The notes under the pieces: generated by a model
Told to the model about the DNA's origin: nothing
Database searches by the model: none
Seen by the model: the letters and a program-made list of their open reading frames with translations, nothing else
Shown here: in pieces, positions 1 through 64,000 of the stretch
Layout: the number at the start of each line of letters is the position of its first letter
How positions within the stretch are numbered: position 1 is the stretch's first letter
Translations under genes and position numbers: made by a program
Assembly: GCA_019509785.1 (NCBI GenBank)
Contig: JAEKLQ010000021.1
Coordinates: 80,082 to 144,081 of the forward strand
Length of the DNA stretch: 64,000 nt
Direction: 5' to 3'
Source of the DNA: Fibrobacterota bacterium
Lineage (GTDB): Bacteria; Fibrobacterota; Fibrobacteria; UBA11236

Positions 1-33
1 TCGCGGGCTTAGTCGTTTGCTTTTCGCCTTGGC

Positions 34-1764
34 TCAGGTGCTTCCCGTGGGTTTGGCCATGGCGGGCTGGTTCCCGTTCTTCTTCGGGGCTTCCAGCACC
101 ATATCGGCGTAGGTCAGGCCGGCGGGGATCATGGGGAACACGTTGTCCTCCTTCTCCACTTCGGCCTCGATGATGCAGGGCCCGTCGTTGTAGGCCAGCG
201 CGGCCGCCAGGGTCTTGCCCACGTCGGCGTTGCGCTTGACGCGGAAGCCCTTCATGCCGTAGGCTTCGGCCAGTTTGACGAAGTTCGGGTTGCCTTCGAG
301 GTCCACGCCGGAAAGACGATTGTCGAAGAACAGGCTCTGCCATTGGCGGACCATGCCCAGGTACTTGTTGTTGATGATGAGGATCTTGATGGGCAGCTTG
401 TGCAGGGCCGCCGTGGCGAGCTCCGACAGGGTCATCTGGAAGCCGCCGTCGCCCACCACCGCGATCACCATGGAATTGGGTTTGGCGAATTGCGCGCCGA
501 TGGCCGCCGGCATGCCGAAGCCCATGGTCCCGGCGCCGCCCGAGCTGATCCAATGGAAACGTTGATCGGTCTTATAGAACTGCGCCGCCCACATCTGATG
601 CTGGCCCACGTCGGTGGTGACGATGGCCTTGCCCTTGGTGAGGCGATAGATCTCGTCCAGCACGAATTGGGCCTTGAGGCCGCCCTGCTTGCCGTACTTG
701 AGCGGGAACTGCTTCTTCCACTTCGCGATCTGCTTGAGCCAGGCTTCGGTGTCGCCCTTGCGGGCGAGGGGAAGCAGGTCCTCGACCACCAGACGGGCGT
801 CGCCCACGATGGAGCAGTCGGGCCGGATCATCTTGTTGATCTCGGCGGGGTCGATATCCACGTGGATCTTTACCGCGTCCGGGCAGAACGCCGAGTACTT
901 GCCGCAAATGCGATCGTCCCAACGCGAACCGATGGACATGATGAGATCGCAGTGCTGGACGGCCTTGTTGGCGTAAGCGGTGCCGTGCATGCCCAGCATG
1001 CCCACGCTCAGGTCGTGGCTTTCCGGAAAAGCGCCCTTGCCGAGCAAGGTGTTGGTCACCGGGATCTGGAGCTTTTCGGCCAATAGTTTCAGGGCGCGAT
1101 CCGCGCCGGAGATCACCGCGCCATGCCCGATGAGCAGGATGGGCCGCTTGGCCTTGGCCAAGAGGTCGGCGCATTTCGCCAGGGCGGCGGAATCGCCGGC
1201 TCCCGGGATGGAATAGCCGGGCAGATCCATCTCGACGTTGTAATTGGGCTCGAACATCGCGCTCGACACGTCCTTGGGAATGTCGATGAGCACCGGGCCA
1301 GGTCGGCCGGTCTCGGCTATATAAAAGGCTTCCTTGATGATGCGCGGGATATCGTTCACGTCGCGCACCAGATAAGAATGCTTCACGGCCGGATAGGAAA
1401 TGCCCACCACGTCCGCCTCTTGGAAGGCGTCCAGCCCGAGCATGGGCTTGATGGTCTGGCCGGTGATGACGATCATCGGGACGGAATCCATCATGGCGGT
1501 CATGATCCCGGTGATGGTATTGGTGGCGCCCGGGCCCGAGGTCACCAGCACCACGCCGGCCTTGCCGGTGGCGCGTGCCATGCCGTCGGCCATATGCGTG
1601 GCGCCCTGTTCATGGCGGGTGAGGATGAACTTGATGGGGGAATCCACCAAGGCGTCGAAAATCGGGATGGCGGCTCCGCCAGGATGCCCGAAGATGTATT
1701 CGACCCCATGCTGGTGGATGGAATGGATTAAGGCTTCGGCTCCGGTACACATCTTATTGGCCAT
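34..1764 (-). CDS. ilvB: Acetolactate synthase large (catalytic) subunit, biosynthetic type (thiamine-diphosphate enzyme)
   Basis: 576-aa ORF with hallmark ALS/TPP-enzyme blocks ([31 protein letters not shown]-terminal TPP-binding GDGGFQMT) read from the translation; family assignment by recall of ALS large-subunit sequences. Confidence 0.9.
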
Positions 1765-1765
1765 G

Positions 1766-2179
1766 TTTTGCCTCTTCTAAAGTCAGATCAGGTGTTGAGT
1801 ACGAAATTATAGGCAACATTCCCGGAACCAGCAACCCATTCCTTTGATTTTTATCAGGATAATTTCGATTTAAATCGCAAATTTGAAATAACTCCCCCAC
1901 ATTCTCTCCAAAAATTGCCAAAAATCCTCGATATAGAATCGATATCAAGCGACTTATCGTCAAATATTCAATTTTAATAGGCAAATACGAGAATACCGAG
2001 ACCTTATTGAGGGCAAAAGTAGCCAGTCAAGCAGCAAAACCTCTTTTTGAACAGGAGGAAGGACCGCATTCCGACTTAAACCCGTCTCCGGGGTGCTAAT
2101 TTTCCCGTGTCGCTTTCGCGCTCCCATCTCGTCACAACCTTACACACGCATTAATGACTCGCCGAAAGGAGGAACCCGG
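1766..2179. promoter_or_regulatory. AT-rich divergent intergenic/promoter region between ilvB (-) and the ECF sigma operon (+); contains the 12-bp palindrome CGATTTAAATCG (1866-1877), a TCGATAT-N4-TCGATATC pair (1928-1946), and an AAGGAGG Shine-Dalgarno at 2166-2172
   Basis: GC content is strikingly below the ~65% window average. Palindromes and direct repeats read directly from the sequence. No long ORF with credible composition. Confidence 0.45.
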
Positions 2180-2665
2180 CTGGAACTCCGGAGTACCGAA
2201 GATCTATACCGCCGCTATGGACCTATGGTCCTGAGGCGGTGCCGGCAACTGCTGCGCGATGAAGACGCCGCCCTGGATGCGCTCCAGGACGTCTTCTCCC
2301 GCTGGCTGGAACGTGCCGGGGAAAATCCGGAATATCCATCCAGTTTCTTCTACACCATGGCGACCCGCATTTGCATCGACCGCATCCGCAGCGCCGCCGT
2401 CCGGCACCGGAGCGACGATTCGCGGCTGGAGGAGATCGCTTCGGCGGAGGATATCGAAGGCGATTCCCGCGCGCGGCGCTTGCTGGACCGGATCTTCGGG
2501 CGCCAGCATGCCAGCACGCGGGTAATGGCGGTGATGCATTACGTCGACGGGCTCTCGTACGAGGAAGTAGGGGCCGAAGTGAAACTGACGGCGGCCGGCG
2601 TGCGGCGGCGATTGCAGCGGCTGCGCGAGCACGCGGCGAAATGGAACGGGGAGGGAAAATCATGA
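2180..2665 (+). CDS. ECF-family RNA polymerase sigma-70 factor (start codon uncertain: CTG at 2180 preceded by AAGGAGG, or ATG at 2225)
   Basis: Translation shows the sigma2 region (DLYRRYGPMVLRRCRQLLRDEDAALDALQDVFSRWLE) and sigma4 HTH region (MHYVDGLSYEEVGAEVKLTAAGVRRRLQRLRE). Its stop TGA (2663-2665) overlaps the ATG (2662-2664) of the next gene. Confidence 0.8.
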   Translation: MELRSTEDLYRRYGPMVLRRCRQLLRDEDAALDALQDVFSRWLERAGENPEYPSSFFYTMATRICIDRIRSAAVRHRSDDSRLEEIASAEDIEGDSRARRLLDRIFGRQHASTRVMAVMHYVDGLSYEEVGAEVKLTAAGVRRRLQRLREHAAKWNGEGKS

Positions 2666-3531
2666 GCCCAAGGCCCATGCCGGAACAGATGTTGGAACGC
2701 TACCGATTGGGCGAATTGCCCCCGGCGGCCATGGCGGATCTGCGCGCCCGCTGCGAGGCCGATCCGGAACTGCGGGCGCGCCTGGAAGCCCTCGATCGTT
2801 CCGATGCGGCCATCCTGGCGGCGTACCCGCCCGCGGCGATGGCGCGCGACCTGCTTTCGAGAAGGGCATCGGAAAAGGATGCGGGAAGGGAAACGGGAAC
2901 GAATGCGCGGCGATCCTCGCGGGCGGGAAGTCCCGGTCGGCGGCCGGGCTTCGGCCGTAAAGCCTTATGGGCCGCGCCCTCGGGGCTGGCATTGGCCTGC
3001 GGCCTCGTGCTGGCCGTGCGCCATCTCCCCGAACCCAGTAACACGCAAGTTACGGAAAGCCCCGCGGCCTACGCGGTCCGGCTCAAAGGGTCCGATGCCG
3101 GATTGGCCATCTTCCGTAAAGCCAAGGGAGGCGCCGAGCTCTTGCCCCCGCATTCCCTGGCGAAACCGGGCGATACCCTGCAAGTCTTCTACCATAGCCG
3201 CGGACCCGCGTTCGGGGCGATTTTCTCCGTGGACGGGGCCGGGGGGGTCACCTTGCATCTTCCCGAAGAAGGCGGAACGGCGACGGCGCTGCAAACGGGC
3301 GACCTTCTGCCTTTGCCGCATGCTTATCGACTGGACCGGGCCCCGCGCCTGGAACGGTTTTTCCTGATTACGGCCCCGCGCCCTTTCTCTGTAGACGGAT
3401 TCTTGCAACAGGCCCGGGCCGCCTTCGCGGTCCGGCATGAGGCGCTCGATTCCCTGTCGGGGCTGGAAGCGGGCTTCCGCCAATATCCTTATACCTTACG
3501 CAAGCCCGGGAAGGGCGAGGGATCGAAATGA
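2662..3531 (+). CDS. Membrane-spanning anti-sigma factor (RskA/ChrR-like N-terminal anti-sigma domain, one TM helix, ~170-aa periplasmic C-terminal domain)
   Basis: N-terminus MSPRPMPEQMLERYRLGELPP matches the L-x-x-Y-x-L-G-x-L anti-sigma signature. Hydrophobic segment ALWAAPSGLALACGLVLAV. ATGA overlap with the sigma factor upstream and with the caspase gene downstream (3528-3531). Confidence 0.7.
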   Translation: MSPRPMPEQMLERYRLGELPPAAMADLRARCEADPELRARLEALDRSDAAILAAYPPAAMARDLLSRRASEKDAGRETGTNARRSSRAGSPGRRPGFGRKALWAAPSGLALACGLVLAVRHLPEPSNTQVTESPAAYAVRLKGSDAGLAIFRKAKGGAELLPPHSLAKPGDTLQVFYHSRGPAFGAIFSVDGAGGVTLHLPEEGGTATALQTGDLLPLPHAYRLDRAPRLERFFLITAPRPFSVDGFLQQARAAFAVRHEALDSLSGLEAGFRQYPYTLRKPGKGEGSK

Positions 3532-5723
3532 AGATCTCATTCCGCTCAACCGGCTACGCATTGGCCTTGGCCATCGCTGCCTTGTCCGGGATCCCGGCTT
3601 CCGTGGCCCCGGCCTCCTTTGCTTCGAAGTCCGCCGTCTCGGCGCCCGCCGGCCCGGCGTCCGCCCCTTTGCGCCGCTTCGCCTTGGCCGTTGGCGTCAA
3701 CGACGGCGGTCCCGCTCGCGTTCGCTTACGCTATGCCGGCAGCGATGCCGCCAACTTCGCCGCCGTGATGGAGCGCTTCGGCGGAGTCGCGTCGCGCGAC
3801 ATGCGCGTCTTGCGCGAACCTGGCCGTCGCGAATTCCTGGAAGCGTTGGCCTCCATGCGCTCCGCGGTGGCGGCCGCGAACGCGGCCGGGCAACGGGCGG
3901 AATTGCTGGTCTATTATTCCGGCCATTCCGACGAAGCCGGCTTGTTGCTGGGCCGCGACCGCCTGGACTATTCCGAATTCCGCTCGCGCATCGATTCCAT
4001 TCCGGCGCGCATCCGCTTGGCGGTGGTGGATGCCTGCGCTTCGGGAGCCTTGACGCGCATCAAGGGCGGGAGCCGCTTGCCGGCCTTTTCGGTGGATCAA
4101 AGTTCCAACCTCAGCGGCTATGCCTTCCTCACTTCCAGCTCGGGCGCCGAGGCCTCGCAGGAATCGGACCGCATCCGCGCCTCCTATTTCACCCACTATC
4201 TGGTTTCGGGCCTGCGCGGCGCGGCCGATCGCAATCAGGACGGGCGGGTGACCTTAGGGGAGGCCTATGCCTTCGCTTTCCAGGAGACCTTGGCGCAGAC
4301 CGAAGGCAGCCAGGCGGGGGCGCAACACCCGAGTTACGATATGCGGCTGACGGGAACGGGCGATCTCGTGCTCACCGATTTGCGCGGGACCTCGGCGGGG
4401 TTGGTGCTGGCTCCCGCCGTACATGGCCGATTGTTCGTTCGTTCCTCGGCGGGAGATCTGGTGGCCGAATTGCACAAGCAATCCGGGGCCAAGATGGAGC
4501 TCGGCTTGGAGCCCGGGATTTACGACCTGGATTTGGACCAAGGCGATTCGCTTTTCCACGCGCTCGTGAAGTTGGATACCTTGGAACATGCCCCGGTCTC
4601 CCGTGCCGACTTGAACCTCGTGGCCCGGGAAAGCACGCGGAACCGAGGGGAGGCGGGGCCGGCCGCAGCGTCCATCGGCGCCCCCGATACCGCGCCCTCC
4701 ACCGAGCCACGCGAAAAAGCAACGGCCATTCCCGCGACCTGGATCCCGGCGCGCGCGGCGGTGGTTCCTTCGCTAGGCTACCCGGGAAGCGGCGCAGGGC
4801 CGTGGTCCCATAATCTTTCCGTCAATTTGCTTTCGGGCCGGGCGCAGGACATCAACGGCCTGCAATTTTCCTTGGGTGGGAACCGGGCCGAAGGGCGGGT
4901 GGCCGGCGTCCAATTTTCGCTAATGAATTTCGCATCGGGTCCGTCCACGGGTCTTCAGTACGGGGTCCTGGCCAATGCGCAAGCGCGCAACCATACCGGT
5001 TTCCAACTCAGCTTCGTCGCCAACAACGCCGACTCCCTCACGGGCCTGCAAGCCGGGGCCATCAACCATGCGGGCCGTCTCGAAGGCGTGCAGGCCGGAG
5101 CCATCAATGCCGCCGGGATCGGGGACGGAATCCAGCTGGGAGGCCTCAACGTGGCGGAGAGTCAGCGCGGACTCCAGGCGGGTCTCGTGAACATCGCGGA
5201 CAGCTCGCGCGGATTGCAGGCGGGCCTTTTCAATTATGCGACCCATGGGGAGGGGCTCGTCCTGGGCCTCGTCAGCGTCGTCCGGAACGGGATGCATGAT
5301 GCGGAGGCGACCTTCGATGATCGCTCCATGCTGCGGACGGCCTTTCTGCTGGGGGGACCGTACAATTACAACTACTTGTCTTTCGACATGAAGGCGCGAT
5401 ATCCACGCCACTTGTGGGGAGGGAGCGCCGGGGTGGGCGTGCATATCCCCTTGGCTTATGCCTTCGTCGATTTGGATGCGGGAGGCGGCCTGGTGTTCAA
5501 CGACGTGGATTGGGATAACCAGAGTTACACCGCCCGCTTCCGTTTGATCGGCGGTTATGCGCCCAGCCGTTGGTTCAACGTCTTCGGCGGATTCACCGCC
5601 AACCTGGAGATGTGGCCCGCATCGAGATTCCCCAATCTGAACCCCGATCGGAAGGGCGAGCGTTGGGGCGACGAAATCCGGGCGGAGAAATGGCCAGGTT
5701 TCGTGGTTGGGGTGAGGATATGA
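3528..5723 (+). CDS. Secreted caspase-family (peptidase C14, orthocaspase/metacaspase-like) protein with C-terminal tandem G-[LV]-Q-x-G-x-x-N repeat module and aromatic-rich C-terminal domain
   Basis: N-terminal signal peptide (MKISFRSTGYALALAIAALSGIPASVAPA). Caspase p20-like block with catalytic His (LLVYYSGHSDEAG) and Cys (LAVVDACASGAL). About 10 tandem repeats of a ~14-aa unit (GLQAGLVNIADSSR, GLQAGLFNYATHGE, GVQAGAINAAG...). ATGA overlaps at both ends. Confidence 0.8.
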   Translation: MKISFRSTGYALALAIAALSGIPASVAPASFASKSAVSAPAGPASAPLRRFALAVGVNDGGPARVRLRYAGSDAANFAAVMERFGGVASRDMRVLREPGRREFLEALASMRSAVAAANAAGQRAELLVYYSGHSDEAGLLLGRDRLDYSEFRSRIDSIPARIRLAVVDACASGALTRIKGGSRLPAFSVDQSSNLSGYAFLTSSSGAEASQESDRIRASYFTHYLVSGLRGAADRNQDGRVTLGEAYAFAFQETLAQTEGSQAGAQHPSYDMRLTGTGDLVLTDLRGTSAGLVLAPAVHGRLFVRSSAGDLVAELHKQSGAKMELGLEPGIYDLDLDQGDSLFHALVKLDTLEHAPVSRADLNLVARESTRNRGEAGPAAASIGAPDTAPSTEPREKATAIPATWIPARAAVVPSLGYPGSGAGPWSHNLSVNLLSGRAQDINGLQFSLGGNRAEGRVAGVQFSLMNFASGPSTGLQYGVLANAQARNHTGFQLSFVANNADSLTGLQAGAINHAGRLEGVQAGAINAAGIGDGIQLGGLNVAESQRGLQAGLVNIADSSRGLQAGLFNYATHGEGLVLGLVSVVRNGMHDAEATFDDRSMLRTAFLLGGPYNYNYLSFDMKARYPRHLWGGSAGVGVHIPLAYAFVDLDAGGGLVFNDVDWDNQSYTARFRLIGGYAPSRWFNVFGGFTANLEMWPASRFPNLNPDRKGERWGDEIRAEKWPGFVVGVRI

Positions 5724-6592
5724 GAAAGCGCGTCTTGGCGGCGGCGCTTCTGGTCCTGGGCGGGTGCATCGAGAATCCCGGCGTGGATAAGGATTTGGCC
5801 GATCGGCACAATCGCCTCAGCGCCGACTTCACGGTATCGGAAGCGGCGGATCGCGTGCGGCTTCGCCTCCAGCGCACGGCCGCGGGTACCGAACTTTATC
5901 TCGCCAACCTTACCGACCAGCCCATCGATTCCCTGGATTTCTTCGCCCAGGCCTCGGATGAAGGGCCCCTGCTTTATTCCGGCGGCATAGGCGCCGGGAA
6001 TCCGGTTTTCGACGACTCCCCGGTCGCAGAATTCAACGGAAGGGTGGTGGGCCTGCAAAGCGGGATGGAAGCGGATCTCGGTCCCTTGACCGGCGCATTC
6101 CCCCGGAATCTGGATGAGGCCGACCTGATTTTCGTTACCCTGGCGGTAGACTCGATTTCGAATCCGGTCGTAAACCGGCACGTCGGATATTACTCCGGAG
6201 TCTTCACGGCCCGGGATTCAACGGGATCGGCCATCGAGGGGACCCTGCGGGGGTTGGTTTCCGATCACGGATTCCACTTCTGGTTGCGCACGGGCAGCCA
6301 TGTGTGGGGAGCCCTCAATGGGGATATCCGCGGAGACTCGGTTTATGGGATCAAATACGGCGATGCGGTGGACTATGCCAGGCGGTACGCCGCCACCACC
6401 CTCGCCGTCGCCCTGGATGCGCGCACGGATGATTCGATTGGATTCGCAGCGGTGCTCAGCGGCTTGTGGGGTCCGGGGAATTTCCTGGACCTACGCGTAA
6501 CGCTTTCCCGGTCCGATCCCCAGCGCTGGCCCCACATAACCCTTAAAGCGAACCGCGCCACGCTTCCCAATCCACCGGCGGTTGGGCCATGA
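5720..6592 (+). CDS. Hypothetical lipoprotein (lipobox LVLGGC followed by IENPGVD), paralog of the next gene
   Basis: ATG at 5720 lies inside an ATGA overlap with the caspase gene stop (5721-5723). Signal peptide plus lipobox cysteine. Shares motifs with the next ORF (ENPG[VL]D, VRLRL[QE]R, ELYLANL/RLYLENL, DSL[DE]F, EADLGPL[TA]G, LDLR[VI]xL[SA]RS). Confidence 0.6.
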   Translation: MRKRVLAAALLVLGGCIENPGVDKDLADRHNRLSADFTVSEAADRVRLRLQRTAAGTELYLANLTDQPIDSLDFFAQASDEGPLLYSGGIGAGNPVFDDSPVAEFNGRVVGLQSGMEADLGPLTGAFPRNLDEADLIFVTLAVDSISNPVVNRHVGYYSGVFTARDSTGSAIEGTLRGLVSDHGFHFWLRTGSHVWGALNGDIRGDSVYGIKYGDAVDYARRYAATTLAVALDARTDDSIGFAAVLSGLWGPGNFLDLRVTLSRSDPQRWPHITLKANRATLPNPPAVGP

Positions 6593-7479
6593 AGGCGGCG
6601 TTAGCGGCGGTGGCCCTTTTAGGATTTTCCGCCTGCCTCGAGAATCCGGGTTTGGACTGGGGGCTGGAGAACAAGCAAGACCTGGCCCGCCGGGAATTCG
6701 ACGTGAACGGAAATAGCGTGCGCGTCCGTCTCGAGCGCAGGAATGGCGAAACCCGCCTCTATCTCGAGAACCTGGATCGAAAGGATCTGGATTCCCTGGA
6801 GTTCGCGATCCAGGTTTGCCCGGACCAGGCGATGTTCGCGATCGCCCAACCATATTATCCGGGGCCGATGCAATTGGTCTACTGCGCCGATCCCATCGCT
6901 GAACCCCATGGCACGGCCATCCGCCTGCCTGGCCGCTCCGAAGCCGACTTGGGCCCCTTGGCGGGAGATTACCCGGAAGAACTGAATCGGGTCGGCATCG
7001 CTTTCGTTCCGCTCCGCGATACGCGTAACTCGCCGCGACTCGGAAGCGATCGCTTCGGTTATTACCAAGGAACATGGTTGGAGAACCAAATTAAGGCCGC
7101 GCCCAGATCGGGCTCGCTACGCGGATTTATCCTCCGTGACGGTTATTTCTTGTTTCTGCTCCGGGAAGCCGGTGTGTATTACGGCCCCTTAAGGGGCGTC
7201 CTGGCCGGTGATTCATTGATCGATGCCTACTATCTGACCAATTGGGAATACCACCAGGCTGAGGCGTTGACGGATCCGGCCCACCCTCCGGCCCTCCTCC
7301 TTCCCGCGGCCGGGTCCCCGGATTCGCTCGGGTTCACGGGTCGTTTCATCGTCCATTTCCTTCCAGGACGTCCCGATACCCTGGACCTGCGGATTGCCCT
7401 GGCGCGTTCCGCCGGCCTCGAATGGCCCAAGCCTGTGGCCGCGATCGATTCCGATCTTCCCGCGTCGAATCCGAAGTGA
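6589..7479 (+). CDS. Hypothetical lipoprotein (lipobox LLGFSAC followed by LENPGLD), tandem paralog of the previous gene
   Basis: ATGA overlap (6589-6592) with the preceding gene. Signal peptide plus lipobox. Collinear conserved motifs with the previous ORF, ~30% identity by eye. Confidence 0.6.
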   Translation: MKAALAAVALLGFSACLENPGLDWGLENKQDLARREFDVNGNSVRVRLERRNGETRLYLENLDRKDLDSLEFAIQVCPDQAMFAIAQPYYPGPMQLVYCADPIAEPHGTAIRLPGRSEADLGPLAGDYPEELNRVGIAFVPLRDTRNSPRLGSDRFGYYQGTWLENQIKAAPRSGSLRGFILRDGYFLFLLREAGVYYGPLRGVLAGDSLIDAYYLTNWEYHQAEALTDPAHPPALLLPAAGSPDSLGFTGRFIVHFLPGRPDTLDLRIALARSAGLEWPKPVAAIDSDLPASNPK

Positions 7480-7577
7480 TGCCCCGCATCCACGGATGAT
7501 GCCCCGGATCGCCTTTCGGAGACACGCTTCCGCCTAGCTTTGGGATCCGTCGCCATAGCGCGCCGAAAGGAGACCCT

Positions 7578-8249
7578 ATGCAAACCCTTAAAGACCTATC
7601 CCCCGCCGATTGGCCCCGTGAAAAGCTGATGGAGCGGGGCCCCGGACATCTGTCGAATGCCGAACTGTTGGCCGTAGTATTGGGCCGCGGCCAGCCCGGC
7701 AAGGACGTACTCACCCTGGCTGGCGAAGTGGTGGAAACGTTATCCGGCCTGGAAGACGAGTTGACCCTGGACACCTTGCTGGAAATCAAAGGCATCGGCC
7801 TGGGCAAGGGCTGCCAGATCCTCGCCAGTATCGAGTTCTCGCGGCGTTTCCTCACGGCGCGAAAGAAGCTGAAGGTGCGCACGCCCAAGGATGCTCTGCC
7901 CTTGCTCGGGGCGTTGCGCGCGGCCGCGCAGGAGTGCGTGGTGGTGCTCACCCTGGACGGCAACAACCAGATCATCAAGTCGCATACCATCACGCGCGGG
8001 CTCGCCAACCAAAGCCAAATCCATCCGCGGGAAACCTTCTATCCGGCCATCCAGGACCGGGCCGTGAGCATCCTGGTGGCGCACAACCATCCTTCGGGAA
8101 ACCTGGAGCCTTCGGAAGCCGATTTGATCGCGACGCGGCGATTGGTGGAGGTCTCGAAGACCTTGGGGATCCCGGTGCTGGATCACCTCATCGTGGCGGA
8201 GGGCGGGTTCTTGTCGATCCGGGAGAAGTATCCGGCTTATTTCGGCTGA
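7578..8249 (+). CDS. radC: RadC-family JAB/MPN (JAMM) domain protein (UPF0758)
   Basis: JAMM motif HNHPSGNLEPSEADLIATRRL, N-terminal HhH-like LSNAELLAVVLGRG. AAAGGAG RBS upstream of the ATG at 7578. Confidence 0.85.
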   Translation: MQTLKDLSPADWPREKLMERGPGHLSNAELLAVVLGRGQPGKDVLTLAGEVVETLSGLEDELTLDTLLEIKGIGLGKGCQILASIEFSRRFLTARKKLKVRTPKDALPLLGALRAAAQECVVVLTLDGNNQIIKSHTITRGLANQSQIHPRETFYPAIQDRAVSILVAHNHPSGNLEPSEADLIATRRLVEVSKTLGIPVLDHLIVAEGGFLSIREKYPAYFG

Positions 8250-8280
8250 GCGCTCAGGGAGGTATCGTGCCGTTCGGCGA

Positions 8281-8302
8281 CGCCTCAGACCGGGCTGAGG
8301 CG
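8281..8302. terminator. Candidate bidirectional terminator hairpin between convergent radC and the tlpA-like gene (CGCCTCAG-accggg-CTGAGGCG, 8-bp perfect stem)
   Basis: Inverted repeat read directly from the sequence, located in the 55-bp gap between two convergent stop codons. No strong U-tract. Confidence 0.5.
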
Positions 8303-8304
8303 CA

Positions 8305-9198
8305 TCAGAGGTATTCCTTGATCCACTTCTCGATGTCGCGCTGTTGATGCAGCCCCACCTCCATGCGCTGGATGACGCCTTGCTTATCGATCACCGCCAA
8401 GGTCGGGAAGGCGAGGGCCTGGTATTGGTTGGTCGTGATGTGGCCGATATCGTTGAAGAGCGGATAGGAAAGCTTGGCGGTGGACTGGAAGGCCTTCAGA
8501 TCCGGAAGGCTTTCCGAACTCACGCCGATGATCTCGAGGCCTTTGCCATGGTACTTCTTGTAGACCGCATCCAGGATGGGCAGCGACATGCGGCAGGGGC
8601 CGCACCAGGTGGCCCAGAAGTCCACCAGTACCACCTTGCCCTTGTTCTGCGCCAGCGCGCCGGCGTCGCCGGAGTAGTATTTCCCGTCGAGCGCGGGCGC
8701 GGGGCCTCCCACCAGCATCTGGGTGATGACGCGCATGTCTTCCGGCTTCGGGGAGAGGGCCATCTTCTGCTTGAAGGCTTTGCCATCGCGGCCCACGCGC
8801 AGTTCCACCATTTCGCCTACGCCTTTGGAATGGATGGTATCCAATAGGGTCTTGCGGCCATGCAGGTCGGTCGCGTTGATGGAGAGGATGAAGTCCCCTT
8901 CCTTGAGGCCGGCTTGATCGGCGGAGGTACCGCGGAAAACCTGCTGGACCTTGACCACGCCTTCGGCCGTGGTAGGCGCGTAGGCGGCGGGAATCTCGTT
9001 TTGGGGGACATCGGCGATGGCCACGCCGAGCCAGGCGGATGGCTTTTTTGCCGCCTGGGTCGGCGATGCAGCGGGCGCGTCGGGGACGACCGTTGCCCCG
9101 ACCGAGGCCGGAGCCGAAGCGGGATCGGTCGATTTATGGGCGGAACCCGCCGCGGCAATGCATCCGAGGAAGGCGATGAAGAGGCCCAAACGCGACAT
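8305..9198 (-). CDS. TlpA-like thiol:disulfide oxidoreductase lipoprotein with PDZ domain (thioredoxin fold, WCGPC active site)
   Basis: Signal peptide/lipobox (LFIAFLGC), PDZ-like block ([16 protein letters not shown]), thioredoxin motif [19 protein letters not shown]. Confidence 0.8.
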
Positions 9199-9249
9199 TG
9201 CGGCTCCTTTCCCAAGCAGGTTTGCAATCTACGAATTTAACTTTGGTCC

Positions 9250-9669
9250 ATGACAATCAGCCATTGGATTACGGTTTGCGTTTGCGCGCTTCCGCTTGGC
9301 GGGTGCACGGTGATCGGCGGGGTCATAGGCGCCCACCGGGATGCGGAAATCATCGGCACTCGCGAGGTGGCGCCGACCAAGGCCGGCGATCTTTCTTCCA
9401 AAACCGTCATCTACGCAACCCTGGCGGGGAGGGAGCCTGCGAAAGGCCGCTTCCGCGGCGTGTCGGATTCCGCCGGCATCCGCCTGCTTCGGATAGAGAC
9501 GGCGGATGGCCGGGAAAGCCTACCGCTGGACAGCGTTTCCGATCTCGTCGCCGAAGTCCCTAACCGAGGGCATCTGCTGGCGGGGCTCATCATCGGTGCC
9601 GCCATCGACGCCACCTTGGCGGGCGCGGTCTTGGCCATCGTATTCCTGCTGCCCCCGCCGGTCTATTAA
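9250..9669 (+). CDS. Small hypothetical lipoprotein with C-terminal hydrophobic helix
   Basis: ORF with lipobox ALPLGGC and C-terminal TM-like segment. No recognisable domain. Overlaps a longer frame of the next gene, so low confidence. Confidence 0.35.
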   Translation: MTISHWITVCVCALPLGGCTVIGGVIGAHRDAEIIGTREVAPTKAGDLSSKTVIYATLAGREPAKGRFRGVSDSAGIRLLRIETADGRESLPLDSVSDLVAEVPNRGHLLAGLIIGAAIDATLAGAVLAIVFLLPPPVY

Positions 9670-9694
9670 AACCCGAATAACCGGGAGAGGAATA

Positions 9695-10237
9695 ATGGCC
9701 GCTTATATCGTTTTGATCCGCGGCATCAACGTGGGAGGGAAGTCCATGCCCATGGCGGCCTTGCGGGACATGCTCGCCGGGCTCGGCCATGGGAACGCGA
9801 AGACCTACATCCAGTCCGGGAACGCCGTCTTCACCGCGCCCGGGAAGGACGGGATGAAAATCGCGCGGGCCATCGAATCCGCCATCGCCGGGAAATTCGG
9901 GTACGAGGCCGCGGTCATCGTGCGCAGCCTCGAGGAATGGCGCGCTTTGCTGAAGGCCAACCCTTATGCCAAGGCCAAGCTGAAGGATGGGGAACGGCTC
10001 TTCATCACCTTCCTGGAGGAGGCCCCCGCCAAGGCGATGGCCGCCAAGCTGGAAGCCATCCAGGATCCGAAAGATGAGGTGAAGGTCCGCGGCCGCGAAG
10101 CCTTCTTGCTGGTGCGCGGCAGCTACGGGGAATCGAACCTGTCCAACGCCTTCGTGGAGAAGGTGCTGGGCGTGCGCGCTACCACCCGCAATCTGCCCAC
10201 CACCCTTAAGCTGCTGGAGATGGCCGAGTCGTTATAG
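9695..10237 (+). CDS. DUF1697-family protein
   Basis: MAAYIVLIRGINVGGKSMPMAALRDMLAGLG...TYIQSGNAVF N-terminus is characteristic of DUF1697 proteins (recall). GGAGAGG RBS upstream of the ATG at 9695. Confidence 0.7.
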   Translation: MAAYIVLIRGINVGGKSMPMAALRDMLAGLGHGNAKTYIQSGNAVFTAPGKDGMKIARAIESAIAGKFGYEAAVIVRSLEEWRALLKANPYAKAKLKDGERLFITFLEEAPAKAMAAKLEAIQDPKDEVKVRGREAFLLVRGSYGESNLSNAFVEKVLGVRATTRNLPTTLKLLEMAESL

Positions 10238-10314
10238 CCCCGGCCCAACCTTAGGCCCGATCCTAGATGCGCCCCGCCCGGCCCCGCCTCGGGACCGGCG
10301 CCGGACGCGGCCCA

Positions 10315-11337
<1,023 letters not shown>

Positions 11338-11374
11338 GGACAGTCTCCCGAGCGAGGATTCCGGCGGAAAAGTA

Positions 11375-12613
11375 TTAATTATTCACTCGATCGGTTCCAT
11401 CCTTCAATAGGAACCATGCATAGACGGCTGCGGCCAAGGCGATGGCTCCCGATACCTGGTATACCGCGCGCAACGAAAACGCATGCCATAAGGCGCCGGC
11501 GGCGAATCCCGCCAACGCGCCGGGAAGCGTCCCGTAAAAGACCGGCGCGAGCACTTGCAGGGAAGGACGATCCTGCGGCTGATGGGTGCGATCAAGGTAG
11601 ATCCCGAAGCCGGTGAGCGCTCCCGAGAAGAAGCATCCGTGCATGACGAGGGCCAGGCAATATTGCCAGGCGGAATGGGCCAAGGCCAACCCTCCCAGCT
11701 TGAGCAAGGTACCCGCGATCCCGAAGGCCAGCACGGCGCGCAAGCCCCGGCGGCGCAGCATCCAGGCGCAGAGAAGCATCCAGGGGATTTCGCATGCGGT
11801 GGAAACCACCCAGGCCAGGCTGATGACCCGTTGCCCTTGGTGCCAGCGATCGACCAGGTAGTTGGCTTGCATGGAGGTGGCCATGGTATTGGCGAAGTTC
11901 ATGACGCACAACATGATGAGAAGCCGGGCCGTGCGCGGCTCCGCCAGCAGGCGCAAGGAATGGGCGAAGGAGGGACGCGGTTGGAATGGGCCGGCGTGGA
12001 CGGGCGAAGGCGTTCGCCGGAAATCCCATGCGGCCACGAGCAGGGTGGCGCCTAAGGCGGCGGCGAAGCCGGCGTAAAGGAGCGGGAGATCGGAAAGGCG
12101 CGGGAAGCGCATGCTGATGAGGCACCCCGCCAGGAAGCCCGCTGTGCCCAGGCTGCGCAAGCGGAAGAAGGCGTCATGGCCGCGGGACCGCATGGATTCG
12201 AAGGCGCAGGCGGCGTTGAGCGGGAAAACCCCGGCGGAGCAGAAGGAGAAGAAGGCGAACCCGATCAGGAGGGACGGGAATCCGTGCAGGCGCGGAAGCA
12301 CCGCCAGGGATGCGCCGGCGCAAGCCAGGACCAGGAGGAAGGGCAGGCGGGGGCCATGGAAGCGCCGGATGCTGGCGACCTGGAAGAACGGCGAGACGAG
12401 GGCGGCGAGTTGGCCGGCCATGAGCAGGAGCCCGATCCCGAAACGGGAGACCCCGCGGTTCTCGAACAGGTAGGCATGGAATTGGCCGGCGGATATGCCG
12501 ACGAAGGTGAGGAACATGGTGAGGCCAGGGCCGGCCAGGGAGGCCGGCGACGCGGCCGTTTCGGGGACATGGGGTCGCTTCGACGCGTCCGCTCTTCCAT
12601 TTCCCGGTTCCAT
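11375..12613 (-). CDS. Major facilitator superfamily (MFS) transporter, 12-TM type
   Basis: 412-aa highly hydrophobic ORF with periodic TM segments and MFS-like loop motifs. Substrate unknown. Confidence 0.75.
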   Translation of the reverse strand: MEPGNGRADASKRPHVPETAASPASLAGPGLTMFLTFVGISAGQFHAYLFENRGVSRFGIGLLLMAGQLAALVSPFFQVASIRRFHGPRLPFLLVLACAGASLAVLPRLHGFPSLLIGFAFFSFCSAGVFPLNAACAFESMRSRGHDAFFRLRSLGTAGFLAGCLISMRFPRLSDLPLLYAGFAAALGATLLVAAWDFRRTPSPVHAGPFQPRPSFAHSLRLLAEPRTARLLIMLCVMNFANTMATSMQANYLVDRWHQGQRVISLAWVVSTACEIPWMLLCAWMLRRRGLRAVLAFGIAGTLLKLGGLALAHSAWQYCLALVMHGCFFSGALTGFGIYLDRTHQPQDRPSLQVLAPVFYGTLPGALAGFAAGALWHAFSLRAVYQVSGAIALAAAVYAWFLLKDGTDRVNN

Positions 12614-12681
12614 GGCCCGCCTTCGGAGGCGGGCGTCCCCGATGCAGGAGCCTATCCCAACCCGGTCGAATTATAGCTAAC

Positions 12682-14889
12682 TCAGCGCGGGTTCCAGACG
12701 AAGATCGAGTTGCGCATGCCGCCTTGCGTCTGCACGCTGATCAGATAGCGACCGCGGCCCAAGGCCCGGCCGTTCGCATCGCGGCCGTCCCATGTCCATC
12801 GCCCCATTTCCCGAGCCAGGCGGCCGGGACGGTATTCGAATACCACGCGCCCTTGCAGATCGAAGATGCGGATGACCCCCACGTGGGCGGGATGCTTCCA
12901 ATCCAGATACAGGAAGCCCCCGCGGATGGAGAGATCGAAGCGCGGATTCGTATTCTCCTCTTCCGCCATGCGCGACAGCTTTGTGGTGATGACGTTGTCC
13001 TGGCTCGCGGCCTGCGGATGGGCCGCGAGGAAGGCGGTGTATTGGCTAAGCACCTCATACTCGATGGACAAAGAAGTTATCGCTTGCTGATTGGCGTTCC
13101 CGGTCCCCTGTTGCAAGCTCAATTGCCCAATCTTCTCGCGGGCCCATAGCTTCGGCACCGCCCAGGCCATCGCGTCCTCCGCGCCGAAATCGACGGCATG
13201 CGCGAAAGAGACCGGCTGCCCTTGCTTATAGCCCTTTACCGTAATGGTATGCGGCCCGGTTCCGGAAAATTTGCCGCTCAAGCGGTAAGGCAGGCCCCGG
13301 TATAAGCGCGCGGAGGTCGGGTAGAGGACGTCGGAAACCTCCAGGCCCCCGAAATCCACCGTCAGGTTGTCGAGTTGAGGCGCTTCCAACCGGCTCCAGG
13401 CCGCTTCCACAAGGGGGGCCACGGAATCGCCCGAGACCAGGGGGGTAGCGAAGCCGTTACCCACCTTGGCGCATTCCTCCAGGAAATAACGGTTGAGATT
13501 GTCGCCCGCCCCGAAGGTGAATATGGTGGGCTTGGAGGGATGCTGGGAAATGGCCTGCAGGACGGCCTCTTCATTGGTGATGAACCCGTCGGTGAGGAAG
13601 ACATAGTACCGCTGCTTGTCGGAATGGGTCGGCACCGCGAGGGTCTTATTCACGGCGTCCAGGAGCTGGGTGCTGCCGCCCGCGGTAAGCCCCCGCAGGA
13701 AATTCCCCGCGATCGCCTGGTTGGCCGCGGTGGCCGGGACCGGCGTCTCCGATCCGAAGGCATAGGTCACGCCGTCGTTGAAAGCCAGCAAGTCGATGTT
13801 ATCGTCAGCGGTGAGGCGCGACAGGATGTTAAGAACGATCTCCTTTTCCCGCGCTAAGGGCCAGCCATCCTGCGAGCCGGAGATATCCACCAGAATGACC
13901 AATTCCATGGGTCCTCTTTGGCCCGCGAAGGCGGCGGTGTCGGGATACAGGTTGAGCATGAAATACCCCTGGCCTTTCGCATCCGCGGAAACCGCCAGGG
14001 AGAAATCCGAAGCCGTCCGGGCGCGCTTGAGGCGCAGTACGTAATCCCGGTTCGGGTAGGTGGCAGCCGTCTGCAACATCACGGAGCGCGTATAAGCCAA
14101 GGAGGGATTATCCGAAATGGACAACACCCCCCGATCCTGCAAGGTCATGCGGGTATCGGCCAGGGTCCCGACGGTTATGGCATGGGACGGGGAGTAGATG
14201 CCGGCGAGGTCCAAGCCCGATTCTACGAGCACGTTGAACTGGAACTCCGGCCCCGATCGATCCTCGGGGGGATTCCAGGGCCCGCTCCCGGCTCCCGCCC
14301 CCGTGCCGTAGCGCGGCCCGATGCGGGTCGGGAACGCCAATTCCAATTCCCCATCCACGTATTTCAGGGGCATGGACAGCTTTATCTCGACCAAAGCCGT
14401 GTCGTTCGGCCCCAAGGTGGCGATGCTCTGTTGGAAGATGTTCGGCTTATCCTGTATCAATAAGGCGGCCTGCCCGCCCTGGTTCTTGATGGAATCGTAA
14501 ATCCCCTGCGCCTTCCCCTTCTCCATGATGGTCGCGACGTAGACCGAGTCCTTGTACTGGTACTTCATCCCGTGTACGGCTCCCTGATCGGGAAGCGGGA
14601 ACAGGTAGACGGTTTCCGTCTTGGCCCGGAAAGGATTCACGAAGCGCTGGGTGACCACCACCTGGGCGATGGCGTCGGTGATGACCACGTTGACGCGGGT
14701 GAAAGACGGGGAGACCGCGACTTGTTGCTTGGTGTCTGGATCGATCATCCCGACCATGGGACCATGCAGGGAGTCGAGGGGGATCTGGCCCAGGGCCGTG
14801 CCGACCGCGGCCGAAACGACGAAGATAAGGATGAGCATGCGGATGGCGGCGCGGCGGATCATGCGGGCTCCCGGTCGGGGTTTACGCAT
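12682..14889 (-). CDS. Secreted VIT (vault inter-alpha-trypsin) + von Willebrand factor A domain protein with FlgD-Ig/T9SS-like C-terminal sorting domain
   Basis: Signal peptide. VIT-like N-terminal region. vWA MIDAS-like block VILVDISGSQDG...LTDGFITN. C-terminal ~75 aa (VIRIFDLQGRVVFEY...WTWDGRDANGRALGRGRYLISVQ) matches the por-secretion-tail / FlgD-Ig-like pattern. Confidence 0.8.
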   Translation of the reverse strand: MRKPRPGARMIRRAAIRMLILIFVVSAAVGTALGQIPLDSLHGPMVGMIDPDTKQQVAVSPSFTRVNVVITDAIAQVVVTQRFVNPFRAKTETVYLFPLPDQGAVHGMKYQYKDSVYVATIMEKGKAQGIYDSIKNQGGQAALLIQDKPNIFQQSIATLGPNDTALVEIKLSMPLKYVDGELELAFPTRIGPRYGTGAGAGSGPWNPPEDRSGPEFQFNVLVESGLDLAGIYSPSHAITVGTLADTRMTLQDRGVLSISDNPSLAYTRSVMLQTAATYPNRDYVLRLKRARTASDFSLAVSADAKGQGYFMLNLYPDTAAFAGQRGPMELVILVDISGSQDGWPLAREKEIVLNILSRLTADDNIDLLAFNDGVTYAFGSETPVPATAANQAIAGNFLRGLTAGGSTQLLDAVNKTLAVPTHSDKQRYYVFLTDGFITNEEAVLQAISQHPSKPTIFTFGAGDNLNRYFLEECAKVGNGFATPLVSGDSVAPLVEAAWSRLEAPQLDNLTVDFGGLEVSDVLYPTSARLYRGLPYRLSGKFSGTGPHTITVKGYKQGQPVSFAHAVDFGAEDAMAWAVPKLWAREKIGQLSLQQGTGNANQQAITSLSIEYEVLSQYTAFLAAHPQAASQDNVITTKLSRMAEEENTNPRFDLSIRGGFLYLDWKHPAHVGVIRIFDLQGRVVFEYRPGRLAREMGRWTWDGRDANGRALGRGRYLISVQTQGGMRNSIFVWNPR

Positions 14890-15046
14890 GGCAGAATCAA
14901 TTCCCGTGCCAGGGACGCAAGGAACCGTTCGGAAGCGGAATCAGCGGTAAATCAACGGTATCCCGAAGGAGCGCCATACCCATCGCCGCCGGCAACCGAT
15001 CTTATGGTCAATCCATGGCGGTCCGTATGTGATCGGATCCGGGATC

Positions 15047-15658
15047 TTATCGAAGCGGAATGCTTTTACGGAATATCCTTCGGGACCGCAGGGCGCCGTC
15101 CCATGCCCTACCGGCCGCATCCACGCCGCCCGACCGGGGGAGCGAACGCGGGTATCGGAACTGCCGGGGAGCGGGGGCGAGCGGCGAAGTACTGCACGGG
15201 GCTGAAACGGGGCGCAAGCTATCGGGAATATAACAGGCAAGATAACCCATGGGTTTCGGACCACCGTCCCAGTAGACGGCGGTATCATCGTAGTGAAAAG
15301 CGATTTCCAAGGCCAAGCGCTCAAGCTGTCGCCCGCTATCGGCATAGCATTGGCCACCCGTACTCATATAACCCCCGCTTATTGTATAAATGGGAGCAAC
15401 GCTGGATTGGGAAAGGGAAGATGTGAATATCACCCTGTTATACTCGGGCACTGAGGGTCGGGGCGGAAACAATGCGCAGGATACGATTCTCGTTTGGACC
15501 CGGGACAGGCTCGAATCCAAAGCATTAAGATCCAGCGAATCCGTGATTATCGCCATGGGGGGCGGACGACCCGAGAACATAGGGATCTCGATGGACCCCG
15601 TTCGTCCCCGGACGAAAGCCGGCGCCGCTAAAAGCAGAAACCAAAAACCGATTCTCAT
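15047..15658 (-). CDS. Possible small secreted protein (only the N-terminal ~140 aa look protein-like; 3' part probably read-through in GC-rich DNA)
   Basis: Signal-peptide-like start MRIGFWFLLLAAPAFVRG. Lies in a locally GC-poor patch (15230-15660) within an otherwise unexplained ~800-bp gap. No homology recognised. Confidence 0.25.
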   Translation of the reverse strand: MRIGFWFLLLAAPAFVRGRTGSIEIPMFSGRPPPMAIITDSLDLNALDSSLSRVQTRIVSCALFPPRPSVPEYNRVIFTSSLSQSSVAPIYTISGGYMSTGGQCYADSGRQLERLALEIAFHYDDTAVYWDGGPKPMGYLACYIPDSLRPVSAPCSTSPLAPAPRQFRYPRSLPRSGGVDAAGRAWDGALRSRRIFRKSIPLR

Positions 15659-15688
15659 CGGATCCCCTTCCGCCTCGAGGCCCCGCGG

Positions 15689-16852
15689 TCAGCGCTTGGG
15701 GCCGGTGTAGATATACCCCGGGCGCACGATGGGCGTGCCCTTGCCCCCGCGGGCTTCCTTGCGCTCGTACACGATCTGTCCGGCGATGCCGACGCAGCGC
15801 GACAGGCCGAAAAGCACCGTGTAGTAGTTTTCGTCCGTGAGGCCGCATGCCGACAGGAGGCAACCCGAGACCGCGTCCACATTCGGGTAAGGATCGGCCG
15901 CCTTCCCCTTCTTCATCAAGATCTCGCTGCCGACCTTGCGAAGGGTGACGGCCAGGCGGAAGAGGGGATCCTTGGAGGCGATCTGTTCGCCCAAGCCGTA
16001 TTGCACCGTCGCGCGCGGATCCTCCACGCGCAGGACGGCATGCCCGAAACCGTAGAGCACCCCGCCCTTGGCCAGCAGGTTCTCCACGTAATCATGTACG
16101 GTCTTCTCGTCGGAAGGATCCTTGATGTCCTTGGCGATGGACTTGAGGAAGCGCAGGCATTCCTGGTTGGCCATGCCGTGCAGCGGGCCCGCCAGGGCGG
16201 CCATGGCCCCCACCAGCGATCCGAACATGTCTTCCAGGCCCGAAGCGATGGCCTTGCCCACGAAGGTGGACAGGTTCCCGCCGCCATGATCGAAATGCAG
16301 GATGGCGAACACCTTCATCAGGCGTTCGAGATCCTTGGAGGCGCCCGGGGCGCCCAGCATGTGCACGAAGTTCTCCATCCAACCCAACTCGGGCTTGGAG
16401 GGGATGGGATCGCCCCAACCGGAACGGATGCGGAAGATGGCGGCTACCGCTTCCGGCAATTGCGCCACCACGTTCACGTAGTCCTTGTAATAGTCGCCCG
16501 TGCCCTCATACATGCCCATGACGTTCAAGGCGGCCAAAAGCCATTTCATGGGATGGCCCTGCTTGGGCAGGCTGCGCAGATGCTCGATCACGCCGCGGTC
16601 GAGGCGCGAATTCGCGATGAGTTCCATCTTGAAGGTGGAGAGCTGGGCGGCGTCCGGCAATTCGCGCTTGAGCAGGAGGTAGATCACCTCTTCCGGCTGC
16701 TTGAGGGCCAGTTCGGCGATGGTGTAGCCGCCATAGGTCAGGCCCTTGTACGGATCGACGTCGCTGTTGGGGCAGGTGCCCACGGGGAAGCCGCGCAGGC
16801 CCGTATCCAGGTGTTCCTTGGTGATGGTGAAGAGGACGTCGTTATCGGCCAT
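15689..16852 (-). CDS. Citrate synthase family protein
   Basis: Citrate synthase signature GFGHAVLRVEDPR and the upstream HGGGN region. Start assigned to MADNDVLF (ATG at 16852). Confidence 0.85.
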   Translation of the reverse strand: MADNDVLFTITKEHLDTGLRGFPVGTCPNSDVDPYKGLTYGGYTIAELALKQPEEVIYLLLKRELPDAAQLSTFKMELIANSRLDRGVIEHLRSLPKQGHPMKWLLAALNVMGMYEGTGDYYKDYVNVVAQLPEAVAAIFRIRSGWGDPIPSKPELGWMENFVHMLGAPGASKDLERLMKVFAILHFDHGGGNLSTFVGKAIASGLEDMFGSLVGAMAALAGPLHGMANQECLRFLKSIAKDIKDPSDEKTVHDYVENLLAKGGVLYGFGHAVLRVEDPRATVQYGLGEQIASKDPLFRLAVTLRKVGSEILMKKGKAADPYPNVDAVSGCLLSACGLTDENYYTVLFGLSRCVGIAGQIVYERKEARGGKGTPIVRPGYIYTGPKR

Positions 16853-16886
16853 TTCGCATTCCTTCCGGCTTTTCCCGTCTTCCCGC

Positions 16887-18227
16887 TTAAATGGCGTCGG
16901 CGACGAGTTTGGCGAATTCAAAGCACTTGACCTCGCGCGCGCCTTCCATCAGGCGGGCGAAATCGTAGGTCACGGTCTTGGCGCCGATGGTCTTCTCCAG
17001 GCCCCGTTCGATGGCGTCCGCCGCTTCCTTCCAGCCCAAGTGGTTGAGCATCATGACGCCGGAGAGCACTACCGATCCGGGATTGACCTTGTCCAGGTTG
17101 GCGTACTTGGGCGCGGTCCCGTGGGTGGCCTCGAAGATGGCGTGGCCGCTCATGTAATTGATGTTGCCGCCGGGGGCGATGCCGATGCCGCCCACCTGCG
17201 CCGCCAAGGCGTCGCTCAGGTAATCGCCGTTCAGATTGAGGGTGGCGATCACGTCGAAGTCCTCGGGGCGGGTCAGCACCTGCTGCAAGGTGATGTCCGC
17301 GATGGAATCCTTGATGACGATGCCCGCGCCCGGCTTGCCCTCGGGGATCTTGACCCAGGGCCCGCCGTCGATTTCGACCGCGCCGAACATCTCCTTGGCC
17401 ACCTGGAAGCCCCAATCGCGGAAGGCGCCTTCCGTGAACTTCATGATGTTGCCTTTATGCACCAGGGTCACGCTCTTGCGCTTATGCTGGATGGCATAGC
17501 TGATGGCGCTATGCACCAGGCGCTCGGTGCCCAGGTAGCTGACCTGCTTGATGCCGACGCCCACCTGCACGGGGGCGGGCCGCGCCGGGGCGCCGATGGC
17601 CTCCAGCTTCTTCTGCCATTCCTGCGAGGCCTTCTCGGTGCCGAAGCGGACCTTGCCGAAATCCTTGGGGAATTCCTTGGCCAGGAAATCCAGCACCTTC
17701 TTGGCTTCGGGCGAATCGCTCGACCACTCGATGCCGGCGTAGATGTCCTCGGTGTTCTCGCGGAAGATCACCATGTCGACCTTCTCGGGATGCTTGACCG
17801 GGGACGGTACGCCCGTGAACCAGCGCACCGGGCGCAAGCAGACGTAGAGATCGAGGATCTGGCGGAGGGCCACGTTGAGGGAGCGGATGCCTTTGCCCAC
17901 GGGCGTGGTCAGCGGGCCTTTGATGCCCACCAGGTATTCCTGGAAGGCGGCCAGGGTCTCGTCCGGAAGCCACTGGCCTTCGCCGTAGACCTTGGTGGAC
18001 TTCTCGCCGGCATAGACTTCCATCCAAGCGATCTTCCGCTTGCCGCCGTAGACCTTGCGCACGGCCTCGTCGAAGACGTGGCGCGAGGCCTTCCAGATGT
18101 CCGCGCCGGTGCCGTCGCCTTCGATGAAGGGCAGGATGGGCCGGTCGGGGACCTGGAGCTTCTGCTGGGCGTCGATGCGGATTTTTTCGCCCTCTTTGGG
18201 CACGATTACATGTTTGAAGTCAGCCAT
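16887..18227 (-). CDS. icd: Isocitrate dehydrogenase, NADP-dependent (homodimeric type)
   Basis: 446-aa ORF with IDH/IMDH family blocks ([43 protein letters not shown]), recognised by recall. Confidence 0.9.
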
Positions 18228-18398
18228 GGGGTTTCCGGTCGGTTGGGAGTCAAGACGGTCGTTTCAACAGGGAAATATAGTATGGTGGTCGGGCGCTGGC
18301 GCGAATTTGGCGGCGACGGGGGCGCGATCCGAATGAAGAATTGGCACGCCTACGCCCTCCAATGGATGGCGGGGTTTCCCGCCCTCCAGAAGGGGCGC

Positions 18399-18932
18399 TC
18401 AGAGGTCGTTCTGATCCGGTCCCTTCAGGAAGGGATCGGCTTGGGCCTTGTCGAGGCCGGTAATCGTATGGGTCAGGGTCAGTTGCGTCCCCGCGAAGTC
18501 GCGCGACAAGCGGAATTCGACGACCCGGTACCAAAGCCCCTTGGGCTCCGACTTGAAAGCGTGGTTGATGCAAAGGCATTTGAACTTGAAGCCCAACGAA
18601 TGCGCGGCCGGGTGCACGGTATGGGGCGCCGCGAAAAAATAGCGGACGCTGTCGGAAGGGTTCCTGAAGACCAGCGCGAAGCGTTTCCGTTGCCCCGGCG
18701 ACATCACGAGTTCCGCCCCGGGTATGGGCTTCCCGAGGGGAGCGTCCTTTTCGTCGGCGACGCTACGGGTTTCCCACAGCTTGGGCCTCCCTTTCACCTC
18801 GTAAATGATGATGGGGCCCGGGAAACCCTGGTATTCCCATTGCAGATCCACCTTCACGATCGCCTTGGTAACTTGCGGCGCGGGAGCCGATTGGCCTATG
18901 GATGCGGCGAGAATTAGTGCCAGCGCGATCAT
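18399..18932 (-). CDS. Hypothetical secreted protein
   Basis: Signal peptide MIALALILAASIGQSAPA. Start overlaps the stop of the upstream gene by 4 nt (ATGA, 18929-18932). Confidence 0.5.
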   Translation of the reverse strand: MIALALILAASIGQSAPAPQVTKAIVKVDLQWEYQGFPGPIIIYEVKGRPKLWETRSVADEKDAPLGKPIPGAELVMSPGQRKRFALVFRNPSDSVRYFFAAPHTVHPAAHSLGFKFKCLCINHAFKSEPKGLWYRVVEFRLSRDFAGTQLTLTHTITGLDKAQADPFLKGPDQNDL

Positions 18933-20332
18933 CGGGCCTTCCCTTCGCGCGCGAAGAGGAGCTTCCCGAAATGGATCCTCTTCCCGCCCTTATCGATCGC
19001 CACTTCGAACTTTCCGCCTCGGGCCGGTTTTACCGAGATGAATTCCTGGAGGATGCGGGGTCGGTCCCCGGAGGCCGCATCGTCGTTCCGATTGCAGTCG
19101 CGTCCGCAACCGTTGCAATCCCCGTACTCGTCGGATTCGTAATACAATCCGAACAGCCTCAGTTTAAGGCCGCCGGCATCGGCGCGCTTGATCTCGTAAT
19201 TGCCAAGGGCGAAATATCGGATACCGTCGTCTTCGCCCTGTACCCCCGAAAGGTAAAAGCTGCCGTCGGCGCGCATCCGCAGGGTGGCCTTCACATCTTC
19301 CGATGCGTCATTTACCTCGCCTTCGGCCAGATAGGAATCGTTCAGGAGCGGGCCGGCTTTGGCCGCGGCGAAGTCGAGCCGATTACGCGCGATCGCTTCC
19401 TTGAGGTTCGCCGTGGGATCGAGCATGAACCAGTCCTTCCCGTCGAAGAACCGGATTTCGCTGAGGACCAAGTCCTGGTAGGATTTCCCCAAGTATGCGT
19501 CCACGACCTCCATCTCCAAGCGCTTGCCTTCGAAGGGCTTGGGCAATTCCACTACTTGCGATCCCAGGATATCCTTGAGGACCGCCACCTCGGAATAGCC
19601 CCCATCGCCCGTGAACCGGACGCGGCGCGGCCTGGAGTTGGACCAGCAATGCTCCGCCGAGCGTTGGTACCCGTTCCAGATGCGCAGCTTCTCGATGCGA
19701 CGCTGCCGATCGAAGGCGAACGTGAGGCGGGCGCCACGGGACTGTTTGTCCGTGGCCCATCCGTATTCGAAGCGGGAGTCGAAGAGGAATACGGGGTCGT
19801 AGGCCGAACGCGGCTCCAGAACGCTGGAAGCCTCCACGCTCCCGCCCGCCAGGACCGGGACCTTGACGGTATAACTGGCCCCCCGGGGATCCTTGAGATC
19901 GATGCCGCATATCCTGAAGCCGGAGTTGGATTCGAAATTGAAGGTCAGCGACCGGACATCGATGCTATCCGTGAATCCGCCCACGGTCAGCGTGTCCCCG
20001 TGTTGCTTGGGATAGATGGCTTCCGGCACTTCCCCGGACAGGTTGGAGTCCACTTGCAATCGCAATTGATCGAAATTGAAGAAAATGGACATGTGCGGAT
20101 CCATTTTGGCTCCGCAGGTATTGATGGATATGCCCTGGACCGGGATGGGCTGGTCGAAGTACAGGTGCAGCTTTACGAAGCGCGCCTTGGGATCGGGCGC
20201 CCAGCTATGCTTGGAGAAAATCGAGAAAGGGAGTTCCTCCCCCAGGGCGTTGGTATAGGCCATGGATAGGAATGCATCGCGGGCGTTGGCGGCGACGGCG
20301 GCCAGCGCCAGGGCGATTGCGAAGGCTTTCAT
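18929..20332 (-). CDS. Hypothetical secreted protein (467 aa), Cys-rich basic C-terminus
   Basis: Signal peptide MKAFAIALALAAVAANA. Balanced amino-acid composition, unlike the antisense 455-aa frame. No confident domain assignment. Confidence 0.55.
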   Translation of the reverse strand: MKAFAIALALAAVAANARDAFLSMAYTNALGEELPFSIFSKHSWAPDPKARFVKLHLYFDQPIPVQGISINTCGAKMDPHMSIFFNFDQLRLQVDSNLSGEVPEAIYPKQHGDTLTVGGFTDSIDVRSLTFNFESNSGFRICGIDLKDPRGASYTVKVPVLAGGSVEASSVLEPRSAYDPVFLFDSRFEYGWATDKQSRGARLTFAFDRQRRIEKLRIWNGYQRSAEHCWSNSRPRRVRFTGDGGYSEVAVLKDILGSQVVELPKPFEGKRLEMEVVDAYLGKSYQDLVLSEIRFFDGKDWFMLDPTANLKEAIARNRLDFAAAKAGPLLNDSYLAEGEVNDASEDVKATLRMRADGSFYLSGVQGEDDGIRYFALGNYEIKRADAGGLKLRLFGLYYESDEYGDCNGCGRDCNRNDDAASGDRPRILQEFISVKPARGGKFEVAIDKGGKRIHFGKLLFAREGKAR

Positions 20333-20345
20333 GCGGGAATCCCTT

Positions 20346-21005
20346 TCATTCCACGATGCGGTAACCGGACTTCACTGCCGCCTTGGGCAAGGCGTCGAAA
20401 TGCCACCATTCCAAGGGGAGTTGGATGAATCCGGCTTTCTCCATGATGCGCCGCAAGAGCTTGCGGTCGGCGACCTGGACCGGAGTCAGGGCGCCGGACT
20501 TCAGGAAGGCGGATTCCAAGCGCGGTTGGGCCAGGTCGGAGAAATCATCGAATGGGCTTCCCATGTCCATGGCCTTCCCGGAAGCGTCGAGCACGCCCAA
20601 ATCGACCGCGAACCCGTAGTTGTGCATCGATCCCGTGGCGGGGTTGGCCACGTATTTCTCGCGGGGGGTCCCTTTGACTTTGTCCCAGAGTCGGTATTGG
20701 ACCGAGCGGGGCCGTAGCGCATCGTAGACGACCAATTTCGCGCCCGGCCGTTCCGCCGCGAGCAAGCGAGCGGCGGAATCCAGTTTCGCGGCCGCGATCC
20801 GATGCAGGAAAGGGATGCGGAAATCGCCGTACAGATCCGCTGCGAGGAAATTGTCCGCGGAAGCGTACTTGAGATCGATGGCCAACGCCGGGTTCGCGCT
20901 GATGTCCACGAATTCGGCGGAGGCTTGCACCTGCCGCAAGGATTCGCCCGGAGTGGCGGCGAAGGCCGCGCGCAAGAGCAGAAAAATCGGGAAGAGGGCG
21001 CGCAT
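20346..21005 (-). CDS. D-alanyl-D-alanine dipeptidase, VanX/DdpX family (peptidase M15D), secreted
   Basis: Motifs SMHNYGFAVDL and LEWWHFD are typical of VanX-type zinc dipeptidases. N-terminal signal peptide. Confidence 0.8.
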   Translation of the reverse strand: MRALFPIFLLLRAAFAATPGESLRQVQASAEFVDISANPALAIDLKYASADNFLAADLYGDFRIPFLHRIAAAKLDSAARLLAAERPGAKLVVYDALRPRSVQYRLWDKVKGTPREKYVANPATGSMHNYGFAVDLGVLDASGKAMDMGSPFDDFSDLAQPRLESAFLKSGALTPVQVADRKLLRRIMEKAGFIQLPLEWWHFDALPKAAVKSGYRIVE

Positions 21006-21059
21006 GCGGTTGATCAGGGAAAAGCGTAGTCGAAAAAATGCGCGCGGCCGGTCATTGAA

Positions 21060-23129
21060 TCAGCGACCACTGACCAATATCTGCCGGGTTTGGACCAGGC
21101 GATCCGTTTTCAACCGCAATAGGCGCAATCCGCTTCCCCCTAGGTTTCCCAGGACCACCTGGTTGGGCCCGGCGGGAAGGAAGGCATCCAACAAGGTCGC
21201 GATTAAACTGCCATGGATGTCGGATAACTCGAGACGGACGCGGGAAGGCCGATCGAGGCGGAATTCCACCTTGTCGCCGGATCGCAGGGGACTGGACGGG
21301 GCCAAGCCGTGGCCAACGGAACGGGGCTTGCCGACGGCGACCGTCGCCCGCATTTCGGAAATGGATCGCTGCCAAACCCCGCTGGTCCCGACCCCTGCGA
21401 AGAGCGTATCGCCAGAGGCCGCCAGGGAATAGATCTCCGACTTGGGGAGGTTGGACTCCACCTCGGTCCAAGAAACCCCGTTGTCCACGGAGAGGTAAAT
21501 GAACCCGGTGCTGGTTGCCATGAACAGGGAGGAACCGTTGGAAGCGAATACATCGAGACTCGTCTCACTGGAAGCGTACCTGAGGATTTCCCAAGTCGAG
21601 CCACCGTCCTGGGAACGGCGTACGACTTCATCTTTCAGCCCCGCGAACAAGGCGCCGCCCTGGGCTAAGAGCTTTTCGAGGCCGGCGTCGGGGTCCCTCC
21701 GAAGCGACCATGTGCGGCCCGAATCGGCGGAACGCAAAATGCCGGATTCGGAGCTTGCGAACATCTGACCGTTGAACTGGGCAAAACCTCCGATGCCGCC
21801 GTTGTAAATGACGCTATCCTTATCGGAGAACGCCAGGCTGGACCAAGAAGCTCCTGAATCGAGCGAGCGAAGGGGGTTCGAGGATGCGGCCATGAAGTAA
21901 TTGCCGATGGAGGCGAAGCTTTCGATTTCGGAACCCGGGGTAAGTCCGGCGGACGAATCCCAGTTTGCCCCCGCATCGGTCGAATGGAAAATGGGGCCTT
22001 CCCAGGATCCGGCCACGAGATGCCGCCCCAGTATTCCCAAGGCGCCGATATTAGTGTGTTTCAATCCATGGATGCCCTGCGTCCATGTCCGCTGGCTCCG
22101 GGAATACCGGTACACGCCGCCGTTGTAGGTTCCCGCGAACAAGTCGTCGCCCCGGACCAGCAGGGCGTGGGCCGAAGCGTTTATCAGACCGCGGTTCGAC
22201 TGGACCCAGGAATCGCCATTGTCCCCGCTCCGGAAAATCCCGGCCGTGGCCGTGCCCGCCAACAGGCTGGATCCGCTCACCGTCATCGCCAGGACCACGG
22301 TGTCGGTCAATCCCGAGATGGTCCGGGTCCAGGTTTTGCCGGTGTCCGCCGATCGGAAGATACCGGAGGAACCGGATGCGAAAAGGTCCGGTCCCCGAGC
22401 CAACAACGCGGTCAACCGATCGTCCTTATGGATCCATTTCCAAGTGCTTCCGCTGTCCTCGGAACTCAGGACTCCCCCATAGGTCCCGGCAAGCACGTAT
22501 TTCCCCATGATCGCGAGCGAAATGATATCGGTGTCGAGGGGAATCCCGGTCTTGAACTGGATCCAGGAATTACCGCTATCGGATGAGCGGAAAACGCCGC
22601 TGTGCTCGGTTCCGGCGAAGACATAGGCCGGACTGGCCGCCAGGCAGGATATATCGGTCGGGATTCCAGCGGCGCGGACCCAGGATCCGCCGTTGTTGGC
22701 GGTACGATTCAAGCCGGCTCCGCCGGTGACCGCGAAAACATAGTCGCCATAGGCGAGGATCTGCTCGACTTCGTAAGAGAACAAGCCCTGGCCGGCGTCT
22801 TTCCAAGTATTGCCGTTGTCGAACGAATGGGCCATCGTGTAGCTGTTATTGGCGAACCAAATCGAGCCTTTGACGCCGATACTGGAAATCTCCAGGGAAC
22901 TCATTCCGTTGTTGGCCGCCACCCAAGAGCCGCCTCCGTCATAGGAGCGGAAGAGGCCGGTCCCCTTGGTGCCCGCAAACACCGTATCGCCCTTGGCGCA
23001 GAGGGCCGTAATCGGCCTTCCGCCACCCGTCGGCCCATCGATGGAAATCCATTGGGCGCGCAAGGCCGTGGCCAAGCAAAGGCCGGCAAGCCCCATCCTG
23101 GATGCAAATCCCGTTCCCCGGCGCATGGC
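21060..23129 (-). CDS. BNR/Asp-box repeat beta-propeller protein (sortilin/Ycf48-like) with FlgD-Ig/T9SS-like C-terminal sorting domain
   Basis: At least 11 Asp-box motifs (S-x-D-x-G-x-[TS]-W: SYDGGGSW, SSDSGNSW, SADTGKTW, STDAGANW...). Signal peptide. C-terminal sorting-domain-like tail. Start set at MRRGTGFASRMGLAGLCLA. Confidence 0.8.
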   Translation of the reverse strand, partial: AMRRGTGFASRMGLAGLCLATALRAQWISIDGPTGGGRPITALCAKGDTVFAGTKGTGLFRSYDGGGSWVAANNGMSSLEISSIGVKGSIWFANNSYTMAHSFDNGNTWKDAGQGLFSYEVEQILAYGDYVFAVTGGAGLNRTANNGGSWVRAAGIPTDISCLAASPAYVFAGTEHSGVFRSSDSGNSWIQFKTGIPLDTDIISLAIMGKYVLAGTYGGVLSSEDSGSTWKWIHKDDRLTALLARGPDLFASGSSGIFRSADTGKTWTRTISGLTDTVVLAMTVSGSSLLAGTATAGIFRSGDNGDSWVQSNRGLINASAHALLVRGDDLFAGTYNGGVYRYSRSQRTWTQGIHGLKHTNIGALGILGRHLVAGSWEGPIFHSTDAGANWDSSAGLTPGSEIESFASIGNYFMAASSNPLRSLDSGASWSSLAFSDKDSVIYNGGIGGFAQFNGQMFASSESGILRSADSGRTWSLRRDPDAGLEKLLAQGGALFAGLKDEVVRRSQDGGSTWEILRYASSETSLDVFASNGSSLFMATSTGFIYLSVDNGVSWTEVESNLPKSEIYSLAASGDTLFAGVGTSGVWQRSISEMRATVAVGKPRSVGHGLAPSSPLRSGDKVEFRLDRPSRVRLELSDIHGSLIATLLDAFLPAGPNQVVLGNLGGSGLRLLRLKTDRLVQTRQILVSGR

Positions 23130-23263
23130 ACCTCGAAAGATAGTTCTCCTGCGTAACAGAAAGCACAGGATCGGATGCAATCCGGCAATCGTGAGCTATT
23201 TTCTTGTTCGCACGAGGTTCCTCGCACGACGCTCGGAGCCAGTGAAGAATAAGGCGATCCCGG

Positions 23264-25285
23264 ATGCGAATAAACCGCAAAGCCCACCTGATTCTCCCGG
23301 CCCTTTTCTTGGCATCCATGCCGGTACTCGGAGGCCAGGATGCCTGGGAATGGCAATTCCCCCGGCCCCAGGGCAACGATCTCAATTCGGTTTTCGTGAC
23401 CGCTCCCGGCAAGGCCGTGGCGGTAGGCAGCGGCGGCGCCATGTTGATCACCTCCGACAAGGGTCAGCATTGGAACCTGCTTCCCTCGCTTGGCCCGGGA
23501 AGCTTGTGGGACGTGCACTTTCCCGTGCCCGATACGGGGTACGCCGTGGGCGATTCGGGATGGATCCTGAAGTCTACCGACGGAGGAAGCCACTGGACGC
23601 CACTGCTTTCGCATAGGATCGAGCATCTGTACTCGGTTCATTTCGCGAATGCCAGGACGGGATATGCCGCCGGCGATGCCGGGGTCATCATCAAGACCAG
23701 CGACGGGGGCCTATCCTGGAAAATGATGGACGGGGGACGCGCCAACTTCCTTTGGAAGGTGTTCGCTTTGGACTCCGCCAACGTTTGGGCCACCGGCAAC
23801 GAAGGCGGGAAGGGGATGATCTTGCACTCGGCGGATGGCGGAGCCACGTGGGCGGCGCAATTGCAGGATACCCTGCTTACCGTGCGCGACATCCATTTCC
23901 GCGACCGCGCATCCGGTTATGCCGTGGGCGATTTCAACGGCTACCTCAAAACTTCCGATGGCGGCGCCCATTGGACCTTGGATGCATCGATATGCCCGTG
24001 GGGGTGCCTTGGAATTGATTTCCCGGAAGCGGATACCGGTTATGCGATGAGATCCGATTCCCCGGTGGTGCACAAAACCGTGGATGGCGGCGTCAATTGG
24101 TCGACCGATACCTTGCCGGGAGCGCGGAACGCCATTCTGCAAGCAATCGGATTCGGAAGCTCCGGCGACGGGTATATCGTGGGCGTTCGCGGGCAAATCT
24201 TGACGGCATCAAGCGCATCCCCGCGAACGTGGCAAAGCACGGAAACCTTGCCGGGCTTGCGGGATCTCGTCATCGCCGCCGCGGGCGTCGCCTACGCCGT
24301 CGGAGATGAGGGTACCATCGTGAAGAGTTCCGATTCCGGGCGAACCTGGCTCAGGCAGGAAAGCGGCACCGATTCGGGACTCAAGGCGATCAGTATGCTG
24401 GACAAGAATACGGGCTATGCCGTGGGGCGGCAAGGGACCCTGCTCCGGACCCGGGACGGGGACCATTGGACGTCTTTGCCGGGACCCGCATTCAATTGGG
24501 AAGGCGTGGCTTTCCCGCAAGCGGATACCGGCTGGGTGGTCGGTTGGTATTTACGCAGCGCCGAGGTGGACGGGGTGATCCGGAAATCCGACGATGGCGG
24601 CCTGACCTGGCAAGACCAAGGCCCGCCTCTTTCGGTGCGGATCGAGTGCGTTCGTTTCCTCAATACGTCGACCGGGTATGCCGGGGGCGAGGGCGGCACC
24701 ATCCTGAAGACCAAGAACGGCGGAGCCTCATGGGTTACCCAGAAGGCCGGATCCGGCCGGATTACGGACCTCTATTTCTTCAATGCCGACACGGGATTCG
24801 CCGTCGAAGAAGCCTCGGCGGTACACGGGACCGTGAATGGAGGCGCGACCTGGACCTCCAAGTACAAAGGTCCTGCCTACCCGACGAACATCGCCTTCGC
24901 GGACCGCAAGATCGGGTTCGCAGGCGGTTACAACGGCTTCATCAAAACCACGGATGGCGGGGAGACCTGGTCCCCCTTTACCCAAGTGTACCCGACATCG
25001 GTCTCCGGTTTGGATTTCCGGGGAATGGCCTGGGGATTAGCGGTGACAAGCCTCGGCGGAATATTGAGGTACATACCGGATCCGGATCTTCCCGTCACGA
25101 AACTTTCCGGGTCCGGACGGAAGGGGTATGGCAGCAGAGGCCGCTCTCCTTTCGGCCCGGGGGAATCCCGCGTCGTGCAGGCAGTCGATCCCCGCGGCAA
25201 GAGGGTCATTCTGAAAATCGGAGGTGCGCCTGCGCATATGACGACCCCAGCCTTCCCGATCCCCCTTCCGGCTGAAAGCCCTTGA
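23264..25285 (+). CDS. BNR/Asp-box repeat beta-propeller protein (Ycf48-like), secreted
   Basis: Signal peptide. 12 Asp-box motifs (TSDKGQHW, STDGGSHW, TSDGGLSW, SADGGATW...). Divergently oriented to the previous gene. Confidence 0.8.
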   Translation: MRINRKAHLILPALFLASMPVLGGQDAWEWQFPRPQGNDLNSVFVTAPGKAVAVGSGGAMLITSDKGQHWNLLPSLGPGSLWDVHFPVPDTGYAVGDSGWILKSTDGGSHWTPLLSHRIEHLYSVHFANARTGYAAGDAGVIIKTSDGGLSWKMMDGGRANFLWKVFALDSANVWATGNEGGKGMILHSADGGATWAAQLQDTLLTVRDIHFRDRASGYAVGDFNGYLKTSDGGAHWTLDASICPWGCLGIDFPEADTGYAMRSDSPVVHKTVDGGVNWSTDTLPGARNAILQAIGFGSSGDGYIVGVRGQILTASSASPRTWQSTETLPGLRDLVIAAAGVAYAVGDEGTIVKSSDSGRTWLRQESGTDSGLKAISMLDKNTGYAVGRQGTLLRTRDGDHWTSLPGPAFNWEGVAFPQADTGWVVGWYLRSAEVDGVIRKSDDGGLTWQDQGPPLSVRIECVRFLNTSTGYAGGEGGTILKTKNGGASWVTQKAGSGRITDLYFFNADTGFAVEEASAVHGTVNGGATWTSKYKGPAYPTNIAFADRKIGFAGGYNGFIKTTDGGETWSPFTQVYPTSVSGLDFRGMAWGLAVTSLGGILRYIPDPDLPVTKLSGSGRKGYGSRGRSPFGPGESRVVQAVDPRGKRVILKIGGAPAHMTTPAFPIPLPAESP

Positions 25286-25354
25286 AGATGGCCCTGCGGG
25301 AAACGCAGGTTCGCCGGATTCGTAAAGCCGCGTTGAACGTTCGGGCGGAACCGG

Positions 25355-27598
25355 CTATGCGCCGGACTTCCGTACCATCACCGGAATGAATTTCGAAGTC
25401 GGCGTATTGCTGCGCTCGGCCACGCTGTCCAAAGGCACCAGCACGTTCGTCTCGGGAAAATAGGCGGCCGCGCAGCCTATCGGTATCTCGTAAGGCTTGG
25501 CCTTGAAACCGGGCGCCATCCGCACCGTCCCGCGGGAATCGGTCCCCACCAGGTCCACCTTCTCCCCTTCCGCCAGGCCGCGCGCGCGCATGTCCGCGGC
25601 ATTCAGGAAGACCACCCGCCGTTCCCCGAACACGCCGCGATAGCGGTCATCCAGGCCGTAAAGAGTGGTGTTGTATTGATCGTGGGAGCGCAAGGTCATG
25701 AGCCGCAACTCGCCTTCGCGGAGCACGATCGGATCCAGGGCCGCCGCGACGAAGCGGGCCTTGCCCCCGGCGTTCTCCCATTCCCGCCGGCCGGCGCTGT
25801 TCCCCAGGTAGAATCCGCCCGGTTGCTTGATCTTGGCGTTGAATTCTTCGAAGCCCGGCACCACTTCCGCGATGCGCTCGCGAATGCGCCCATAATCGCC
25901 GGCCAGGCTTTCCCAAGGCACCTTGGAGGCGGGCAAGGCGGCCCGCGCCAGACCGGCCACGATGGCAACTTCCGAAAGCAGATGAGGCGAGGCGGGCCGC
26001 TTGCGGCCGGTGGAGGCGTGCACCATGCTCATGGAATCCTCCACCGTAACCTGCTGGTTACGTCCTTCGCGCAGATCGATCTCGGATCTCCCCAGGCAAG
26101 GCAGGATATAGGCGTGGCGGCCGGTAACGAGATGGCTGCGATTGAGCTTGGTGCTGACATGAACGGTCAACTCGCAGCCGCGCAGAGCCTGTTCGGTTCG
26201 ATCCCCGTCCGGCGTGGCCGCGGCGAAGTTGCCCCCCATGGCGATGAAGGCCTTGATCTTGCCTTCGGCCATTCCCATGATGGCCTCGACCACGTCGGCG
26301 CCGTGGCCGCGCGGGGGAGCGAATCCGAAGGCTTTCTCCAGGCTGTCCAGGAATTGGGCCGAGGGTTTTTCGGTGATGCCCATGGTGCGATCGCCCTGGA
26401 CGTTGCTATGGCCGCGCACGGGACATGCTCCCGCCCCTTCCTTCCCGAGGTTGCCGCGCAGCATCAGCAGATTCACCAGCATCTGGATGGTGGCTACCGC
26501 CCTCTTATTCTGGGTCAGGCCCATGGCCCAACAAGCGATCACCCGCCCGGAACGGCAATAGAGATCGGCTACCTCTTCGATTTCCACGCGGGGCACGCCG
26601 CTTTCCCGTTCGATGGCTTCCCAGCCCTCGCCCCGGATGTCCGCGGCGAACGTTTCGAATCCCTCGGTATGCGCGCGGATGAAGGCATGATCCAGAACCT
26701 GGCCGGACCGGGCATCTTCGGCCGCGAGCACGGCCTTGCAAAGGCCCTTGAGCAGGGCCAAATCGCCGCCTACCAAGGGCGTCAGGTAATGGGTAGCGAG
26801 ATCGGTGGGAGTGTTGGCCAGCATCGCCATCGCATCCTTGGGATGGATGAAGCGCTGCAATCCGGGCTCGCGCAAGGGATTCACCGCCACGATGGGCGCG
26901 CCGCGGCGGCGCGCCTGTTGCAAGGTGCTCATCATGCGGGGATGGTTGGTGCCCGGGTTCTGGCCGATGATGAAGAGGCAATCCGCGGCGTCGAAATCGG
27001 CCAGGGTCACCGTGCCTTTACCGGTGCCGATGGAATCGCTGAGCGCCACCCCGCTGCTCTCATGGCACATGTTCGAGCAATCGGGCAGATTGTTGGTCCC
27101 GAATTCCCGCGCGAAAAGCTGGTAGAGAAAGGCCGCCTCATTGCTGGTCCGTCCGGAAGTATAGAAGGCCGCCCGATCGGGATGGCCCAAGCCCCGTAGG
27201 ATCCTGCCGATACGGGCGAAAGCGTCTTCCCAGGCGATGGGCCGGTAGCGATCGGAAGCGGCATCGTATTCCATGGGATGGGTCAGCCGGCCTTGCTGCT
27301 CCAGCCAGAAGTCCGATTGCGCGGCCAATTCCTTCACCGTATGCTTCGCGAAGAATTCCGGATCAACACGTTTCGTAGTGGTTTCCGCGGCCACCGCCTT
27401 GAGGCCGTTCTCGCAGAAGTCCAGGCGCGAATGCTCCCCTTCGGGCCAGGCGCAGCCGGGACAATCGAATCCGCCGGGTTGGTTGACCCTGAGCAGGGCG
27501 GCCGTGCCGGAAACCATGGACCGTTCCCGGAGCATGGCCTTGCCGCTGGCGATGAGGGCGCCCAGGCCGCCCGCCACCGGACCCTTGGCGCTTTTCAT
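25355..27598 (-). CDS. FdhF/YdeP-family molybdopterin oxidoreductase (formate-dehydrogenase-alpha-like)
   Basis: N-terminal Cys cluster (CPGCAWPEGEHSRLDFCENG), molybdopterin oxidoreductase blocks. Start at MKSAKGPVAGG in an ATGA overlap with fdhD. Confidence 0.8.
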   Translation of the reverse strand: MKSAKGPVAGGLGALIASGKAMLRERSMVSGTAALLRVNQPGGFDCPGCAWPEGEHSRLDFCENGLKAVAAETTTKRVDPEFFAKHTVKELAAQSDFWLEQQGRLTHPMEYDAASDRYRPIAWEDAFARIGRILRGLGHPDRAAFYTSGRTSNEAAFLYQLFAREFGTNNLPDCSNMCHESSGVALSDSIGTGKGTVTLADFDAADCLFIIGQNPGTNHPRMMSTLQQARRRGAPIVAVNPLREPGLQRFIHPKDAMAMLANTPTDLATHYLTPLVGGDLALLKGLCKAVLAAEDARSGQVLDHAFIRAHTEGFETFAADIRGEGWEAIERESGVPRVEIEEVADLYCRSGRVIACWAMGLTQNKRAVATIQMLVNLLMLRGNLGKEGAGACPVRGHSNVQGDRTMGITEKPSAQFLDSLEKAFGFAPPRGHGADVVEAIMGMAEGKIKAFIAMGGNFAAATPDGDRTEQALRGCELTVHVSTKLNRSHLVTGRHAYILPCLGRSEIDLREGRNQQVTVEDSMSMVHASTGRKRPASPHLLSEVAIVAGLARAALPASKVPWESLAGDYGRIRERIAEVVPGFEEFNAKIKQPGGFYLGNSAGRREWENAGGKARFVAAALDPIVLREGELRLMTLRSHDQYNTTLYGLDDRYRGVFGERRVVFLNAADMRARGLAEGEKVDLVGTDSRGTVRMAPGFKAKPYEIPIGCAAAYFPETNVLVPLDSVAERSNTPTSKFIPVMVRKSGA

Positions 27599-28482
27599 GC
27601 TTCTCCCCGGGTGATCGATGCCGTCAAATCCATAGCCGGGGCATGCGCATGCCCCCGGTCTTCCCAAAAGACCCGCTCGGGATGGCTGTAAACGGTCGCC
27701 TTCCCGCCGCGGCAGAAGGCCAGCAAGGTAATCCCGGCTTCGCGGCATAACTTCACCGCCAAGGTAGAGGGCGCGGAGACCGCCAACAAGAAAGGGATGT
27801 TCGCCTTGGCGGCCTTTGACACGATCTCGTAGGAGACCCTTCCGCTGATGAAAAGCAGACCGGCTTGCTTAAGCGCGCGTTCCCTCAGCAAATGCCCGAT
27901 CGCCTTGTCCACCGCGTTGTGCCGGCCCACGTCCTCGCGCAGGACCAACAGTCCGCCATCGGCCGCGAAGAGGGCGGCCGCATGGCTGCCGCCGGTGCGG
28001 CTGAATAATTCCTGGGCCGAGCGCATGCGGCCTTCCAGAACGGGTATCAGGGCAAGATCCAAACGCGCTTCCGCCCGGTCGCCGCGCAGGGCCTGGACTT
28101 CGAGATCCTCTGCCGACACCTTACCGCATACGCCGCAAGATGCGTTGGAGATCAAGCGGCGCTCGGCCGGTTTCCGATCCTCGCGTGCCGCAGGCTTCCG
28201 CATAATCTCGATGGCATCGGAACATCCTTCGCCGGCGGCCGGGATTTCCTTCGCCGTCTCGACATCATCCCAGGAAACCAATTCGCCTTCCCCATGCAAA
28301 AGCCCGATAGCCAAATCCGTATCCTGCCCCGGGGTCCGCATGGTCATGGAAAAAGCCGCGCCATCGACGAGGATTTGCAACGCGGCTTCCTCGGCCAACG
28401 CGTCATCGACGGTCCGGAAGCGGCCCTCTTGGGCATGCAAAGCCTGCACGGTTCCGGTTCCTGAAGCTGCGACGATATCCAT
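27595..28482 (-). CDS. fdhD: Formate dehydrogenase accessory sulfurtransferase FdhD
   Basis: FdhD blocks NASCGVCGK and VGRHNAVDKAIG. Translationally coupled to the downstream oxidoreductase. Confidence 0.8.
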   Translation of the reverse strand: MDIVAASGTGTVQALHAQEGRFRTVDDALAEEAALQILVDGAAFSMTMRTPGQDTDLAIGLLHGEGELVSWDDVETAKEIPAAGEGCSDAIEIMRKPAAREDRKPAERRLISNASCGVCGKVSAEDLEVQALRGDRAEARLDLALIPVLEGRMRSAQELFSRTGGSHAAALFAADGGLLVLREDVGRHNAVDKAIGHLLRERALKQAGLLFISGRVSYEIVSKAAKANIPFLLAVSAPSTLAVKLCREAGITLLAFCRGGKATVYSHPERVFWEDRGHAHAPAMDLTASITRGEA

Positions 28483-28615
28483 GGAGACCCCCAAGGGAAT
28501 TGAAAAATTAGCAAAACCGGGGCTCGGCATCCCAAGCGGGGAAACGGGACGCCTTGCAGCAGGGCCCGCCATGGACGAACAATGCCCGGCGGTTTAGCTA
28601 CTATCTGAAAGTTAT

Positions 28616-29806
28616 ATGGCAACGATGCTACGAAGAAGGTTGCTGCGGACTTTTCTGGTCGCGCTGCCGTTCATAGCCGGTTGCGCATCGGAAGGGCTCC
28701 TGGGGCCGCCGCCGTCGGCCCATCCCAATGGGATCGGGCGCATCGGCGATGGCACCTTGGCGGATCAGTTGGAACTGATCCGCGGGAATCATCGCCTACC
28801 GGCGCTGGCCGCGGTTATTTTCGGCCCGGACACCATTTTCGAATCCGCTTCCGTCGGAGTTCGGGCGCTGGGGCACGATGAGCGCATCGGCCCCGATGAC
28901 CTATGGCATATCGGCTCCCTTACCAAATCGATGACGGCCACCGTGGCGGCGATCCTTATCGAGCAAGGGCGAATCAATTGGTATACGACCTTGGCGGAAG
29001 CCTTCCCCGATTTGCCCATGAGGCCGGAATACCGATCGGTAACGTTGAAGGATCTGCTCACGAATTCTTCGGGGATGGTCGCCGATGCGACAAGGGCGCC
29101 CAGTTGGAATAGCCAATCGGGGTCTACGCAAACCATTACGGAGCAAAGGCTTCAATTGGCGAAAGAGTATTTATCGATGAAACCCGATTCCCCCGTCGGG
29201 ACGTATAACTATTCCAATGCCGGGTACATCATCGCCGGAACCATGCTGGAAAAAGCCACCGGCGAATCCTGGGAGGAACTGATACAAAAGCTGCTTTTCA
29301 CGCCGCTTGCCATGGCAAGCGCGGGTTTCGGACCGCCACGCGGGACGGGCCCGGTCGATCAACCCTGGGGGCATTCCATCGTCGATGACGGATTCGCGCC
29401 CGTTCCCCCGGGCCCCGACGCGGACAATCCTCCTGCGATCGGACCCGCCGGAACAGTCCACGGGGACATGGCGGATCTCGTGAAGTATTACCAGGTCCAC
29501 CTGAAATCGGGGATGGGCCGGCAAACAGGAATCCTTTCCGATAGTTCCTTCCGGATTTTACATACGCCCGTGCCGGGTACGATCTATGCCTGCGGATGGG
29601 GAGTGATCGATAAGGCCTGGGCCGGGGGCGTCGCTTATCAGCATGAAGGAAGCAATAAATTCTGGCTGTCGGATATCTGGCTGGCGCCCGAGAAGGGATT
29701 CGGCATGCTCGTTTTGAGCAACGGCGCCGGCCTTAGGGCCAGCCAAGCGGAAGACGATGCGATTGCCGCTTTGATCACCCGCTTCAATGGCGAACCTCCG
29801 AACTGA
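28616..29806 (+). CDS. Serine hydrolase, beta-lactamase/class-C-like family, lipoprotein
   Basis: Lipobox LPFIAGC. S-x-x-K active-site motif in LWHIGSLTKSMTA. Confidence 0.8.
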   Translation: MATMLRRRLLRTFLVALPFIAGCASEGLLGPPPSAHPNGIGRIGDGTLADQLELIRGNHRLPALAAVIFGPDTIFESASVGVRALGHDERIGPDDLWHIGSLTKSMTATVAAILIEQGRINWYTTLAEAFPDLPMRPEYRSVTLKDLLTNSSGMVADATRAPSWNSQSGSTQTITEQRLQLAKEYLSMKPDSPVGTYNYSNAGYIIAGTMLEKATGESWEELIQKLLFTPLAMASAGFGPPRGTGPVDQPWGHSIVDDGFAPVPPGPDADNPPAIGPAGTVHGDMADLVKYYQVHLKSGMGRQTGILSDSSFRILHTPVPGTIYACGWGVIDKAWAGGVAYQHEGSNKFWLSDIWLAPEKGFGMLVLSNGAGLRASQAEDDAIAALITRFNGEPPN

Positions 29807-30416
29807 AAATCCCGTGGCGAATAAAACCAAGCTGATTCGCCCCCTGTTGTTCGCATCGCTATTGCTTTCGCGCGAAGTCCTGGCGGGCGAAACGATAGAA
29901 GCGCCATTCCCATCGACCCGCGAAAGCGCCGACGAACATCCTATGCAATACGTCTCCCTTACCTTTTCGCCTCTCAGCCTCCTGATACCCGAAGGTGAAA
30001 TCGGCATCGAGATGAGGAAATATGAAAAGTTGGGGCTGGGGGTTGTCGCCGGGGCGGGAAGGATTACCCAGGTATCCCCGGGCGTGAAATTGCATCTCTC
30101 GATCTATGATTTAGGCATACAAGCCAACTACTACGCGGTAGGAAGTTTCCGGCACGGAATGCAATTGGGATTCCGGGGAGTATACGAACATTTCGCCAAT
30201 CCCTTCGTCCATCAACTCCCGATATCGGGCAGCAACTTCAAGTTAGGGTCTTGGGTAGGCTATAAATACGTGATGAAGGTAGGTTTGACCTTCCAGACGC
30301 AGATCGGCTGCCAATATATCTGGAATCACGAGTCGGACGGAATCGAAGGCGGCACGAACTCCAAAAGCGAATCCCTGGCGCCGCTTCTCGAACTCGATCT
30401 CGGCTGGTCCTTCTAA
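29787..30416 (+). CDS. Hypothetical small outer-membrane beta-barrel-like protein (alternative GTG start at 29814)
   Basis: Signal-like N-terminus, alternating hydrophobic pattern and C-terminal ...LDLGWSF ending in Phe, typical of OM beta-barrels. Fold is inferred. Confidence 0.45.
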   Translation: MANLRTENPVANKTKLIRPLLFASLLLSREVLAGETIEAPFPSTRESADEHPMQYVSLTFSPLSLLIPEGEIGIEMRKYEKLGLGVVAGAGRITQVSPGVKLHLSIYDLGIQANYYAVGSFRHGMQLGFRGVYEHFANPFVHQLPISGSNFKLGSWVGYKYVMKVGLTFQTQIGCQYIWNHESDGIEGGTNSKSESLAPLLELDLGWSF

Positions 30417-30586
30417 CCGAACCCAACGGAGCGAGGGCCCCTCCTAGAGGTTTGTTCCTCGTCCCCCATTCTCCAGAGCCGCTTCCCCGTGCGGCCCCGA
30501 TGCGCCCACCCGCTATCCCGCTCTCCAAACCCCACCCCATTCCCCCGCGGGCCTTGCGCCCAGGCCCGCCGGGGCCGCAGGCCCCG

Positions 30587-30643
30587 CCTTCTCTCCCCTC
30601 TCCCCATTCCCCTCTCTCCCATTCCTACCCACCCCCTCTCTTC
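30587..30643. repeat. G-free polypyrimidine (C/T-rich) tract on the + strand (polypurine on the - strand), inside a 500-bp noncoding gap between convergent genes
   Basis: ccttctctcccctctccccattcccctctctcccattcctacccaccccctctcttc read directly from the sequence. 57 nt without a single G. Confidence 0.6.
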
Positions 30644-30914
30644 GCGTTCCACGAAGTAGGGCCCGGGGCTTGTCACGCGCGGGGCCGCGGCCTGGCCGGG
30701 TCGAGTCGCGGCGAATCGAGGCGGGCGCAGCGCGGCAATCGCGATCGATTCAATGGATCGATAGCCCGCATACCTCAACCATGGATTACAGAGGGAAATT
30801 TGCGGGCGAAGCGATTCCCGCGCGAAGCAGCGATTACAACGTACCGTCGAGCCTCGTCTGAGCCGCGCCGCGACCCGTCCAGGCCGCAGACCCACCCCTA
30901 CAAAGACCCGGTCC

Positions 30915-32393
30915 CTACTCCGGCTTCCACTTACGGATCTTCATATACTGCGGAAAAACCTCCGGCTTGAAAATCGACTTGTTCGCGAGCAGGCGCAAAC
31001 ACTCCTGTATCCCCTCCGTGATGGAAGGATGCGGATGGATCGATTTCATGATATCCGCCACGCCCTTATCCTGATCCATCAGATGCGCGATCACCATGAT
31101 GGTGTTGGATGCCTGCGGCCCGGCGGCGCGCATCCCCAGGATGCGATCCTGCCCGTCATCGCTCACGAGGATTTTCACGAACCCATCCGTGCGACGCATG
31201 GCGATGGCGCGGTTCAGCAAGGCGTTGGAATAATAGGCGACCTGGTATGGGATGTGGTTCGCCTGGCATTGCATCTCGTTAAGGCCCACGGCCGCCACTT
31301 CGGGATTGAAGAACATGATGGTGGACATGTTGCTATAGCGGAGCGGGTACTTGTTCTTGAGGTACATCGCCTTTACCGCATAGCGGCCTTCCATCTCGGC
31401 CACGTTATACAGGGCCGAATGCTGGGTCGCATCGCCCACGGCGAAGATGTTCCCTTTCACGCGGCAATCGCCGTCGGTATCCAGGGCGCCGCGGGAATTG
31501 ATCTTGATGCCCACCTTGTCCAGGTTCAGGCGATCCAGGTTCGGGGTCCGGCCCACGGATACCAGGGCCACGTCCACTTCCAGCACCATGGAGCGGCCCT
31601 CGTCGTAGTCCACCACCACCTCGAGGAAATCGTCATGGTGGATGATCTTGCGGAGGATGGCGTTGTGATGCACTTCCACCCCGCGGGCGGCAAGGTTGGC
31701 GTTCACGAATTCGCTGATGTCCGCGTCTTCGCTGGGCAAAACGCGCGGCTGGCGATCGAGCAGATGGACCTTGGTCTGGTGGAAATTGGAAAAGATGGTG
31801 GCGTATTCGCAGCCGAGCACGCCCGCGCCGATGATGAGGAAGCGCTTGGGGAACTTCTTCAGGCTCAGCACGTCGTCCGAGGTGAGGACGCGTTTATGAT
31901 CGCAAACGATGCCGGGGAATTCGCGCGGCTTGGACCCCGTCGCGAGGACGAAAAAATCCGCCCGGATGGTTTCCGTCGTGCCGTCGGGATAGGTCACCAG
32001 AACCGAATGTTGATCCAGGAACGATCCCCATCCCCGCTTCAGGGCGATCGAACCCGGTCCTTTCCAGCGCGGGGCCGTAAAGCTTTCCACCTGGGAAAGG
32101 ATCTGGTACTGCTTCTCCTTGGCGGCGTTGATGACCGTGTCGCGCACCTGTTCGTAGTCGACCGCCAGGCCGGCGGCGCGGTAGCCGCGGTCCACCGCGG
32201 CGGCGGTGGCGTAGTCCTTGGACAGCTCCCATAAGGTCTTCGAAGTCATGGCCCCGTGCATGATGCCGGCGCCGCCGATGTTGCCGCCTTCCAACATCAC
32301 CACGCGCTTGCCGAAATCGAACCCGCGCATGGCGGCCGCGAAACCGCCGGGGCCCGATCCGATCACGCAAATGTCGTACTTATCCGGTTCCAT
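30915..32393 (-). CDS. FAD-dependent pyridine nucleotide-disulfide oxidoreductase family protein (SthA / dihydrolipoamide-dehydrogenase-like), apparently lacking the redox-active CxxxxC disulfide
   Basis: FAD GxGxxG (DICVIGSGPGG), NAD(P) site (FLIIGAGVLGCEYA), C-terminal dimerisation domain (HPHPSITEG). The disulfide position reads GGAGIMHGAMTSK with no Cys. Confidence 0.75.
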   Translation of the reverse strand: MEPDKYDICVIGSGPGGFAAAMRGFDFGKRVVMLEGGNIGGAGIMHGAMTSKTLWELSKDYATAAAVDRGYRAAGLAVDYEQVRDTVINAAKEKQYQILSQVESFTAPRWKGPGSIALKRGWGSFLDQHSVLVTYPDGTTETIRADFFVLATGSKPREFPGIVCDHKRVLTSDDVLSLKKFPKRFLIIGAGVLGCEYATIFSNFHQTKVHLLDRQPRVLPSEDADISEFVNANLAARGVEVHHNAILRKIIHHDDFLEVVVDYDEGRSMVLEVDVALVSVGRTPNLDRLNLDKVGIKINSRGALDTDGDCRVKGNIFAVGDATQHSALYNVAEMEGRYAVKAMYLKNKYPLRYSNMSTIMFFNPEVAAVGLNEMQCQANHIPYQVAYYSNALLNRAIAMRRTDGFVKILVSDDGQDRILGMRAAGPQASNTIMVIAHLMDQDKGVADIMKSIHPHPSITEGIQECLRLLANKSIFKPEVFPQYMKIRKWKPE

Positions 32394-32507
32394 GAATCAC
32401 TCCGCGGGAATTTTCCCCAAGGATACCTAATCCAAGTCCGCTTTTCCAGTTCGCGCCCGATCCGTTTCACTGAACCGCAAGCGGATCCCGTCGCGGAGCG
32501 GGGCGCT

Positions 32508-33200
32508 TCAGCCGGCGCGGGCCCGGGCCATCAACGGATCTTCGATGCCCGCTTCCGCGAAGCCTTTCGCCCGCAGCAGGCAGGCCGGGCATTTGCCGCA
32601 AGGCGGGTAATGCCCTTCATAGCAAGTGTGGCTGAAGGCCAGGGAATCCAGCGCCCCCAGTTCGCGGGCCCAGAGCACCGATTCGGCCTTGGTTTTGAAC
32701 ATGAGGGGCGTATGGATATGGAACTCCCCTTCCGCATGGCCCAAGCCGAGACCCAAGGCGCGTTCCAGGCTCTTCAGGGTGGCGTCCCGGCAATCGGGAT
32801 AGCCGCTGTAATCGGTTTGGCATACGCCCGTGACAAGATGCCGGATTCCTAGAGTGAAGGCGTAGCTGGCCGCGTAGGTGAGGAAGATGAGGTTGCGTCC
32901 CGGCACGAAGGTGTTCGGTAGGCCGCTGTCCGGTACGGGCGCGATGGCCAGGTCCGGATCCACGAGCGCGTTGCCGCCCAACTCGCGGAAGAAGTCCAGG
33001 CGGAAAACCCTTAACGGGACCGCCAGACGTCCCGCGATGGCGCGCGCGGCTTCCAACTCGGAAGCGTGCCGTTGCCCATAATCGAAGAAGACCGCCTCCA
33101 CCCGCGCGAAAGTCCGCAAGGCCCAATGCAGGCAGGTGGTGGAATCCTGGCCCCCCGAGAACACGACCAAACAGGCTTCGGAAGACAATGCCCGATTCAT
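32508..33200 (-). CDS. queC: 7-cyano-7-deazaguanine synthase
   Basis: PP-loop SGGQDS and C-terminal zinc-binding CxxC...CGKCPAC cluster. Confidence 0.9.
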   Translation of the reverse strand: MNRALSSEACLVVFSGGQDSTTCLHWALRTFARVEAVFFDYGQRHASELEAARAIAGRLAVPLRVFRLDFFRELGGNALVDPDLAIAPVPDSGLPNTFVPGRNLIFLTYAASYAFTLGIRHLVTGVCQTDYSGYPDCRDATLKSLERALGLGLGHAEGEFHIHTPLMFKTKAESVLWARELGALDSLAFSHTCYEGHYPPCGKCPACLLRAKGFAEAGIEDPLMARARAG

Positions 33201-33817
33201 CGCAGCCCCAGTTCCTTATGCAATTGGAAAGACAATCGCCAACGCGGCCGGGCCATAACGGCCTGGATGGTCCTATCGCGCTCGGCCCTACTGCGCGCCG
33301 AATCGCGCTCCCCGCCGCCCCACGGCGCGGTCCGGATTTCCTTCGGCTGCAGGAAATAATGCTCGAACTCCGAGTCCTCGAAGAAGGAAAGATCCTGCCC
33401 TTCGTAGACCAGCTTCAATTCCTGCCCGCGCTTCAAGACCCATTTCCCCTTCTGCGACAATTTGGGGCTTACCGTCACCCAATCCACCCCCAGGGTTTCG
33501 GCGGAAGTTCCGTTGGTTTCCATGGAGACGTAATACCCGGCCGCATGCAGAAGCTCGACCAGGACGCGGAAGCCCGGCTGGAGGGTCGGCTCGCCGCCCG
33601 TCAGGACCACGAACCGGCAAGCCCCGAAGCCTGCCACGCGTTCCAGGATTTGCGCGGGGGTCAGCTTCTCGCGGGGCGAGAAGTCGGTATCGCAGAAATC
33701 GCAGGCCAGGTTGCAACCCGTCCCGCGCACGAAGACGGCGGGTTTGCCCGCGTGGAATCCTTCCCCCTGGAGGGAATGGAAGATTTCGGTGATACGCAGG
33801 AAGGGTTGGCTTGGCAT
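33197..33817 (-). CDS. queE: 7-carboxy-7-deazaguanine synthase (radical SAM)
   Basis: ITEIFHSLQGEG... CNLACDFCDT radical-SAM cluster motif typical of QueE. Overlaps queC by 4 nt. Confidence 0.85.
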   Translation of the reverse strand: MPSQPFLRITEIFHSLQGEGFHAGKPAVFVRGTGCNLACDFCDTDFSPREKLTPAQILERVAGFGACRFVVLTGGEPTLQPGFRVLVELLHAAGYYVSMETNGTSAETLGVDWVTVSPKLSQKGKWVLKRGQELKLVYEGQDLSFFEDSEFEHYFLQPKEIRTAPWGGGERDSARSRAERDRTIQAVMARPRWRLSFQLHKELGLR

Positions 33818-33987
33818 TGATGTCGGCGCCGGGATTAAGGGTCCTTAATACGACCGGACCCGGCGGCCCGCGCGGGCCCTTGGGACTTCGGCGCCGCCCC
33901 TAAAGGTAGCAACCGCGCCCCGGCCCTGAAAGGCCGACGGCCCGGCCGCCGGGAACCGTTCCCGCCGATGTACCTTTTGGAAAGGCT

Positions 33988-34644
33988 ATGCAGAACGATT
34001 CCTTCGAAAAATCCCAAAGGTACCTGAACCAATTGCTGGGCTACCTGGAAGGATTGAATAGCGAGATGGAAAGCGACTCCTCCGAGGCCGCCTCCACCGG
34101 GCCCTTGGGGCTGCCGGCCCGTATCGCGGCCATCCTCACCGATAGCGGTTGGCTGGAAGGCCTGCATCTCAAGGCCCAGGGTTGCCTGTCGTCGGACTTG
34201 TTGGAGTTCGTCCGCGTCGTAGGCTACGCATTCGAAATCGAGGCTTCGCCCTTGGGCGCGTTCAAGCTCCCCTTCATCGATAACGAACTGGTCATCCAGC
34301 GCAAGACGTTGAACGCCTTCATGGAAAAGGCGTGGTTGGCCTACCATGCGGCCCTTCTCTCCGCCTACGCCCTCAAGCCCCTCCGTTTCGAACGCGTCCC
34401 TTCCGTGGACGGGCTGGAAGAAGTGGTCCGCATCCGCGAAGCCCCCTCCGAGACGGACGAGGGCCATTCGCCCGCATTGCGCGCGGAAGCCCTGCATAGC
34501 CTCAACAACGCCCTGGCCGGGATCACCAGCTACGTGAGCCTGATCCTGGAAGAGCGGATGGATGATGAGGATTTGCAGGAGAAATTAGGCTTGGTGCTGG
34601 AGGCGGCCAAGCGGGCGGCTACCCTCGTGCCGGCTTGGGAGTAG
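33988..34644 (+). CDS. Hypothetical protein with C-terminal HisKA-like dimerisation/phosphoacceptor domain and no ATPase domain
   Basis: C-terminal EALHSLNNALAGITSYVSLILEE resembles the H-box (h-E-[LI]-[RN]-N-P-L) of histidine kinases. No HATPase_c follows. Confidence 0.4.
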   Translation: MQNDSFEKSQRYLNQLLGYLEGLNSEMESDSSEAASTGPLGLPARIAAILTDSGWLEGLHLKAQGCLSSDLLEFVRVVGYAFEIEASPLGAFKLPFIDNELVIQRKTLNAFMEKAWLAYHAALLSAYALKPLRFERVPSVDGLEEVVRIREAPSETDEGHSPALRAEALHSLNNALAGITSYVSLILEERMDDEDLQEKLGLVLEAAKRAATLVPAWE

Positions 34645-34647
34645 CGC

Positions 34648-35385
34648 TTAGAACCCGTGATCGATCTGCGCCTTGGCCCGCAGTTCTTCCTTGGCATCGC
34701 CGGCCAATCCCAAGGCGGCCCCGGCCATGAGGCGGGAATGACGCCCGAAGGCGACGATCAAGGCGGGCTGGATATCCATCGCCAGGTGATTTTCGAAATC
34801 GCGGGACTGGCTGGATGCGATGAGCCCGAGCTCGAAGGACAAGGGACGGCCCGGCATCAGGACCGGATACCATCCGGCTTCGAAGGCCGTCAGGGCACGG
34901 TTATAGACCAGGGCGTCCAGAAAGCCTAAGCGGAGGGCCAGGCGCGAATCGAGGATTTCGAAATGGTGGAAGCGGGAAACGGCGGCGAAGGAAAGCCCGA
35001 AGTCCCTGTCCCCATTGGCCGGCACCAGCAAGTCCGCCTGATAACTGGTCCGTGTGCGCGATTGCCATTTGCCCCCGAAGACCAGGAAAGGCACGTGATC
35101 GTTCGTGCCGCTGCCCCATGCGGTCTGGATGCCCGCCCCCAATTCCACGTCCGGCGCGGCCCGGAACGCCAAGGACACGGGGATCTGCCAGATGTCGGTG
35201 TTGCGCGAATCGATGATGGCCGCGCCGGACAAGTGCAGGGTTTGCGGGCGGACGCCGGCGGGCTCCAGATCGTAAGAGGCATAGTGGATGGGGTTGAAGG
35301 CGCTCGCAATGGCCGGCAGGGCCAGGCAGGCGGCGAAGGCCCCTGTAACCGCCCGGTTACGCACGTTCCGCATGGGTATGCTCAT
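34648..35385 (-). CDS. Hypothetical outer-membrane protein (signal peptide, C-terminal Phe)
   Basis: Signal peptide AFAACLALPAIASA. Beta-strand-like alternation. Terminal ...IDHGF. Confidence 0.5.
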   Translation of the reverse strand: MSIPMRNVRNRAVTGAFAACLALPAIASAFNPIHYASYDLEPAGVRPQTLHLSGAAIIDSRNTDIWQIPVSLAFRAAPDVELGAGIQTAWGSGTNDHVPFLVFGGKWQSRTRTSYQADLLVPANGDRDFGLSFAAVSRFHHFEILDSRLALRLGFLDALVYNRALTAFEAGWYPVLMPGRPLSFELGLIASSQSRDFENHLAMDIQPALIVAFGRHSRLMAGAALGLAGDAKEELRAKAQIDHGF

Positions 35386-35461
35386 GCCCGAAGTATAGGT
35401 TATTCCCGTCCCGAAGCGAGAGCGTCCCGGAAGGCAAAAATGTTATCTTGGGAACCATCCC

Positions 35462-36673
35462 ATGCCGAAATCCAAACGGAAATCCCCATCGCCGCGTAAG
35501 ACCGCGCGCAAGGCCACCCGTAAGGCCGCCGCGCCTTCCGATCCGGCCCCGCGGCCAGGCTGGACTGATGCCTCCATCCTCCGCATCGCGCGCAAGTCCA
35601 TCCAGGCCCTGAAGCCTTACGTGCCGGGCAAGTCCATAGAAGAGGTGCAGGCCCGATATCAGCCTAAGATGATCACCAAGTTGGGCTCGAATGAGAATCC
35701 CCTCGGAGCCAGCCCCAAGGTGATCGAAGCCCTGGGCGCGGCCCTTCCCAAGGTCAGCCTATATCCGGACGGATCCAGCGGCGCCCTGCGCCGGGCCCTC
35801 GCCGAATGCTTCGGCGTCGAGCCCGGGCAAATCATGGTCGGCAACGGCTCGGACGAGGTCCTGCTGCTGATCGCTGCCGCCTTCCTGAACCCGGGGGAAA
35901 AGGTCCTCGTTTCCGAGAACACCTTTTCCGAATACGAATTCGCCGGCCGGGTGATGGACGGGAAGATCGTGAAGATCCCCTTGCGCAAGCATCGCTATGA
36001 TCTGGCCGCGTTCAAAAAGAAGTTGGCCACCAAGCCGAAGCTCGTCTTCCTTTGCAATCCCAACAATCCCACCGGCACCTATTTCAGCCATGCCGAGCTC
36101 GAAGCGCTCTTGCGCGCGGCCCCGCCCCGCACCTTGGTGGTGGTGGACGAAGCTTACTGCGAATACGCGGACGCGCCGGATTTCCCGCGCTCCTTGGAAT
36201 TGCTCGCGGCTTATCCCAACCTCATCATCAGCCGCACCTTCAGCAAGATTTTCGGAATGGCGGGCTTGCGCCTGGGCTATGCCTTCGCCCATCCCTTGAT
36301 CATCCGCGAGACGGGGCGCGTCAAGACCCCTTTCAACGTGAACCTGCTGGTGCAGGCCGCGGCCCTGGCCGCCCTCTCGGACGGGGATTTCAAGCGGCGG
36401 TCCATCGCCAACAACCTCGAAGGCCGCGCCTTCCTGGAGAAGGAATTGGCGGCGCGGGGACTGGATCCCTTGCCCACCCAGGCCAACTTCATTTGCTTCC
36501 GCGTGCCCCGCCCCGCCGTGGACGTTTGCGAGGACATGCTGAAGCAAGGCCTGATCGCGCGCGCCTTGAAGAGCTTCGGGCTGGAGGATCGGATCCGCAT
36601 CACCATCGGGACGCCGGATCAGAACGAACGCTTCTTGCAAGCCTTGGATGCGGCCCTAGCGCCGCATCCATAA
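35462..36673 (+). CDS. hisC: Histidinol-phosphate aminotransferase with ~32-aa Lys/Arg/Pro-rich N-terminal extension
   Basis: Class-II aminotransferase blocks (LKPYVPGK, KLGSNENPLG, PNNPTG, pyridoxal-Lys region FSKIFGMAGLRLGY). N-terminus MPKSKRKSPSPRKTARKATRKAAAP precedes the conserved region. Confidence 0.85.
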   Translation: MPKSKRKSPSPRKTARKATRKAAAPSDPAPRPGWTDASILRIARKSIQALKPYVPGKSIEEVQARYQPKMITKLGSNENPLGASPKVIEALGAALPKVSLYPDGSSGALRRALAECFGVEPGQIMVGNGSDEVLLLIAAAFLNPGEKVLVSENTFSEYEFAGRVMDGKIVKIPLRKHRYDLAAFKKKLATKPKLVFLCNPNNPTGTYFSHAELEALLRAAPPRTLVVVDEAYCEYADAPDFPRSLELLAAYPNLIISRTFSKIFGMAGLRLGYAFAHPLIIRETGRVKTPFNVNLLVQAAALAALSDGDFKRRSIANNLEGRAFLEKELAARGLDPLPTQANFICFRVPRPAVDVCEDMLKQGLIARALKSFGLEDRIRITIGTPDQNERFLQALDAALAPHP

Positions 36674-36718
36674 GCGCCAGGCTCGGGAACCGGGCTTTAC
36701 CCGGTCACTGATGCGGAC

Positions 36719-38986
36719 CTAGCCCGTCACTTCCATCGCCAGCATGGTCAGATCGTCGTGGTACGGCTCGCTGCGGATGAATACCGCCACGTCGTCGAGG
36801 ATGGTCTTGATGACCTTTTCCGGCTCATGGCCCTTCCCCCGCGACATCAACTCCAACAGTCGCTTGATCCCGTAGAATTTCCGTTCCGAGTCCATGGCTT
36901 CGAGCAGGCCATCGGTGAAGATCAGGTAGCGATCGCCATGCAGCAAGTCCAGGATGACCTCCTCCATCCGATCGGAGAATTCCTTGCCGGAGACCATGCC
37001 GAGCGCGAGGCCCTTGGGGTTGATCGGCTTGGGCGCGTTGCCGTTGTTGGCGTGCTGGATGAGCAGGGGCGGATGCCCCGCGCGCGCGTAGGACATGGAT
37101 TTTCCGTCCTTGTCGATGATGAGGCAGAGCGCGGTCACGAAGCTCTTGTCGTCCAAATCCTCGATCATCAACTCGTTGACGGCGCACATCAGCTTCTTGG
37201 CCGAGGTTTCGTAGCGCGCCTCGGCGCGGAAGGTGCTCCGCAGCATGGTCATCACCAAAGCCGCCGGGATACCCTTGCCGCTCACGTCGGCGATGACAAC
37301 CACCCAATTGCCCGAATCGGTTTGGAAGTAATCGAGATAGTCGCCGCCCACCTCGTAGGCCGGATAATAGACGCCCTTCAGGTTGATACGCGGGATGGAG
37401 GGCTTCTCCTGGGGCGTGAAACGGCGCTGGATATCCTGCGCCACCTCGAGCTCGCCCTGCAGGCGCGCCTTCTTCTCCACTTCCTGGAAATTGTTGGCGT
37501 TCGATAAGGAGACGGCGGCCTGGGCCGCCAGGGTGTTGAGCAGGATCTTCTCCTGTTCGAACCAGGCCGCGAAGGCGGGCGGCGCGAAGAGCTGGACCAC
37601 CGCGATGGACTTCTCCTCGACCAACAGGGGCAAGGCGACGTAGACGGGATAGGCATCCATGCCCGACCATTGGATGGAACCCAATAAGGCGTCGGCGCGG
37701 CGATCGGCGGCGAAGAGGGTTACCGTCAGAAGACCCTCGGCCTGGGCCGCCAGGGCCTTCTCGCAAGACCTTCGGGCGGACGCGTCCGAAAGCCGGGGCG
37801 TGGCCAAGACGCATTCATATCCGTCCCGGCCGCGTTCGCAGAGGGCGGCCTCGATGCCCGGGAAGCTGCGCGCGAAGGTGTCCAGGATGGCCGGGATGAG
37901 CTCGCGGCGATGGTTGAAATGCGCCAAGCGGTGGGCGGCCGAGTTCAGGAAGTTAAGTTGGTTGACCCGCGTTTCCAGGCGCTGGTTCGCCTCTTGCAGC
38001 ATCTGCTCGTTATCGCGCAAGGCGCGCTCGGTGCGCAAGTGTTCCTTGATCTCCTGTACCAAAGCGGCGGTGCGTTCCTGCACGCGCACTTCGAGCTCCT
38101 CCTTGGCCTTGCGAATGGCCTCCTGCGCGGCCAGCCGCTCGGTGACGTCGCGGGAAATCCCCACCAGCCCGGTGATGTTCCCGTCCTTGTCGTAGAGGGG
38201 CACCTTGGTGGTCGAAACCCAGGCATCCGGGCGGCCCGTAGAGAAAGTCTCACGTTCCACCTTATCGATAATCGGGACGCCCGAGCGGAGGATCTCCTGC
38301 TCGTCGTCGTAGGCCTGCTGGGCATGCTCCTTGGAGAAGAAGTCGAAGTCGGTCTTGCCGATGGCATCATCTAGGTTCTTCAGGCCTTCCAGGTGGATGC
38401 CCCGGCTGACGCGGATGAAACGGCTCTGCCGATCCTTGAAATACACGGCGTCCGGGATATTCTGGAGCATGGCGTAGAGAAGATTGCTTTCCTGCGCCAG
38501 CGCTTCCTCCGCGCGCTTCAGGCCGGTCACGTCGCGTGTGATGCTGCAAATGCCGACGACCTTTCCGTCGGCGTCGCGCATCGGGATCTTGTTCGTGAGC
38601 ACCTGCATGGGGGAGCCGTCGGGATACCGTTCGGTTTCCAGCTTGTCCAGGATGGACTTACCCGTGGTGAGCACGTACTGGTCGTCGGCCAGGCCGGCTT
38701 CTTCCCTCACCCGATCGGGATTGGTTTCGAAACCCGTCTTGCCGATGAAGACGGACGGATCGGTTACGTCGCGCAAGGCCGCCATGCTGCGGTTCACCCA
38801 GGTGAAGCGGCCTTCCTTGTCCTTGAAATAAATCAGATCCGGGACGTTGTCCGCCAGCACCAGGAACGGACGTAGTTGCTGCTCCAAGGCGCGATTCCTC
38901 GCGTCGAGGCCGGCTATGCGCAGCCGGAGCTCCTCTACGTTTTCGTTCCCGGCGTTGCCGGACATGCCTGTGCTTTCTCCCGACAT
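36719..38986 (-). CDS. Multi-domain signalling protein: coiled-coil + PAS + PAS + GAF-like + PP2C/SpoIIE serine phosphatase (RsbU-like)
   Basis: PP2C block DYLDYFQTDSGNWVVVIADVSGKGIPAAL ... YARAGHPP ... LIFTDGL. Two PAS-like segments upstream. 755 aa. Confidence 0.8.
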   Translation of the reverse strand: MSGESTGMSGNAGNENVEELRLRIAGLDARNRALEQQLRPFLVLADNVPDLIYFKDKEGRFTWVNRSMAALRDVTDPSVFIGKTGFETNPDRVREEAGLADDQYVLTTGKSILDKLETERYPDGSPMQVLTNKIPMRDADGKVVGICSITRDVTGLKRAEEALAQESNLLYAMLQNIPDAVYFKDRQSRFIRVSRGIHLEGLKNLDDAIGKTDFDFFSKEHAQQAYDDEQEILRSGVPIIDKVERETFSTGRPDAWVSTTKVPLYDKDGNITGLVGISRDVTERLAAQEAIRKAKEELEVRVQERTAALVQEIKEHLRTERALRDNEQMLQEANQRLETRVNQLNFLNSAAHRLAHFNHRRELIPAILDTFARSFPGIEAALCERGRDGYECVLATPRLSDASARRSCEKALAAQAEGLLTVTLFAADRRADALLGSIQWSGMDAYPVYVALPLLVEEKSIAVVQLFAPPAFAAWFEQEKILLNTLAAQAAVSLSNANNFQEVEKKARLQGELEVAQDIQRRFTPQEKPSIPRINLKGVYYPAYEVGGDYLDYFQTDSGNWVVVIADVSGKGIPAALVMTMLRSTFRAEARYETSAKKLMCAVNELMIEDLDDKSFVTALCLIIDKDGKSMSYARAGHPPLLIQHANNGNAPKPINPKGLALGMVSGKEFSDRMEEVILDLLHGDRYLIFTDGLLEAMDSERKFYGIKRLLELMSRGKGHEPEKVIKTILDDVAVFIRSEPYHDDLTMLAMEVTG

Positions 38987-38997
38987 TAACTAACCCC

Positions 38998-39903
38998 TCA
39001 AGCCCGCGGATGCGCCTTGGCGTAGGTCTCTTTGAGCTTCGCCATGGATACGTGGGTGTATTTCTGCGTAGTGGACAACGAGGCGTGGCCCAGCATTTCC
39101 TTCACCGCCATCAGATCCGCCCCGTGATCGAGCAGGTGGGTCGCGAAGGAATGCCGCAGCACGTGGGGGGACGACTTGCCGCGCCGTCCCATCGCCCGTA
39201 ACCGGTCGGTTACCGTCCGTTGTATGATGCGGTTGCCTACGGGCTTCCCGTGGGCCGACATGAGAACCGCCCCGGCCGCCGGGATCCCCCGGGCCGCAAG
39301 CAAGGCCTTGTATTCTTCGAGGCACGCGCGGGCGGAGGCGGTGACGGGCACGGTGCGATAGCGGCCGCCTTTGCCCAACACCCGGACCGAAGATCCGTCG
39401 CGGGCGATCTGGTTCCACTTGAGCCCGGTCAATTCCGAAAGCCGCAGGCCGGAGCCGTAAAACATTTCCAGGCAAAAGCGGGTACGGATGGCTTCGAAGC
39501 CGGCCGGCTCTTGATCTTCCAGGACCCCGTTCAGGAACTCTTCGCCGGCCACCGTGACCAGCTTGCTGTCCTTCCGGGGGAAGGCGATGGTTTGGGCGGG
39601 ATTGCGGGGCAAGCCGCGCTCGGCCATATATCCGCCGAATCCCTTGAGGCAGGCCAAGAGGCGCGCCTGGCTGGCGGCCGCCAAGCGGCGGGCTTGCGCG
39701 GAGAGGAAGGCTTGCAGGGATTTCTTGTCGAGATCGGCCGCGCGTTCCGGGCCCCGCTTGGCGGTCCAAGCCAAGAGCTTGCCTAGGTCGCGCCCATAGG
39801 CGGCCAAGGTATGCGGGGAACAACCTCGCACATCGCGCAAGTCCGCGAGGTAGACCTCGATGGCTTGCGGTAGGGTCCAGGAATCAGGCTCCAAGGCGGC
39901 CAA
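38998..39903 (-). CDS. Tyrosine site-specific recombinase, XerC/XerD family (start uncertain; TTG at 39903 proposed because the long ORF overlaps the upstream HD-GYP gene)
   Basis: Catalytic region RHSFATHLLDHGADLMAVKEMLGHASLSTTQKYTHV (R..H..R..Y tetrad), N-terminal core-binding domain. Confidence 0.75.
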   Translation of the reverse strand: MAALEPDSWTLPQAIEVYLADLRDVRGCSPHTLAAYGRDLGKLLAWTAKRGPERAADLDKKSLQAFLSAQARRLAAASQARLLACLKGFGGYMAERGLPRNPAQTIAFPRKDSKLVTVAGEEFLNGVLEDQEPAGFEAIRTRFCLEMFYGSGLRLSELTGLKWNQIARDGSSVRVLGKGGRYRTVPVTASARACLEEYKALLAARGIPAAGAVLMSAHGKPVGNRIIQRTVTDRLRAMGRRGKSSPHVLRHSFATHLLDHGADLMAVKEMLGHASLSTTQKYTHVSMAKLKETYAKAHPRA

Positions 39904-39976
39904 TCCTATCCTTTCCGTTCCTACTATTTCCCCAAATAGTAGTAATCCGAGGCGCCCGGGCCCGCTTCCGGTCGTT

Positions 39977-41170
39977 TCATTGCAAGCGCGCGAATTGGAT
40001 CTTAAAGCCCTCCTCTTCGGCCATGTCAAGGGTCCAAGGCTTGATCTTCTTCTTCTCGCGGTCGAAAATGATGAGCAGCACCGGTTTTTCCGGGTTGAGC
40101 AGGCCGGTGCGCGCGACAACCCCGGAATAGCCGGTGTACTTGCGGTATTTCTTATCCTCGACGATTACCACGCGGGATCCCACCGGGTAAGCCGGCACGA
40201 TGGTGATGAAAGCGTCGACGACGGCCCGGTTGAGATGCGTGCCCGCGCCCTTGATGATGAGGCGCATGGCCTCATCCGGGGTTTGCGGGGCCACCGTGCC
40301 GGGACGGGGATTGAGCATTGAGATATAGGCATCGGCCACCGCCGCGATTTCGGCGTAGCGGTGGATCATGCCCTTCTTCGGGCTCAAGGTCTTGATGGGG
40401 ATCTGATTATCCCCTCTCAGGCCGCGCGGATAACCTTTTCCGTCCTGGCGCTCATGATGCTGGTAAGCGACGTGCGCGGTGGTAATGCCGATGCGATCGT
40501 TCTGGCGCAGGATGGCATAACCCAGGGCGGGATGCTCGCGATACAGGTTCGATTCCGCTTCGGTCCATTGGCCTTGCTTGTTGAGGAGGGACGCCGGCAA
40601 AACCACCATCCCGAGATCCATCAGGAGGCATCCGAGAGCCAGTTCCTCGATTTCGCGTTGGGTATACTTCAGCTTGGTGGCCAGGAGGATGGCGGTGACG
40701 GCCACGTCCAGCGCATGCTGGTAGTTGTAGCCGCTTTTGGTCCGGATGGAATTCAGGTTGACGGCCACGGGCTCCTTGCCCAGCAGCTCTTCCATGATAT
40801 GCTTGATGACCTTCTTGATTTCCTCGACGGCGATGATGTTCTTGAAGCGGGACGCATCGGCCAGGATGGCCTTGATATTGGCCTGGGTGGCCGTCTTGAT
40901 CTGGGCCACCTGCCGCAGCATGTCGGAGTTTTCCTTGACCACGAACTGGGATTGCAGGGAAAGCTGCTCGTTGACGGTCTCCTCGGGGATGGCGATCTCG
41001 GTGCCCTCTTCGGCGATCCACGCCGCCGAGAGTTCGATTTCCTTCATCTTCCCGATCACGCGCTCGTTGATGACGTTGCCGGCGGATAGCAAAAGCTCTC
41101 CCGACTCGCTCACGATCGAGCGCGCCAACCGCATCCCGGGCCGGATTTCCTCCAAATTCAGTTTAATCAT
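39977..41170 (-). CDS. HD-GYP domain c-di-GMP phosphodiesterase with N-terminal unknown domain and ~70-aa C-terminal extension
   Basis: HD-GYP signature HHERQDGKGYPRGL and upstream HD region (QHALDVAVTAILLA). Confidence 0.85.
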   Translation of the reverse strand: MIKLNLEEIRPGMRLARSIVSESGELLLSAGNVINERVIGKMKEIELSAAWIAEEGTEIAIPEETVNEQLSLQSQFVVKENSDMLRQVAQIKTATQANIKAILADASRFKNIIAVEEIKKVIKHIMEELLGKEPVAVNLNSIRTKSGYNYQHALDVAVTAILLATKLKYTQREIEELALGCLLMDLGMVVLPASLLNKQGQWTEAESNLYREHPALGYAILRQNDRIGITTAHVAYQHHERQDGKGYPRGLRGDNQIPIKTLSPKKGMIHRYAEIAAVADAYISMLNPRPGTVAPQTPDEAMRLIIKGAGTHLNRAVVDAFITIVPAYPVGSRVVIVEDKKYRKYTGYSGVVARTGLLNPEKPVLLIIFDREKKKIKPWTLDMAEEEGFKIQFARLQ

Positions 41171-41236
41171 GGCTCGGTCTAAACATGGCGCGTCCCCATT
41201 GTCCGGAATCGCCCCCGAGTTGTCAAGATGACAAGT

Positions 41237-42091
41237 TCACGGACCCGTCGCCCGCTCGTAGCCGAGGCCCGACAACCAAGTGCGGCCGAGGTAGCGATGA
41301 TATCGGATGGCTTGCCGGATGCGGAAACCCTGCCAGGCCAGGCCCATGCCTGCGGCGATCTGGAACGGGCGCGCCGCTACGCCCACGCTGGCTTCCACTC
41401 CCGGATGCGGCCGGATCGAAAGGGAGGCCAAAGCCTTCCAGGCGCCGTCCCCGGACTTGCGGAAATCCAACCGCAGGACTTGGGCCAAAGTCCCCGGATT
41501 CCCGCTCGCATCGGGATCGCGGCTATCCGCCTCCAACCCGATTTGCATGACCCGGCCCGGCAAGGTGGCGGCCGGATGCAGCGGCAGGCCCGCCGCGAAA
41601 GCCCCTACCTTAAGGCGCGGCCAGGGCCGCCAAGCCATGCCGGCCTCTTGCGACGGATCCCATGCGGGCGCCGCCCCCGCCAAGGCGGCGCGCCAAGCGC
41701 TGATGCCGTAGCCGAGATCGAGGGTCCCGGGAAAAGCATCCCGCGACAGGATCCGGACGGACGGCGCCAAGCGGAATCCGTGCTCGGAATAGAGGCCCGT
41801 GATCGATGTAACCCTCCAATCGCATGCCAGCCCGGCGCGTTTGCCGTCCCAGGACGCGCCGACCTCCGCGACGCCCAAGTCGTCCATGCCGTAAGGGCGA
41901 TGGGAATCCAACCTGAGCCCGAATGCGCCCGGGCGCAGGGCCGCCGGATTCTGCCCGAAACCGGACCTTTCCGCAGCTGTCGCCGCGCCCGCACCCAGGG
42001 TGGCGCCATACTCTCCGGCGGTGGGCGAGAGATTGGCGGCTTGGGCCATGGCCGCGAGCCAGAAGCCGGCCGCCACCGGTATCGCTTTCAT
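41237..42091 (-). CDS. Hypothetical secreted/outer-membrane protein
   Basis: Signal peptide MKAIPVAAGFWLAAMAQA. Start overlaps the stop of the upstream LTD gene by 4 nt (42088-42091). Confidence 0.5.
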   Translation of the reverse strand: MKAIPVAAGFWLAAMAQAANLSPTAGEYGATLGAGAATAAERSGFGQNPAALRPGAFGLRLDSHRPYGMDDLGVAEVGASWDGKRAGLACDWRVTSITGLYSEHGFRLAPSVRILSRDAFPGTLDLGYGISAWRAALAGAAPAWDPSQEAGMAWRPWPRLKVGAFAAGLPLHPAATLPGRVMQIGLEADSRDPDASGNPGTLAQVLRLDFRKSGDGAWKALASLSIRPHPGVEASVGVAARPFQIAAGMGLAWQGFRIRQAIRYHRYLGRTWLSGLGYERATGP

Positions 42092-43596
42092 CTTTCCCCC
42101 GCTACGATGGCCCTCTTGCGCGTCCGTCCGTCGCCGAAAGTCAGGCAGAGCACGTAGGCTCCGCGCGGCAACGCGCGGCCGCCGGCGCCGCGGCCGTCCC
42201 ACGCATGCACGCGCCTGCCCGCTCCCCCCCGGCCGATCTCCCTTACGATGTCCCCTTCCAGGCTGAAGGCGCGTAAGACGTAGTCCGCGCCTGCCGGAGC
42301 CAGCACTTCCACCTCCAACGGCGCCTCGGGAAAAGCCGTGCGCCCGGACAAGTTCCAGCCGGCCCCCGCTGGCAGGTCGTTCCCAGCCTCCGGTGCGCCC
42401 GGCTTGATGGGGCCCCAGGACAGGGTATCCACCGCGATTCCCGCCAGGCGGAGGATCAGGGTATCACCGGTGTTACGTAAGGCCCGCCAGGGCTCCGGCC
42501 GCACGACATTAGCCTTAATGGGGCCGAAACGGGCCCGGAAGGCCGCCGTATCCGAAGTAAGGATGATGCGCTCGCCCGGATCCAGGACTCCCGCCTTTGT
42601 CTCCAGCGCCATGGCATCCACCGTGGCCAGGGACAAGGCGATGCGACGGCCCGTCCCTCCCGACACGGAGGTGACGTTCCGGATTTCGACCCACTCCGGA
42701 GCGCCCCCCTGCCCGACCGCTTGGAAGGCCCCGAAGGCTAACGGGCCTCCCCCGGGCTCGCAGGCGACGGCCATGACATTGTCGCCGGGGTTTTCATCCG
42801 GGCTTAAGCTGGCCGACACCCGTCCCCGGGTTCCCGCCGGGATCCTGAATTCCAAGGTGGCGGGATATTCGCCCGCGGAGTCGAGGGAGACGGAATCAAG
42901 CGTCGCCTCGGGAATACCGTCCCAATCGGAGTCGAGGCGCAACGCCACCCATGACCGCGGAGGGGGCCCCGATCCGCGGCTTTCCACGGTAACGCGCACG
43001 CTACTGCCGGCGGCTTCGATCCCCGCGAGGGCGAGATCCCGGCCGGCCGGGGCCGTACTCCGGCTGTTGCGCGAGCCAGGCGTTGCCGAGTCGCCGCCCG
43101 CCTTTCCCGCGAGGGAAGGCAGGAAAGCCGTATAGCCGGCGGCCGCATCCCAAGTGTTTTCCCAACTCGTCCCGGGACGCGAGGCCGGCGCCGTCACGTG
43201 GAAGTTACCCCCGGCCCACGACACGGCCGCATCGAGGGGGCGGCCGTTTACCAGGGTCATGCCGGCCCACCCGCGGGCGCACGCGATCCCGGCCCGCGCA
43301 TAAGCGGTAGAATCCCGGCAAATCAGGAAGCAGTCGGAAGGTCCCAATAAAAGCGGCCCCAGGAGGAAGCTCTGCCCGTCCACGGTAATCGTGACGCCGT
43401 CCAGACGGGTGCTGTCGTTCCCGGGGTGGCCTAGCTCGAGGAATTCACCTTGGGCATCGAGCCAGGCGGCCGGATCGGCGAGGATTTCGGATAGGATGAG
43501 GGCCGGGGTCTCGCTGGCGGCGATCGGGGCAAGTGAAGTAAAAGCGAGCAGCGCGGGCGGGAGCAGAATGCCGTAATGGGACCATCGCGTAAGCAT
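42088..43596 (-). CDS. Secreted protein with two lamin-tail-domain (LTD)-like segments and FlgD-Ig/T9SS-like C-terminal sorting domain
   Basis: LTD-like signatures LILSEILADPA...GEFLEL and EWVEIRNVT. Signal peptide. C-terminal YVLRAFSLEGDIVREI...HAWDGRGAGGRALPRGAYVLCL sorting-domain pattern. Confidence 0.65.
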   Translation of the reverse strand: MLTRWSHYGILLPPALLAFTSLAPIAASETPALILSEILADPAAWLDAQGEFLELGHPGNDSTRLDGVTITVDGQSFLLGPLLLGPSDCFLICRDSTAYARAGIACARGWAGMTLVNGRPLDAAVSWAGGNFHVTAPASRPGTSWENTWDAAAGYTAFLPSLAGKAGGDSATPGSRNSRSTAPAGRDLALAGIEAAGSSVRVTVESRGSGPPPRSWVALRLDSDWDGIPEATLDSVSLDSAGEYPATLEFRIPAGTRGRVSASLSPDENPGDNVMAVACEPGGGPLAFGAFQAVGQGGAPEWVEIRNVTSVSGGTGRRIALSLATVDAMALETKAGVLDPGERIILTSDTAAFRARFGPIKANVVRPEPWRALRNTGDTLILRLAGIAVDTLSWGPIKPGAPEAGNDLPAGAGWNLSGRTAFPEAPLEVEVLAPAGADYVLRAFSLEGDIVREIGRGGAGRRVHAWDGRGAGGRALPRGAYVLCLTFGDGRTRKRAIVAGER

Positions 43597-43656
43597 GCTG
43601 CGGAAAATAAACCCGCGATTCGGGGGCGGTTGAGCGAGGCATCACACGAATGATGG

Positions 43657-43790
43657 GCGCGCCATTGTAGCGCCAAAGGGAGCGCCAATGGAGCGCCAAA
43701 AAAGTGGGAGCCTACTGAAAAAAAGATTTCCGAGGTGGCGGAAGGTCGCGCCATTGGAGCGCCGGATGACGCGCCAATGGCGCGCCACAG
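43657..43790. repeat. Array of four ~22-bp units GCGCCAWTGGAGCGCCAA (two tandem pairs separated by an A-rich 45-bp spacer), immediately upstream of the LTD operon
   Basis: gcgccattgtagcgccaaa / gcgccaatggagcgccaaa / gcgccattggagcgccgg / gcgccaatggcgcgccac read directly. GCGCCA occurs 8 times in 134 bp. Core CCAATGG/CCATTGG are reverse complements of each other. Confidence 0.6.
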
Positions 43791-43841
43791 ACGGCAGAAC
43801 GACGGGACCGGTGGAGTTTAGGTAGGAATTTACGTTGGGAT

Positions 43842-44381
43842 TTAGTGGCCCGGGAATTGGACCAGGGAGAAGACTTCGTGACCCATGTCGCGCAGCTTGC
43901 GGCTGCCGCCCAAATCGGGCAAATCCACGATCACGCCGCAGGCGGCCACGACGGCGCCGATGCGCCGCAAAAGCTCGATGGATGCCTTCATGGTGCCGCC
44001 GGTCGCCATCAGGTCGTCCATCACGATCACGCGTTGCCCGCGAACGAGCGCGTCCTTATGGATCTCCACGCAGTCGCGGCCGTATTCGAGCTCGTATTCG
44101 TAACGCTCCACTTCGGCGGGGAGCTTGCCTTGCTTCCGGACCGGGATGAATCCCGTGCCCAGGCGATCGGCCACCGCGGACGCGATGATGAATCCCCGGC
44201 TCTCGATCCCGATCACCGCATCGACGCGAAGGTCGCGGTACTTATCCTCGAAGGCATCCGTGCTGAGGCGGAATCCCTCGGCATCGTTCCACAGGGTCGT
44301 GATGTCGCGGAAGACGATGCCGGGCTTGGGGAAATCGGGGATGGCGCGGATCTTGGAGCGGATGCGCTCGATGCGCTCCAT
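43842..44381 (-). CDS. apt: Adenine phosphoribosyltransferase
   Basis: IPDFPKPGIVFRDIT and PRPP-binding VIVMDDLMATGGT motifs. Start placed at MERIERIRSKIRAIPDF by alignment to known Apt N-termini (recall). Confidence 0.85.
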   Translation of the reverse strand: MERIERIRSKIRAIPDFPKPGIVFRDITTLWNDAEGFRLSTDAFEDKYRDLRVDAVIGIESRGFIIASAVADRLGTGFIPVRKQGKLPAEVERYEYELEYGRDCVEIHKDALVRGQRVIVMDDLMATGGTMKASIELLRRIGAVVAACGVIVDLPDLGGSRKLRDMGHEVFSLVQFPGH

Positions 44382-44435
44382 CTCCGTCCCAGCCCCGCTC
44401 CGGGCGGCTTTGCTGGGGCCTCCGGCCGCCAGCAT

Positions 44436-44768
44436 CTAGTCCTTGCGGGTGACGCGCGGCGCCAGCTTGGGCTTGAGGTACATCGCGCGATCCTTCGCGG
44501 TGAGCGTCCCCATCGCCTTCTTGAGAAGGGACAAGAGCTCCTTGCGCAGCGGGTAATCCGCATCGAAGTGGATCATCTGCCGGTTCGCGTCCTTCTTCAC
44601 CGTGATGACGCCGCCGCGTAGCAGATTCTTCAACTGGGTCTGCACGCCGAAGAGGGGCAGCTTCAGGTTGATCGTCAGCTCGCGCGGATACGTTTCTTTA
44701 TAGACGCTCAGGTACAGCAGGATTTTGGCGCGCGTGGCCGATCCGATCAAGGAGCGCAGAGCTTTCAT
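44436..44768 (-). CDS. Small hypothetical protein, possibly winged-helix DNA-binding
   Basis: 110-aa ORF. AKILLYLSVYKETYPRELTINLKLPLFGVQTQLKNLLRGGVITVKKDANRQ resembles a wHTH. Weak assignment. Confidence 0.4.
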   Translation of the reverse strand: MKALRSLIGSATRAKILLYLSVYKETYPRELTINLKLPLFGVQTQLKNLLRGGVITVKKDANRQMIHFDADYPLRKELLSLLKKAMGTLTAKDRAMYLKPKLAPRVTRKD

Positions 44769-44795
44769 CTTTATATTCCCCCTTCACTATCCGGG

Positions 44796-45779
44796 TCATC
44801 CCCGAATGTGATACTTCTTCAGGCTTGGTGCGGATTCGGCGATTAGCCCCATGATCCGGGCATGCGCCTCTTCTCCCCCCTGGGTTTCCCGCACCGGGAC
44901 CAAAGGTAGATAAAGAGGTGAGTTGAAGAAGGTCGCTAATGGGATCGGATTCTTGCGGCAGAACACCGCCTTCACCATCGGATCAAGCGCGGCTTGTATG
45001 GCCGCGGCTTGCTTGCGATCTCCGCCACGGAACGCCCGGATTAGGGACAAGTAGTCCCGGGATACCTCAGGAATGTTACCGCCCGCGGTTATGATTCCGC
45101 TTCCGCCCAGTTCGAGTATCGCGTAGAGCGCATCATCTTCGCCGCTTACTAGGGAAAATTCCTCGGGAGAAACCTTAGAGAGGACCGCTTGCGTGTCCTC
45201 TCGATATTTCCCGGGAACCTTGAAGTCCACGGCCTGCTTTAGACCAATGACATTGGCGTTCCGGGACAAGTGGACGAGGGTGTCCGGCTCGATGTAGCTC
45301 GCTGTACGTCCCGGTACGTTATAGATGATCAGCTTCGCGCCGGTCTCGCGCGCGAGCGTTTCGTAGTGCCGGACCAGGCCTTCTTGCGGGGGGTTATTAT
45401 AGTAGCCCGTGACGCAAAGGCATGCCAAGGCTCCGGCGTCCTTGAGGATCGCTTGGATCATGTCCACCGATTCGCGCGTGCTGTTCGACCCCGCGCCGGC
45501 GATTACGGGAACGCGCCCGTCCACGTAGTCCACCGTGAACTTCACGAATTCGATATGCTGCTGATGGCTCACCGTGGGGCTTTGCCCCGTCGTACCCACC
45601 GGTACCAGTCCGTCCACGCCGGTCGCGATGAGATCATCGATGATGTGCTTCGCTTTGGCATAATCGATCGAGTTGCGGAGGCGGGCCGGATCATCGTCCT
45701 TGAGGGGCGTGAACAGGGCCGGGAAAACGCCCTTGAGTTCCCGACCGGTTGAAATGCTTCTGCGCTTGGTATCAGCCAT
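44796..45779 (-). CDS. dapA: 4-hydroxy-tetrahydrodipicolinate synthase family (DapA-like) lyase
   Basis: DHDPS-family blocks ([28 protein letters not shown], Schiff-base Lys region). Start at ATG 45779 rather than 45845 to avoid a 74-bp overlap with accC. Confidence 0.75.
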
Positions 45780-47136
45780 TTGCCTTCTCGACGAGTAGTT
45801 CCGGATGTTGCTCAAGGAACTTGGTGCTGTATTGACCTTTGACAAACAAGGGGTGCTGCAGGATGCGTTTGTGCAGCGGAATTGTGGTCTTCACGCCGAC
45901 GATGACGAATTCGTCCAAGGCGCGCAGCATGCGGGCGATGGCCCACTCGCGCGTGGGCGCGTGCACGATGAGCTTGGCGATCATGCTGTCGTAATTGGGG
46001 GGCACTTCGTAGCCGCTATAGCAATGGGTATCCACGCGCACGCCCATGCCGCCGGGCAAATGGAAGTCGGTGATGGTGCCGGGAGAGGGCCGGAAGTCAT
46101 GGAAGGCGTCCTCGGCATTGATACGGCACTCGATGCTATGGCCCGCGAGCATGATGCTTTTCTGGGAAAACTCCAGCTTCTCGCCCGCCGCCACCAGGAT
46201 CTGGGCCCGCACCAGGTCGATGCCGGTCACCGCTTCGGTTACCGGATGCTCCACCTGGATGCGGGTATTCATCTCCATGAAATAGAAAGAGGAGTCCTTG
46301 TCGAAAAGGAATTCGATGGTGCCGGCGTTGTAATAGCCCGCGCCCTTGGCCCCGGCCACCGCCACCTTGCCCATCTTTTCGCGCACTTCGGGAGAAACGG
46401 CCGGGCTCGGGCTTTCCTCGATCAGCTTCTGGTGTCGCCGTTGGATGGAGCAATCGCGTTCGCCCAGATAGGTCATATTCCCGTGCTTATCGCCCATCAA
46501 CTGGATCTCGATATGCCGCGGCTCGGTGAAGTAACGTTCGAGGTACACGCTGCCGTTGCCGAAGCAGGCCAGCGCCTCGGCCGAAGCGACCGGGAAAAGC
46601 TTGGTCAGTTCCTCTTCGTTCAGGGCCACGCGCATCCCGCGCCCGCCTCCGCCCGCAGTGGCTTTTACGATCACCGGATAGCCCACCGCCTTCGCGGCCG
46701 ATATGGCTTCCTTCAGGTTATGCACCAGGCCCTCGGAGCCCGGGATGGTGGGCACGCCGGCCGCCTTCATGGTGGCCTTGGCCTGCGACTTGTCGCCCAT
46801 GGACCGGATGGCCGCCGGCGAGGGGCCGATGAAGGTCATGCGGTTCTCTTCGCACATCTCGGCGAACTTGGCGTTCTCGGAAAGGAAGCCGTAGCCCGGA
46901 TGGATGGCGTCGGCATTGGTCAATTCCGCCGCGGCCAGGATCTGCTTCATGTTGAGGTAGCTCTGCTTCGAGTTGGGCGGCCCGATGCAGATGTCCTCGT
47001 CGGCGAAATGCACGTGGAGGGAATGGTTGTCGGCGGTGGAATGCACGGCCACGGTCTTGATGCCGAGTTCCTTGCACGAACGGATGACACGCAGCGCTAT
47101 TTCGCCCCGGTTAGCGATCAGGATTTTCTTAAACAC
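45772..47136 (-). CDS. accC: Acetyl-CoA carboxylase, biotin carboxylase subunit
   Basis: ATP-grasp biotin carboxylase blocks ([42 protein letters not shown]). Confidence 0.9.
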
Positions 47137-48229
47137 CCTGCATCCAGCTCCGGTCGGAGGTGCCCTCGACTCCTTTTACCTTGAGTTCGAAATCGTCGGG
47201 ATTGCTGGCGCTGCGCAAGGCGGTCTCATAGCTGATCAGGTCGTCCTGGTAAAGGCGGAGGATGGACTGGTCGAAGGATTGCGATCCGTATTGGGTGTAC
47301 CCCTCGCGGATGCTGGCGTCAATCATGTGGGTATTCTCGGGTTGGTTCAGAAGTTCACGGACGGTGGCGTTGTTGACCAGGATTTCGCATGCGGGCGCGC
47401 GCCCGCGGCCGTCCTTGCGCGCCAACAGGCGCAAGGTGATTACCGAAACCAAGGTACTGGAAAGCATCAGGCGCACCTGCTGATGCTGGTGCGGCGGGAA
47501 GAAGGAGATGATGCGGTTCACCGTCTCCACGGCGTTCATGGTATGCAAGGTCGAAAGAACCAGATGGCCGGTGTCCGCCGCCGACAAGGCGATGGACATG
47601 GTCTCCTGATCGCGGATTTCCCCGACCAGGATCACGTCCGGATCCTGCCGGAAGGCCGAGCGCAAGGCGGTGGCGAACCCGTTGGTGTCCGAAGAGACCT
47701 CGCGCTGGGAGATGATGCTCTTCTTGTCCTTGTACAGGAATTCGATCGGATCCTCGATGGTGACGATGTTCGAGGAGGTGACCTCGTTGATATGGTCGAT
47801 CATCGAGGCTAGGGTGGTGGATTTGCCCGAGCCGGTGGTGCCGGTGACGAGGATGAGCCCACGCTTGCGCAAGGAAAGATCCCGGATGACTTCGGGAAGG
47901 CCCAACTGCTCGAAAGCAGGGACCACGCCCACGATGGCGCGGATGGCCAGGGCGGCCGTGCCGCGCTGCTTGAAGGCGTTCACGCGGAAGCGGCCGATGT
48001 TGCGGATGCCGATGGCGAAATCGATCTCGTGTTGTTCGTCGAAGCGCGTCTTCTGGTTGCGGTCCATCAAGTCGAGGATGAACTGCTCCATCTGCTCCGG
48101 AGTCGTGCGGTCGCCCTGCAAGCGGTACAACTCGCCATTGATGCGGAAGGCAGGCTGCCCGCCCACGCGCAGATGCAAATCCGACGCGTTGCGTGCCACC
48201 ATCTCCTTCAGCAAGGCTTCGACGTTCAT
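47129..48229 (-). CDS. pilT: Type IV pilus retraction ATPase, PilT/PilU family
   Basis: Walker [10 protein letters not shown], Asp box, Walker [11 protein letters not shown], His box [10 protein letters not shown]. Stop overlaps the accC start by 8 nt. Start 2 nt after the accB stop. Confidence 0.85.
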
Positions 48230-48231
48230 TC

Positions 48232-48741
48232 TTAGCCGGGCCTGATCCGGAACAGAACCGTCCCGTATTCGACCGGCATCTCGTTCTGGACGCAGACTTC
48301 CTCGATGACGCCCGTGACGTCCGATTCGATCTCGTTCATGATTTTCATGGCCTCGATGATGCAGAGGACCTGGCCGGACTTGACCGCGGTGCCGACGGTG
48401 ACCAGCGGCGCGCCGCCCGGCGTATTGCTGGCGTAGAAGGTCCCGACCATGGGGGAATTGACGTCCTTGAACTTGCTCGCGTTCGCCGACGGCCCGGATG
48501 CCTGCGCGGCGCCGGAGGCGGCAACCGCGACGGGAGCCGCTTGAACCGAAGCGGGCGCCGCCGGAGCGGAAATCGCCATCGGCATGGACATCATCGGCGG
48601 TAAGGAGGCTGCGTGGGCGACTTCCTTCTTCAGCACGATCTTAGAGGTTTCGTCGCTGAAGCTGATCTCGGTGAGGCTGCTCTTATCCAGCAGCTTTACC
48701 AGGGAAGCTACGTCGCTCAGTTGCATGTTTTTCCTTTCCAA
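48232..48741 (-). CDS. accB: Acetyl-CoA carboxylase biotin carboxyl carrier protein
   Basis: Biotinyl-lysine motif CIIEAMKIMNEIE, Pro/Ala-rich linker. Confidence 0.85.
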   Translation of the reverse strand: MERKNMQLSDVASLVKLLDKSSLTEISFSDETSKIVLKKEVAHAASLPPMMSMPMAISAPAAPASVQAAPVAVAASGAAQASGPSANASKFKDVNSPMVGTFYASNTPGGAPLVTVGTAVKSGQVLCIIEAMKIMNEIESDVTGVIEEVCVQNEMPVEYGTVLFRIRPG

Positions 48742-48793
48742 TGTCCTGTGGGCCCGATCCGTTGCGGCCCCGGAGCCGTACCTGCCGCGGAAG

Positions 48794-51349
48794 CTATTTC
48801 TTCCGCTTGGGTACCTTCAGCCCCGGCCTGGGCCAACGGGGATCCGATTCCGGCCCGCGATCGCCCTCCGCCTTGGAGGCTTCGATTTCGGCGATCCGCT
48901 TCCGGACCGATTCGTTCTCGGGTTCCCGCTCTTGGAGCTGGCGGTATATCTGCAACGCCTGCTCCTTTAGTCCTTGCTGGAAATATATTTCCGCCAGGGT
49001 GACCGTGGCAACATTGGCGCCCGCGGCCTGCTCCGGCATTTCCTCTTCCGCGGGATATCCGTCCTCCTCGTCCATCATCGGCGAAAGCTCGGGGGCGGCG
49101 GCGACGGGGCCCGCGCCAGCCGCATCCGAAGGCGTCCCGTCCCAGCGCGCATCGGCGACGGCAAGGTCGCTTTCCGCCGTCGCGGCGCCTTTTCCGGTCA
49201 TGGAAGGGGAAGAGGGAAATAGGGAAGACTCATCTTCCCCTTCGGCCGCGGGACCCGATTCATCCAGCTTGACAATCGGCATTTCCATCGTCACGTCGGG
49301 TTCGGGGAACGGATCCGGCATCCCGGCGAGATCGGTTTCGAAAAGGGGTTCTTCCTGGGCGGGAACGGCGCCGGCATCGGCGAACAACTTGTCGAGCCTT
49401 TCCGCTACGTCTCCGCCGTCCACCATTTCGATGGAAGCGGATTCGGAAAGGGAGGGGAGTTCCTCGGGGGCCAAGGTATCGAAGGCGGTTGCGCCCTCGC
49501 TGCGGGTCGCGGCTTGAAAGGAAGCGGGGAACACGTCTTCGCTGGGCAAAATGAGGGTATCGCGCGCATCGGCGGCGACCGTATCATTCATGTTACCCTG
49601 GAAAGGGGGCTCCCGATCCGCCTGGGCGGTGGCGGGCTCCGCGGACGCCCGCGGCGGATCGGGCTCCAGGTTGAAGAGCCTGTCGAGCTGGGCTTCCACG
49701 TCGGCCCCCGTCACCTGCGGGGCATCGACTTGCCAGCCGGCAGGCGGCATGGTCTCGGTGGAGAGGATGGTTTCGTCCCCGAAGGACGGCGCGAGCCCGG
49801 CTTGCGGCGCAGGTTCGACCTGCGTTGCGGGTTCGGCCCGGGGCGCGGGCTCGTCTTCCGTCGGGACATCGGAAAAAGGCGGGAGCAAGTCCGCGAAGGG
49901 GCCGACAGCGGCGGGGGCGGCGGTCGTAGCCGTTGCTGACGAAACCGGAGCCAAGGAAGCCTCGTCGCTCGCCTTCGCCTTCGGGTCGGGGCCGAGCATC
50001 GAATCCAACTTGTCGGCCACGTCTTGGCCGGTCACCATTTCGCCGGAGGCTATTTCGGATGGGGCAGCCGCCGCGCGATCGCCGAAAGCGACCGCATCGC
50101 CCATGATGACCGTCTCGCCCAGGTTAGGTCCTTGGGCCACCGGCAGATCCGAAGCCGAAAGCGCGGCCGGCTTGGGAGTCTCTTCCTCTCCGGTCAGATT
50201 GAAAAGCTCATCCAGGCGCCGTTCGATGTCCTCGCCTTGCACGCGTTCATCCCCGTCTTCCAGATCTTCTCCCGAAGGCGCCGTCCGGGGCAGGTCGGTG
50301 ACGGAGTTCTCGAAGGATTCGCTTGCGGGCGTCGCAGCATCGGATGCGCCGGGAAGATCGCCCAGATCGAAGGGCTCCGCCTCGATGGGGAAATCGGACG
50401 GGGTCTCCAGCGACCGCATTTCCCCGGTCGCGGTGGCCGAAGCTTCCGGCGGCATGTCGGACCGGGGCGCGGCGGCGGTCCAGGTCGCGGTGGCGGACGG
50501 CAGCCCGCCCTCTTCCGATCCGAAAATGCTGTCGAGACGGTCTTCGACGTCGCTGCCCGAAATCGGGGCGGGCGCGTTCTCGCCCAAGGTCTCCGGGCCG
50601 GTCGAGGTAGAAAGCATGTCCATGGGCCTGGGGTCGGCGGCGGAATCGGAAGCGGGCGAGAAGTCGCCGGCCGGGAATTGGGTCGTGCCCGAGGCCGAGG
50701 GGAAGGAATCTTCCAGGGACGCGAGGTTGGGGACATCGCTGCCCGACGGGAGGAAATCGTCGGCCATGTCGTTGAGATTCACCTCCATCACGTCGCCTTG
50801 CAGGCCGTCGGGCTTCGCGAAGGTATCCTCATCGCGCCCGCTCGGGGTCGGCGGCGCGTAGCGGCTGGTTTCGGAAGGCGCCGATGCGGCCGGGGCGGTC
50901 CCCGTCGATCCCGACCCTTCCAGCAGCGCGCGGATCTCCGCGTCCCAGGGTTCGACTTCGAGGATGGAGCGGTAATAGCCGGCGGCCGCGTCGCCCCATT
51001 GGAGCCTGTCCATGATGAGAGCCAGGGAGCGCATGGCGGAGAGGCAGCGGGGATCCAGGCGGAGCGCCGCTTCGAACTGTTCGCGCGCTTCTTCCAGGCG
51101 CCCGGCGTCCAAATGCGTTTTGCCTAAGACCACGTATCCCGCGACGTGAGGGCGGGCGCGCAGGCCTTCCAAGCAAAGGCTAACGGCTTCATCCAAGCGG
51201 CCTTCGGCGCGCAACGCATCCGCGACGCGGGCGAAACCTGGGGACGCGGCCGATCCCGGGAACTTGCGCTGCAGCTGATCGGCAGTGTAACGAATGCTCA
51301 TGAATCCCCCTAAACCAACGGATTCCAGGACCCGGGAAAGGGCCCTCAA
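48794..51349 (-). CDS. Highly acidic TPR-flanked scaffold protein with five reiterated G-x-D-[VI]-[EA]-x-[RKQ]-L-D-x-[LMI]-F motifs and FimV-like C-terminal TPR motif
   Basis: N-terminal TPRs. ~600-aa D/E/P/S/A-rich low-complexity region with motifs SGSDVEDRLDSIFG, QGEDIERRLDELFNL, TGQDVADKLDSMLG, TGADVEAQLDRLFNL, DGGDVAERLDKLFAD. C-terminus TLAEIYFQQGLKEQALQIYRQLQ. Confidence 0.7.
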   Translation of the reverse strand: MRALSRVLESVGLGGFMSIRYTADQLQRKFPGSAASPGFARVADALRAEGRLDEAVSLCLEGLRARPHVAGYVVLGKTHLDAGRLEEAREQFEAALRLDPRCLSAMRSLALIMDRLQWGDAAAGYYRSILEVEPWDAEIRALLEGSGSTGTAPAASAPSETSRYAPPTPSGRDEDTFAKPDGLQGDVMEVNLNDMADDFLPSGSDVPNLASLEDSFPSASGTTQFPAGDFSPASDSAADPRPMDMLSTSTGPETLGENAPAPISGSDVEDRLDSIFGSEEGGLPSATATWTAAAPRSDMPPEASATATGEMRSLETPSDFPIEAEPFDLGDLPGASDAATPASESFENSVTDLPRTAPSGEDLEDGDERVQGEDIERRLDELFNLTGEEETPKPAALSASDLPVAQGPNLGETVIMGDAVAFGDRAAAAPSEIASGEMVTGQDVADKLDSMLGPDPKAKASDEASLAPVSSATATTAAPAAVGPFADLLPPFSDVPTEDEPAPRAEPATQVEPAPQAGLAPSFGDETILSTETMPPAGWQVDAPQVTGADVEAQLDRLFNLEPDPPRASAEPATAQADREPPFQGNMNDTVAADARDTLILPSEDVFPASFQAATRSEGATAFDTLAPEELPSLSESASIEMVDGGDVAERLDKLFADAGAVPAQEEPLFETDLAGMPDPFPEPDVTMEMPIVKLDESGPAAEGEDESSLFPSSPSMTGKGAATAESDLAVADARWDGTPSDAAGAGPVAAAPELSPMMDEEDGYPAEEEMPEQAAGANVATVTLAEIYFQQGLKEQALQIYRQLQEREPENESVRKRIAEIEASKAEGDRGPESDPRWPRPGLKVPKRKK

Positions 51350-51356
51350 ACCCTCA

Positions 51357-51611
51357 TTATATCAAACCATCCAGGGGAATTGCCTCATCTATCAGCATGA
51401 TGGGGATGTCTTCCCGGACGGGATACAGGATTTTCCGATCCGCCCGCAGCAGGCCCGAATCCAGCTTCTCCCGGACCGCTTCGCCGCCCCGGTTCTTGAG
51501 CCGGCCCGCCTCGATTTCGAGGTTGAGGGACGCGATTACGGACGAATCCGCGAGGGAAACGTCCTGCTTGGTTTCCGGGCAACACAGCATATCCAACAAT
51601 TCCTTGTCCAT
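51357..51611 (-). CDS. Trm112/YcaR-family small zinc-ribbon-like protein (UPF0434)
   Basis: MDKELLDMLCCPETKQ...ILYPVREDIPIMLIDEA matches the Trm112p-like pattern. Confidence 0.7.
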   Translation of the reverse strand: MDKELLDMLCCPETKQDVSLADSSVIASLNLEIEAGRLKNRGGEAVREKLDSGLLRADRKILYPVREDIPIMLIDEAIPLDGLI

Positions 51612-51620
51612 ATCTTCCTT

Positions 51621-52574
51621 TCAACCCGCGAATTGGCCGTAAGCCTGCATCTTCGCCAGGCGTTTCTCGACCAGTACTTCCATGTCCACCTTGTAGAGGG
51701 CTTCCAGTTCCTCGGACAGCACGCCTTTGAGGAGCCGGTACATTTGTTCGGGATCCCAATGCGCGCCGCCCAACGGTTCCCGGATGATGCGATCGATGAT
51801 CTTCAGCTCGAACAGATCGGTGGCGGTGATCTTCATCGTCTCGGAGAGATCGTGCTTCTTGGAGCTGTCGCCCCAGAGGATGGCGCTGCATGATTCCGGC
51901 GAGATGACCCCGAACCAGGCGTTCTCCATCATGAGCAAGCGATCGCCTACCCCGATGCCGATGGCCCCGCCGCTGGCGCCTTCGCCGATGACCACGCAGA
52001 GGATGGGCACCTTCAGCACCGACATCTCCATGATGTTGCGGGCGATGGCTTCGGCCTGCCCGCGCTCCTCGGCGCCCACGCCGGGATAGGCCCCCATGGT
52101 ATCGATGAGGGTGATGATGGGCAGCTTGAACTTCTCGGCCAGCTTCATGCAGCGCAGCGCCTTGCGGTAGCCTTCCGGATGCGCCATGCCGAAATTGCGG
52201 CGGATGCTTTCCTTGGTGTCCTTGCCCTTCTGATGGCCCATCACCATCACGCTGCGCCCGTCGAAGCGGGCCAGGCCGCAGATCAAGGCCGGATCGTCGC
52301 CGAAGCAGCGATCCCCGTGCAGCTCGATGAAATCGGTGAAGATGTTCTGGAGGTAGTCGAGCGTATAGGGCCGGCCGGAACGCCGCGACAGTTCCACCCG
52401 GTTCCACGCGGAGAGCTTGCCCGCGATCTTCTTCTGCATCGACTCTTTTTTGGCCGTCAGATCCTTCACGTCCGACTGGTTGATCTCCCCGGTCTTGAGG
52501 AGGTCCTCGATCTTGATCGACAACTCGACCACGGGTTGCTCGAACTCGAGATGGGGACCTTTAGGAATGGGCAT
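51621..52574 (-). CDS. accA: Acetyl-CoA carboxylase carboxyltransferase alpha subunit
   Basis: AccA blocks ([61 protein letters not shown]). Confidence 0.9.
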
Positions 52575-52604
52575 AAGGGTTCCTTGCTTGGCTATCCGGT
52601 TGCG

Positions 52605-54275
52605 TCATTTCCGAAAATTCAAATCGATCAGGCTCATCTGGCCGGGCTCCGGTTCGCCGACCAGAAGCTTCACTTCCAGATCCTTGGTCCCCTGCTCCGA
52701 GAGCAGTTTCACCGCGGTTTGGAAGGCGCCTTCGTCCACGGCGATCACCACGCCTTGCAAATCGACCTTGCGCACGATGGAGGGCAAGGTGCCGAGATCG
52801 CCGATCATGTTCTGCATGATCTCCTGCGGTACCCGGCCGGCGCCCCACTTGATGAAGCCCACGAATTCGTATCCGGCCAGGCGTTCCTGCTGGATGAGAT
52901 CGGCCAGGCGGCGGGCCCGGGCGTTGTTGCCCAAGATGGCGATGCGCTTGGTGGAACCCATAACCTTGGTGAAGAATCGCCCGCCTTGGATGGAAAGGAA
53001 GCGCCAGGCCGTGAGGCAGGCGATGCTCCCGATGGCGGCGAAGGCGAAGGCCACGCGCGAGAAGGCTTCCTCGCGGATGAAGAAGCTCAAGGCGAAGAAG
53101 CTGAGGAAGGAAACGCACAAGGTGGCGAAGATGGTCTTCAGCTTGGGCACCAGGCGGCCGTAATCCCCGATGTAGGCCATGGGCACCAGCACGGAGATCG
53201 AGACCAGGCAATGCCAGAAGAAATACAGGGGCCGATTGGTATGGTAAGGGGAAAGCATTCCCAACCAACCCATATAGAGGAAGGTGACCGCGTCCAGGAT
53301 CCCGTTCACAAGGCCCAGATCGAGGATCCAACGCTGCCAACGCTGGAAGCGCGAGTACGCGAAATTGGCCACCGCCAGGATGGTCACGCCCAGGTAGAAG
53401 AAGATGAGCGGCAGGGCGCGCAATTCGAAATGCTTCTTCGAGAAGATGACCATGGACTCGTAGAAATAGAGGAAGGAACGGAAGGGCTTGCTCTTGGCGC
53501 TCTCGCCCTTGAAGTGGATGGCCGTGGTCTGGGGATGGTAGAAATTGCGCTTCCCCAGGGTCTTGATGCGGAAGCAGAGATCGAGATCCTCCCCGTACAT
53601 GAAGAAGTCCTCGTCGAAGCCGCCGATCGAGCGGAAAAGATCGGTGCCGACGCACATGAAGGATCCCGAAACGGCGTCCACCTCGTGAGTCTTGTTCTCG
53701 TCCAGGAAGGTGAGATTGTATTTGCCGAAGACGCGGCTCTTGGGGAAAAGGGTGGATAGCCCCATGAACTTGTAGGCGGCGACTTGCGGCGAAGGGAAGC
53801 TGCGTTTGCAGGCCAACTGGAGGCTGCCGTCGCGGTTGACGATCTTGCAGCCGGCCACGCCCACCTGCTCTTGGGCGCGCATGAAGTCCCACATCACCTG
53901 GAAGGTATCCTCGCTCACGAGGGTATCCGGATTGAGGAACAGGAGCAGATCCTGGGAGGCCACGGCGGCGCCGCGGTTGCATCCGGTGCCGAAGCCCAGG
54001 TTCCGATCGGACTTGAGCCACAGGACTTCGGGAAAGCGCGGCTTGAGCAGGGTCAGCGTGCCATCGCGCGAGTCGTTGTCGAAAACGACGACTTCGATAT
54101 CCCCGGCGAACTTCGCCGCCGCGTGGTAGATGCTCTGGATGCAGGCATCCAGGTATTCCCGCACGTTGTACGAGACGATGACGATGGAGATGCCCGGTCC
54201 CTTCGCGCCTTCCGGCGAAAGCTCGGATTGCGGCGCCCGTTCCGGAACCGCGCCCAGCCGCGCCGGCGGCTTGAC
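52605..54275 (-). CDS. Family-2 glycosyltransferase fused to a C-terminal multi-TM + Rossmann-like segment resembling the N-terminal half of WbaP-type sugar transferases (start uncertain, GTG ~54275)
   Basis: GT2 block ISIVIVSYNVREYL...VVVFDNDSRDGT...DED-containing region, then ~6 TM helices, then KRIAILGNNARARRLADLIQQ...YEFVGFI (CoA-binding-like) with no Bac_transf catalytic domain. Confidence 0.65.
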   Translation of the reverse strand, partial: VKPPARLGAVPERAPQSELSPEGAKGPGISIVIVSYNVREYLDACIQSIYHAAAKFAGDIEVVVFDNDSRDGTLTLLKPRFPEVLWLKSDRNLGFGTGCNRGAAVASQDLLLFLNPDTLVSEDTFQVMWDFMRAQEQVGVAGCKIVNRDGSLQLACKRSFPSPQVAAYKFMGLSTLFPKSRVFGKYNLTFLDENKTHEVDAVSGSFMCVGTDLFRSIGGFDEDFFMYGEDLDLCFRIKTLGKRNFYHPQTTAIHFKGESAKSKPFRSFLYFYESMVIFSKKHFELRALPLIFFYLGVTILAVANFAYSRFQRWQRWILDLGLVNGILDAVTFLYMGWLGMLSPYHTNRPLYFFWHCLVSISVLVPMAYIGDYGRLVPKLKTIFATLCVSFLSFFALSFFIREEAFSRVAFAFAAIGSIACLTAWRFLSIQGGRFFTKVMGSTKRIAILGNNARARRLADLIQQERLAGYEFVGFIKWGAGRVPQEIMQNMIGDLGTLPSIVRKVDLQGVVIAVDEGAFQTAVKLLSEQGTKDLEVKLLVGEPEPGQMSLIDLNFRK

Positions 54276-54307
54276 CCGGTGGCCCGGCAGGTTCCGCAAG
54301 AACGTGC

Positions 54308-55018
54308 TCAAGCCGAACCCCCGAAGAAGCGGAGGCGGATGAGCAGGAAGAGGGCTTCCTTGATGATGCCACCCGACATCTTGGAGGCGCCGTGGGTCCG
54401 GTCCCTGAAAATGATCGGGATTTCCTTGATGCGGTAGCCTTTCTTCCAGAGCTTGTACTTCAGCTCGATCTGGAAGGAATACCCGGTGGACCGGATCTTC
54501 GCGAGGTCCAGGGTCTTGAGCGCCGAGACGCGGTAGCACTTGAAGCCGGCGGTGGCATCCTGGATGGGCATGCCCGTGGCCCAGCGCGCGTAGACGTTGG
54601 CGAAGTAGCTCAAAAGCAGCCGGCTCATGGGCCAGTTGACCACGTTCACGCCGTTGATATAACGGCTGCCGATCACCAGATCGTTGTCCTGGATCGCAAC
54701 CAGGAACGTCGCCAGGTATTCGGGGTCATGGGAAAAGTCGGCATCCATCTCGAATACGAAATCGTACCCCTCATCGATGGCGTATCGGAACCCGCGCACG
54801 TAGGCGCTGCCCAGGCCCTGCTTGCCTTCCCGCTGGATCAGATGGAGGTTTTTGCGTCGGGGCAGTTGCTCGTTCACCCACTTGCCGGTCCCGTCCGGGG
54901 AACCGTCATCCACCACCAGGACATCCAGGTCCAGACCGGTCGCGTCGATGCGATCCAGCATCCGGGGCAGGTTCTCCATCTCATTATACGTGGGGATGAT
55001 AACTAAGGTTTTAGCCAT
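54308..55018 (-). CDS. Family-2 glycosyltransferase, dolichyl/polyprenyl-phosphate mannose synthase (Dpm1/Ppm1-like), soluble type
   Basis: LVIIPTYNEMENL...VVDDGSPDGT...DADFSHDP typical of Dpm1-like GT2 enzymes. Confidence 0.8.
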   Translation of the reverse strand: MAKTLVIIPTYNEMENLPRMLDRIDATGLDLDVLVVDDGSPDGTGKWVNEQLPRRKNLHLIQREGKQGLGSAYVRGFRYAIDEGYDFVFEMDADFSHDPEYLATFLVAIQDNDLVIGSRYINGVNVVNWPMSRLLLSYFANVYARWATGMPIQDATAGFKCYRVSALKTLDLAKIRSTGYSFQIELKYKLWKKGYRIKEIPIIFRDRTHGASKMSGGIIKEALFLLIRLRFFGGSA

Positions 55019-55124
55019 GATGCCGAAACAGGCTTTAGACCAAGCCCCATCGGTGGAGCGAATATAACAAAAGGCCCCCTGCGGACCGTGCCGTGCCGCG
55101 GAAATCAGGGGAATTCAGGGAAAT

Positions 55125-56000
55125 TCAGCCGGCATCGACGCGGGCGAGCTGCCCGGACACGTCCCGGGGCGTAAAGTCGGTGTCGCGGATCAATTTGTCG
55201 ATGCGCAATCCCGATCGCAAGGGACGGCGGGCGGCTTGCTTCAAGTCGGCCGTGAGGCAGGGCTGGATGAGGGAGGCATCGAGGCCGTAATGGGCGGCGA
55301 TGGCCCTGGCCCAATCGAAACGACTGTTCCACTCGGACCCGGCCACATGATAGATTCCGCCGCGCCCGCCTGCCACCAGCTTCCAGATCGCCGAAGCCAA
55401 ATCTTCCGCCAAGGTGGGGTTCCCGAACTGGTCGGTGACGATGCGGATGGTTTTCCCCGCCGCCAGGCTATTGCGCACGAAGTCGACGAAGCTCGTTTTC
55501 ATTCCGCGGCCTTTTCCCCATAAGGTCATGGTGCGGACCACCAGCGAGAGGGGAGCGCCGGCCAGGGCCAGGGCTTCGGACTCCAGCTTGGTGGAGCCGT
55601 AGACGCTCAAGGGCCGGGTAGGCGCGTCTTCGGCATACGGCCCGGCTTCGCCGTCGAAAACGTAATCGGTGGAGACGTGGACGAGGGGCTTGCCGAAGGC
55701 GGCCATCCAGCCCACGGTATCCCGGTTGATGAGTCCAGCCAGGGCGGGTTCGCGCTCGCACAGATCCACGTCGGTGACGGCGGCGGCATTGAAGATCCGG
55801 TCCGGGTCGACGGCGCGCACCACGGCTTCGAGTTCGTCCCGCTTTCCGATATCGGCCGAACGGTAGCTCGCGAGGGATTCGGGGAGGATGGGCTCTGGCT
55901 CTTTGCCGACCCCGTGGATTTCCCATCCGCCCGCGGGACGCGCCCGCAGAAGGTTCTGGCCCAAAAGGCCGTTGCATCCCACTAGCAGGATTTTCGCCAC
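55125..56000 (-). CDS. dTDP-4-dehydrorhamnose reductase-like NAD(P)-dependent sugar reductase (RmlD family)
   Basis: N-terminal Rossmann ILLVGCNGLLGQNL, STDYVFDG and YGSTK catalytic region characteristic of RmlD/SDR-extended enzymes. Confidence 0.7.
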   Translation of the reverse strand: MAKILLVGCNGLLGQNLLRARPAGGWEIHGVGKEPEPILPESLASYRSADIGKRDELEAVVRAVDPDRIFNAAAVTDVDLCEREPALAGLINRDTVGWMAAFGKPLVHVSTDYVFDGEAGPYAEDAPTRPLSVYGSTKLESEALALAGAPLSLVVRTMTLWGKGRGMKTSFVDFVRNSLAAGKTIRIVTDQFGNPTLAEDLASAIWKLVAGGRGGIYHVAGSEWNSRFDWARAIAAHYGLDASLIQPCLTADLKQAARRPLRSGLRIDKLIRDTDFTPRDVSGQLARVDAG

Positions 56001-56003
56001 GCC

Positions 56004-56945
56004 TTAGGCTTCCCCGATGGCGCGGGCGACCGGGCGATCGCGGTTGGCCATGCGATGATTGATCATCTCGCCCAAAAGCCCGATGGACACGAACTGGATG
56101 CCTACGATCATGAAGGCGACGCCGGCCAGCATCAGGGGCCGTACGTGCCCGTTGCCGGTGACCGCCCATTGGATGGCGAAGCCGGCGAGGATGAGGAAGC
56201 CGACGAAACTGCAGAGGAGGCCCACGAAACCGAACAAGTGCAGGGGCCGGGTGGTATAGCGATGCAGGAACACCAGGGTGATGAGATCGAACATCCCGTT
56301 GTTGAGGCGCGCCCATCCGTACTTGGAGACCCCGAACTTGCGCGCGCGGTGCTCCACGACCTTCTCGGCGACCTTGAACCCGTCCCAATGGGCCAGCACC
56401 GGGATATAGCGATGCAATTCGCCGTACAGGTCGAGGCTCTTCACCACCTCGCTCCGGTAGGCCTTGAGGCCGCAGTTGAAATCGTGAAGCTTCACGCCGG
56501 AAACCCGCGAGGTGATCCCGTTGAAGACTTTCGAAGGCAGGGTTTTGCCGAGAGGATCGTGGCGCTTCTTCTTCCAGCCGGAAACCAGATCGGCGCCGTC
56601 TTCCAACATCTTGATTAGCGCCGGGATCTCATTGGGGTTGTCCTGCAGATCGGCATCCATGGTAATGACGTATTTGCCCCGGGCTCGGGCGAAGCCTTCG
56701 GAAAGGGCGGCGGCTTTGCCGCTGTTGCGCCGGAATTGCACACCGCGGATGCGTCCGTCCTGGTCGGATAGCCTTTGGACGCATGCGAAGGTGCCGTCCT
56801 TGCTGCCGTCATCGATCACGATGGCCTCGTAATCGATCTTTTCCCGCTCGCACACCTCGCGGATTTCCCGCGCCAGCTCGGGCAGGCTCTCGACCTCGTT
56901 ATAGGCGGGGATGACGATGGAAAGGGTGGGGCTCATGACCTTCAT
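56004..56945 (-). CDS. Family-2 glycosyltransferase, polyprenol-phosphate hexosyltransferase type (GtrB/ArnC-like) with two C-terminal TM helices
   Basis: LSIVIPAYNEVESL...VIDDGSKDGT...DADLQDNP, C-terminal TM helices. Confidence 0.8.
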   Translation of the reverse strand: MKVMSPTLSIVIPAYNEVESLPELAREIREVCEREKIDYEAIVIDDGSKDGTFACVQRLSDQDGRIRGVQFRRNSGKAAALSEGFARARGKYVITMDADLQDNPNEIPALIKMLEDGADLVSGWKKKRHDPLGKTLPSKVFNGITSRVSGVKLHDFNCGLKAYRSEVVKSLDLYGELHRYIPVLAHWDGFKVAEKVVEHRARKFGVSKYGWARLNNGMFDLITLVFLHRYTTRPLHLFGFVGLLCSFVGFLILAGFAIQWAVTGNGHVRPLMLAGVAFMIVGIQFVSIGLLGEMINHRMANRDRPVARAIGEA

Positions 56946-58102
56946 TCTCCGCCTCGCGGCGAGGCATCGGCCGCGGGCAATGCGCCCCCGGCCGCTTCAT
57001 CAGCGGCCGCATCCGCAGCCGCTTCGGCCGCGGTCGCGATCCCGGCGGAACGGCCCCGCACAAAGTAGAATCCGCCCCCCAGCATGACAACCAGGCCGAC
57101 CACGGAAGGAAGGAACGCCAATGCCGCAGCGGTGGCGTTGCCATCCGCCGCCGCCAACACGCCCGGCAGGGTGTACAGATAGGTGCCGATGCTTTGCGGA
57201 ATGCCCCAGCCCCCCACGTTGAGCGGAATAACGCCCGCCAGCGCGATCACGGGGATGAAGCAGAAAAAGAAAACCGGCGAGATGCGCGCGTCCAACGCGA
57301 TCCCGGAGAACCAATGGACGTCGATGCGCAGCACCTGCACCAAACACGAGACGGCGATGATCCACATCATTTCCCGCCAGCGGGCCTGGTAGGCTTGCAA
57401 GATGCCCTGCATGCGGCCATGGGCCTCGGCCAGCCAGCGCATGCCCGCCCAATGGATGAGCGCGTTCACCAGGGCCGCGATGCGGCGGGACAGCAAAAGG
57501 ATCAGGACCGCGACGAAGATCCCGAACACCAGCCCGACCGCGTAGAGCAGATGGCGGAAGACGCCTTGGTCCAAGGTATGCCGCCAGAGCGCGAAGGCCA
57601 CCGCCACCAGGGACAACAGCGAAAGCGAGAAAAACCCGATCAGCCGATCGAGGAAGGTGGCCGCCACGGCCTTGCCCCAGCCGTCCGACCCCTGCTTCGC
57701 TTCGTATACCCGCAGGGCATCGCCGCCCACCGTCCCCGGCAGGAAGTTGTTCAGGAACATGCCCGAGTAGTAGGCCCGGAAACATGCGCGATACCCCATG
57801 GGAATCCCCTGCAAACGCAAGAGCAGGAACCATTGGTAGGCGCCCGCCGCCACCGAGATGAAGAAGAGGACCGCGCTTAGAAGTACCCAGCTCGGCCGCG
57901 CGCCGGCAAGGGTTTGCAAGATACGGCCCTGTCCGTTCTTGTTGATCACCCACCACAGGATGGCGAGGGCGGCGATGAGGCGCAGCCAAATCCAGGCCCG
58001 CTTCCGGCGCCGTCGCCGGTCGCCCGACTTTCCCAGGTCGCCCGACCGTCTGCGGTCTCCCGACCTTCCCAGGTCGCCCGACCGTCTGCGGTCGCCGCTC
58101 AC
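56942..58102 (-). CDS. Flippase-like integral membrane protein (UPF0104 / lysyl-phosphatidylglycerol-synthase TM-region family) with repeat-containing basic N-terminus
   Basis: 8 predicted TM helices, conserved Gly/Pro pattern of UPF0104. N-terminal RRSGDLGRSGDRRRSGDLGKSGDRRRRRKR. ATGA overlap with the downstream GT2. Confidence 0.65.
   Translation of the reverse strand: MSGDRRRSGDLGRSGDRRRSGDLGKSGDRRRRRKRAWIWLRLIAALAILWWVINKNGQGRILQTLAGARPSWVLLSAVLFFISVAAGAYQWFLLLRLQGIPMGYRACFRAYYSGMFLNNFLPGTVGGDALRVYEAKQGSDGWGKAVAATFLDRLIGFFSLSLLSLVAVAFALWRHTLDQGVFRHLLYAVGLVFGIFVAVLILLLSRRIAALVNALIHWAGMRWLAEAHGRMQGILQAYQARWREMMWIIAVSCLVQVLRIDVHWFSGIALDARISPVFFFCFIPVIALAGVIPLNVGGWGIPQSIGTYLYTLPGVLAAADGNATAAALAFLPSVVGLVVMLGGGFYFVRGRSAGIATAAEAAADAAADEAAGGALPAADASPRGGE
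58039..58101. repeat. Perfect 27-bp direct repeat (tcccaggtcgcccgaccgtctgcggtc x2, 36-bp period), in frame, encoding the duplicated RRSGDLG[RK]SGDR peptide
   Basis: Read directly from the sequence at 58039-58065 and 58075-58101. Confidence 0.6.
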
Positions 58103-59331
58103 GCCCGTCCTCCCTGGGAAGCGGCCGGTCCCGCCAGGGTATCATCCGTGTTACGTCCCCCCGGGTTGGCGGCCCCGCCTGGGGATCTCTCCCAAGCGCG
58201 CAGCAAGGCGTCGCGGGTGACCTCGAAGGTCTTTTCCCAGGTATGCCGGGAGGCCCAGTCCAAGCCGCGCAAGCGCATGGCGGCGGCGGCCTCCGGATCC
58301 GACAGGATGCCGCGGACCGCGGCCGCGAAGGCCTGCGCATCCCCGAAAGGGACCAAGTAACCGGTCTCGCCATGGCGCACGCTGTCGCACAGGCCCGGCA
58401 CGTCGGTGGCCACCACGGGAGTCCCGCAGGCATTGGCTTCGATGGAAGTGAGCCCCCAGCCTTCCTTGAGAGAGGAGTTGACCACCACGCGGGCCTCGCC
58501 GTAAAGCTCCACCTTGCGCTCTTCGCTGATGAAGCCCAGGAATTCCGTGCAAGCCTCCAACCCCAATGCCTTGGCCTTTTCCTTCAAACGGGGAACGTCG
58601 TCGCCGGAGCCGGCGATCTTGAGGACGAGATCGGGGAAGCCGGGTTTGAGGGCCGCGGCGCCTTCCAGGATCATGTCCAGGCCCTTATACCGCTTGATGC
58701 GGCCCACATAGAGGATGACGTTGCCGCGTTTGGCGGGATCGGCGGGCGGGCGGTACATGGATAAATCGGCGCCCTCGGGGGCGATGTCCACCTTGCCGAA
58801 GCCTTTGCGGATCAACTCGACCCGGCTGCTCTCCGATCCGGTCAGCACTTGCACCCGGCGATAGGCCGCCGGCATGAGGGCCTCGAAGGCAAGCACGTAG
58901 CAGGCCATGGGCCAGGCGGTTTCGTGGAACAGGACGCGCCCGAACAAATGATGGATTTGCGCCACCACCGGCTTGCCGCAGAACCAGGGCAGGAAGAAAG
59001 GGATCTTGTTGGAATCGTCCAGCACCACGTCGATGGCGTGCCGCCGGCACCAGCCGCGCGCGCGCAGGCCCACCGTGTAGTTGAAGAGGAACTTGCCGCC
59101 GATGCGATGGACCTCGACCCCGTCGATGATCTCGCGGGCGGGAGCCCCGGCGAAGGCGTGGGAATATTGCACGCAGGCGAAGCCCGCCGCTACCAGGCGC
59201 ACGGCCACCTCGTGGAGATGGACCTCGGCGCCCCCCGCCTCGGGATTCTTGATATCCCGCCAGTTGACCAAAAGGACCCGGGGGCGGCGCCCCGCGGGGC
59301 CCGCTACGCCGGACCCGCTCTTCGCCGCCAT
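58099..59331 (-). CDS. Family-4 glycosyltransferase (GT-B, retaining type)
   Basis: GT4 C-terminal signature region (EGWGLTSIEANACGTPVVATDVPGLCDSVRHGETGYLV). Confidence 0.8.
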   Translation of the reverse strand: MAAKSGSGVAGPAGRRPRVLLVNWRDIKNPEAGGAEVHLHEVAVRLVAAGFACVQYSHAFAGAPAREIIDGVEVHRIGGKFLFNYTVGLRARGWCRRHAIDVVLDDSNKIPFFLPWFCGKPVVAQIHHLFGRVLFHETAWPMACYVLAFEALMPAAYRRVQVLTGSESSRVELIRKGFGKVDIAPEGADLSMYRPPADPAKRGNVILYVGRIKRYKGLDMILEGAAALKPGFPDLVLKIAGSGDDVPRLKEKAKALGLEACTEFLGFISEERKVELYGEARVVVNSSLKEGWGLTSIEANACGTPVVATDVPGLCDSVRHGETGYLVPFGDAQAFAAAVRGILSDPEAAAAMRLRGLDWASRHTWEKTFEVTRDALLRAWERSPGGAANPGGRNTDDTLAGPAASQGGRA

Positions 59332-59345
59332 GGGTTCCGATTCTC

Positions 59346-62300
59346 TCAGGACTTCTTGCCCGATGGGGACGTGGTCCCCTTCATGGCGGTGTCCTTCTGT
59401 TTACCCGCGGGCGCCGGGGCCGTGCCCTTGGGCTTCCCGTTCTGCACCGGGGCCAGGCCCGGGATTCCGCCTTCACCCGGCTTAGCCGCGGTCTTATCCG
59501 CCGCGTGGGCCTTAGCGCTGTCTGCCGACGCGGCCCCGGGGGGCGGCGCGGGGTTGCGCATCTGGGTTTCCAGGAATTGGATCTGCTGGCTTACCATGGC
59601 CGCGTACTGGTGGCTGGGATTTGCGCGCAGCCATTCGGCCAGCACGTCATGCGCCTTCCCGAGATTGCCCCGCTTCTGGTACAGATCGCTCAGACCGTAC
59701 CACAATTCGAAGTCGTTGGGGGCTTGCCCCTTGAGATCGTTCAGGAGCGACTCGGCTTGGTCGAACTTGCTCTGCTCGATATAGAGCTGCGCGAGGTTGG
59801 CGCCGAAGAGCCTCGGATTGGGGGCATCGTGGATGCCTTTGCGGTAGTAGGCCTCGGCCTTGGCGTAGTCCTTGACGGCCTGGTAAAGCTGAGCGCCGTA
59901 ATAATTGTTCCGCCACTCGCGGGGGAGGATCTTGGCGTTCAACTGCAAGTACCTCTCGGCGAAGGCGATCTTGTCGTCCCGTTCCTTTTCTTTGGCCGCG
60001 ATGGCGGCCTTCAGGGAATCGGACGGAGCGGCCCCGGCGGACTTCTTCAAGCCCTCCAATTGCTTCTGGATTTCCACCAGCTTTTCCTGCGCCCACATCA
60101 CCAAGCGGAAGTCCGTCGCCGAATAGTTGGTCAAAAGGCCTTCGGTATTCAGATCCACGTTCAGCTTGGGATCGCCCAGGCCGCGGAAACGGTACACCGA
60201 ATCCACCAGATGGGCCGTCAGCGGGGCGTCGATATCCTTGTTCTTCTTCTCCTCCGTAAGGGTGTAGACCATCCCCTCCATGACGACGTATTTCTCCAGG
60301 CCCATCATGTTCTCGTCGCCCACCGTGACGGCGAAATGGATCGGGTGCGCCGGATAGTTGTTCTGGACGATGTGCAGGACCATGATGTCCTGGACCTTCA
60401 GATAGGGGCGCGGCTCCAGCTCGCTCACGATGGCGGAGTTGGGGACCTTGAACTCCACGGTTTTCTTGAAGCGCCAGGGTTGGGGCTCCATTTGCTTGAT
60501 CTCGTCGTCGCTGAACCCGATGTTGAGCTTCGGATCATGCGTCTTCAACTGCTTGATGTACCAATCGGTATTCACCAGGGACAGGTTCACCACGCGTACG
60601 TCGTTGCGGATATGCTCCACTTCCTGGATGAACCAGAGCGGAAAGGTATCGTTATCGCCGTTGGTGAAGAGCACGCTGTTGGGCCGGCACGATTGCAAGA
60701 GGTTGTAGGCGTAATCCCATGGGATGTAATCCCCCGTTCGATCATGCTCATGCCAGTTCGCCCACGATGGTACCGCCGCCGATACGGCCAATAAGGCCAG
60801 CCCCACTCCCCGGGGCATGCCATTGCGGCCGCCCGACTTCTCCTTCAACTTGTTCATCAGGAATCCCGAAGCCACCCCGAACAGGATGCCCATGAAGATG
60901 AAGCCGGGCGTGAAGAAGTAATCGCGATCGCGCACCTCGATATGCACGTTCTCCGGCTTCGCTTGCGGGTTGAAATTCTGCGATTTCCAATAATCGTAGT
61001 CGCGCATTTCCATCTGCGACCCGTCGGCGAAATTCATGTAGAAGATGAGGGCGTAACTGCCGATCGCGTAGAGCAGAAGCGCATAGGTCCCCAAATGCTT
61101 GTTGCGCTTGTACAGCAGATAGCCGCCGTACAGGAAAGGGGCCTGGAACAGCAAGAAGAGCAGCATCTGGACTTGACCATTGCTCCCGATGTTCATGAAC
61201 AAGGTGTTGAAATCATGCTTGACCGGGTGGATCCGGACCACCGGCTCATTCTCGTCGGCGCGGGTCTCCCCCACCTTCCAAGGGAAATACTGGCTGAGCA
61301 TATAGCCGCCGTATCCCATGTGGGGATAGACCAGCAATTGATGCAGCAGAACGCCGCGCCGATGGAAGGCGCGCGTGATCATGGATTCCGAGCCGTATTG
61401 CTTGCGCTCGAGGTATTCCTTGAAGACCGGCCAGGTGCGGGGCTCGTTCTCATCGATCTTCGGTTCGACGCTGGACCGGATGGGCACGTAAGCGTAGCTG
61501 GAGAAACCCAGCAAGGAGACTAGCCCTAAGATGACGGCGAACTTCCACCGCCGCTTGCCCTCCAGGTTCTTGGCCATCAGCCAGGCGACCAGGCCCACGG
61601 CCACCAGGCTCAGGGCGTAGAAGATGAAATCGCCGATATCATAGATGACGGCCATGAGCCCCAAGCCGGCCAGCGCCGTGGGGAGGTCGAATTCCAGATC
61701 CGGCATTCCCACCGCCACGATGGCGCCCACCACCAGGACCGAAACGTAGGCCCAGAACATATCCACCTTGGCGCCGCTCACGAGGATCATGCTGGCGATC
61801 CCGAAAGTGGCGAACACGAGGACGAACCCGAGCCAATTCTTGCGGTGGCGATCTTCCGAGATGACCACGAACAGGAGCACGGCGGGCATGGTGATGAAGG
61901 AGAAGGGATGGACGCCCATCCCTAAGAAGGCCAGATAGGCGATGAGGGCCAGGATGCGATCCGCCTTGGGGGTCCCGCGCCGCTCGTACCAATCCAGGGA
62001 CAGCCAGGAAATGAGAAGCACCAACAGCATGGAGGTCCCGTACACTTCCGCTTCCACCGCGCTGAACCAGAAGGTATCGGAGAACATGACCAGCACCGCG
62101 CCGATGAGGGCGGCGCAATGGGTGGCGAAGCGATCGAGCTTACGGGCGCAGGCGATGTCGAGCAGTTTGACCGTGAACAAATAGCACATCATCACCGTAA
62201 GGGCGCTGGTCAGCGCCGAGATGACGTTGACGCGCGTGGCGGCCTCCCGGAAAGGGGCGACCAGGATGAAGACCCGCGCCAGCAAGGTGAACAAGGGATT

Positions 62301-62459
62301 CCCCGGCGGATGGGGATTGCCCAGGATGTTGGATGCGCCCACCAACTCGCCGCAATCCCAGAAAGAGACGGTGGGGGCCATGGTGGCCAGGTAGACCGCG
62401 AAAGCCACGGCGAACATGGCGAGCGCCAGGATCAGTTTCAGTTGCTTCTCTGCCAGCAT
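59346..62459 (-). CDS. Large polytopic membrane protein of the DUF2723/TMEM260-like GT-C superfamily with C-terminal TPR repeats and K/A/P-rich tail
   Basis: N-terminal SFWDCGELV...GNPHPPGNPLF hallmark of DUF2723. >15 TM helices over ~650 aa. C-terminal TPR-like repeats, then a lysine/alanine/proline tail. Confidence 0.8.
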   Translation of the reverse strand: MLAEKQLKLILALAMFAVAFAVYLATMAPTVSFWDCGELVGASNILGNPHPPGNPLFTLLARVFILVAPFREAATRVNVISALTSALTVMMCYLFTVKLLDIACARKLDRFATHCAALIGAVLVMFSDTFWFSAVEAEVYGTSMLLVLLISWLSLDWYERRGTPKADRILALIAYLAFLGMGVHPFSFITMPAVLLFVVISEDRHRKNWLGFVLVFATFGIASMILVSGAKVDMFWAYVSVLVVGAIVAVGMPDLEFDLPTALAGLGLMAVIYDIGDFIFYALSLVAVGLVAWLMAKNLEGKRRWKFAVILGLVSLLGFSSYAYVPIRSSVEPKIDENEPRTWPVFKEYLERKQYGSESMITRAFHRRGVLLHQLLVYPHMGYGGYMLSQYFPWKVGETRADENEPVVRIHPVKHDFNTLFMNIGSNGQVQMLLFLLFQAPFLYGGYLLYKRNKHLGTYALLLYAIGSYALIFYMNFADGSQMEMRDYDYWKSQNFNPQAKPENVHIEVRDRDYFFTPGFIFMGILFGVASGFLMNKLKEKSGGRNGMPRGVGLALLAVSAAVPSWANWHEHDRTGDYIPWDYAYNLLQSCRPNSVLFTNGDNDTFPLWFIQEVEHIRNDVRVVNLSLVNTDWYIKQLKTHDPKLNIGFSDDEIKQMEPQPWRFKKTVEFKVPNSAIVSELEPRPYLKVQDIMVLHIVQNNYPAHPIHFAVTVGDENMMGLEKYVVMEGMVYTLTEEKKNKDIDAPLTAHLVDSVYRFRGLGDPKLNVDLNTEGLLTNYSATDFRLVMWAQEKLVEIQKQLEGLKKSAGAAPSDSLKAAIAAKEKERDDKIAFAERYLQLNAKILPREWRNNYYGAQLYQAVKDYAKAEAYYRKGIHDAPNPRLFGANLAQLYIEQSKFDQAESLLNDLKGQAPNDFELWYGLSDLYQKRGNLGKAHDVLAEWLRANPSHQYAAMVSQQIQFLETQMRNPAPPPGAASADSAKAHAADKTAAKPGEGGIPGLAPVQNGKPKGTAPAPAGKQKDTAMKGTTSPSGKKS

Positions 62460-62472
62460 CTTGCGGGTTCCT

Positions 62473-62886
62473 TTAATCGGGATTTTGGAAAGTCTTGGCG
62501 ATGGCGTCCAGGACGCCGTTGACGAACCGGCTGGAATCGCCGGTCGAGAATTTCTTGGCGATGTCCACAGCCTCGTTGATGGCCACTTTCAGGGGGACGT
62601 CCTGCATGTACATGAGCTCGGCCACCGCGCAGCGGATGATCAGCTTATCCACGATCGCTATCCGGTCCAGGTCCCAATTGCTGGCGGCCGCAGAAATGCG
62701 GGCGTCGAGATCCTGCTGGCTCTCCAATACCTTGCGGGCCAGGCGCGTACCGTACTCGCGCGCGTCCTGGGGCAAATCCGGATCCTCCGCGAGGCCCTTG
62801 AGGGCTTCGGCGAAGGCTTCCTTGCCCACCTCGACGGCGTAAAGCAATTGCATGGCGAACTCGCGCCCGCGGCGTCGGGAGATCAT
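62473..62886 (-). CDS. nusB: Transcription antitermination factor NusB
   Basis: RRGREFAMQLLYAVEV... NusB fold consensus. Confidence 0.85.
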   Translation of the reverse strand: MISRRRGREFAMQLLYAVEVGKEAFAEALKGLAEDPDLPQDAREYGTRLARKVLESQQDLDARISAAASNWDLDRIAIVDKLIIRCAVAELMYMQDVPLKVAINEAVDIAKKFSTGDSSRFVNGVLDAIAKTFQNPD

Positions 62887-63440
62887 TTACGGGTTTCCTT
62901 CCGCATAGTACTCCCTTTGATCTTTTCCAGCAGATCCGCCATCTCCAGGGCGCCGAGCGCGGCTTCCCTGCCCTTGTTCCCGCGTCCGGCGTCCGCCCGT
63001 TCCAGGGCTTGCTCCAGGTTCTCCGTGGTGAGCACCCCGAAGATGACGGGCACGCCAGTGCCCAGGGCGGCCTCGCGCAATCCGTCGGCCGCCATGGAAC
63101 AGACGTAGTCGTAGTGGGACGTATCCCCGCGTATGACGCATCCCAGCGCCACCACGGCCTCGTACCTGCCCGTAGCTGCCAGGGTTTTCGCGGCCAAGGG
63201 CAGTTCCACTGCGCCCGGGACCTTAGCCACCATGATGCTTTCCGCCTTCGCCCCATGCTCTATGAGGCAGGCGACCGCCCCGGCTTCCAACTGATCGGTC
63301 ACCAGGGAGTTGAACTTGGCCGTCACGATGGCCACCTTGCGCACGCGCCCCTCGGGCGCCCGCGCCGCCGGATCGCCGACGAGAGGTGCCAGCCCCTTCG
63401 CCGAAGGGATCGCGCCGCCGGCCTTGCTCTTGCCCGCCAT
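62883..63440 (-). CDS. ribH: 6,7-dimethyl-8-ribityllumazine synthase
   Basis: VAIVTAKFN...VALGCVIRGDTSHYDYV lumazine synthase core. Overlaps nusB by 4 nt. Confidence 0.9.
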   Translation of the reverse strand: MAGKSKAGGAIPSAKGLAPLVGDPAARAPEGRVRKVAIVTAKFNSLVTDQLEAGAVACLIEHGAKAESIMVAKVPGAVELPLAAKTLAATGRYEAVVALGCVIRGDTSHYDYVCSMAADGLREAALGTGVPVIFGVLTTENLEQALERADAGRGNKGREAALGALEMADLLEKIKGSTMRKETRK

Positions 63441-63443
63441 CCG

Positions 63444-64000
63444 TCAGCCCTGCTTTCCGGCCTTCTTGGCCGCGCCTTCCAAAGGCGACTGCCGGGTGAT
63501 CTTCAACCCATATCCCTCCAGCCCGCGGATGGGCTTGGGATGGTTGGTCAGCAAATGCAAATGGCGTACGCCCAGATCGAAAAGGATCTGCGCGCCGATG
63601 CCGTAAGTACGGGCGTCCATGTTGGCGGAATGGTGATCATTCTTCCGGCCCTTCGGATTCGCTTTCGCCAGCGCGGCCCCGCCACGACCCGATCCCGCCG
63701 TCCCGGTCGCCGGACCCGCAGGCCCGAAGGACTCGATTTTGCGGGAGAAAGCCGTCTCCGCGTCCACCTGGCGCATGTAGAGGAAAACGCCCCCCTGCTT
63801 CGCGATCAGATCCAATCCCGTATGCAAGAGGCGGCCGCAATCGCAACGGGTCGATCCGAAAACGTCCCCCACCAGGCATTCCGAATGCACGCGCACCAGG
63901 GCCGGGCGCTTGGGGCTGATATCGCCCTTCACCAAGGCCAGGTGCCGCCTTCCATGGATGACGTCCTCGTAAACGAAGGCGCGGAACATGCCATGCCGGG
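63444..64000 (-). CDS. ribA: GTP cyclohydrolase II domain of RibA/RibBA (N-terminal part lies beyond the window end) with a low-complexity insertion
   Basis: Zinc-binding RVHSECLVGDVFGSTRCDCG motif. Gene truncated at 64000. Confidence 0.8.
   Translation of the reverse strand, partial: RHGMFRAFVYEDVIHGRRHLALVKGDISPKRPALVRVHSECLVGDVFGSTRCDCGRLLHTGLDLIAKQGGVFLYMRQVDAETAFSRKIESFGPAGPATGTAGSGRGGAALAKANPKGRKNDHHSANMDARTYGIGAQILFDLGVRHLHLLTNHPKPIRGLEGYGLKITRQSPLEGAAKKAGKQG

Follow-up and report, generated by a model that had tools for sequence, protein, structure and literature searches.

A PilT-family ATPase gene between accB and accC in a Fibrobacterota bacterium and in its relatives

Background

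Why does the gene of a pilus-type motor ATPase stand between two genes of acetyl-CoA carboxylase (ACC)? In Escherichia coli and most bacteria accB is followed by accC and the two genes are co-transcribed; the pair is normally uninterrupted, and the ratio in which its products are expressed matters for fatty-acid synthesis. In the window analyzed here, a 64-kb stretch of DNA from a Fibrobacterota bacterium, a pilT-family open-reading frame (ORF) lies between accB and accC on the minus strand, with both junctions read to the base. The best reading of this locus, to which we assign a probability of roughly 0.55, is that an active pilus-type ATPase has become trapped in, and is co-expressed with, a housekeeping operon, and that it has no role in fatty-acid synthesis. 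If the ATPase is simply a pilus motor, the arrangement would be a curiosity of comparative genomics; if it is not, the locus would suggest that PilT-like motors have a housekeeping function that has so far gone unrecognised.

Gene layout and junctions

Sequence coordinates and curated protein models confirm the predicted position of pilT between accB and accC, and the 2-nt gap and 8-nt overlap of the original prediction are both exact (Table 1). accC does not directly follow accB, since pilT intervenes, as it does in 44 related loci. The biotinyl-lysine motif of AccB reads EAMKIM, as expected of an MKM-type motif, and the N-terminal sequence of AccC agrees with a GTG start, 13–16 nt upstream of which a GGAG is found inside the pilT codons for the C-terminal tail.

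Neither the gap nor the overlap has space for a terminator or for regulatory sequence of its own, and the natural reading of these junctions is therefore that the genes are transcribed together and coupled in translation, the coupling having been proposed from the outset. The overlap signal is conserved in relatives: most Fibrobacteria have GTGTTTAA, Gemmatimonadota and some other Fibrobacteria have TGATG/ATGA, and the gap between accB and pilT measures 1–10 nt in most close relatives. Coupling between pilT and accC is nevertheless not universal, because spacers of 19–185 nt separate the two genes in Zixibacteria, Krumholzibacteria and Eisenbacteria. pilT has a GC3 of 0.84, in line with the 0.82–0.86 of the adjacent genes, and thus shows no sign of recent import.

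A scan of positions 43500–55200 for promoters and terminators, which is uninformative in part because FCB promoters may depart from the sigma-70 consensus, returned nothing above shuffled expectation, and neither Rfam models nor a tRNA search matched anything in the window. A lone promoter-like site was seen at 49011–48982, within the end of the gene for a TPR protein.

Table 1. Position of genes, junctions and protein motifs in window coordinates
Feature	Position	Strand	Basis or detail
accA, acetyl-CoA carboxylase carboxyltransferase alpha	51621..52574	-	TIGR00513, 432.8 bits (cut-off 319.3); PF03255
Small protein, 84 aa, CCPETK motif, between accA and TPR gene	51357..51611	-	ORF list
TPR protein, 851 aa, cytoplasmic	48794..51349	-	Pfam TPR families only
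accB, biotin carboxyl carrier protein	48232..48741	-	TIGR00531, 141.8 bits (cut-off 115.2); PF00364
accB/pilT junction	48227..48234	-	accB stop TAA 48232-48234; 2-nt spacer 48230-48231; pilT ATG 48227-48229
pilT, PilT/PilU-family hexameric secretion ATPase, 366 aa	47129..48229	-	TIGR01420; PF00437; ATG 48227-48229, stop TAA 47129-47131; 1101 nt
Walker A	47813..47842	-	residues 130-139; core invariant in 46 acc-linked sequences
Asp box	47738..47767	-	residues 155-164
Walker B region	47609..47644	-	residues 196-207
His box	47540..47572	-	residues 220-230
C-terminal tail, clade signature	47132..47203	-	residues 343-366
pilT/accC overlap, 8 nt, GTGTTTAA	47129..47136	-	accC GTG and pilT TAA both inside
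accC, biotin carboxylase	45772..47136	-	TIGR00514, 733.2 bits (cut-off 626.5); start GTG 47134-47136
dapA, 4-hydroxy-tetrahydrodipicolinate synthase	44796..45779	-	TIGR00674, 213.2 bits (cut-off 206.15); likely ATG at 45779; 8-nt overlap with accC stop (ATGGCTGA)

Conservation of the arrangement

The synteny comparison that had been recommended as a check recovered the order accB-pilT-accC at 44 of the 80 related loci that were compared, all public and from independent assemblies, a sample that was shaped by the peptide patterns of the scan and is therefore biased and not a census. The 44 loci belong to Fibrobacterota, Zixibacteria, Gemmatimonadota, Eisenbacteria and Krumholzibacteria, and the arrangement is usually set in the cluster TPR-pepP-efp-accB-pilT-accC. 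Neighbour clusters c33, c34, c49, c50 and c183, obtained in high-GC loci, were discarded as wrong-frame ORFs.

These comparative data refute the explanation that the arrangement stems from misassembly, from a chimeric contig or from a frameshift: the same order recurs in all 44 assemblies, an identical PilT protein with the same flanks is present on two independent JGI contigs, ENA and NCBI gene calls for three relatives agree on the order, the ORFs are complete and align with their models from end to end, and codon composition is uniform.

The notion of an insertion, taken as a local event, is not supported either, for the layout is ancient and common to at least five phyla and not peculiar to this genome. 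A recent horizontal insertion of pilT is contradicted by the uniform codon composition and by the co-variation of PilT and AccC pairwise distances (r = 0.93), the AccC tree yielding the same groups. The neighbor-joining (NJ) tree places the acc-linked PilTs in one clade with pepP-linked sequences, those of Fibrimonadales and a single one from Cloacimonadota, and branching within this clade tracks the phyla; support is modest at deep nodes (59 for the clade and 47 for its sister relation to a recA-linked group). Values of dN/dS (0.05–0.09 for pilT, 0.06–0.085 for accC) show that pilT is under strong purifying selection and as constrained as accC. It had also been suggested that the arrangement could be a phylum-wide feature already described. 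It is indeed conserved throughout the phylum and beyond, but literature searches on accB/accC/pilT, BCCP/biotin carboxylase/pilT and Gemmatimonadetes/pilT found no description of the layout, which is apparently undescribed.

A separate lineage of PilT-like ATPases

The window PilT scores 455.8 bits against TIGR01420 (cut-off 319.1), with residues 3–346 aligned to model positions 2–343, and matches PF00437 with E = 1.2e-49. Models of extension ATPases remain far below their cut-offs (PilB, 137.5 bits against 675.65; GspE, 145.3 bits against 630.25), and judged from its sequence the protein is a short two-domain PilT, not an extension ATPase of the PilB/GspE type. All four ATPase motifs are intact, with a core that is invariant in 46 clade members, which suggests that the enzyme is catalytically competent.

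The best two solved relatives, both matched over their full length, are the PilTs of Thermus thermophilus (5fl3; 359 bits, E = 1.8e-106, residues 5–352) and Aquifex aeolicus (2ewv/2gsz; 339 bits). The scores fall to 285 bits for Pseudomonas aeruginosa PilT (3jvu) and 295 bits for PilU (9n32), against reference values of 449 bits to P. aeruginosa PilT for a canonical copy and 408 bits to PilU for a PilU-type copy. The region that corresponds to AIRNLIRE reads TVRELLNQ in the window and TIRELLTQ in the clade consensus; 3 of 8 positions are identical to the PilT consensus, with R and L retained alongside conservative V/I and L/I exchanges, so that the canonical PilT signature is lacking. An identity as PilU, first suggested by the C-terminal sequence, was ruled out once the protein was scored against solved structures, and the window pilT has no tandem partner gene of the kind that would mark a PilU. 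By its similarity profile the protein is neither a canonical proteobacterial PilT nor a PilU. The proposed placement among PilT, PilU and GspE thus narrows to the PilT/PilU family, outside GspE, canonical PilT and PilU, and of the predicted 'PilT-family retraction ATPase' the family is upheld by TIGR01420 but the retraction role is not, given the non-canonical profile, the diverged AIRNLIRE region and the two to three paralogues discussed below.

The lineage is marked by a C-terminal tail with a consensus ending in (I/V)xxSDxSW, represented by SDRSW in the window. A strict regular expression for this motif matched 56 of 63 acc-, pepP- and recA-linked and Fibrimonadales sequences, five of the seven misses being Ala variants, and none of 21 canonical PilT, PilU and other sequences. 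The tail motif defines a recognisable PilT subfamily.

Orthologues outside the acc operon

Members of the clade also occur in other settings. In Fibrobacter, Chitinivibrionales and Chitinivibrionia the order is TPR-pepP-pilT, where acc genes are missing and an overlap of 4 nt is seen; in Fibrimonadales it is TPR-pilT-rapA; and a Cloacimonadota locus reads pilT-gcvH-gcvPA, with accB-pilT-accC-gcvH-gcvPA as its counterpart in Zixibacteria. The neighbouring clade, which shares the tail, comprises seven recA-pilT-recX-alaS loci (L051-53, 55, 59, 60 and 63). The tail and the motifs are unaltered in the orthologues that stand apart from acc genes, those of Fibrobacter, Chitinivibrionales, Fibrimonadales and Cloacimonadota. 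Because orthologues persist without adjacent accB and accC, a role in fatty-acid synthesis is weakened, and the moonlighting in this pathway that had been considered for the ATPase gains no positive evidence.

The same observations bear on a direct link to ACC, under which the ATPase would bind or regulate AccB or AccC, or would couple membrane-lipid supply to pilus dynamics. Such a link would explain the exact placement and the coupled translation, and it would fit the retention of the accB/accC position, with overlaps or short gaps, in 44 loci of five phyla, the co-inheritance of pilT with accC and a conservation of pilT as strong as that of accC. We consider it highly unlikely, given that the tail and motifs are unchanged in orthologues whose acc neighbours were lost, that the related clade resides in recA-recX instead, that PilT has no extra domain or ACC-related motif, that pilT and accC lie 19–185 nt apart in three of the phyla, and that no literature connecting PilT and ACC was found.

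Pilus motor or orphan ATPase

No other pilus gene was detected in the window, either by Pfam among its approximately 38 ORFs or by tblastn with PilZ, PilM, PilN, PilO and PilQ of locus L084. In a relative with an 84% identical PilT, a series of genes that begins 4 kb downstream of dapA encodes a PilZ protein, PilM, PilN, PilO and a secretin; in all, two relatives have pilMNOPQ and PilZ-domain genes within a few kb; and pilB, C, D, M, N, O and Q are present in every Fibrobacteres genome that an earlier study examined (PMC4704652). The preferred reading of a pilus-type ATPase is supported because pilus genes lie near the loci of relatives and full sets are present in Fibrobacteres. Fibrobacteres genomes contain two to three PilT homologues (PMC4704652); the acc-linked PilT is probably one of two to three paralogues per genome, and retraction may be driven by another of them. 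Further points against the preferred reading are the lack of pilus genes in the window, the divergence of the AIRNLIRE region and the PilT1-type neighbouring clade; in addition, simple hitch-hiking would not call for a placement so precisely kept between accB and accC, with coupling signals, across five phyla.

PilT1 (GSU0146) of Geobacter sulfurreducens is encoded in a recA-pilT1-recX operon and co-transcribed with its upstream gene (Speers et al. 2016, PMC5065972); pilT1 fails to complement a pilT mutant of P. aeruginosa, and cells that lack pilT1 show no hyperpiliation (PMC5065972). By analogy, the window protein could be an orphan ATPase of the PilT1 type, without a part in pilus retraction, whose other housekeeping job would explain its constitutive operons; this job might be DNA uptake or other traffic, roles that have been put forward for Geobacter PilT1, or an action on or with the TPR/acidic-repeat protein encoded upstream. 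We regard this alternative as possible, if somewhat unlikely. The occurrence of clade members within housekeeping gene pairs of many phyla (accB|accC, pepP|-, recA|recX) argues for it, as do the tail common to the clade and absent from canonical PilT and PilU, the diverged AIRNLIRE region, the additional PilT copies of Fibrobacteres and the Geobacter phenotypes, although failed complementation in a foreign host carries little weight and the likeness to Geobacter PilT1 is one of gene order. The nearest solved relatives, those of Thermus and Aquifex, are genuine pilus PilTs, all motor motifs are intact, and the pilMNOPQ and PilZ-domain genes near two of the related loci likewise favor a pilus function.

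The TPR protein enters this argument as the most constant neighbour of pilT in Fibrobacterota, whatever genes intervene. It has TPRs at the N- and C-terminus and an acidic, Ala/Pro-rich middle part with five 'G.D[VI]xxxLDx[LIM][FL]' repeats, and homologues are encoded upstream of pilT in all Fibrobacterota arrangements, in L038 and L042, in Krumholzibacteria and in some Gemmatimonadota; no TPR gene was found near the Eisenbacteria and recA-linked loci, which counts against the orphan alternative. An identification as FimV, suggested by the acidic repeats and the C-terminal TPR, was rejected because only generic TPR models and no FimV model match the protein. A more far-reaching proposal, which we hold to be quite improbable, unites the acc-, pepP- and recA-embedded PilTs as one ancient, constitutive hexameric ATPase subfamily with an SDxSW tail and a job beyond ordinary retraction; in Fibrobacterota and allied phyla the tail would dock on the TPR/acidic-repeat scaffold, and placement in accBC would tie the dosage of the ATPase to envelope and lipid synthesis.

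Proposed trapping of the ATPase in a housekeeping operon

According to the preferred reading, PilT would be a catalytically competent hexameric ATPase of a tail-marked lineage apart from canonical proteobacterial PilT and PilU, whose gene became fixed between accB and accC within an old housekeeping cluster, TPR-pepP-efp-accB-accC. Fixation would have preceded the split of Fibrobacterota, Zixibacteria, Gemmatimonadota, Eisenbacteria and Krumholzibacteria, or the block would have spread very early, and pilT has since been inherited together with accC. With no regulatory space of its own, the window pilT would share a transcript with accB and accC, and probably with the entire run from accA to apt, the translation of accC being coupled to the termination of pilT. 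The protein would serve these bacteria as a retraction or auxiliary motor of their type IVa pilus machine. Its connection with ACC would be one of expression, through a constitutive, growth-coupled supply, and of structural trapping, not of biochemistry: loss of pilT would require a precise deletion that left accC expressed.

Comparison with known systems

As in Geobacter, where PilT1 is a paralogue encoded between two linked housekeeping genes, away from the pil genes and in a conserved layout, the acc-linked gene occupies such a position, but its host operon is accB/accC instead of recA/recX, and its layout extends over five phyla, that of pilT1 having been described for one family. Common descent with the recA-linked group of this sample would fit the tail motif, which six of its seven sequences have and none of 21 others, but the sister relation has a bootstrap of only 47. 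In Clostridium perfringens, pilT encodes a functional retraction ATPase and is co-transcribed with ftsA-ftsZ (PMC6958937), a precedent for the preferred reading. Both cases join a pilus ATPase to essential housekeeping genes with synteny kept among relatives; the clostridial pilT, however, is the first gene of its operon and encodes the proven motor, whereas the acc-linked gene splits a two-gene enzyme operon and encodes a putative motor.

At the protein level, the Thermus and Aquifex PilTs have the same two domains and every ATPase motif of the window protein, and Thermus PilT reads 'YVRELLKDEE' at the counterpart of the AIRNLIRE region, but the alignment stops before the SDRSW tail. With the PilT and PilU of P. 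aeruginosa and other Proteobacteria (3jvu; 9n32) the window protein has TIGR01420, size and motifs in common; it differs from them in the diverged AIRNLIRE region, the separate NJ clade and a gene that is not beside pilB/pilC or a pilU partner. The operon itself resembles a classical accBC in that accB precedes accC and that pepP/efp/aroQ lie upstream, as in many bacteria, and departs from it in the unrelated 1.1-kb gene in between and in the likely coupling of accC translation to pilT instead of accB.

A motor ATPase between accB and accC in at least five phyla amounts to a rare and stable change of a core operon, which could serve as a character that unites several FCB-related phyla. Beside recA-pilT1-recX of Geobacter and pilT-ftsA-ftsZ of Clostridium, it adds a second and far broader case of pilus-type ATPases drawn into housekeeping transcription.

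Flanking genes

dapA follows accC in loci L001-L019 as it does in the window. accA, which comes first among the ACC genes in the co-directional run, is also found upstream in the Fibrobacteria loci L001-L030 and L037. The 84-aa CCPETK protein, for which a Pfam search gave no match, is encoded at the same position in approximately 30 Fibrobacteria loci, as detected by tblastn.

Gene organization

Gene identities were assigned with curated models and their bit-score cut-offs (table). The pilT reading frame opens two bases past the accB stop, and its own stop codon and the accC start both lie within GTGTTTAA, an 8-nt overlap; the coordinates and distances of the original prediction, which had a translationally coupled PilT-family ATPase gene sitting between accB and accC, proved exact on re-reading. 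The likely start of dapA shares 8 nt with the end of accC (ATGGCTGA), the same length as the pilT/accC overlap, and the joints of the four consecutive genes from accB to dapA are all either a 2-nt gap or 8-nt overlaps. All of these genes are on the minus strand and are part of a co-directional series in which no gap exceeds 52 nt; its members are accA, the gene for an 84-aa protein, an 851-aa TPR protein gene, accB, pilT, accC, dapA, a gene for a 110-aa protein, and apt. Glycosyltransferase and envelope genes are found upstream. G+C content is 62% across the window, whose closest relatives are Fibrobacterota MAGs; pilT has the codon composition of its neighbours (GC3 of 0.84 versus 0.82-0.86). 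Within the window there were no Rfam matches or tRNAs, and a promoter/terminator consensus scan gave no signal above shuffled expectation.

Coordinates of features in the window and in related loci (L handles)
Feature	Coordinates	Strand	Model	Bits	Cut-off	Remarks
accA	51621-52574		TIGR00513	432.8	319.3	
84-aa protein	51357-51611	-				CCPETK motif; no Pfam match
TPR protein	48794-51349	-				851 aa; no signal peptide
accB	48232-48741	-	TIGR00531 (BCCP)	141.8	115.2	TAA 48232-48234
pilT	47129-48229	-	TIGR01420 (pilT_fam)	455.8	319.1	366 codons; ATG 48227-48229, TAA 47129-47131
accC	45772-47136	-	TIGR00514	733.2	626.5	GTG 47134-47136
accC/dapA overlap	45772-45779					likely dapA ATG at 45779
dapA			TIGR00674	213.2	206.15	
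502-aa protein	42088-43596	-				large, secreted-looking; 3' of apt; kept in close relatives
VIT-VWA protein	12682-14889	-				large, secreted-looking; FlgD_ig-like domain at end
Long ORFs	21060-25285, 27595-30416	either				on both strands; failed GC3 coding filter
L042 (Zixibacteria)	4497-9330					accB-pilT-accC-gcvH-gcvPA
L064 (Cloacimonadota)	4998-8164					pilT-gcvH-gcvPA
L077 (Gemmatimonadales bin)	1857-6659					trpS, 2-hydroxyacid dehydrogenase gene, pilT, DHDPS-family gene
L084 (relative with 84% identical PilT)	15255-21101					PilZ-domain gene, pilM, pilN, pilO, 610-aa gene, secretin
L051-L053, L055, L059, L060, L063	~5001-6180 in most					pilT of ligT-recA-pilT-recX-alaS loci

Distribution of the gene order

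The synteny comparison suggested with the original prediction shows that the arrangement recurs: accB, pilT and accC follow in the same order on one strand in 44 of 80 loci around PilT relatives, a sample drawn by scanning one genome per species and shaped by the peptide patterns used, hence no census. The independent gene calls of ENA and NCBI give an identical order, and an identical PilT protein with the same flanks is found on two short JGI contigs. Taken together, these three observations rule out an artefact, and the misassembly that the original prediction had allowed for is not borne out.

Loci carrying accB-pilT, by record title
Group	Loci	Remarks
Fibrobacterota	L001-L030, L037	
Fibrobacterota	L049	sequence stops inside pilT
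Zixibacteria	L042	
Krumholzibacteriia	L045, L062	
Eisenbacteria	L047, L048, L050	
Gemmatimonadota	L056-58, L061	no accC detected in L056
Unnamed bins	L038, L044, L046, L054	

Two of these loci (L019 and L030) bear the record title 'uncultured Bifidobacteriales bacterium', yet the PilT and AccC trees both place them firmly inside Fibrobacteria, whose gene order they share; these bins probably carry the wrong label. The accB stop and pilT start are 1-10 nt apart in most Fibrobacteria and up to ~55 nt apart elsewhere (−8 in the Gemmatimonadota locus L057), with 76-118 nt in two Gemmatimonadota depending on the start calls made here. The pilT stop and accC start stand at −8 (GTGTTTAA) in most Fibrobacteria, at −1 to +2 (TGATG or close variants) in the remaining Fibrobacteria and Gemmatimonadota, and 19-185 nt apart in Zixibacteria, Krumholzibacteria and Eisenbacteria.

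Clustering the ORFs of all loci, with representatives read or scanned, revealed that the usual frame is an old cluster, (aroB-aroQ-)TPR-pepP-efp-accB-pilT-accC. On its 3' side, Gemmatimonadota have comB/ftsK, Krumholzibacteria have ftsK and Zixibacteria have gcvH-gcvPA. Fibrobacterota present three variants. The window's group has TPR-accB-pilT-accC-dapA; Fibrobacter, Chitinivibrionales and Chitinivibrionia (L031-36, L039, L076, L082) have TPR-pepP-pilT, which lacks acc genes and contains a 4-nt overlap; and Fibrimonadales (L040, L041) have TPR-pilT-rapA. When set beside the Zixibacteria locus, the Cloacimonadota locus looks as if pilT had stayed while the acc genes on either side of it disappeared. 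The pilT orthologue therefore persists once its acc neighbours are gone, and since orthologues also occur without them, we favour expression and trapping over chemistry as what the position of pilT would reflect; among the rivals other than an artefact, a direct link between PilT and ACC ranks lowest.

Phylogeny and type of PilT

In a neighbor-joining tree of 84 PilT sequences with a PilB outgroup, every acc-linked, pepP-linked, Fibrimonadales and Cloacimonadota PilT falls in a single clade (bootstrap 59), with subclades uniting Fibrobacterota, Zixibacteria and the unnamed bin L038 (85) and Gemmatimonadota, Eisenbacteria and Krumholzibacteria (65). AccC forms the same groups as PilT, and in 42 loci the pairwise distances of the two proteins are correlated (r = 0.93); pilT and accC have moved as a pair. 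Shared ancestry is the simplest reading of this pattern, and early transfer of the whole accB-pilT-accC block is a possible alternative.

The neighbouring clade, with an internal bootstrap of 100 and a value of 47 for its sister position, comprises five Desulfobacterota-like loci with the order ligT-recA-pilT-recX-alaS, and two more recA-linked loci (Rokubacteria, Methylomirabilia) lie near it. This recA-pilT-recX arrangement is that of Geobacter sulfurreducens pilT1, which is co-transcribed with recA; among the PilTs of that species only PilT3 and PilT4 rescue a P. aeruginosa pilT mutant, PilT4 being the motor (PMC5065972). Published for Geobacteraceae pilT1 only, and found here in Desulfobacterota-like, Rokubacteria and Methylomirabilia bins, the arrangement is far wider than published.

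Similarity profiles against solved structures (table) place the window protein in the PilT family, as neither a canonical proteobacterial PilT nor a PilU, and they also assign types to the other clades.

Similarity to solved structures (bits; Geobacter PilT is 5zfq / 6ojx; Aquifex PilT is 2gsz or 2ewv, with nearly equal scores)
Sequence	Thermus 5fl3	Aquifex	Geobacter	PilU 9n32	P. aeruginosa 3jvu
Window PilT, acc-linked	359	339	315 / 301	295	285
L067 first tandem copy, canonical PilT type	306	373	367 / 364	263	449
L075, PilU type	316	292	318 / 311	408	278
L052, recA-linked	353	346	358 / 341	291	300

Conserved motifs and C-terminal tail

The cores of the Walker A, Asp box, Walker B and His box motifs are invariant in 46 acc-linked PilT sequences. 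In comparisons with relatives, pilT has a dN/dS of 0.05-0.09 and accC one of 0.06-0.085, with higher values for accB and accA; identity to the Fibrobacterota locus L001 is 93% for PilT and AccC, 76% for AccB and 47% for the TPR protein. The AIRNLIRE region has diverged in the window PilT (TVRELLNQ), resembling Thermus YVRELLKD.

The acc-, pepP- and recA-linked and Fibrimonadales PilTs end in a tail, [11 protein letters not shown](I/V)xx(S/T)SDxSW, whose strict pattern matches 56 of these 63 sequences (of the seven others, five are Ala variants) and none of 21 canonical PilT, PilU and other sequences. In the window the tail codons supply GGAG 5' of the accC start, but loci in which pilT is not followed by accC retain the tail too, so it is a feature of the protein and more than a ribosome-binding site for accC. 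The main rival explanation is that this tail-bearing subfamily is no retraction motor at all, for which Geobacter PilT1 may offer a parallel. C. perfringens pilT-ftsA-ftsZ is a precedent for a genuine retraction motor encoded inside an essential operon (PMC6958937).

Pilus machinery and proposed explanation

The original prediction raised the question of other type IV pilus genes. A Pfam scan of ~38 ORFs and tblastn with a relative's PilZ, PilM, PilN, PilO and PilQ found none in the 64 kb; they do occur in the L084 relative, on a 3.75-Mb contig, where a PilZ-pilMNO-secretin block begins 4 kb past dapA. FliN-like and HDOD genes precede it on the opposite strand. Neither the block nor these two genes occur at the corresponding place in the window, and in a second relative a PilZ-domain gene lies 2 kb from accC. 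Every Fibrobacteres genome examined in a phylogenomic study is reported to have PilA, PilB, PilC, PilD, PilM, PilN, PilO and PilQ, with 2-3 PilT homologues per genome (PMC4704652). The lineage is therefore able to build type IV pili, and the acc-linked pilT is probably one of several paralogues.

In the best-supported account, pilT would encode an active PilT-type ATPase that was locked into accBC, within an old cluster of housekeeping genes, before these phyla diverged and is expressed with the ACC genes, to which it is presumably also translationally coupled in the window's lineage. PilT would serve the pilus machine, and the gene may be trapped because there is no room for a separate pilT promoter, accC needs read-through and only precise deletion could remove the gene.

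Literature searches found no published description of accB-pilT-accC. The protein adds a member to an established family and the recA-pilT1-recX and pilT-ftsA-ftsZ cases are already known; the operon layout and its five-phylum spread appear to be a new form of such arrangements.

Neighbouring genes

The most constant companion of pilT in Fibrobacterota is the TPR gene, a homologue of which lies 5' of pilT in all Fibrobacterota arrangements, with accB, pepP or nothing between, and in several other phyla. Its product, a possible partner of the PilT tail, matches generic TPR models only and combines a conserved C-terminal TPR with an acidic, Ala/Pro-rich middle carrying five spaced repeats 'G.D[VI]xxxLDx[LIM][FL]'. 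In L077 another PilT paralogue occupies a housekeeping setting without pilus genes. The 84-aa protein gene lies constantly between accA and the TPR gene in ~30 Fibrobacteria loci.

Follow-up and report, generated by a model that had tools for sequence, protein, structure and literature searches.

PopZ-type hubs and the endocytic adaptors of eukaryotes carry short helical or linear motifs in disordered acidic or proline-rich regions, and these motifs produce multivalent, low-affinity docking. SgmX of Myxococcus xanthus is made up almost wholly of TPRs and works at the extension side of the type IV pilus machine. It is reported to be a TPR protein by which type IV pili are activated at the leading pole (PMC7519303, PMC9811614). 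FimV and HubP are client-capturing hubs, and FimV has been linked to type IV pili (PMC12918733). [quoted passage not shown]

The protein described here, called the scaffold, is encoded in a window of 64,000 nucleotides from a Fibrobacterota bacterium (contig JAEKLQ010000021.1). Like FimV and HubP of Pseudomonas, Vibrio and Shewanella, it combines a large, very acidic and mostly unstructured region, short helices and repeats, and a TPR module. It differs from them in lacking a signal peptide, a LysM domain, a TM segment and a detectable FimV domain, in having its main TPR domain at the N-terminus and a C-terminal polybasic tail as the likely anchor, and in its repeat, which is a sharply defined, predicted capped helix of 14-16 residues and not an imperfect acidic repeat of 46 aa. 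It also comes from other phyla, namely Fibrobacterota, with relatives in Gemmatimonadota. The likeness to SgmX would lie in a cytoplasmic TPR protein regulating type IV pilus machines through protein-protein contacts, as is reported for SgmX (PMC7519303, PMC9811614). The scaffold is unlike SgmX in being mostly disordered with repeated linear motifs, and in having a retraction-type ATPase as gene neighbour. The likeness to PopZ-type hubs and endocytic adaptors is one of principle only, as there is no sequence relationship.

The scaffold ORF (48794..51349, minus strand) is present as originally predicted and encodes 851 aa when counted from the TTG at 51349. The protein is, however, more likely to have 835 aa and to start at the ATG at 51301, to judge from the N-termini of orthologs (MSI.YT...) and from the NCBI model P0001 (835 aa). 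A promoter and terminator scan of the scaffold operon gave counts equal to the shuffled expectation. The genes and the regions of the scaffold are as follows:

51357..51611, minus strand: gene for a Trm112-like small protein, immediately upstream of the scaffold gene (PF03966 at 27.5 bits against a cutoff of 22; synteny)
48794..51301, minus strand: probable scaffold CDS of 835 aa, with its ATG at 51301 placed by ortholog N-termini and P0001, and its stop codon at 48794-48796
48232..48741, minus strand: accB, biotin carboxyl carrier protein, between the scaffold gene and pilT (Pfam Biotin_lipoyl)
47129..48229, minus strand: PilT/PilU-family ATPase gene (pilT), two genes downstream of the scaffold gene in a conserved position (TIGR01420; Pfam T2SSE)
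50909..51301, minus strand: N-terminal TPR domain of about 3.5 repeats, aa 17-147 of the 851-aa ORF (Pfam, AlphaFold2, invariant columns)
49034..50908, minus strand: acidic intrinsically disordered region, aa 148-772, containing the motifs and smaller conserved islands (composition, charge, pLDDT, conservation profile)
50741..50794, minus strand: conserved island GDVMEVNLNDMADDFLP, aa 186-203, with high conservation and a short predicted helix H176-179 (835-aa numbering)
50516..50563, minus strand: motif 1, ISGSDVEDRLDSIFGS (AlphaFold2 helix 251-261)
50195..50242, minus strand: motif 2, VQGEDIERRLDELFNL (AlphaFold2 helix 356-367)
49988..50035, minus strand: motif 3, VTGQDVADKLDSMLGP (AlphaFold2 helix 425-435)
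49667..49714, minus strand: motif 4, VTGADVEAQLDRLFNL (AlphaFold2 helix 532-543, pLDDT about 76)
49376..49423, minus strand: motif 5, VDGGDVAERLDKLFAD (AlphaFold2 helix 629-641, pLDDT about 79)
49259..49300, minus strand: degraded site of an ancestral sixth motif, PDVTMEMPIVKLDE in the window (alignment columns)
48872..49015, minus strand: C-terminal TPR-like helical hairpin, NVATVTLAEIYFQQGLKEQALQIYRQLQEREPEN... (pLDDT about 90; conservation; weak TPR_6/TPR_7; generic TPR matches in the PDB)
48797..48865, minus strand: polybasic tail ...DPRWPRPGLKVPKRKK (charge about +5; near-invariant alignment columns)

TPRs had been predicted at both ends, and Pfam places them there. The models TPR_14, TPR_2, TPR_8, TPR_19, TPR_16 and TPR_1 score above their cutoffs over aa 42-130, and a second, weaker repeat with weak TPR_6 and TPR_7 matches lies at aa 780-823. 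In the AlphaFold2 model, built from 42 sequences, the N-terminal domain forms eight helices with pLDDT 81-97 (mostly >90, and >80 throughout) and the hairpin reaches about 90. The helical repeat of this model matches TPR structures in Foldseek, as a TPR protein should. When the full model was compared to the PDB, only generic TPR matches of about 113-133 columns were returned, and these are uninformative on the packing of the hairpin against the N-terminal domain. In the ortholog alignment, invariant residues specific to the family include FAR.AD, D.RC and EPWD in the N-terminal TPR domain, and the hairpin is the best-conserved stretch of all. The polybasic tail, whose equivalent in Chitinivibrionia is RPLAGVRIKKK, may serve as a tether to an anionic surface or membrane, a role suggested by its charge and conservation.

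Between these modules lies a middle region in which A, P, D, S and E are abundant. The whole protein has a pI of 4.05 and a net charge of about -99, with residues 151-761 of the 851-aa ORF contributing about -94, and 528 of the 835 residues have pLDDT <50. Composition, charge and pLDDT agree with the original prediction of a disordered D/E/P/S/A-rich middle of some 600 aa, the linker being about 620 aa. The extended acidic region characteristic of FimV and HubP is therefore found in the scaffold, where it is disordered in the AlphaFold2 model.

Within the disordered part, pLDDT stays below 50 apart from five helices (pLDDT 59-79), which coincide exactly with five copies of the motif [VI]-[STD]-G-x-D-[VI]-[EA]-x-[RQK]-L-D-x-[LIM]-F. 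These are located at aa 265, 372, 441, 548 and 645 (851-aa numbering). The number of copies is as originally predicted, but the spacings of 107, 69, 107 and 97 aa span a somewhat wider range (69-107 aa) than the 60-100 aa proposed. Likewise, the recurrence of the motif first written as [SG]-x-D-[VI]-[EA]-x-[RKQ]-L-D-x-[LMI]-F is real, but the true motif is longer, with an invariant V/I at position -1 and, in many cases, G or N after the F. Chance is no explanation for the five copies, since the strict pattern was matched 0 times in 20,000 shuffles of the scaffold protein and the loose pattern, observed 5 times, occurred 0.0005 times per shuffle. A 40-aa motif alignment found no match at E<=10 in a word-index search, and neither did the motif profile against the PDB.

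The residue pattern suggests that each motif is a self-stabilised amphipathic helix. Here, [VI]-[S/T/D]-G-x-D-[VI] would supply a hydrophobic staple and an N-terminal capping box, the G or N following F would be the C-cap, and V4, L8, L11 and F12 would form a single hydrophobic face with acidic residues flanking it. The island GDVMEVNLNDMADDFLP may be a degenerate additional copy. At the PDVTMEMPIVKLDE site, most orthologs have V[ST]GE[DE]V[SA]SRLxE[IM]FE. The sequence GEDESSLF was considered as the relic of this sixth motif and rejected, as the alignment puts the degraded site at PDVTMEMPIVKLDE.

All five copies are conserved position by position as orthologous sites in about 45 orthologs, which are 38-80% identical overall. 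The linkers between them diverge in sequence and length, with gaps of 39 to 199 aa among orthologs. Thus, of the conservation on which the original prediction depended, that of the individual copies is present, but that of the spacing is not. As the copies have kept their order and identity, the motifs are not a low-complexity artefact. Furthermore, the five copies share only 46-62% identity in their coding DNA, and tandem DNA repeats are absent, which indicates that the copies are old and have been maintained by selection at the protein level.

An exhaustive HMM search (HMMER) of 1.84 billion cluster representatives returned 101 proteins at E<=1e-3, including 22 at E<=1e-30. The 71 complete motif proteins contain 3-10 copies, most often 5-6, and all complete members have the N-terminal TPR domain, the hairpin and the basic tail in common. 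One relative has up to 16 matched motif stretches. Motif proteins with taxon names belong to Fibrobacteria or Chitinivibrionia, and the named HMM matches to Chitinispirillales or Chitinivibrionales. The motif is absent from the other ORFs among 6,307 six-frame ORFs covering 690 kb of the window and related loci. This is a real, uncharacterised family of probable multivalent scaffolds.

Departures from the common architecture also occur. The protein P0100 has seven motif repeats, no TPR domain and a hydrophobic, TM-like segment at its end, an arrangement that fits the display of motifs tethered to a surface. In two short orthologs (239 and 209 aa), linker, motifs and tail have been lost and a well conserved TPR domain and hairpin remain; their loci are without pilT. 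The AccC proteins of these two are 84% identical, as in close relatives, so that a single loss event is indicated. At three loci (L026, L027 and L029), pilT is retained and the scaffold motif is divergent, for example EDDVxxAIDEL. A motif type LSLDSVF is listed beside this type and the canonical one.

Gene neighbourhoods were read within about 10 kb of each locus. The original prediction had placed pilT next to the scaffold gene, which is not directly so because accB intervenes. The pilT of the window begins 2 nt past the end of accB and overlaps the start of accC by 8 nt. It scores 456 bits against TIGR01420, and the corresponding neighbour at L034 scores 439 bits, so both pass the cutoff of 319. 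The gene order accA-trm112-scaffold-accB-pilT-accC is found in the window and 27 related species (28 loci in a scan of species-representative genomes), and the Trm112-like gene is in the upstream position in Fibrobacteria-type loci only. Among the distinct Fibrobacteria-type loci that have 4 or more canonical motifs, pilT lies between accB and accC in 21 of 21. A second arrangement, coaD-scaffold-pepP, has pilT next in 4 of 5 loci, these being from Chitinivibrionia and from one MAG deposited as Fibrobacter sp. In relatives from Gemmatimonadota the order is scaffold-aroQ-pepP-accB-pilT, followed by accC in L041, while L042 stops inside pilT. One locus, L037, has kept four motifs and has no pilT. 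Overall, pilT is two genes downstream in nearly all motif-bearing loci, and the link between scaffold and pilT is real at the level of gene neighbourhood in two phyla. As the cluster also includes the housekeeping genes aroQ, pepP, accB, accC and accA, shared descent could account for the gene order without physical interaction. A literature search found no described insertion of pilT in accBC and no described TPR or PilT partner in Fibrobacter.

The best explanation overall, and one that is on balance just probable, is that the scaffold is a cytoplasmic, extremely acidic multivalent hub in which the motif helices are putative docking sites, with type IV pilus dynamics as the likeliest pathway. 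Its parts differ in strength: that the protein is a multivalent docking scaffold is quite probable, and a putative client from the type IV pilus or PilT system is a tentative proposal, less likely than not. The helices would hold a single kind of conserved client, either as several separate copies or as the subunits of an oligomer. The scaffold would itself be anchored by its TPR modules and by its basic tail, which would probably contact the membrane or another anionic surface. Type IV pilus dynamics is put forward as the likeliest pathway because a PilT/PilU-family gene stands two genes downstream at nearly every motif-bearing locus, and such a gene is also present in the related Gemmatimonadota cluster. 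All Fibrobacteres genomes examined in PMC4704652 have type IV pilus genes and 2-3 pilT paralogs.

A more specific form of this explanation is unlikely. Here, the capped helices would dock some component of the type IV pilus, the most attractive candidate being the subunits of hexameric PilT, and the tail-anchored scaffold would be a landing pad or sponge controlling the place and time of pilus retraction. It would then be a counterpart of FimV/HubP without LysM and TM segments, invented independently in the Fibrobacterota-Gemmatimonadota lineage and using a defined peptide code, with an ancestral copy number of five to six motifs. When a fusion of PilT and motif 4 was modeled using AlphaFold2, most of PilT had pLDDT 75-90 and the motif helix 29-36, the model being of monomeric PilT with a peptide lacking alignment depth and without a contact map. 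At these values the helix is not confidently docked on PilT, which is a weak negative. Binding of PilT by the scaffold is not supported at the level of predicted binding.

Alternatively, the receptor could be within the scaffold itself. TPR grooves frequently bind short peptides, and a TPR domain or hairpin that bound the motif helices of other molecules would create a self-associating network or condensate, a PopZ-like organiser in need of no separate client. One receptor module with five or six ligands per chain is typical condensate architecture, and the motif helices have pLDDT 59-79 in the full-length model. However, the short orthologs conserve TPR domain and hairpin without motifs, so these modules have another function, and P0100 has seven motifs and no TPR domain. 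Self-association is thus distinctly unlikely.

The neighbourhood itself raises the alternative that the scaffold organises acetyl-CoA carboxylase, with the motif helices docking AccB, AccC or AccA and assembling this unstable, multi-subunit enzyme on one tether. The gene sits among acc genes in the 28 loci mentioned above, is likewise upstream of accB...accC in the Gemmatimonadota relative, and is still beside accB in the L031 and L032 orthologs and the short orthologs, even without pilT. Yet the coaD-scaffold-pepP-pilT loci have 4-16 motif copies and no acc genes in the 8-10 kb flank on each side, and the short orthologs have lost every motif with the acc genes still in place. In addition, aroQ/pepP/accBC is a widespread housekeeping arrangement, so this neighbourhood says little about function. 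A role in carboxylase assembly is accordingly quite improbable.

That the scaffold is a true FimV/HubP-family polar landmark, organising the cell pole via a C-terminal FimV domain, is very improbable. Its acidic, largely unstructured region with short helices and its C-terminal TPR-like element do resemble the cytoplasmic part of HubP/FimV (PMC12918733), and two orthologs are labelled 'pilus assembly protein FimV' by JGI. Membership is nevertheless rejected by the Pfam, NCBIfam and PDB sequence searches. Neither TIGR03504 nor TIGR03505, the models named in the original prediction as a check, is among the NCBIfam matches at E<=1. For the last 85 aa, the PDB matches are all designed or generic TPR/PPR chains, with no FimV/HubP chain at E<=10, so the FimV-like C-terminus originally proposed is not borne out. 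The predicted lack of LysM and TM segment does hold: Pfam has no LysM match at E<=1 in the scaffold, and the Kyte-Doolittle mean over 19 residues peaks at 0.99, within a stretch rich in Ala, Ser and Thr. No signal-peptide-like segment is present at the N-termini of the orthologs, and the topology is reversed, with the main TPR domain first and the basic tail last. The scaffold is better viewed as a functional analogue of the FimV/HubP type than as a family member, and the suggestion of a polar-organiser-like hub is reasonable as a functional analogy.

Equally hard to sustain is the reading of the motifs as CheY-type receiver-binding peptides, through which the scaffold would recruit or sequester a response regulator. 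The EIDALL peptide of FliM/FliY is a known docking site for CheY-P (PMC9126983). This peptide and the C-terminal helix of CheZ are, like the motif, short acidic amphipathic helices with a hydrophobic-D-x-L-hydrophobic core, and motifs of relatives, such as SGDDVADQLDELFG in Chitinivibrionia, look by eye like CheZ ...SQDQVDDLLDSLGF (PDB 1KMI chain Z). However, CheZ and FliM have neither the invariant G nor the staple/capping-box part of the motif. With the motif HMM, the CheZ peptide reaches 0.2 bits and the FliM N-terminus about -1, against 5.3 bits for the 99.9th percentile of random 27-mers. The likeness is at background, is statistically unsupported and was rejected as evidence. Furthermore, the PDB profile search had no match at E<=10, and the window ORFs that were scanned include no receiver or che genes. 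A beta-clamp-binding motif, QL[SD]LF, was also considered; the scaffold motif has one extra residue (LDxLF) and occurs in five copies within an acidic region.

The hub proteins FimV, HubP and PopZ are known mainly from Proteobacteria. The scaffold family is an unusually clean case, having one sharply defined, apparently self-capped helical motif in 3-10 copies per complete protein that changes by copy number and is described as conserved across the whole phylum Fibrobacterota. Type IV pili contribute to the adhesion of members of this phylum to cellulose and chitin (PMC4704652). Should the client prove to be a component of the pilus machinery, the scaffold would be a handle on the control of adhesion in Fibrobacterota, and whatever the client, the motif is a ready-made bait for finding it.

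The maximal reading frame of the scaffold protein lies on the minus strand (48794..51349) and gives 851 aa when counted from a TTG start. The identical NCBI protein P0001, labelled "MAG: Fibrobacteres bacterium", has 835 aa and an ATG start at 51301. Because this model and the N-terminus common to all orthologs (MSI.YT...) begin there, comparison of the sequences makes the ATG the more likely start. The protein has a pI of 4.05 and a net charge of about -99, and nowhere does it contain a hydrophobic stretch able to span a membrane, in agreement with the original prediction. That prediction also placed TPRs at both ends, and this is borne out by Pfam, which returned TPR matches only: a solid block at aa 42–130 and a single weak repeat at aa 780–823. 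A family-specific model was found in neither Pfam nor NCBIfam, and literature searches found nothing on the family.

The linker carries five copies of the motif, at aa 265, 372, 441, 548 and 645 (851-aa numbering). The repeats are real: the strict pattern occurs in none of 20,000 shuffles of the protein, while the loose pattern is observed five times versus 0.0005 per shuffle. A search of 5.8 billion proteins returned ~46 relatives of 750–1060 aa, 38–80% identical to the window protein, every one encoded in a metagenome-assembled genome of Fibrobacterota. Conservation in orthologs had been named beforehand as the point on which the idea could fall; each of the five motifs is a separately conserved position and the sequence in between diverges freely.

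Ortholog consensus of the five motif copies
Copy 1: SGxDVEDRLDSLFG
Copy 2: QGEDIERRLDELFNL
Copy 3: TGQDVADKLDxLFG
Copy 4: TGADVEAQLDKLFNL
Copy 5: DGxDVAERLDELFAD

Across orthologs, one copy lies 39 to 199 aa from the next; therefore copy order and identity are conserved and the spacing is not. The copies are only 46–62% identical in DNA sequence, with no tandem DNA repeats in the gene, and thus, judged from sequence, they are old and maintained by selection acting on the protein. A sixth copy, V[ST]GE[DE]V[SA]SRLxE[IM]FE, is present in most orthologs and has decayed to PDVTMEMPIVKLDE in the clade of the window. The consensus of 211 instances is [VI]-[T/S/D]-G-x-D-[VI]-[E/A]-x-[R/Q/K]-L-D-x-[L/I/M]-F-[G/N/A]. 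Further conserved islands (GDVMEVNLNDMADDFLP, SLEDSF, ATATW, STETMPPAGW and DTLAPEEL) occur in the linker at window 50741-50794 and near aa 211–216, 285–312, 531–541 and 624–631; other partners may dock there.

An AlphaFold2 model built with a 42-sequence alignment has a confident N-terminal TPR domain (pLDDT 81–97) and C-terminal helical hairpin (pLDDT about 90). The remainder falls below 50, except for five short helices (pLDDT 59–79) that coincide exactly with the motifs. Textbook helix-capping rules allow the consensus to be read as a capped amphipathic helix: V/I at N' with V/I at N4 would form a hydrophobic staple, the N-cap S/T/D with D at N3 a capping box, and G or N the C-cap, with V4, L8, L11 and F12 making up a single hydrophobic face. 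This reading would explain the invariance of exactly these positions. The likeness to CheY-docking peptides is without statistical support, as the motif HMM gives the CheZ C-terminus, whose sequence was verified, 0.2 bits, a score under the random background. The C-terminus had been likened to FimV, but the acidic region is the sole FimV/HubP feature present and membership was rejected.

An exhaustive HMMER search of 1.84 billion representatives with the motif profile matched 101 proteins at E<=1e-3, and 22 still matched at E<=1e-30. Many are not close orthologs and have up to 10–16 matched stretches, often near-identical recent tandem expansions; those with names belong to the phylum's other class (Chitinispirillales or Chitinivibrionales). 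In common with the window protein they have the N-terminal TPR domain (...SRAFSRLADxYRxxGD..AI..C..GL..HP...), a hairpin akin to its own (LADIYFQQG...) and a polybasic tail, RPLAGVRIKKK versus RPGLKVPKRKK in the window protein. Copy number in 71 complete proteins is 3–10, most commonly 5–6, and across 690 kb (window plus related loci) the motif is confined to scaffold ORFs. P0100 (L038:1825-4542; 905 aa) has seven near-perfect ~96-aa repeats, each with KVSNEDLASQLDELFG, no TPR domain and a hydrophobic TM-like segment at its C-terminal end; a gene about 5.5 kb away encodes a small protein that weakly matches the MshEN domain. In termite-gut Fibrobacterales orthologs (L031:3-1598, L032:101-1096) another repeated unit, FFNVxGDESLGGIDESLLETIDSVEVDEDL, replaces the motif, and both loci are without pilT. 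More distant relatives, including Gemmatimonadaceae-annotated proteins, keep the TPR domain and hairpin, have other short motifs of similar core (GGSIDALFG, ELSLDSVFR, FSFDQFF) and end in an amphipathic DDIEQFNSWLQGLK helix. In the Gemmatimonadota-type relatives P0047, P0056, P0058 and P0059 (loci L041 and L042) a conserved amphipathic helix at the end of the protein, [DE][DE][IL]xxFxxWLQ[GS]LK, stands where Fibrobacterota proteins have the polybasic tail; presumably it resembles the FtsA membrane-targeting helix.

The scaffold gene lies in the minus-strand order accA, Trm112-like, scaffold, accB, pilT, accC, dapA-like. The pilT gene, predicted to be adjacent, is in the same cluster and nearby but is separated from the scaffold by accB. 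Other features of the window are as follows.

3528-5723, plus strand: caspase-domain (Peptidase_C14) protein, 731 aa
36719-38986, minus strand: PAS-PAS-GAF-SpoIIE (PP2C phosphatase) protein, downstream of the cluster
39977-41170, minus strand: HD_5-domain protein, downstream; orthologous loci likewise have the gene at their downstream edge
42088-43596, minus strand: 502-aa protein with weak lamin-tail-domain and FlgD-Ig matches; orthologous loci have a counterpart in this position
45772-48741, minus strand: accB-pilT-accC, with pilT (PilT/PilU family) inserted between the acc genes, 2-nt gap after accB, 8-nt overlap with accC
51357-51611, minus strand: Trm112-like protein, 84 aa (PF03966)
52605-62459, minus strand: glycosyltransferase and envelope cluster, upstream; syntenic in relatives
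52605-54539, minus strand: GT2/CoA_binding_3 protein (domain scan)
59346-62459, minus strand: TMEM260-like O-mannosyltransferase, 1037 aa, C-terminal TPRs (domain scan)

The envelope cluster probably also holds RmlD-like epimerase, LPG_synthase_TM and GT4 genes, going by gene calls in orthologous loci. No pilus, chemotaxis or receiver gene was found among the ~35 other window ORFs scanned.

In a scan of species-representative genomes, the accA...accC order with scaffold and pilT was kept in 28 loci (AccC identity down to ~67%), and pilT lies between accB and accC in 21 of 21 distinct loci whose scaffold has four or more canonical motifs. This insertion, of which no mention was found in the literature, also occurs in the Gemmatimonadaceae locus L041. 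The Trm112-like gene is always between accA and scaffold in Fibrobacteria-type loci; coaD takes its place in the coaD-scaffold-pepP-pilT layout, seen in the four Chitinivibrionia-type loci examined and one MAG deposited as "Fibrobacter sp." (L040), with pilT absent from one of the five. The ATPases of the window and of locus L034 both score above the PilT/PilU cutoff. Two Gemmatimonadota-type loci read scaffold-aroQ-pepP-accB-pilT, with accC next in L041 and L042 ending inside pilT; this order looks ancestral, uniting both Fibrobacterota layouts. Two short orthologs (L028:10001-10720 and L030:3577-4206; 239 and 209 aa) retain only the TPR domain, a short linker and the hairpin, having lost the motifs, long linker and basic tail, and pilT is absent from both loci; as close relatives, they count as one loss event. 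Exceptions are L037, which keeps four motifs with no pilT, and L026, L027 and L029, which keep pilT with a divergent motif (EDDVxxAIDEL).

Because the pilT neighbourhood recurs in two phyla, type IV pilus control is the likeliest pathway for the scaffold, although that neighbourhood includes housekeeping genes too. Type IV pilus genes and 2–3 pilT paralogs are reported for all Fibrobacteres examined (PMC4704652, published genome surveys). Binding of the motif to PilT was modeled in an AlphaFold2 fusion of the window PilT (alignment of 61 homologs) with the natural 85-aa scaffold segment carrying motif 4. The PilT part reached pLDDT 75–90 over most of the chain, and the motif formed a helix at only 29–36, so no confident docking was seen; this is a weak test, since PilT, a hexamer when at work, was modeled as a single chain, the peptide lacked alignment depth and the output held no contact map. 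Live alternatives are that the acetyl-CoA carboxylase subunits are the client, or that the scaffold self-associates instead of binding a separate client. Sequence and modeling together support the prediction of a multivalent docking scaffold, in which old, separately conserved, pre-formed amphipathic helices would be displayed along a very acidic disordered chain lying between conserved end modules.
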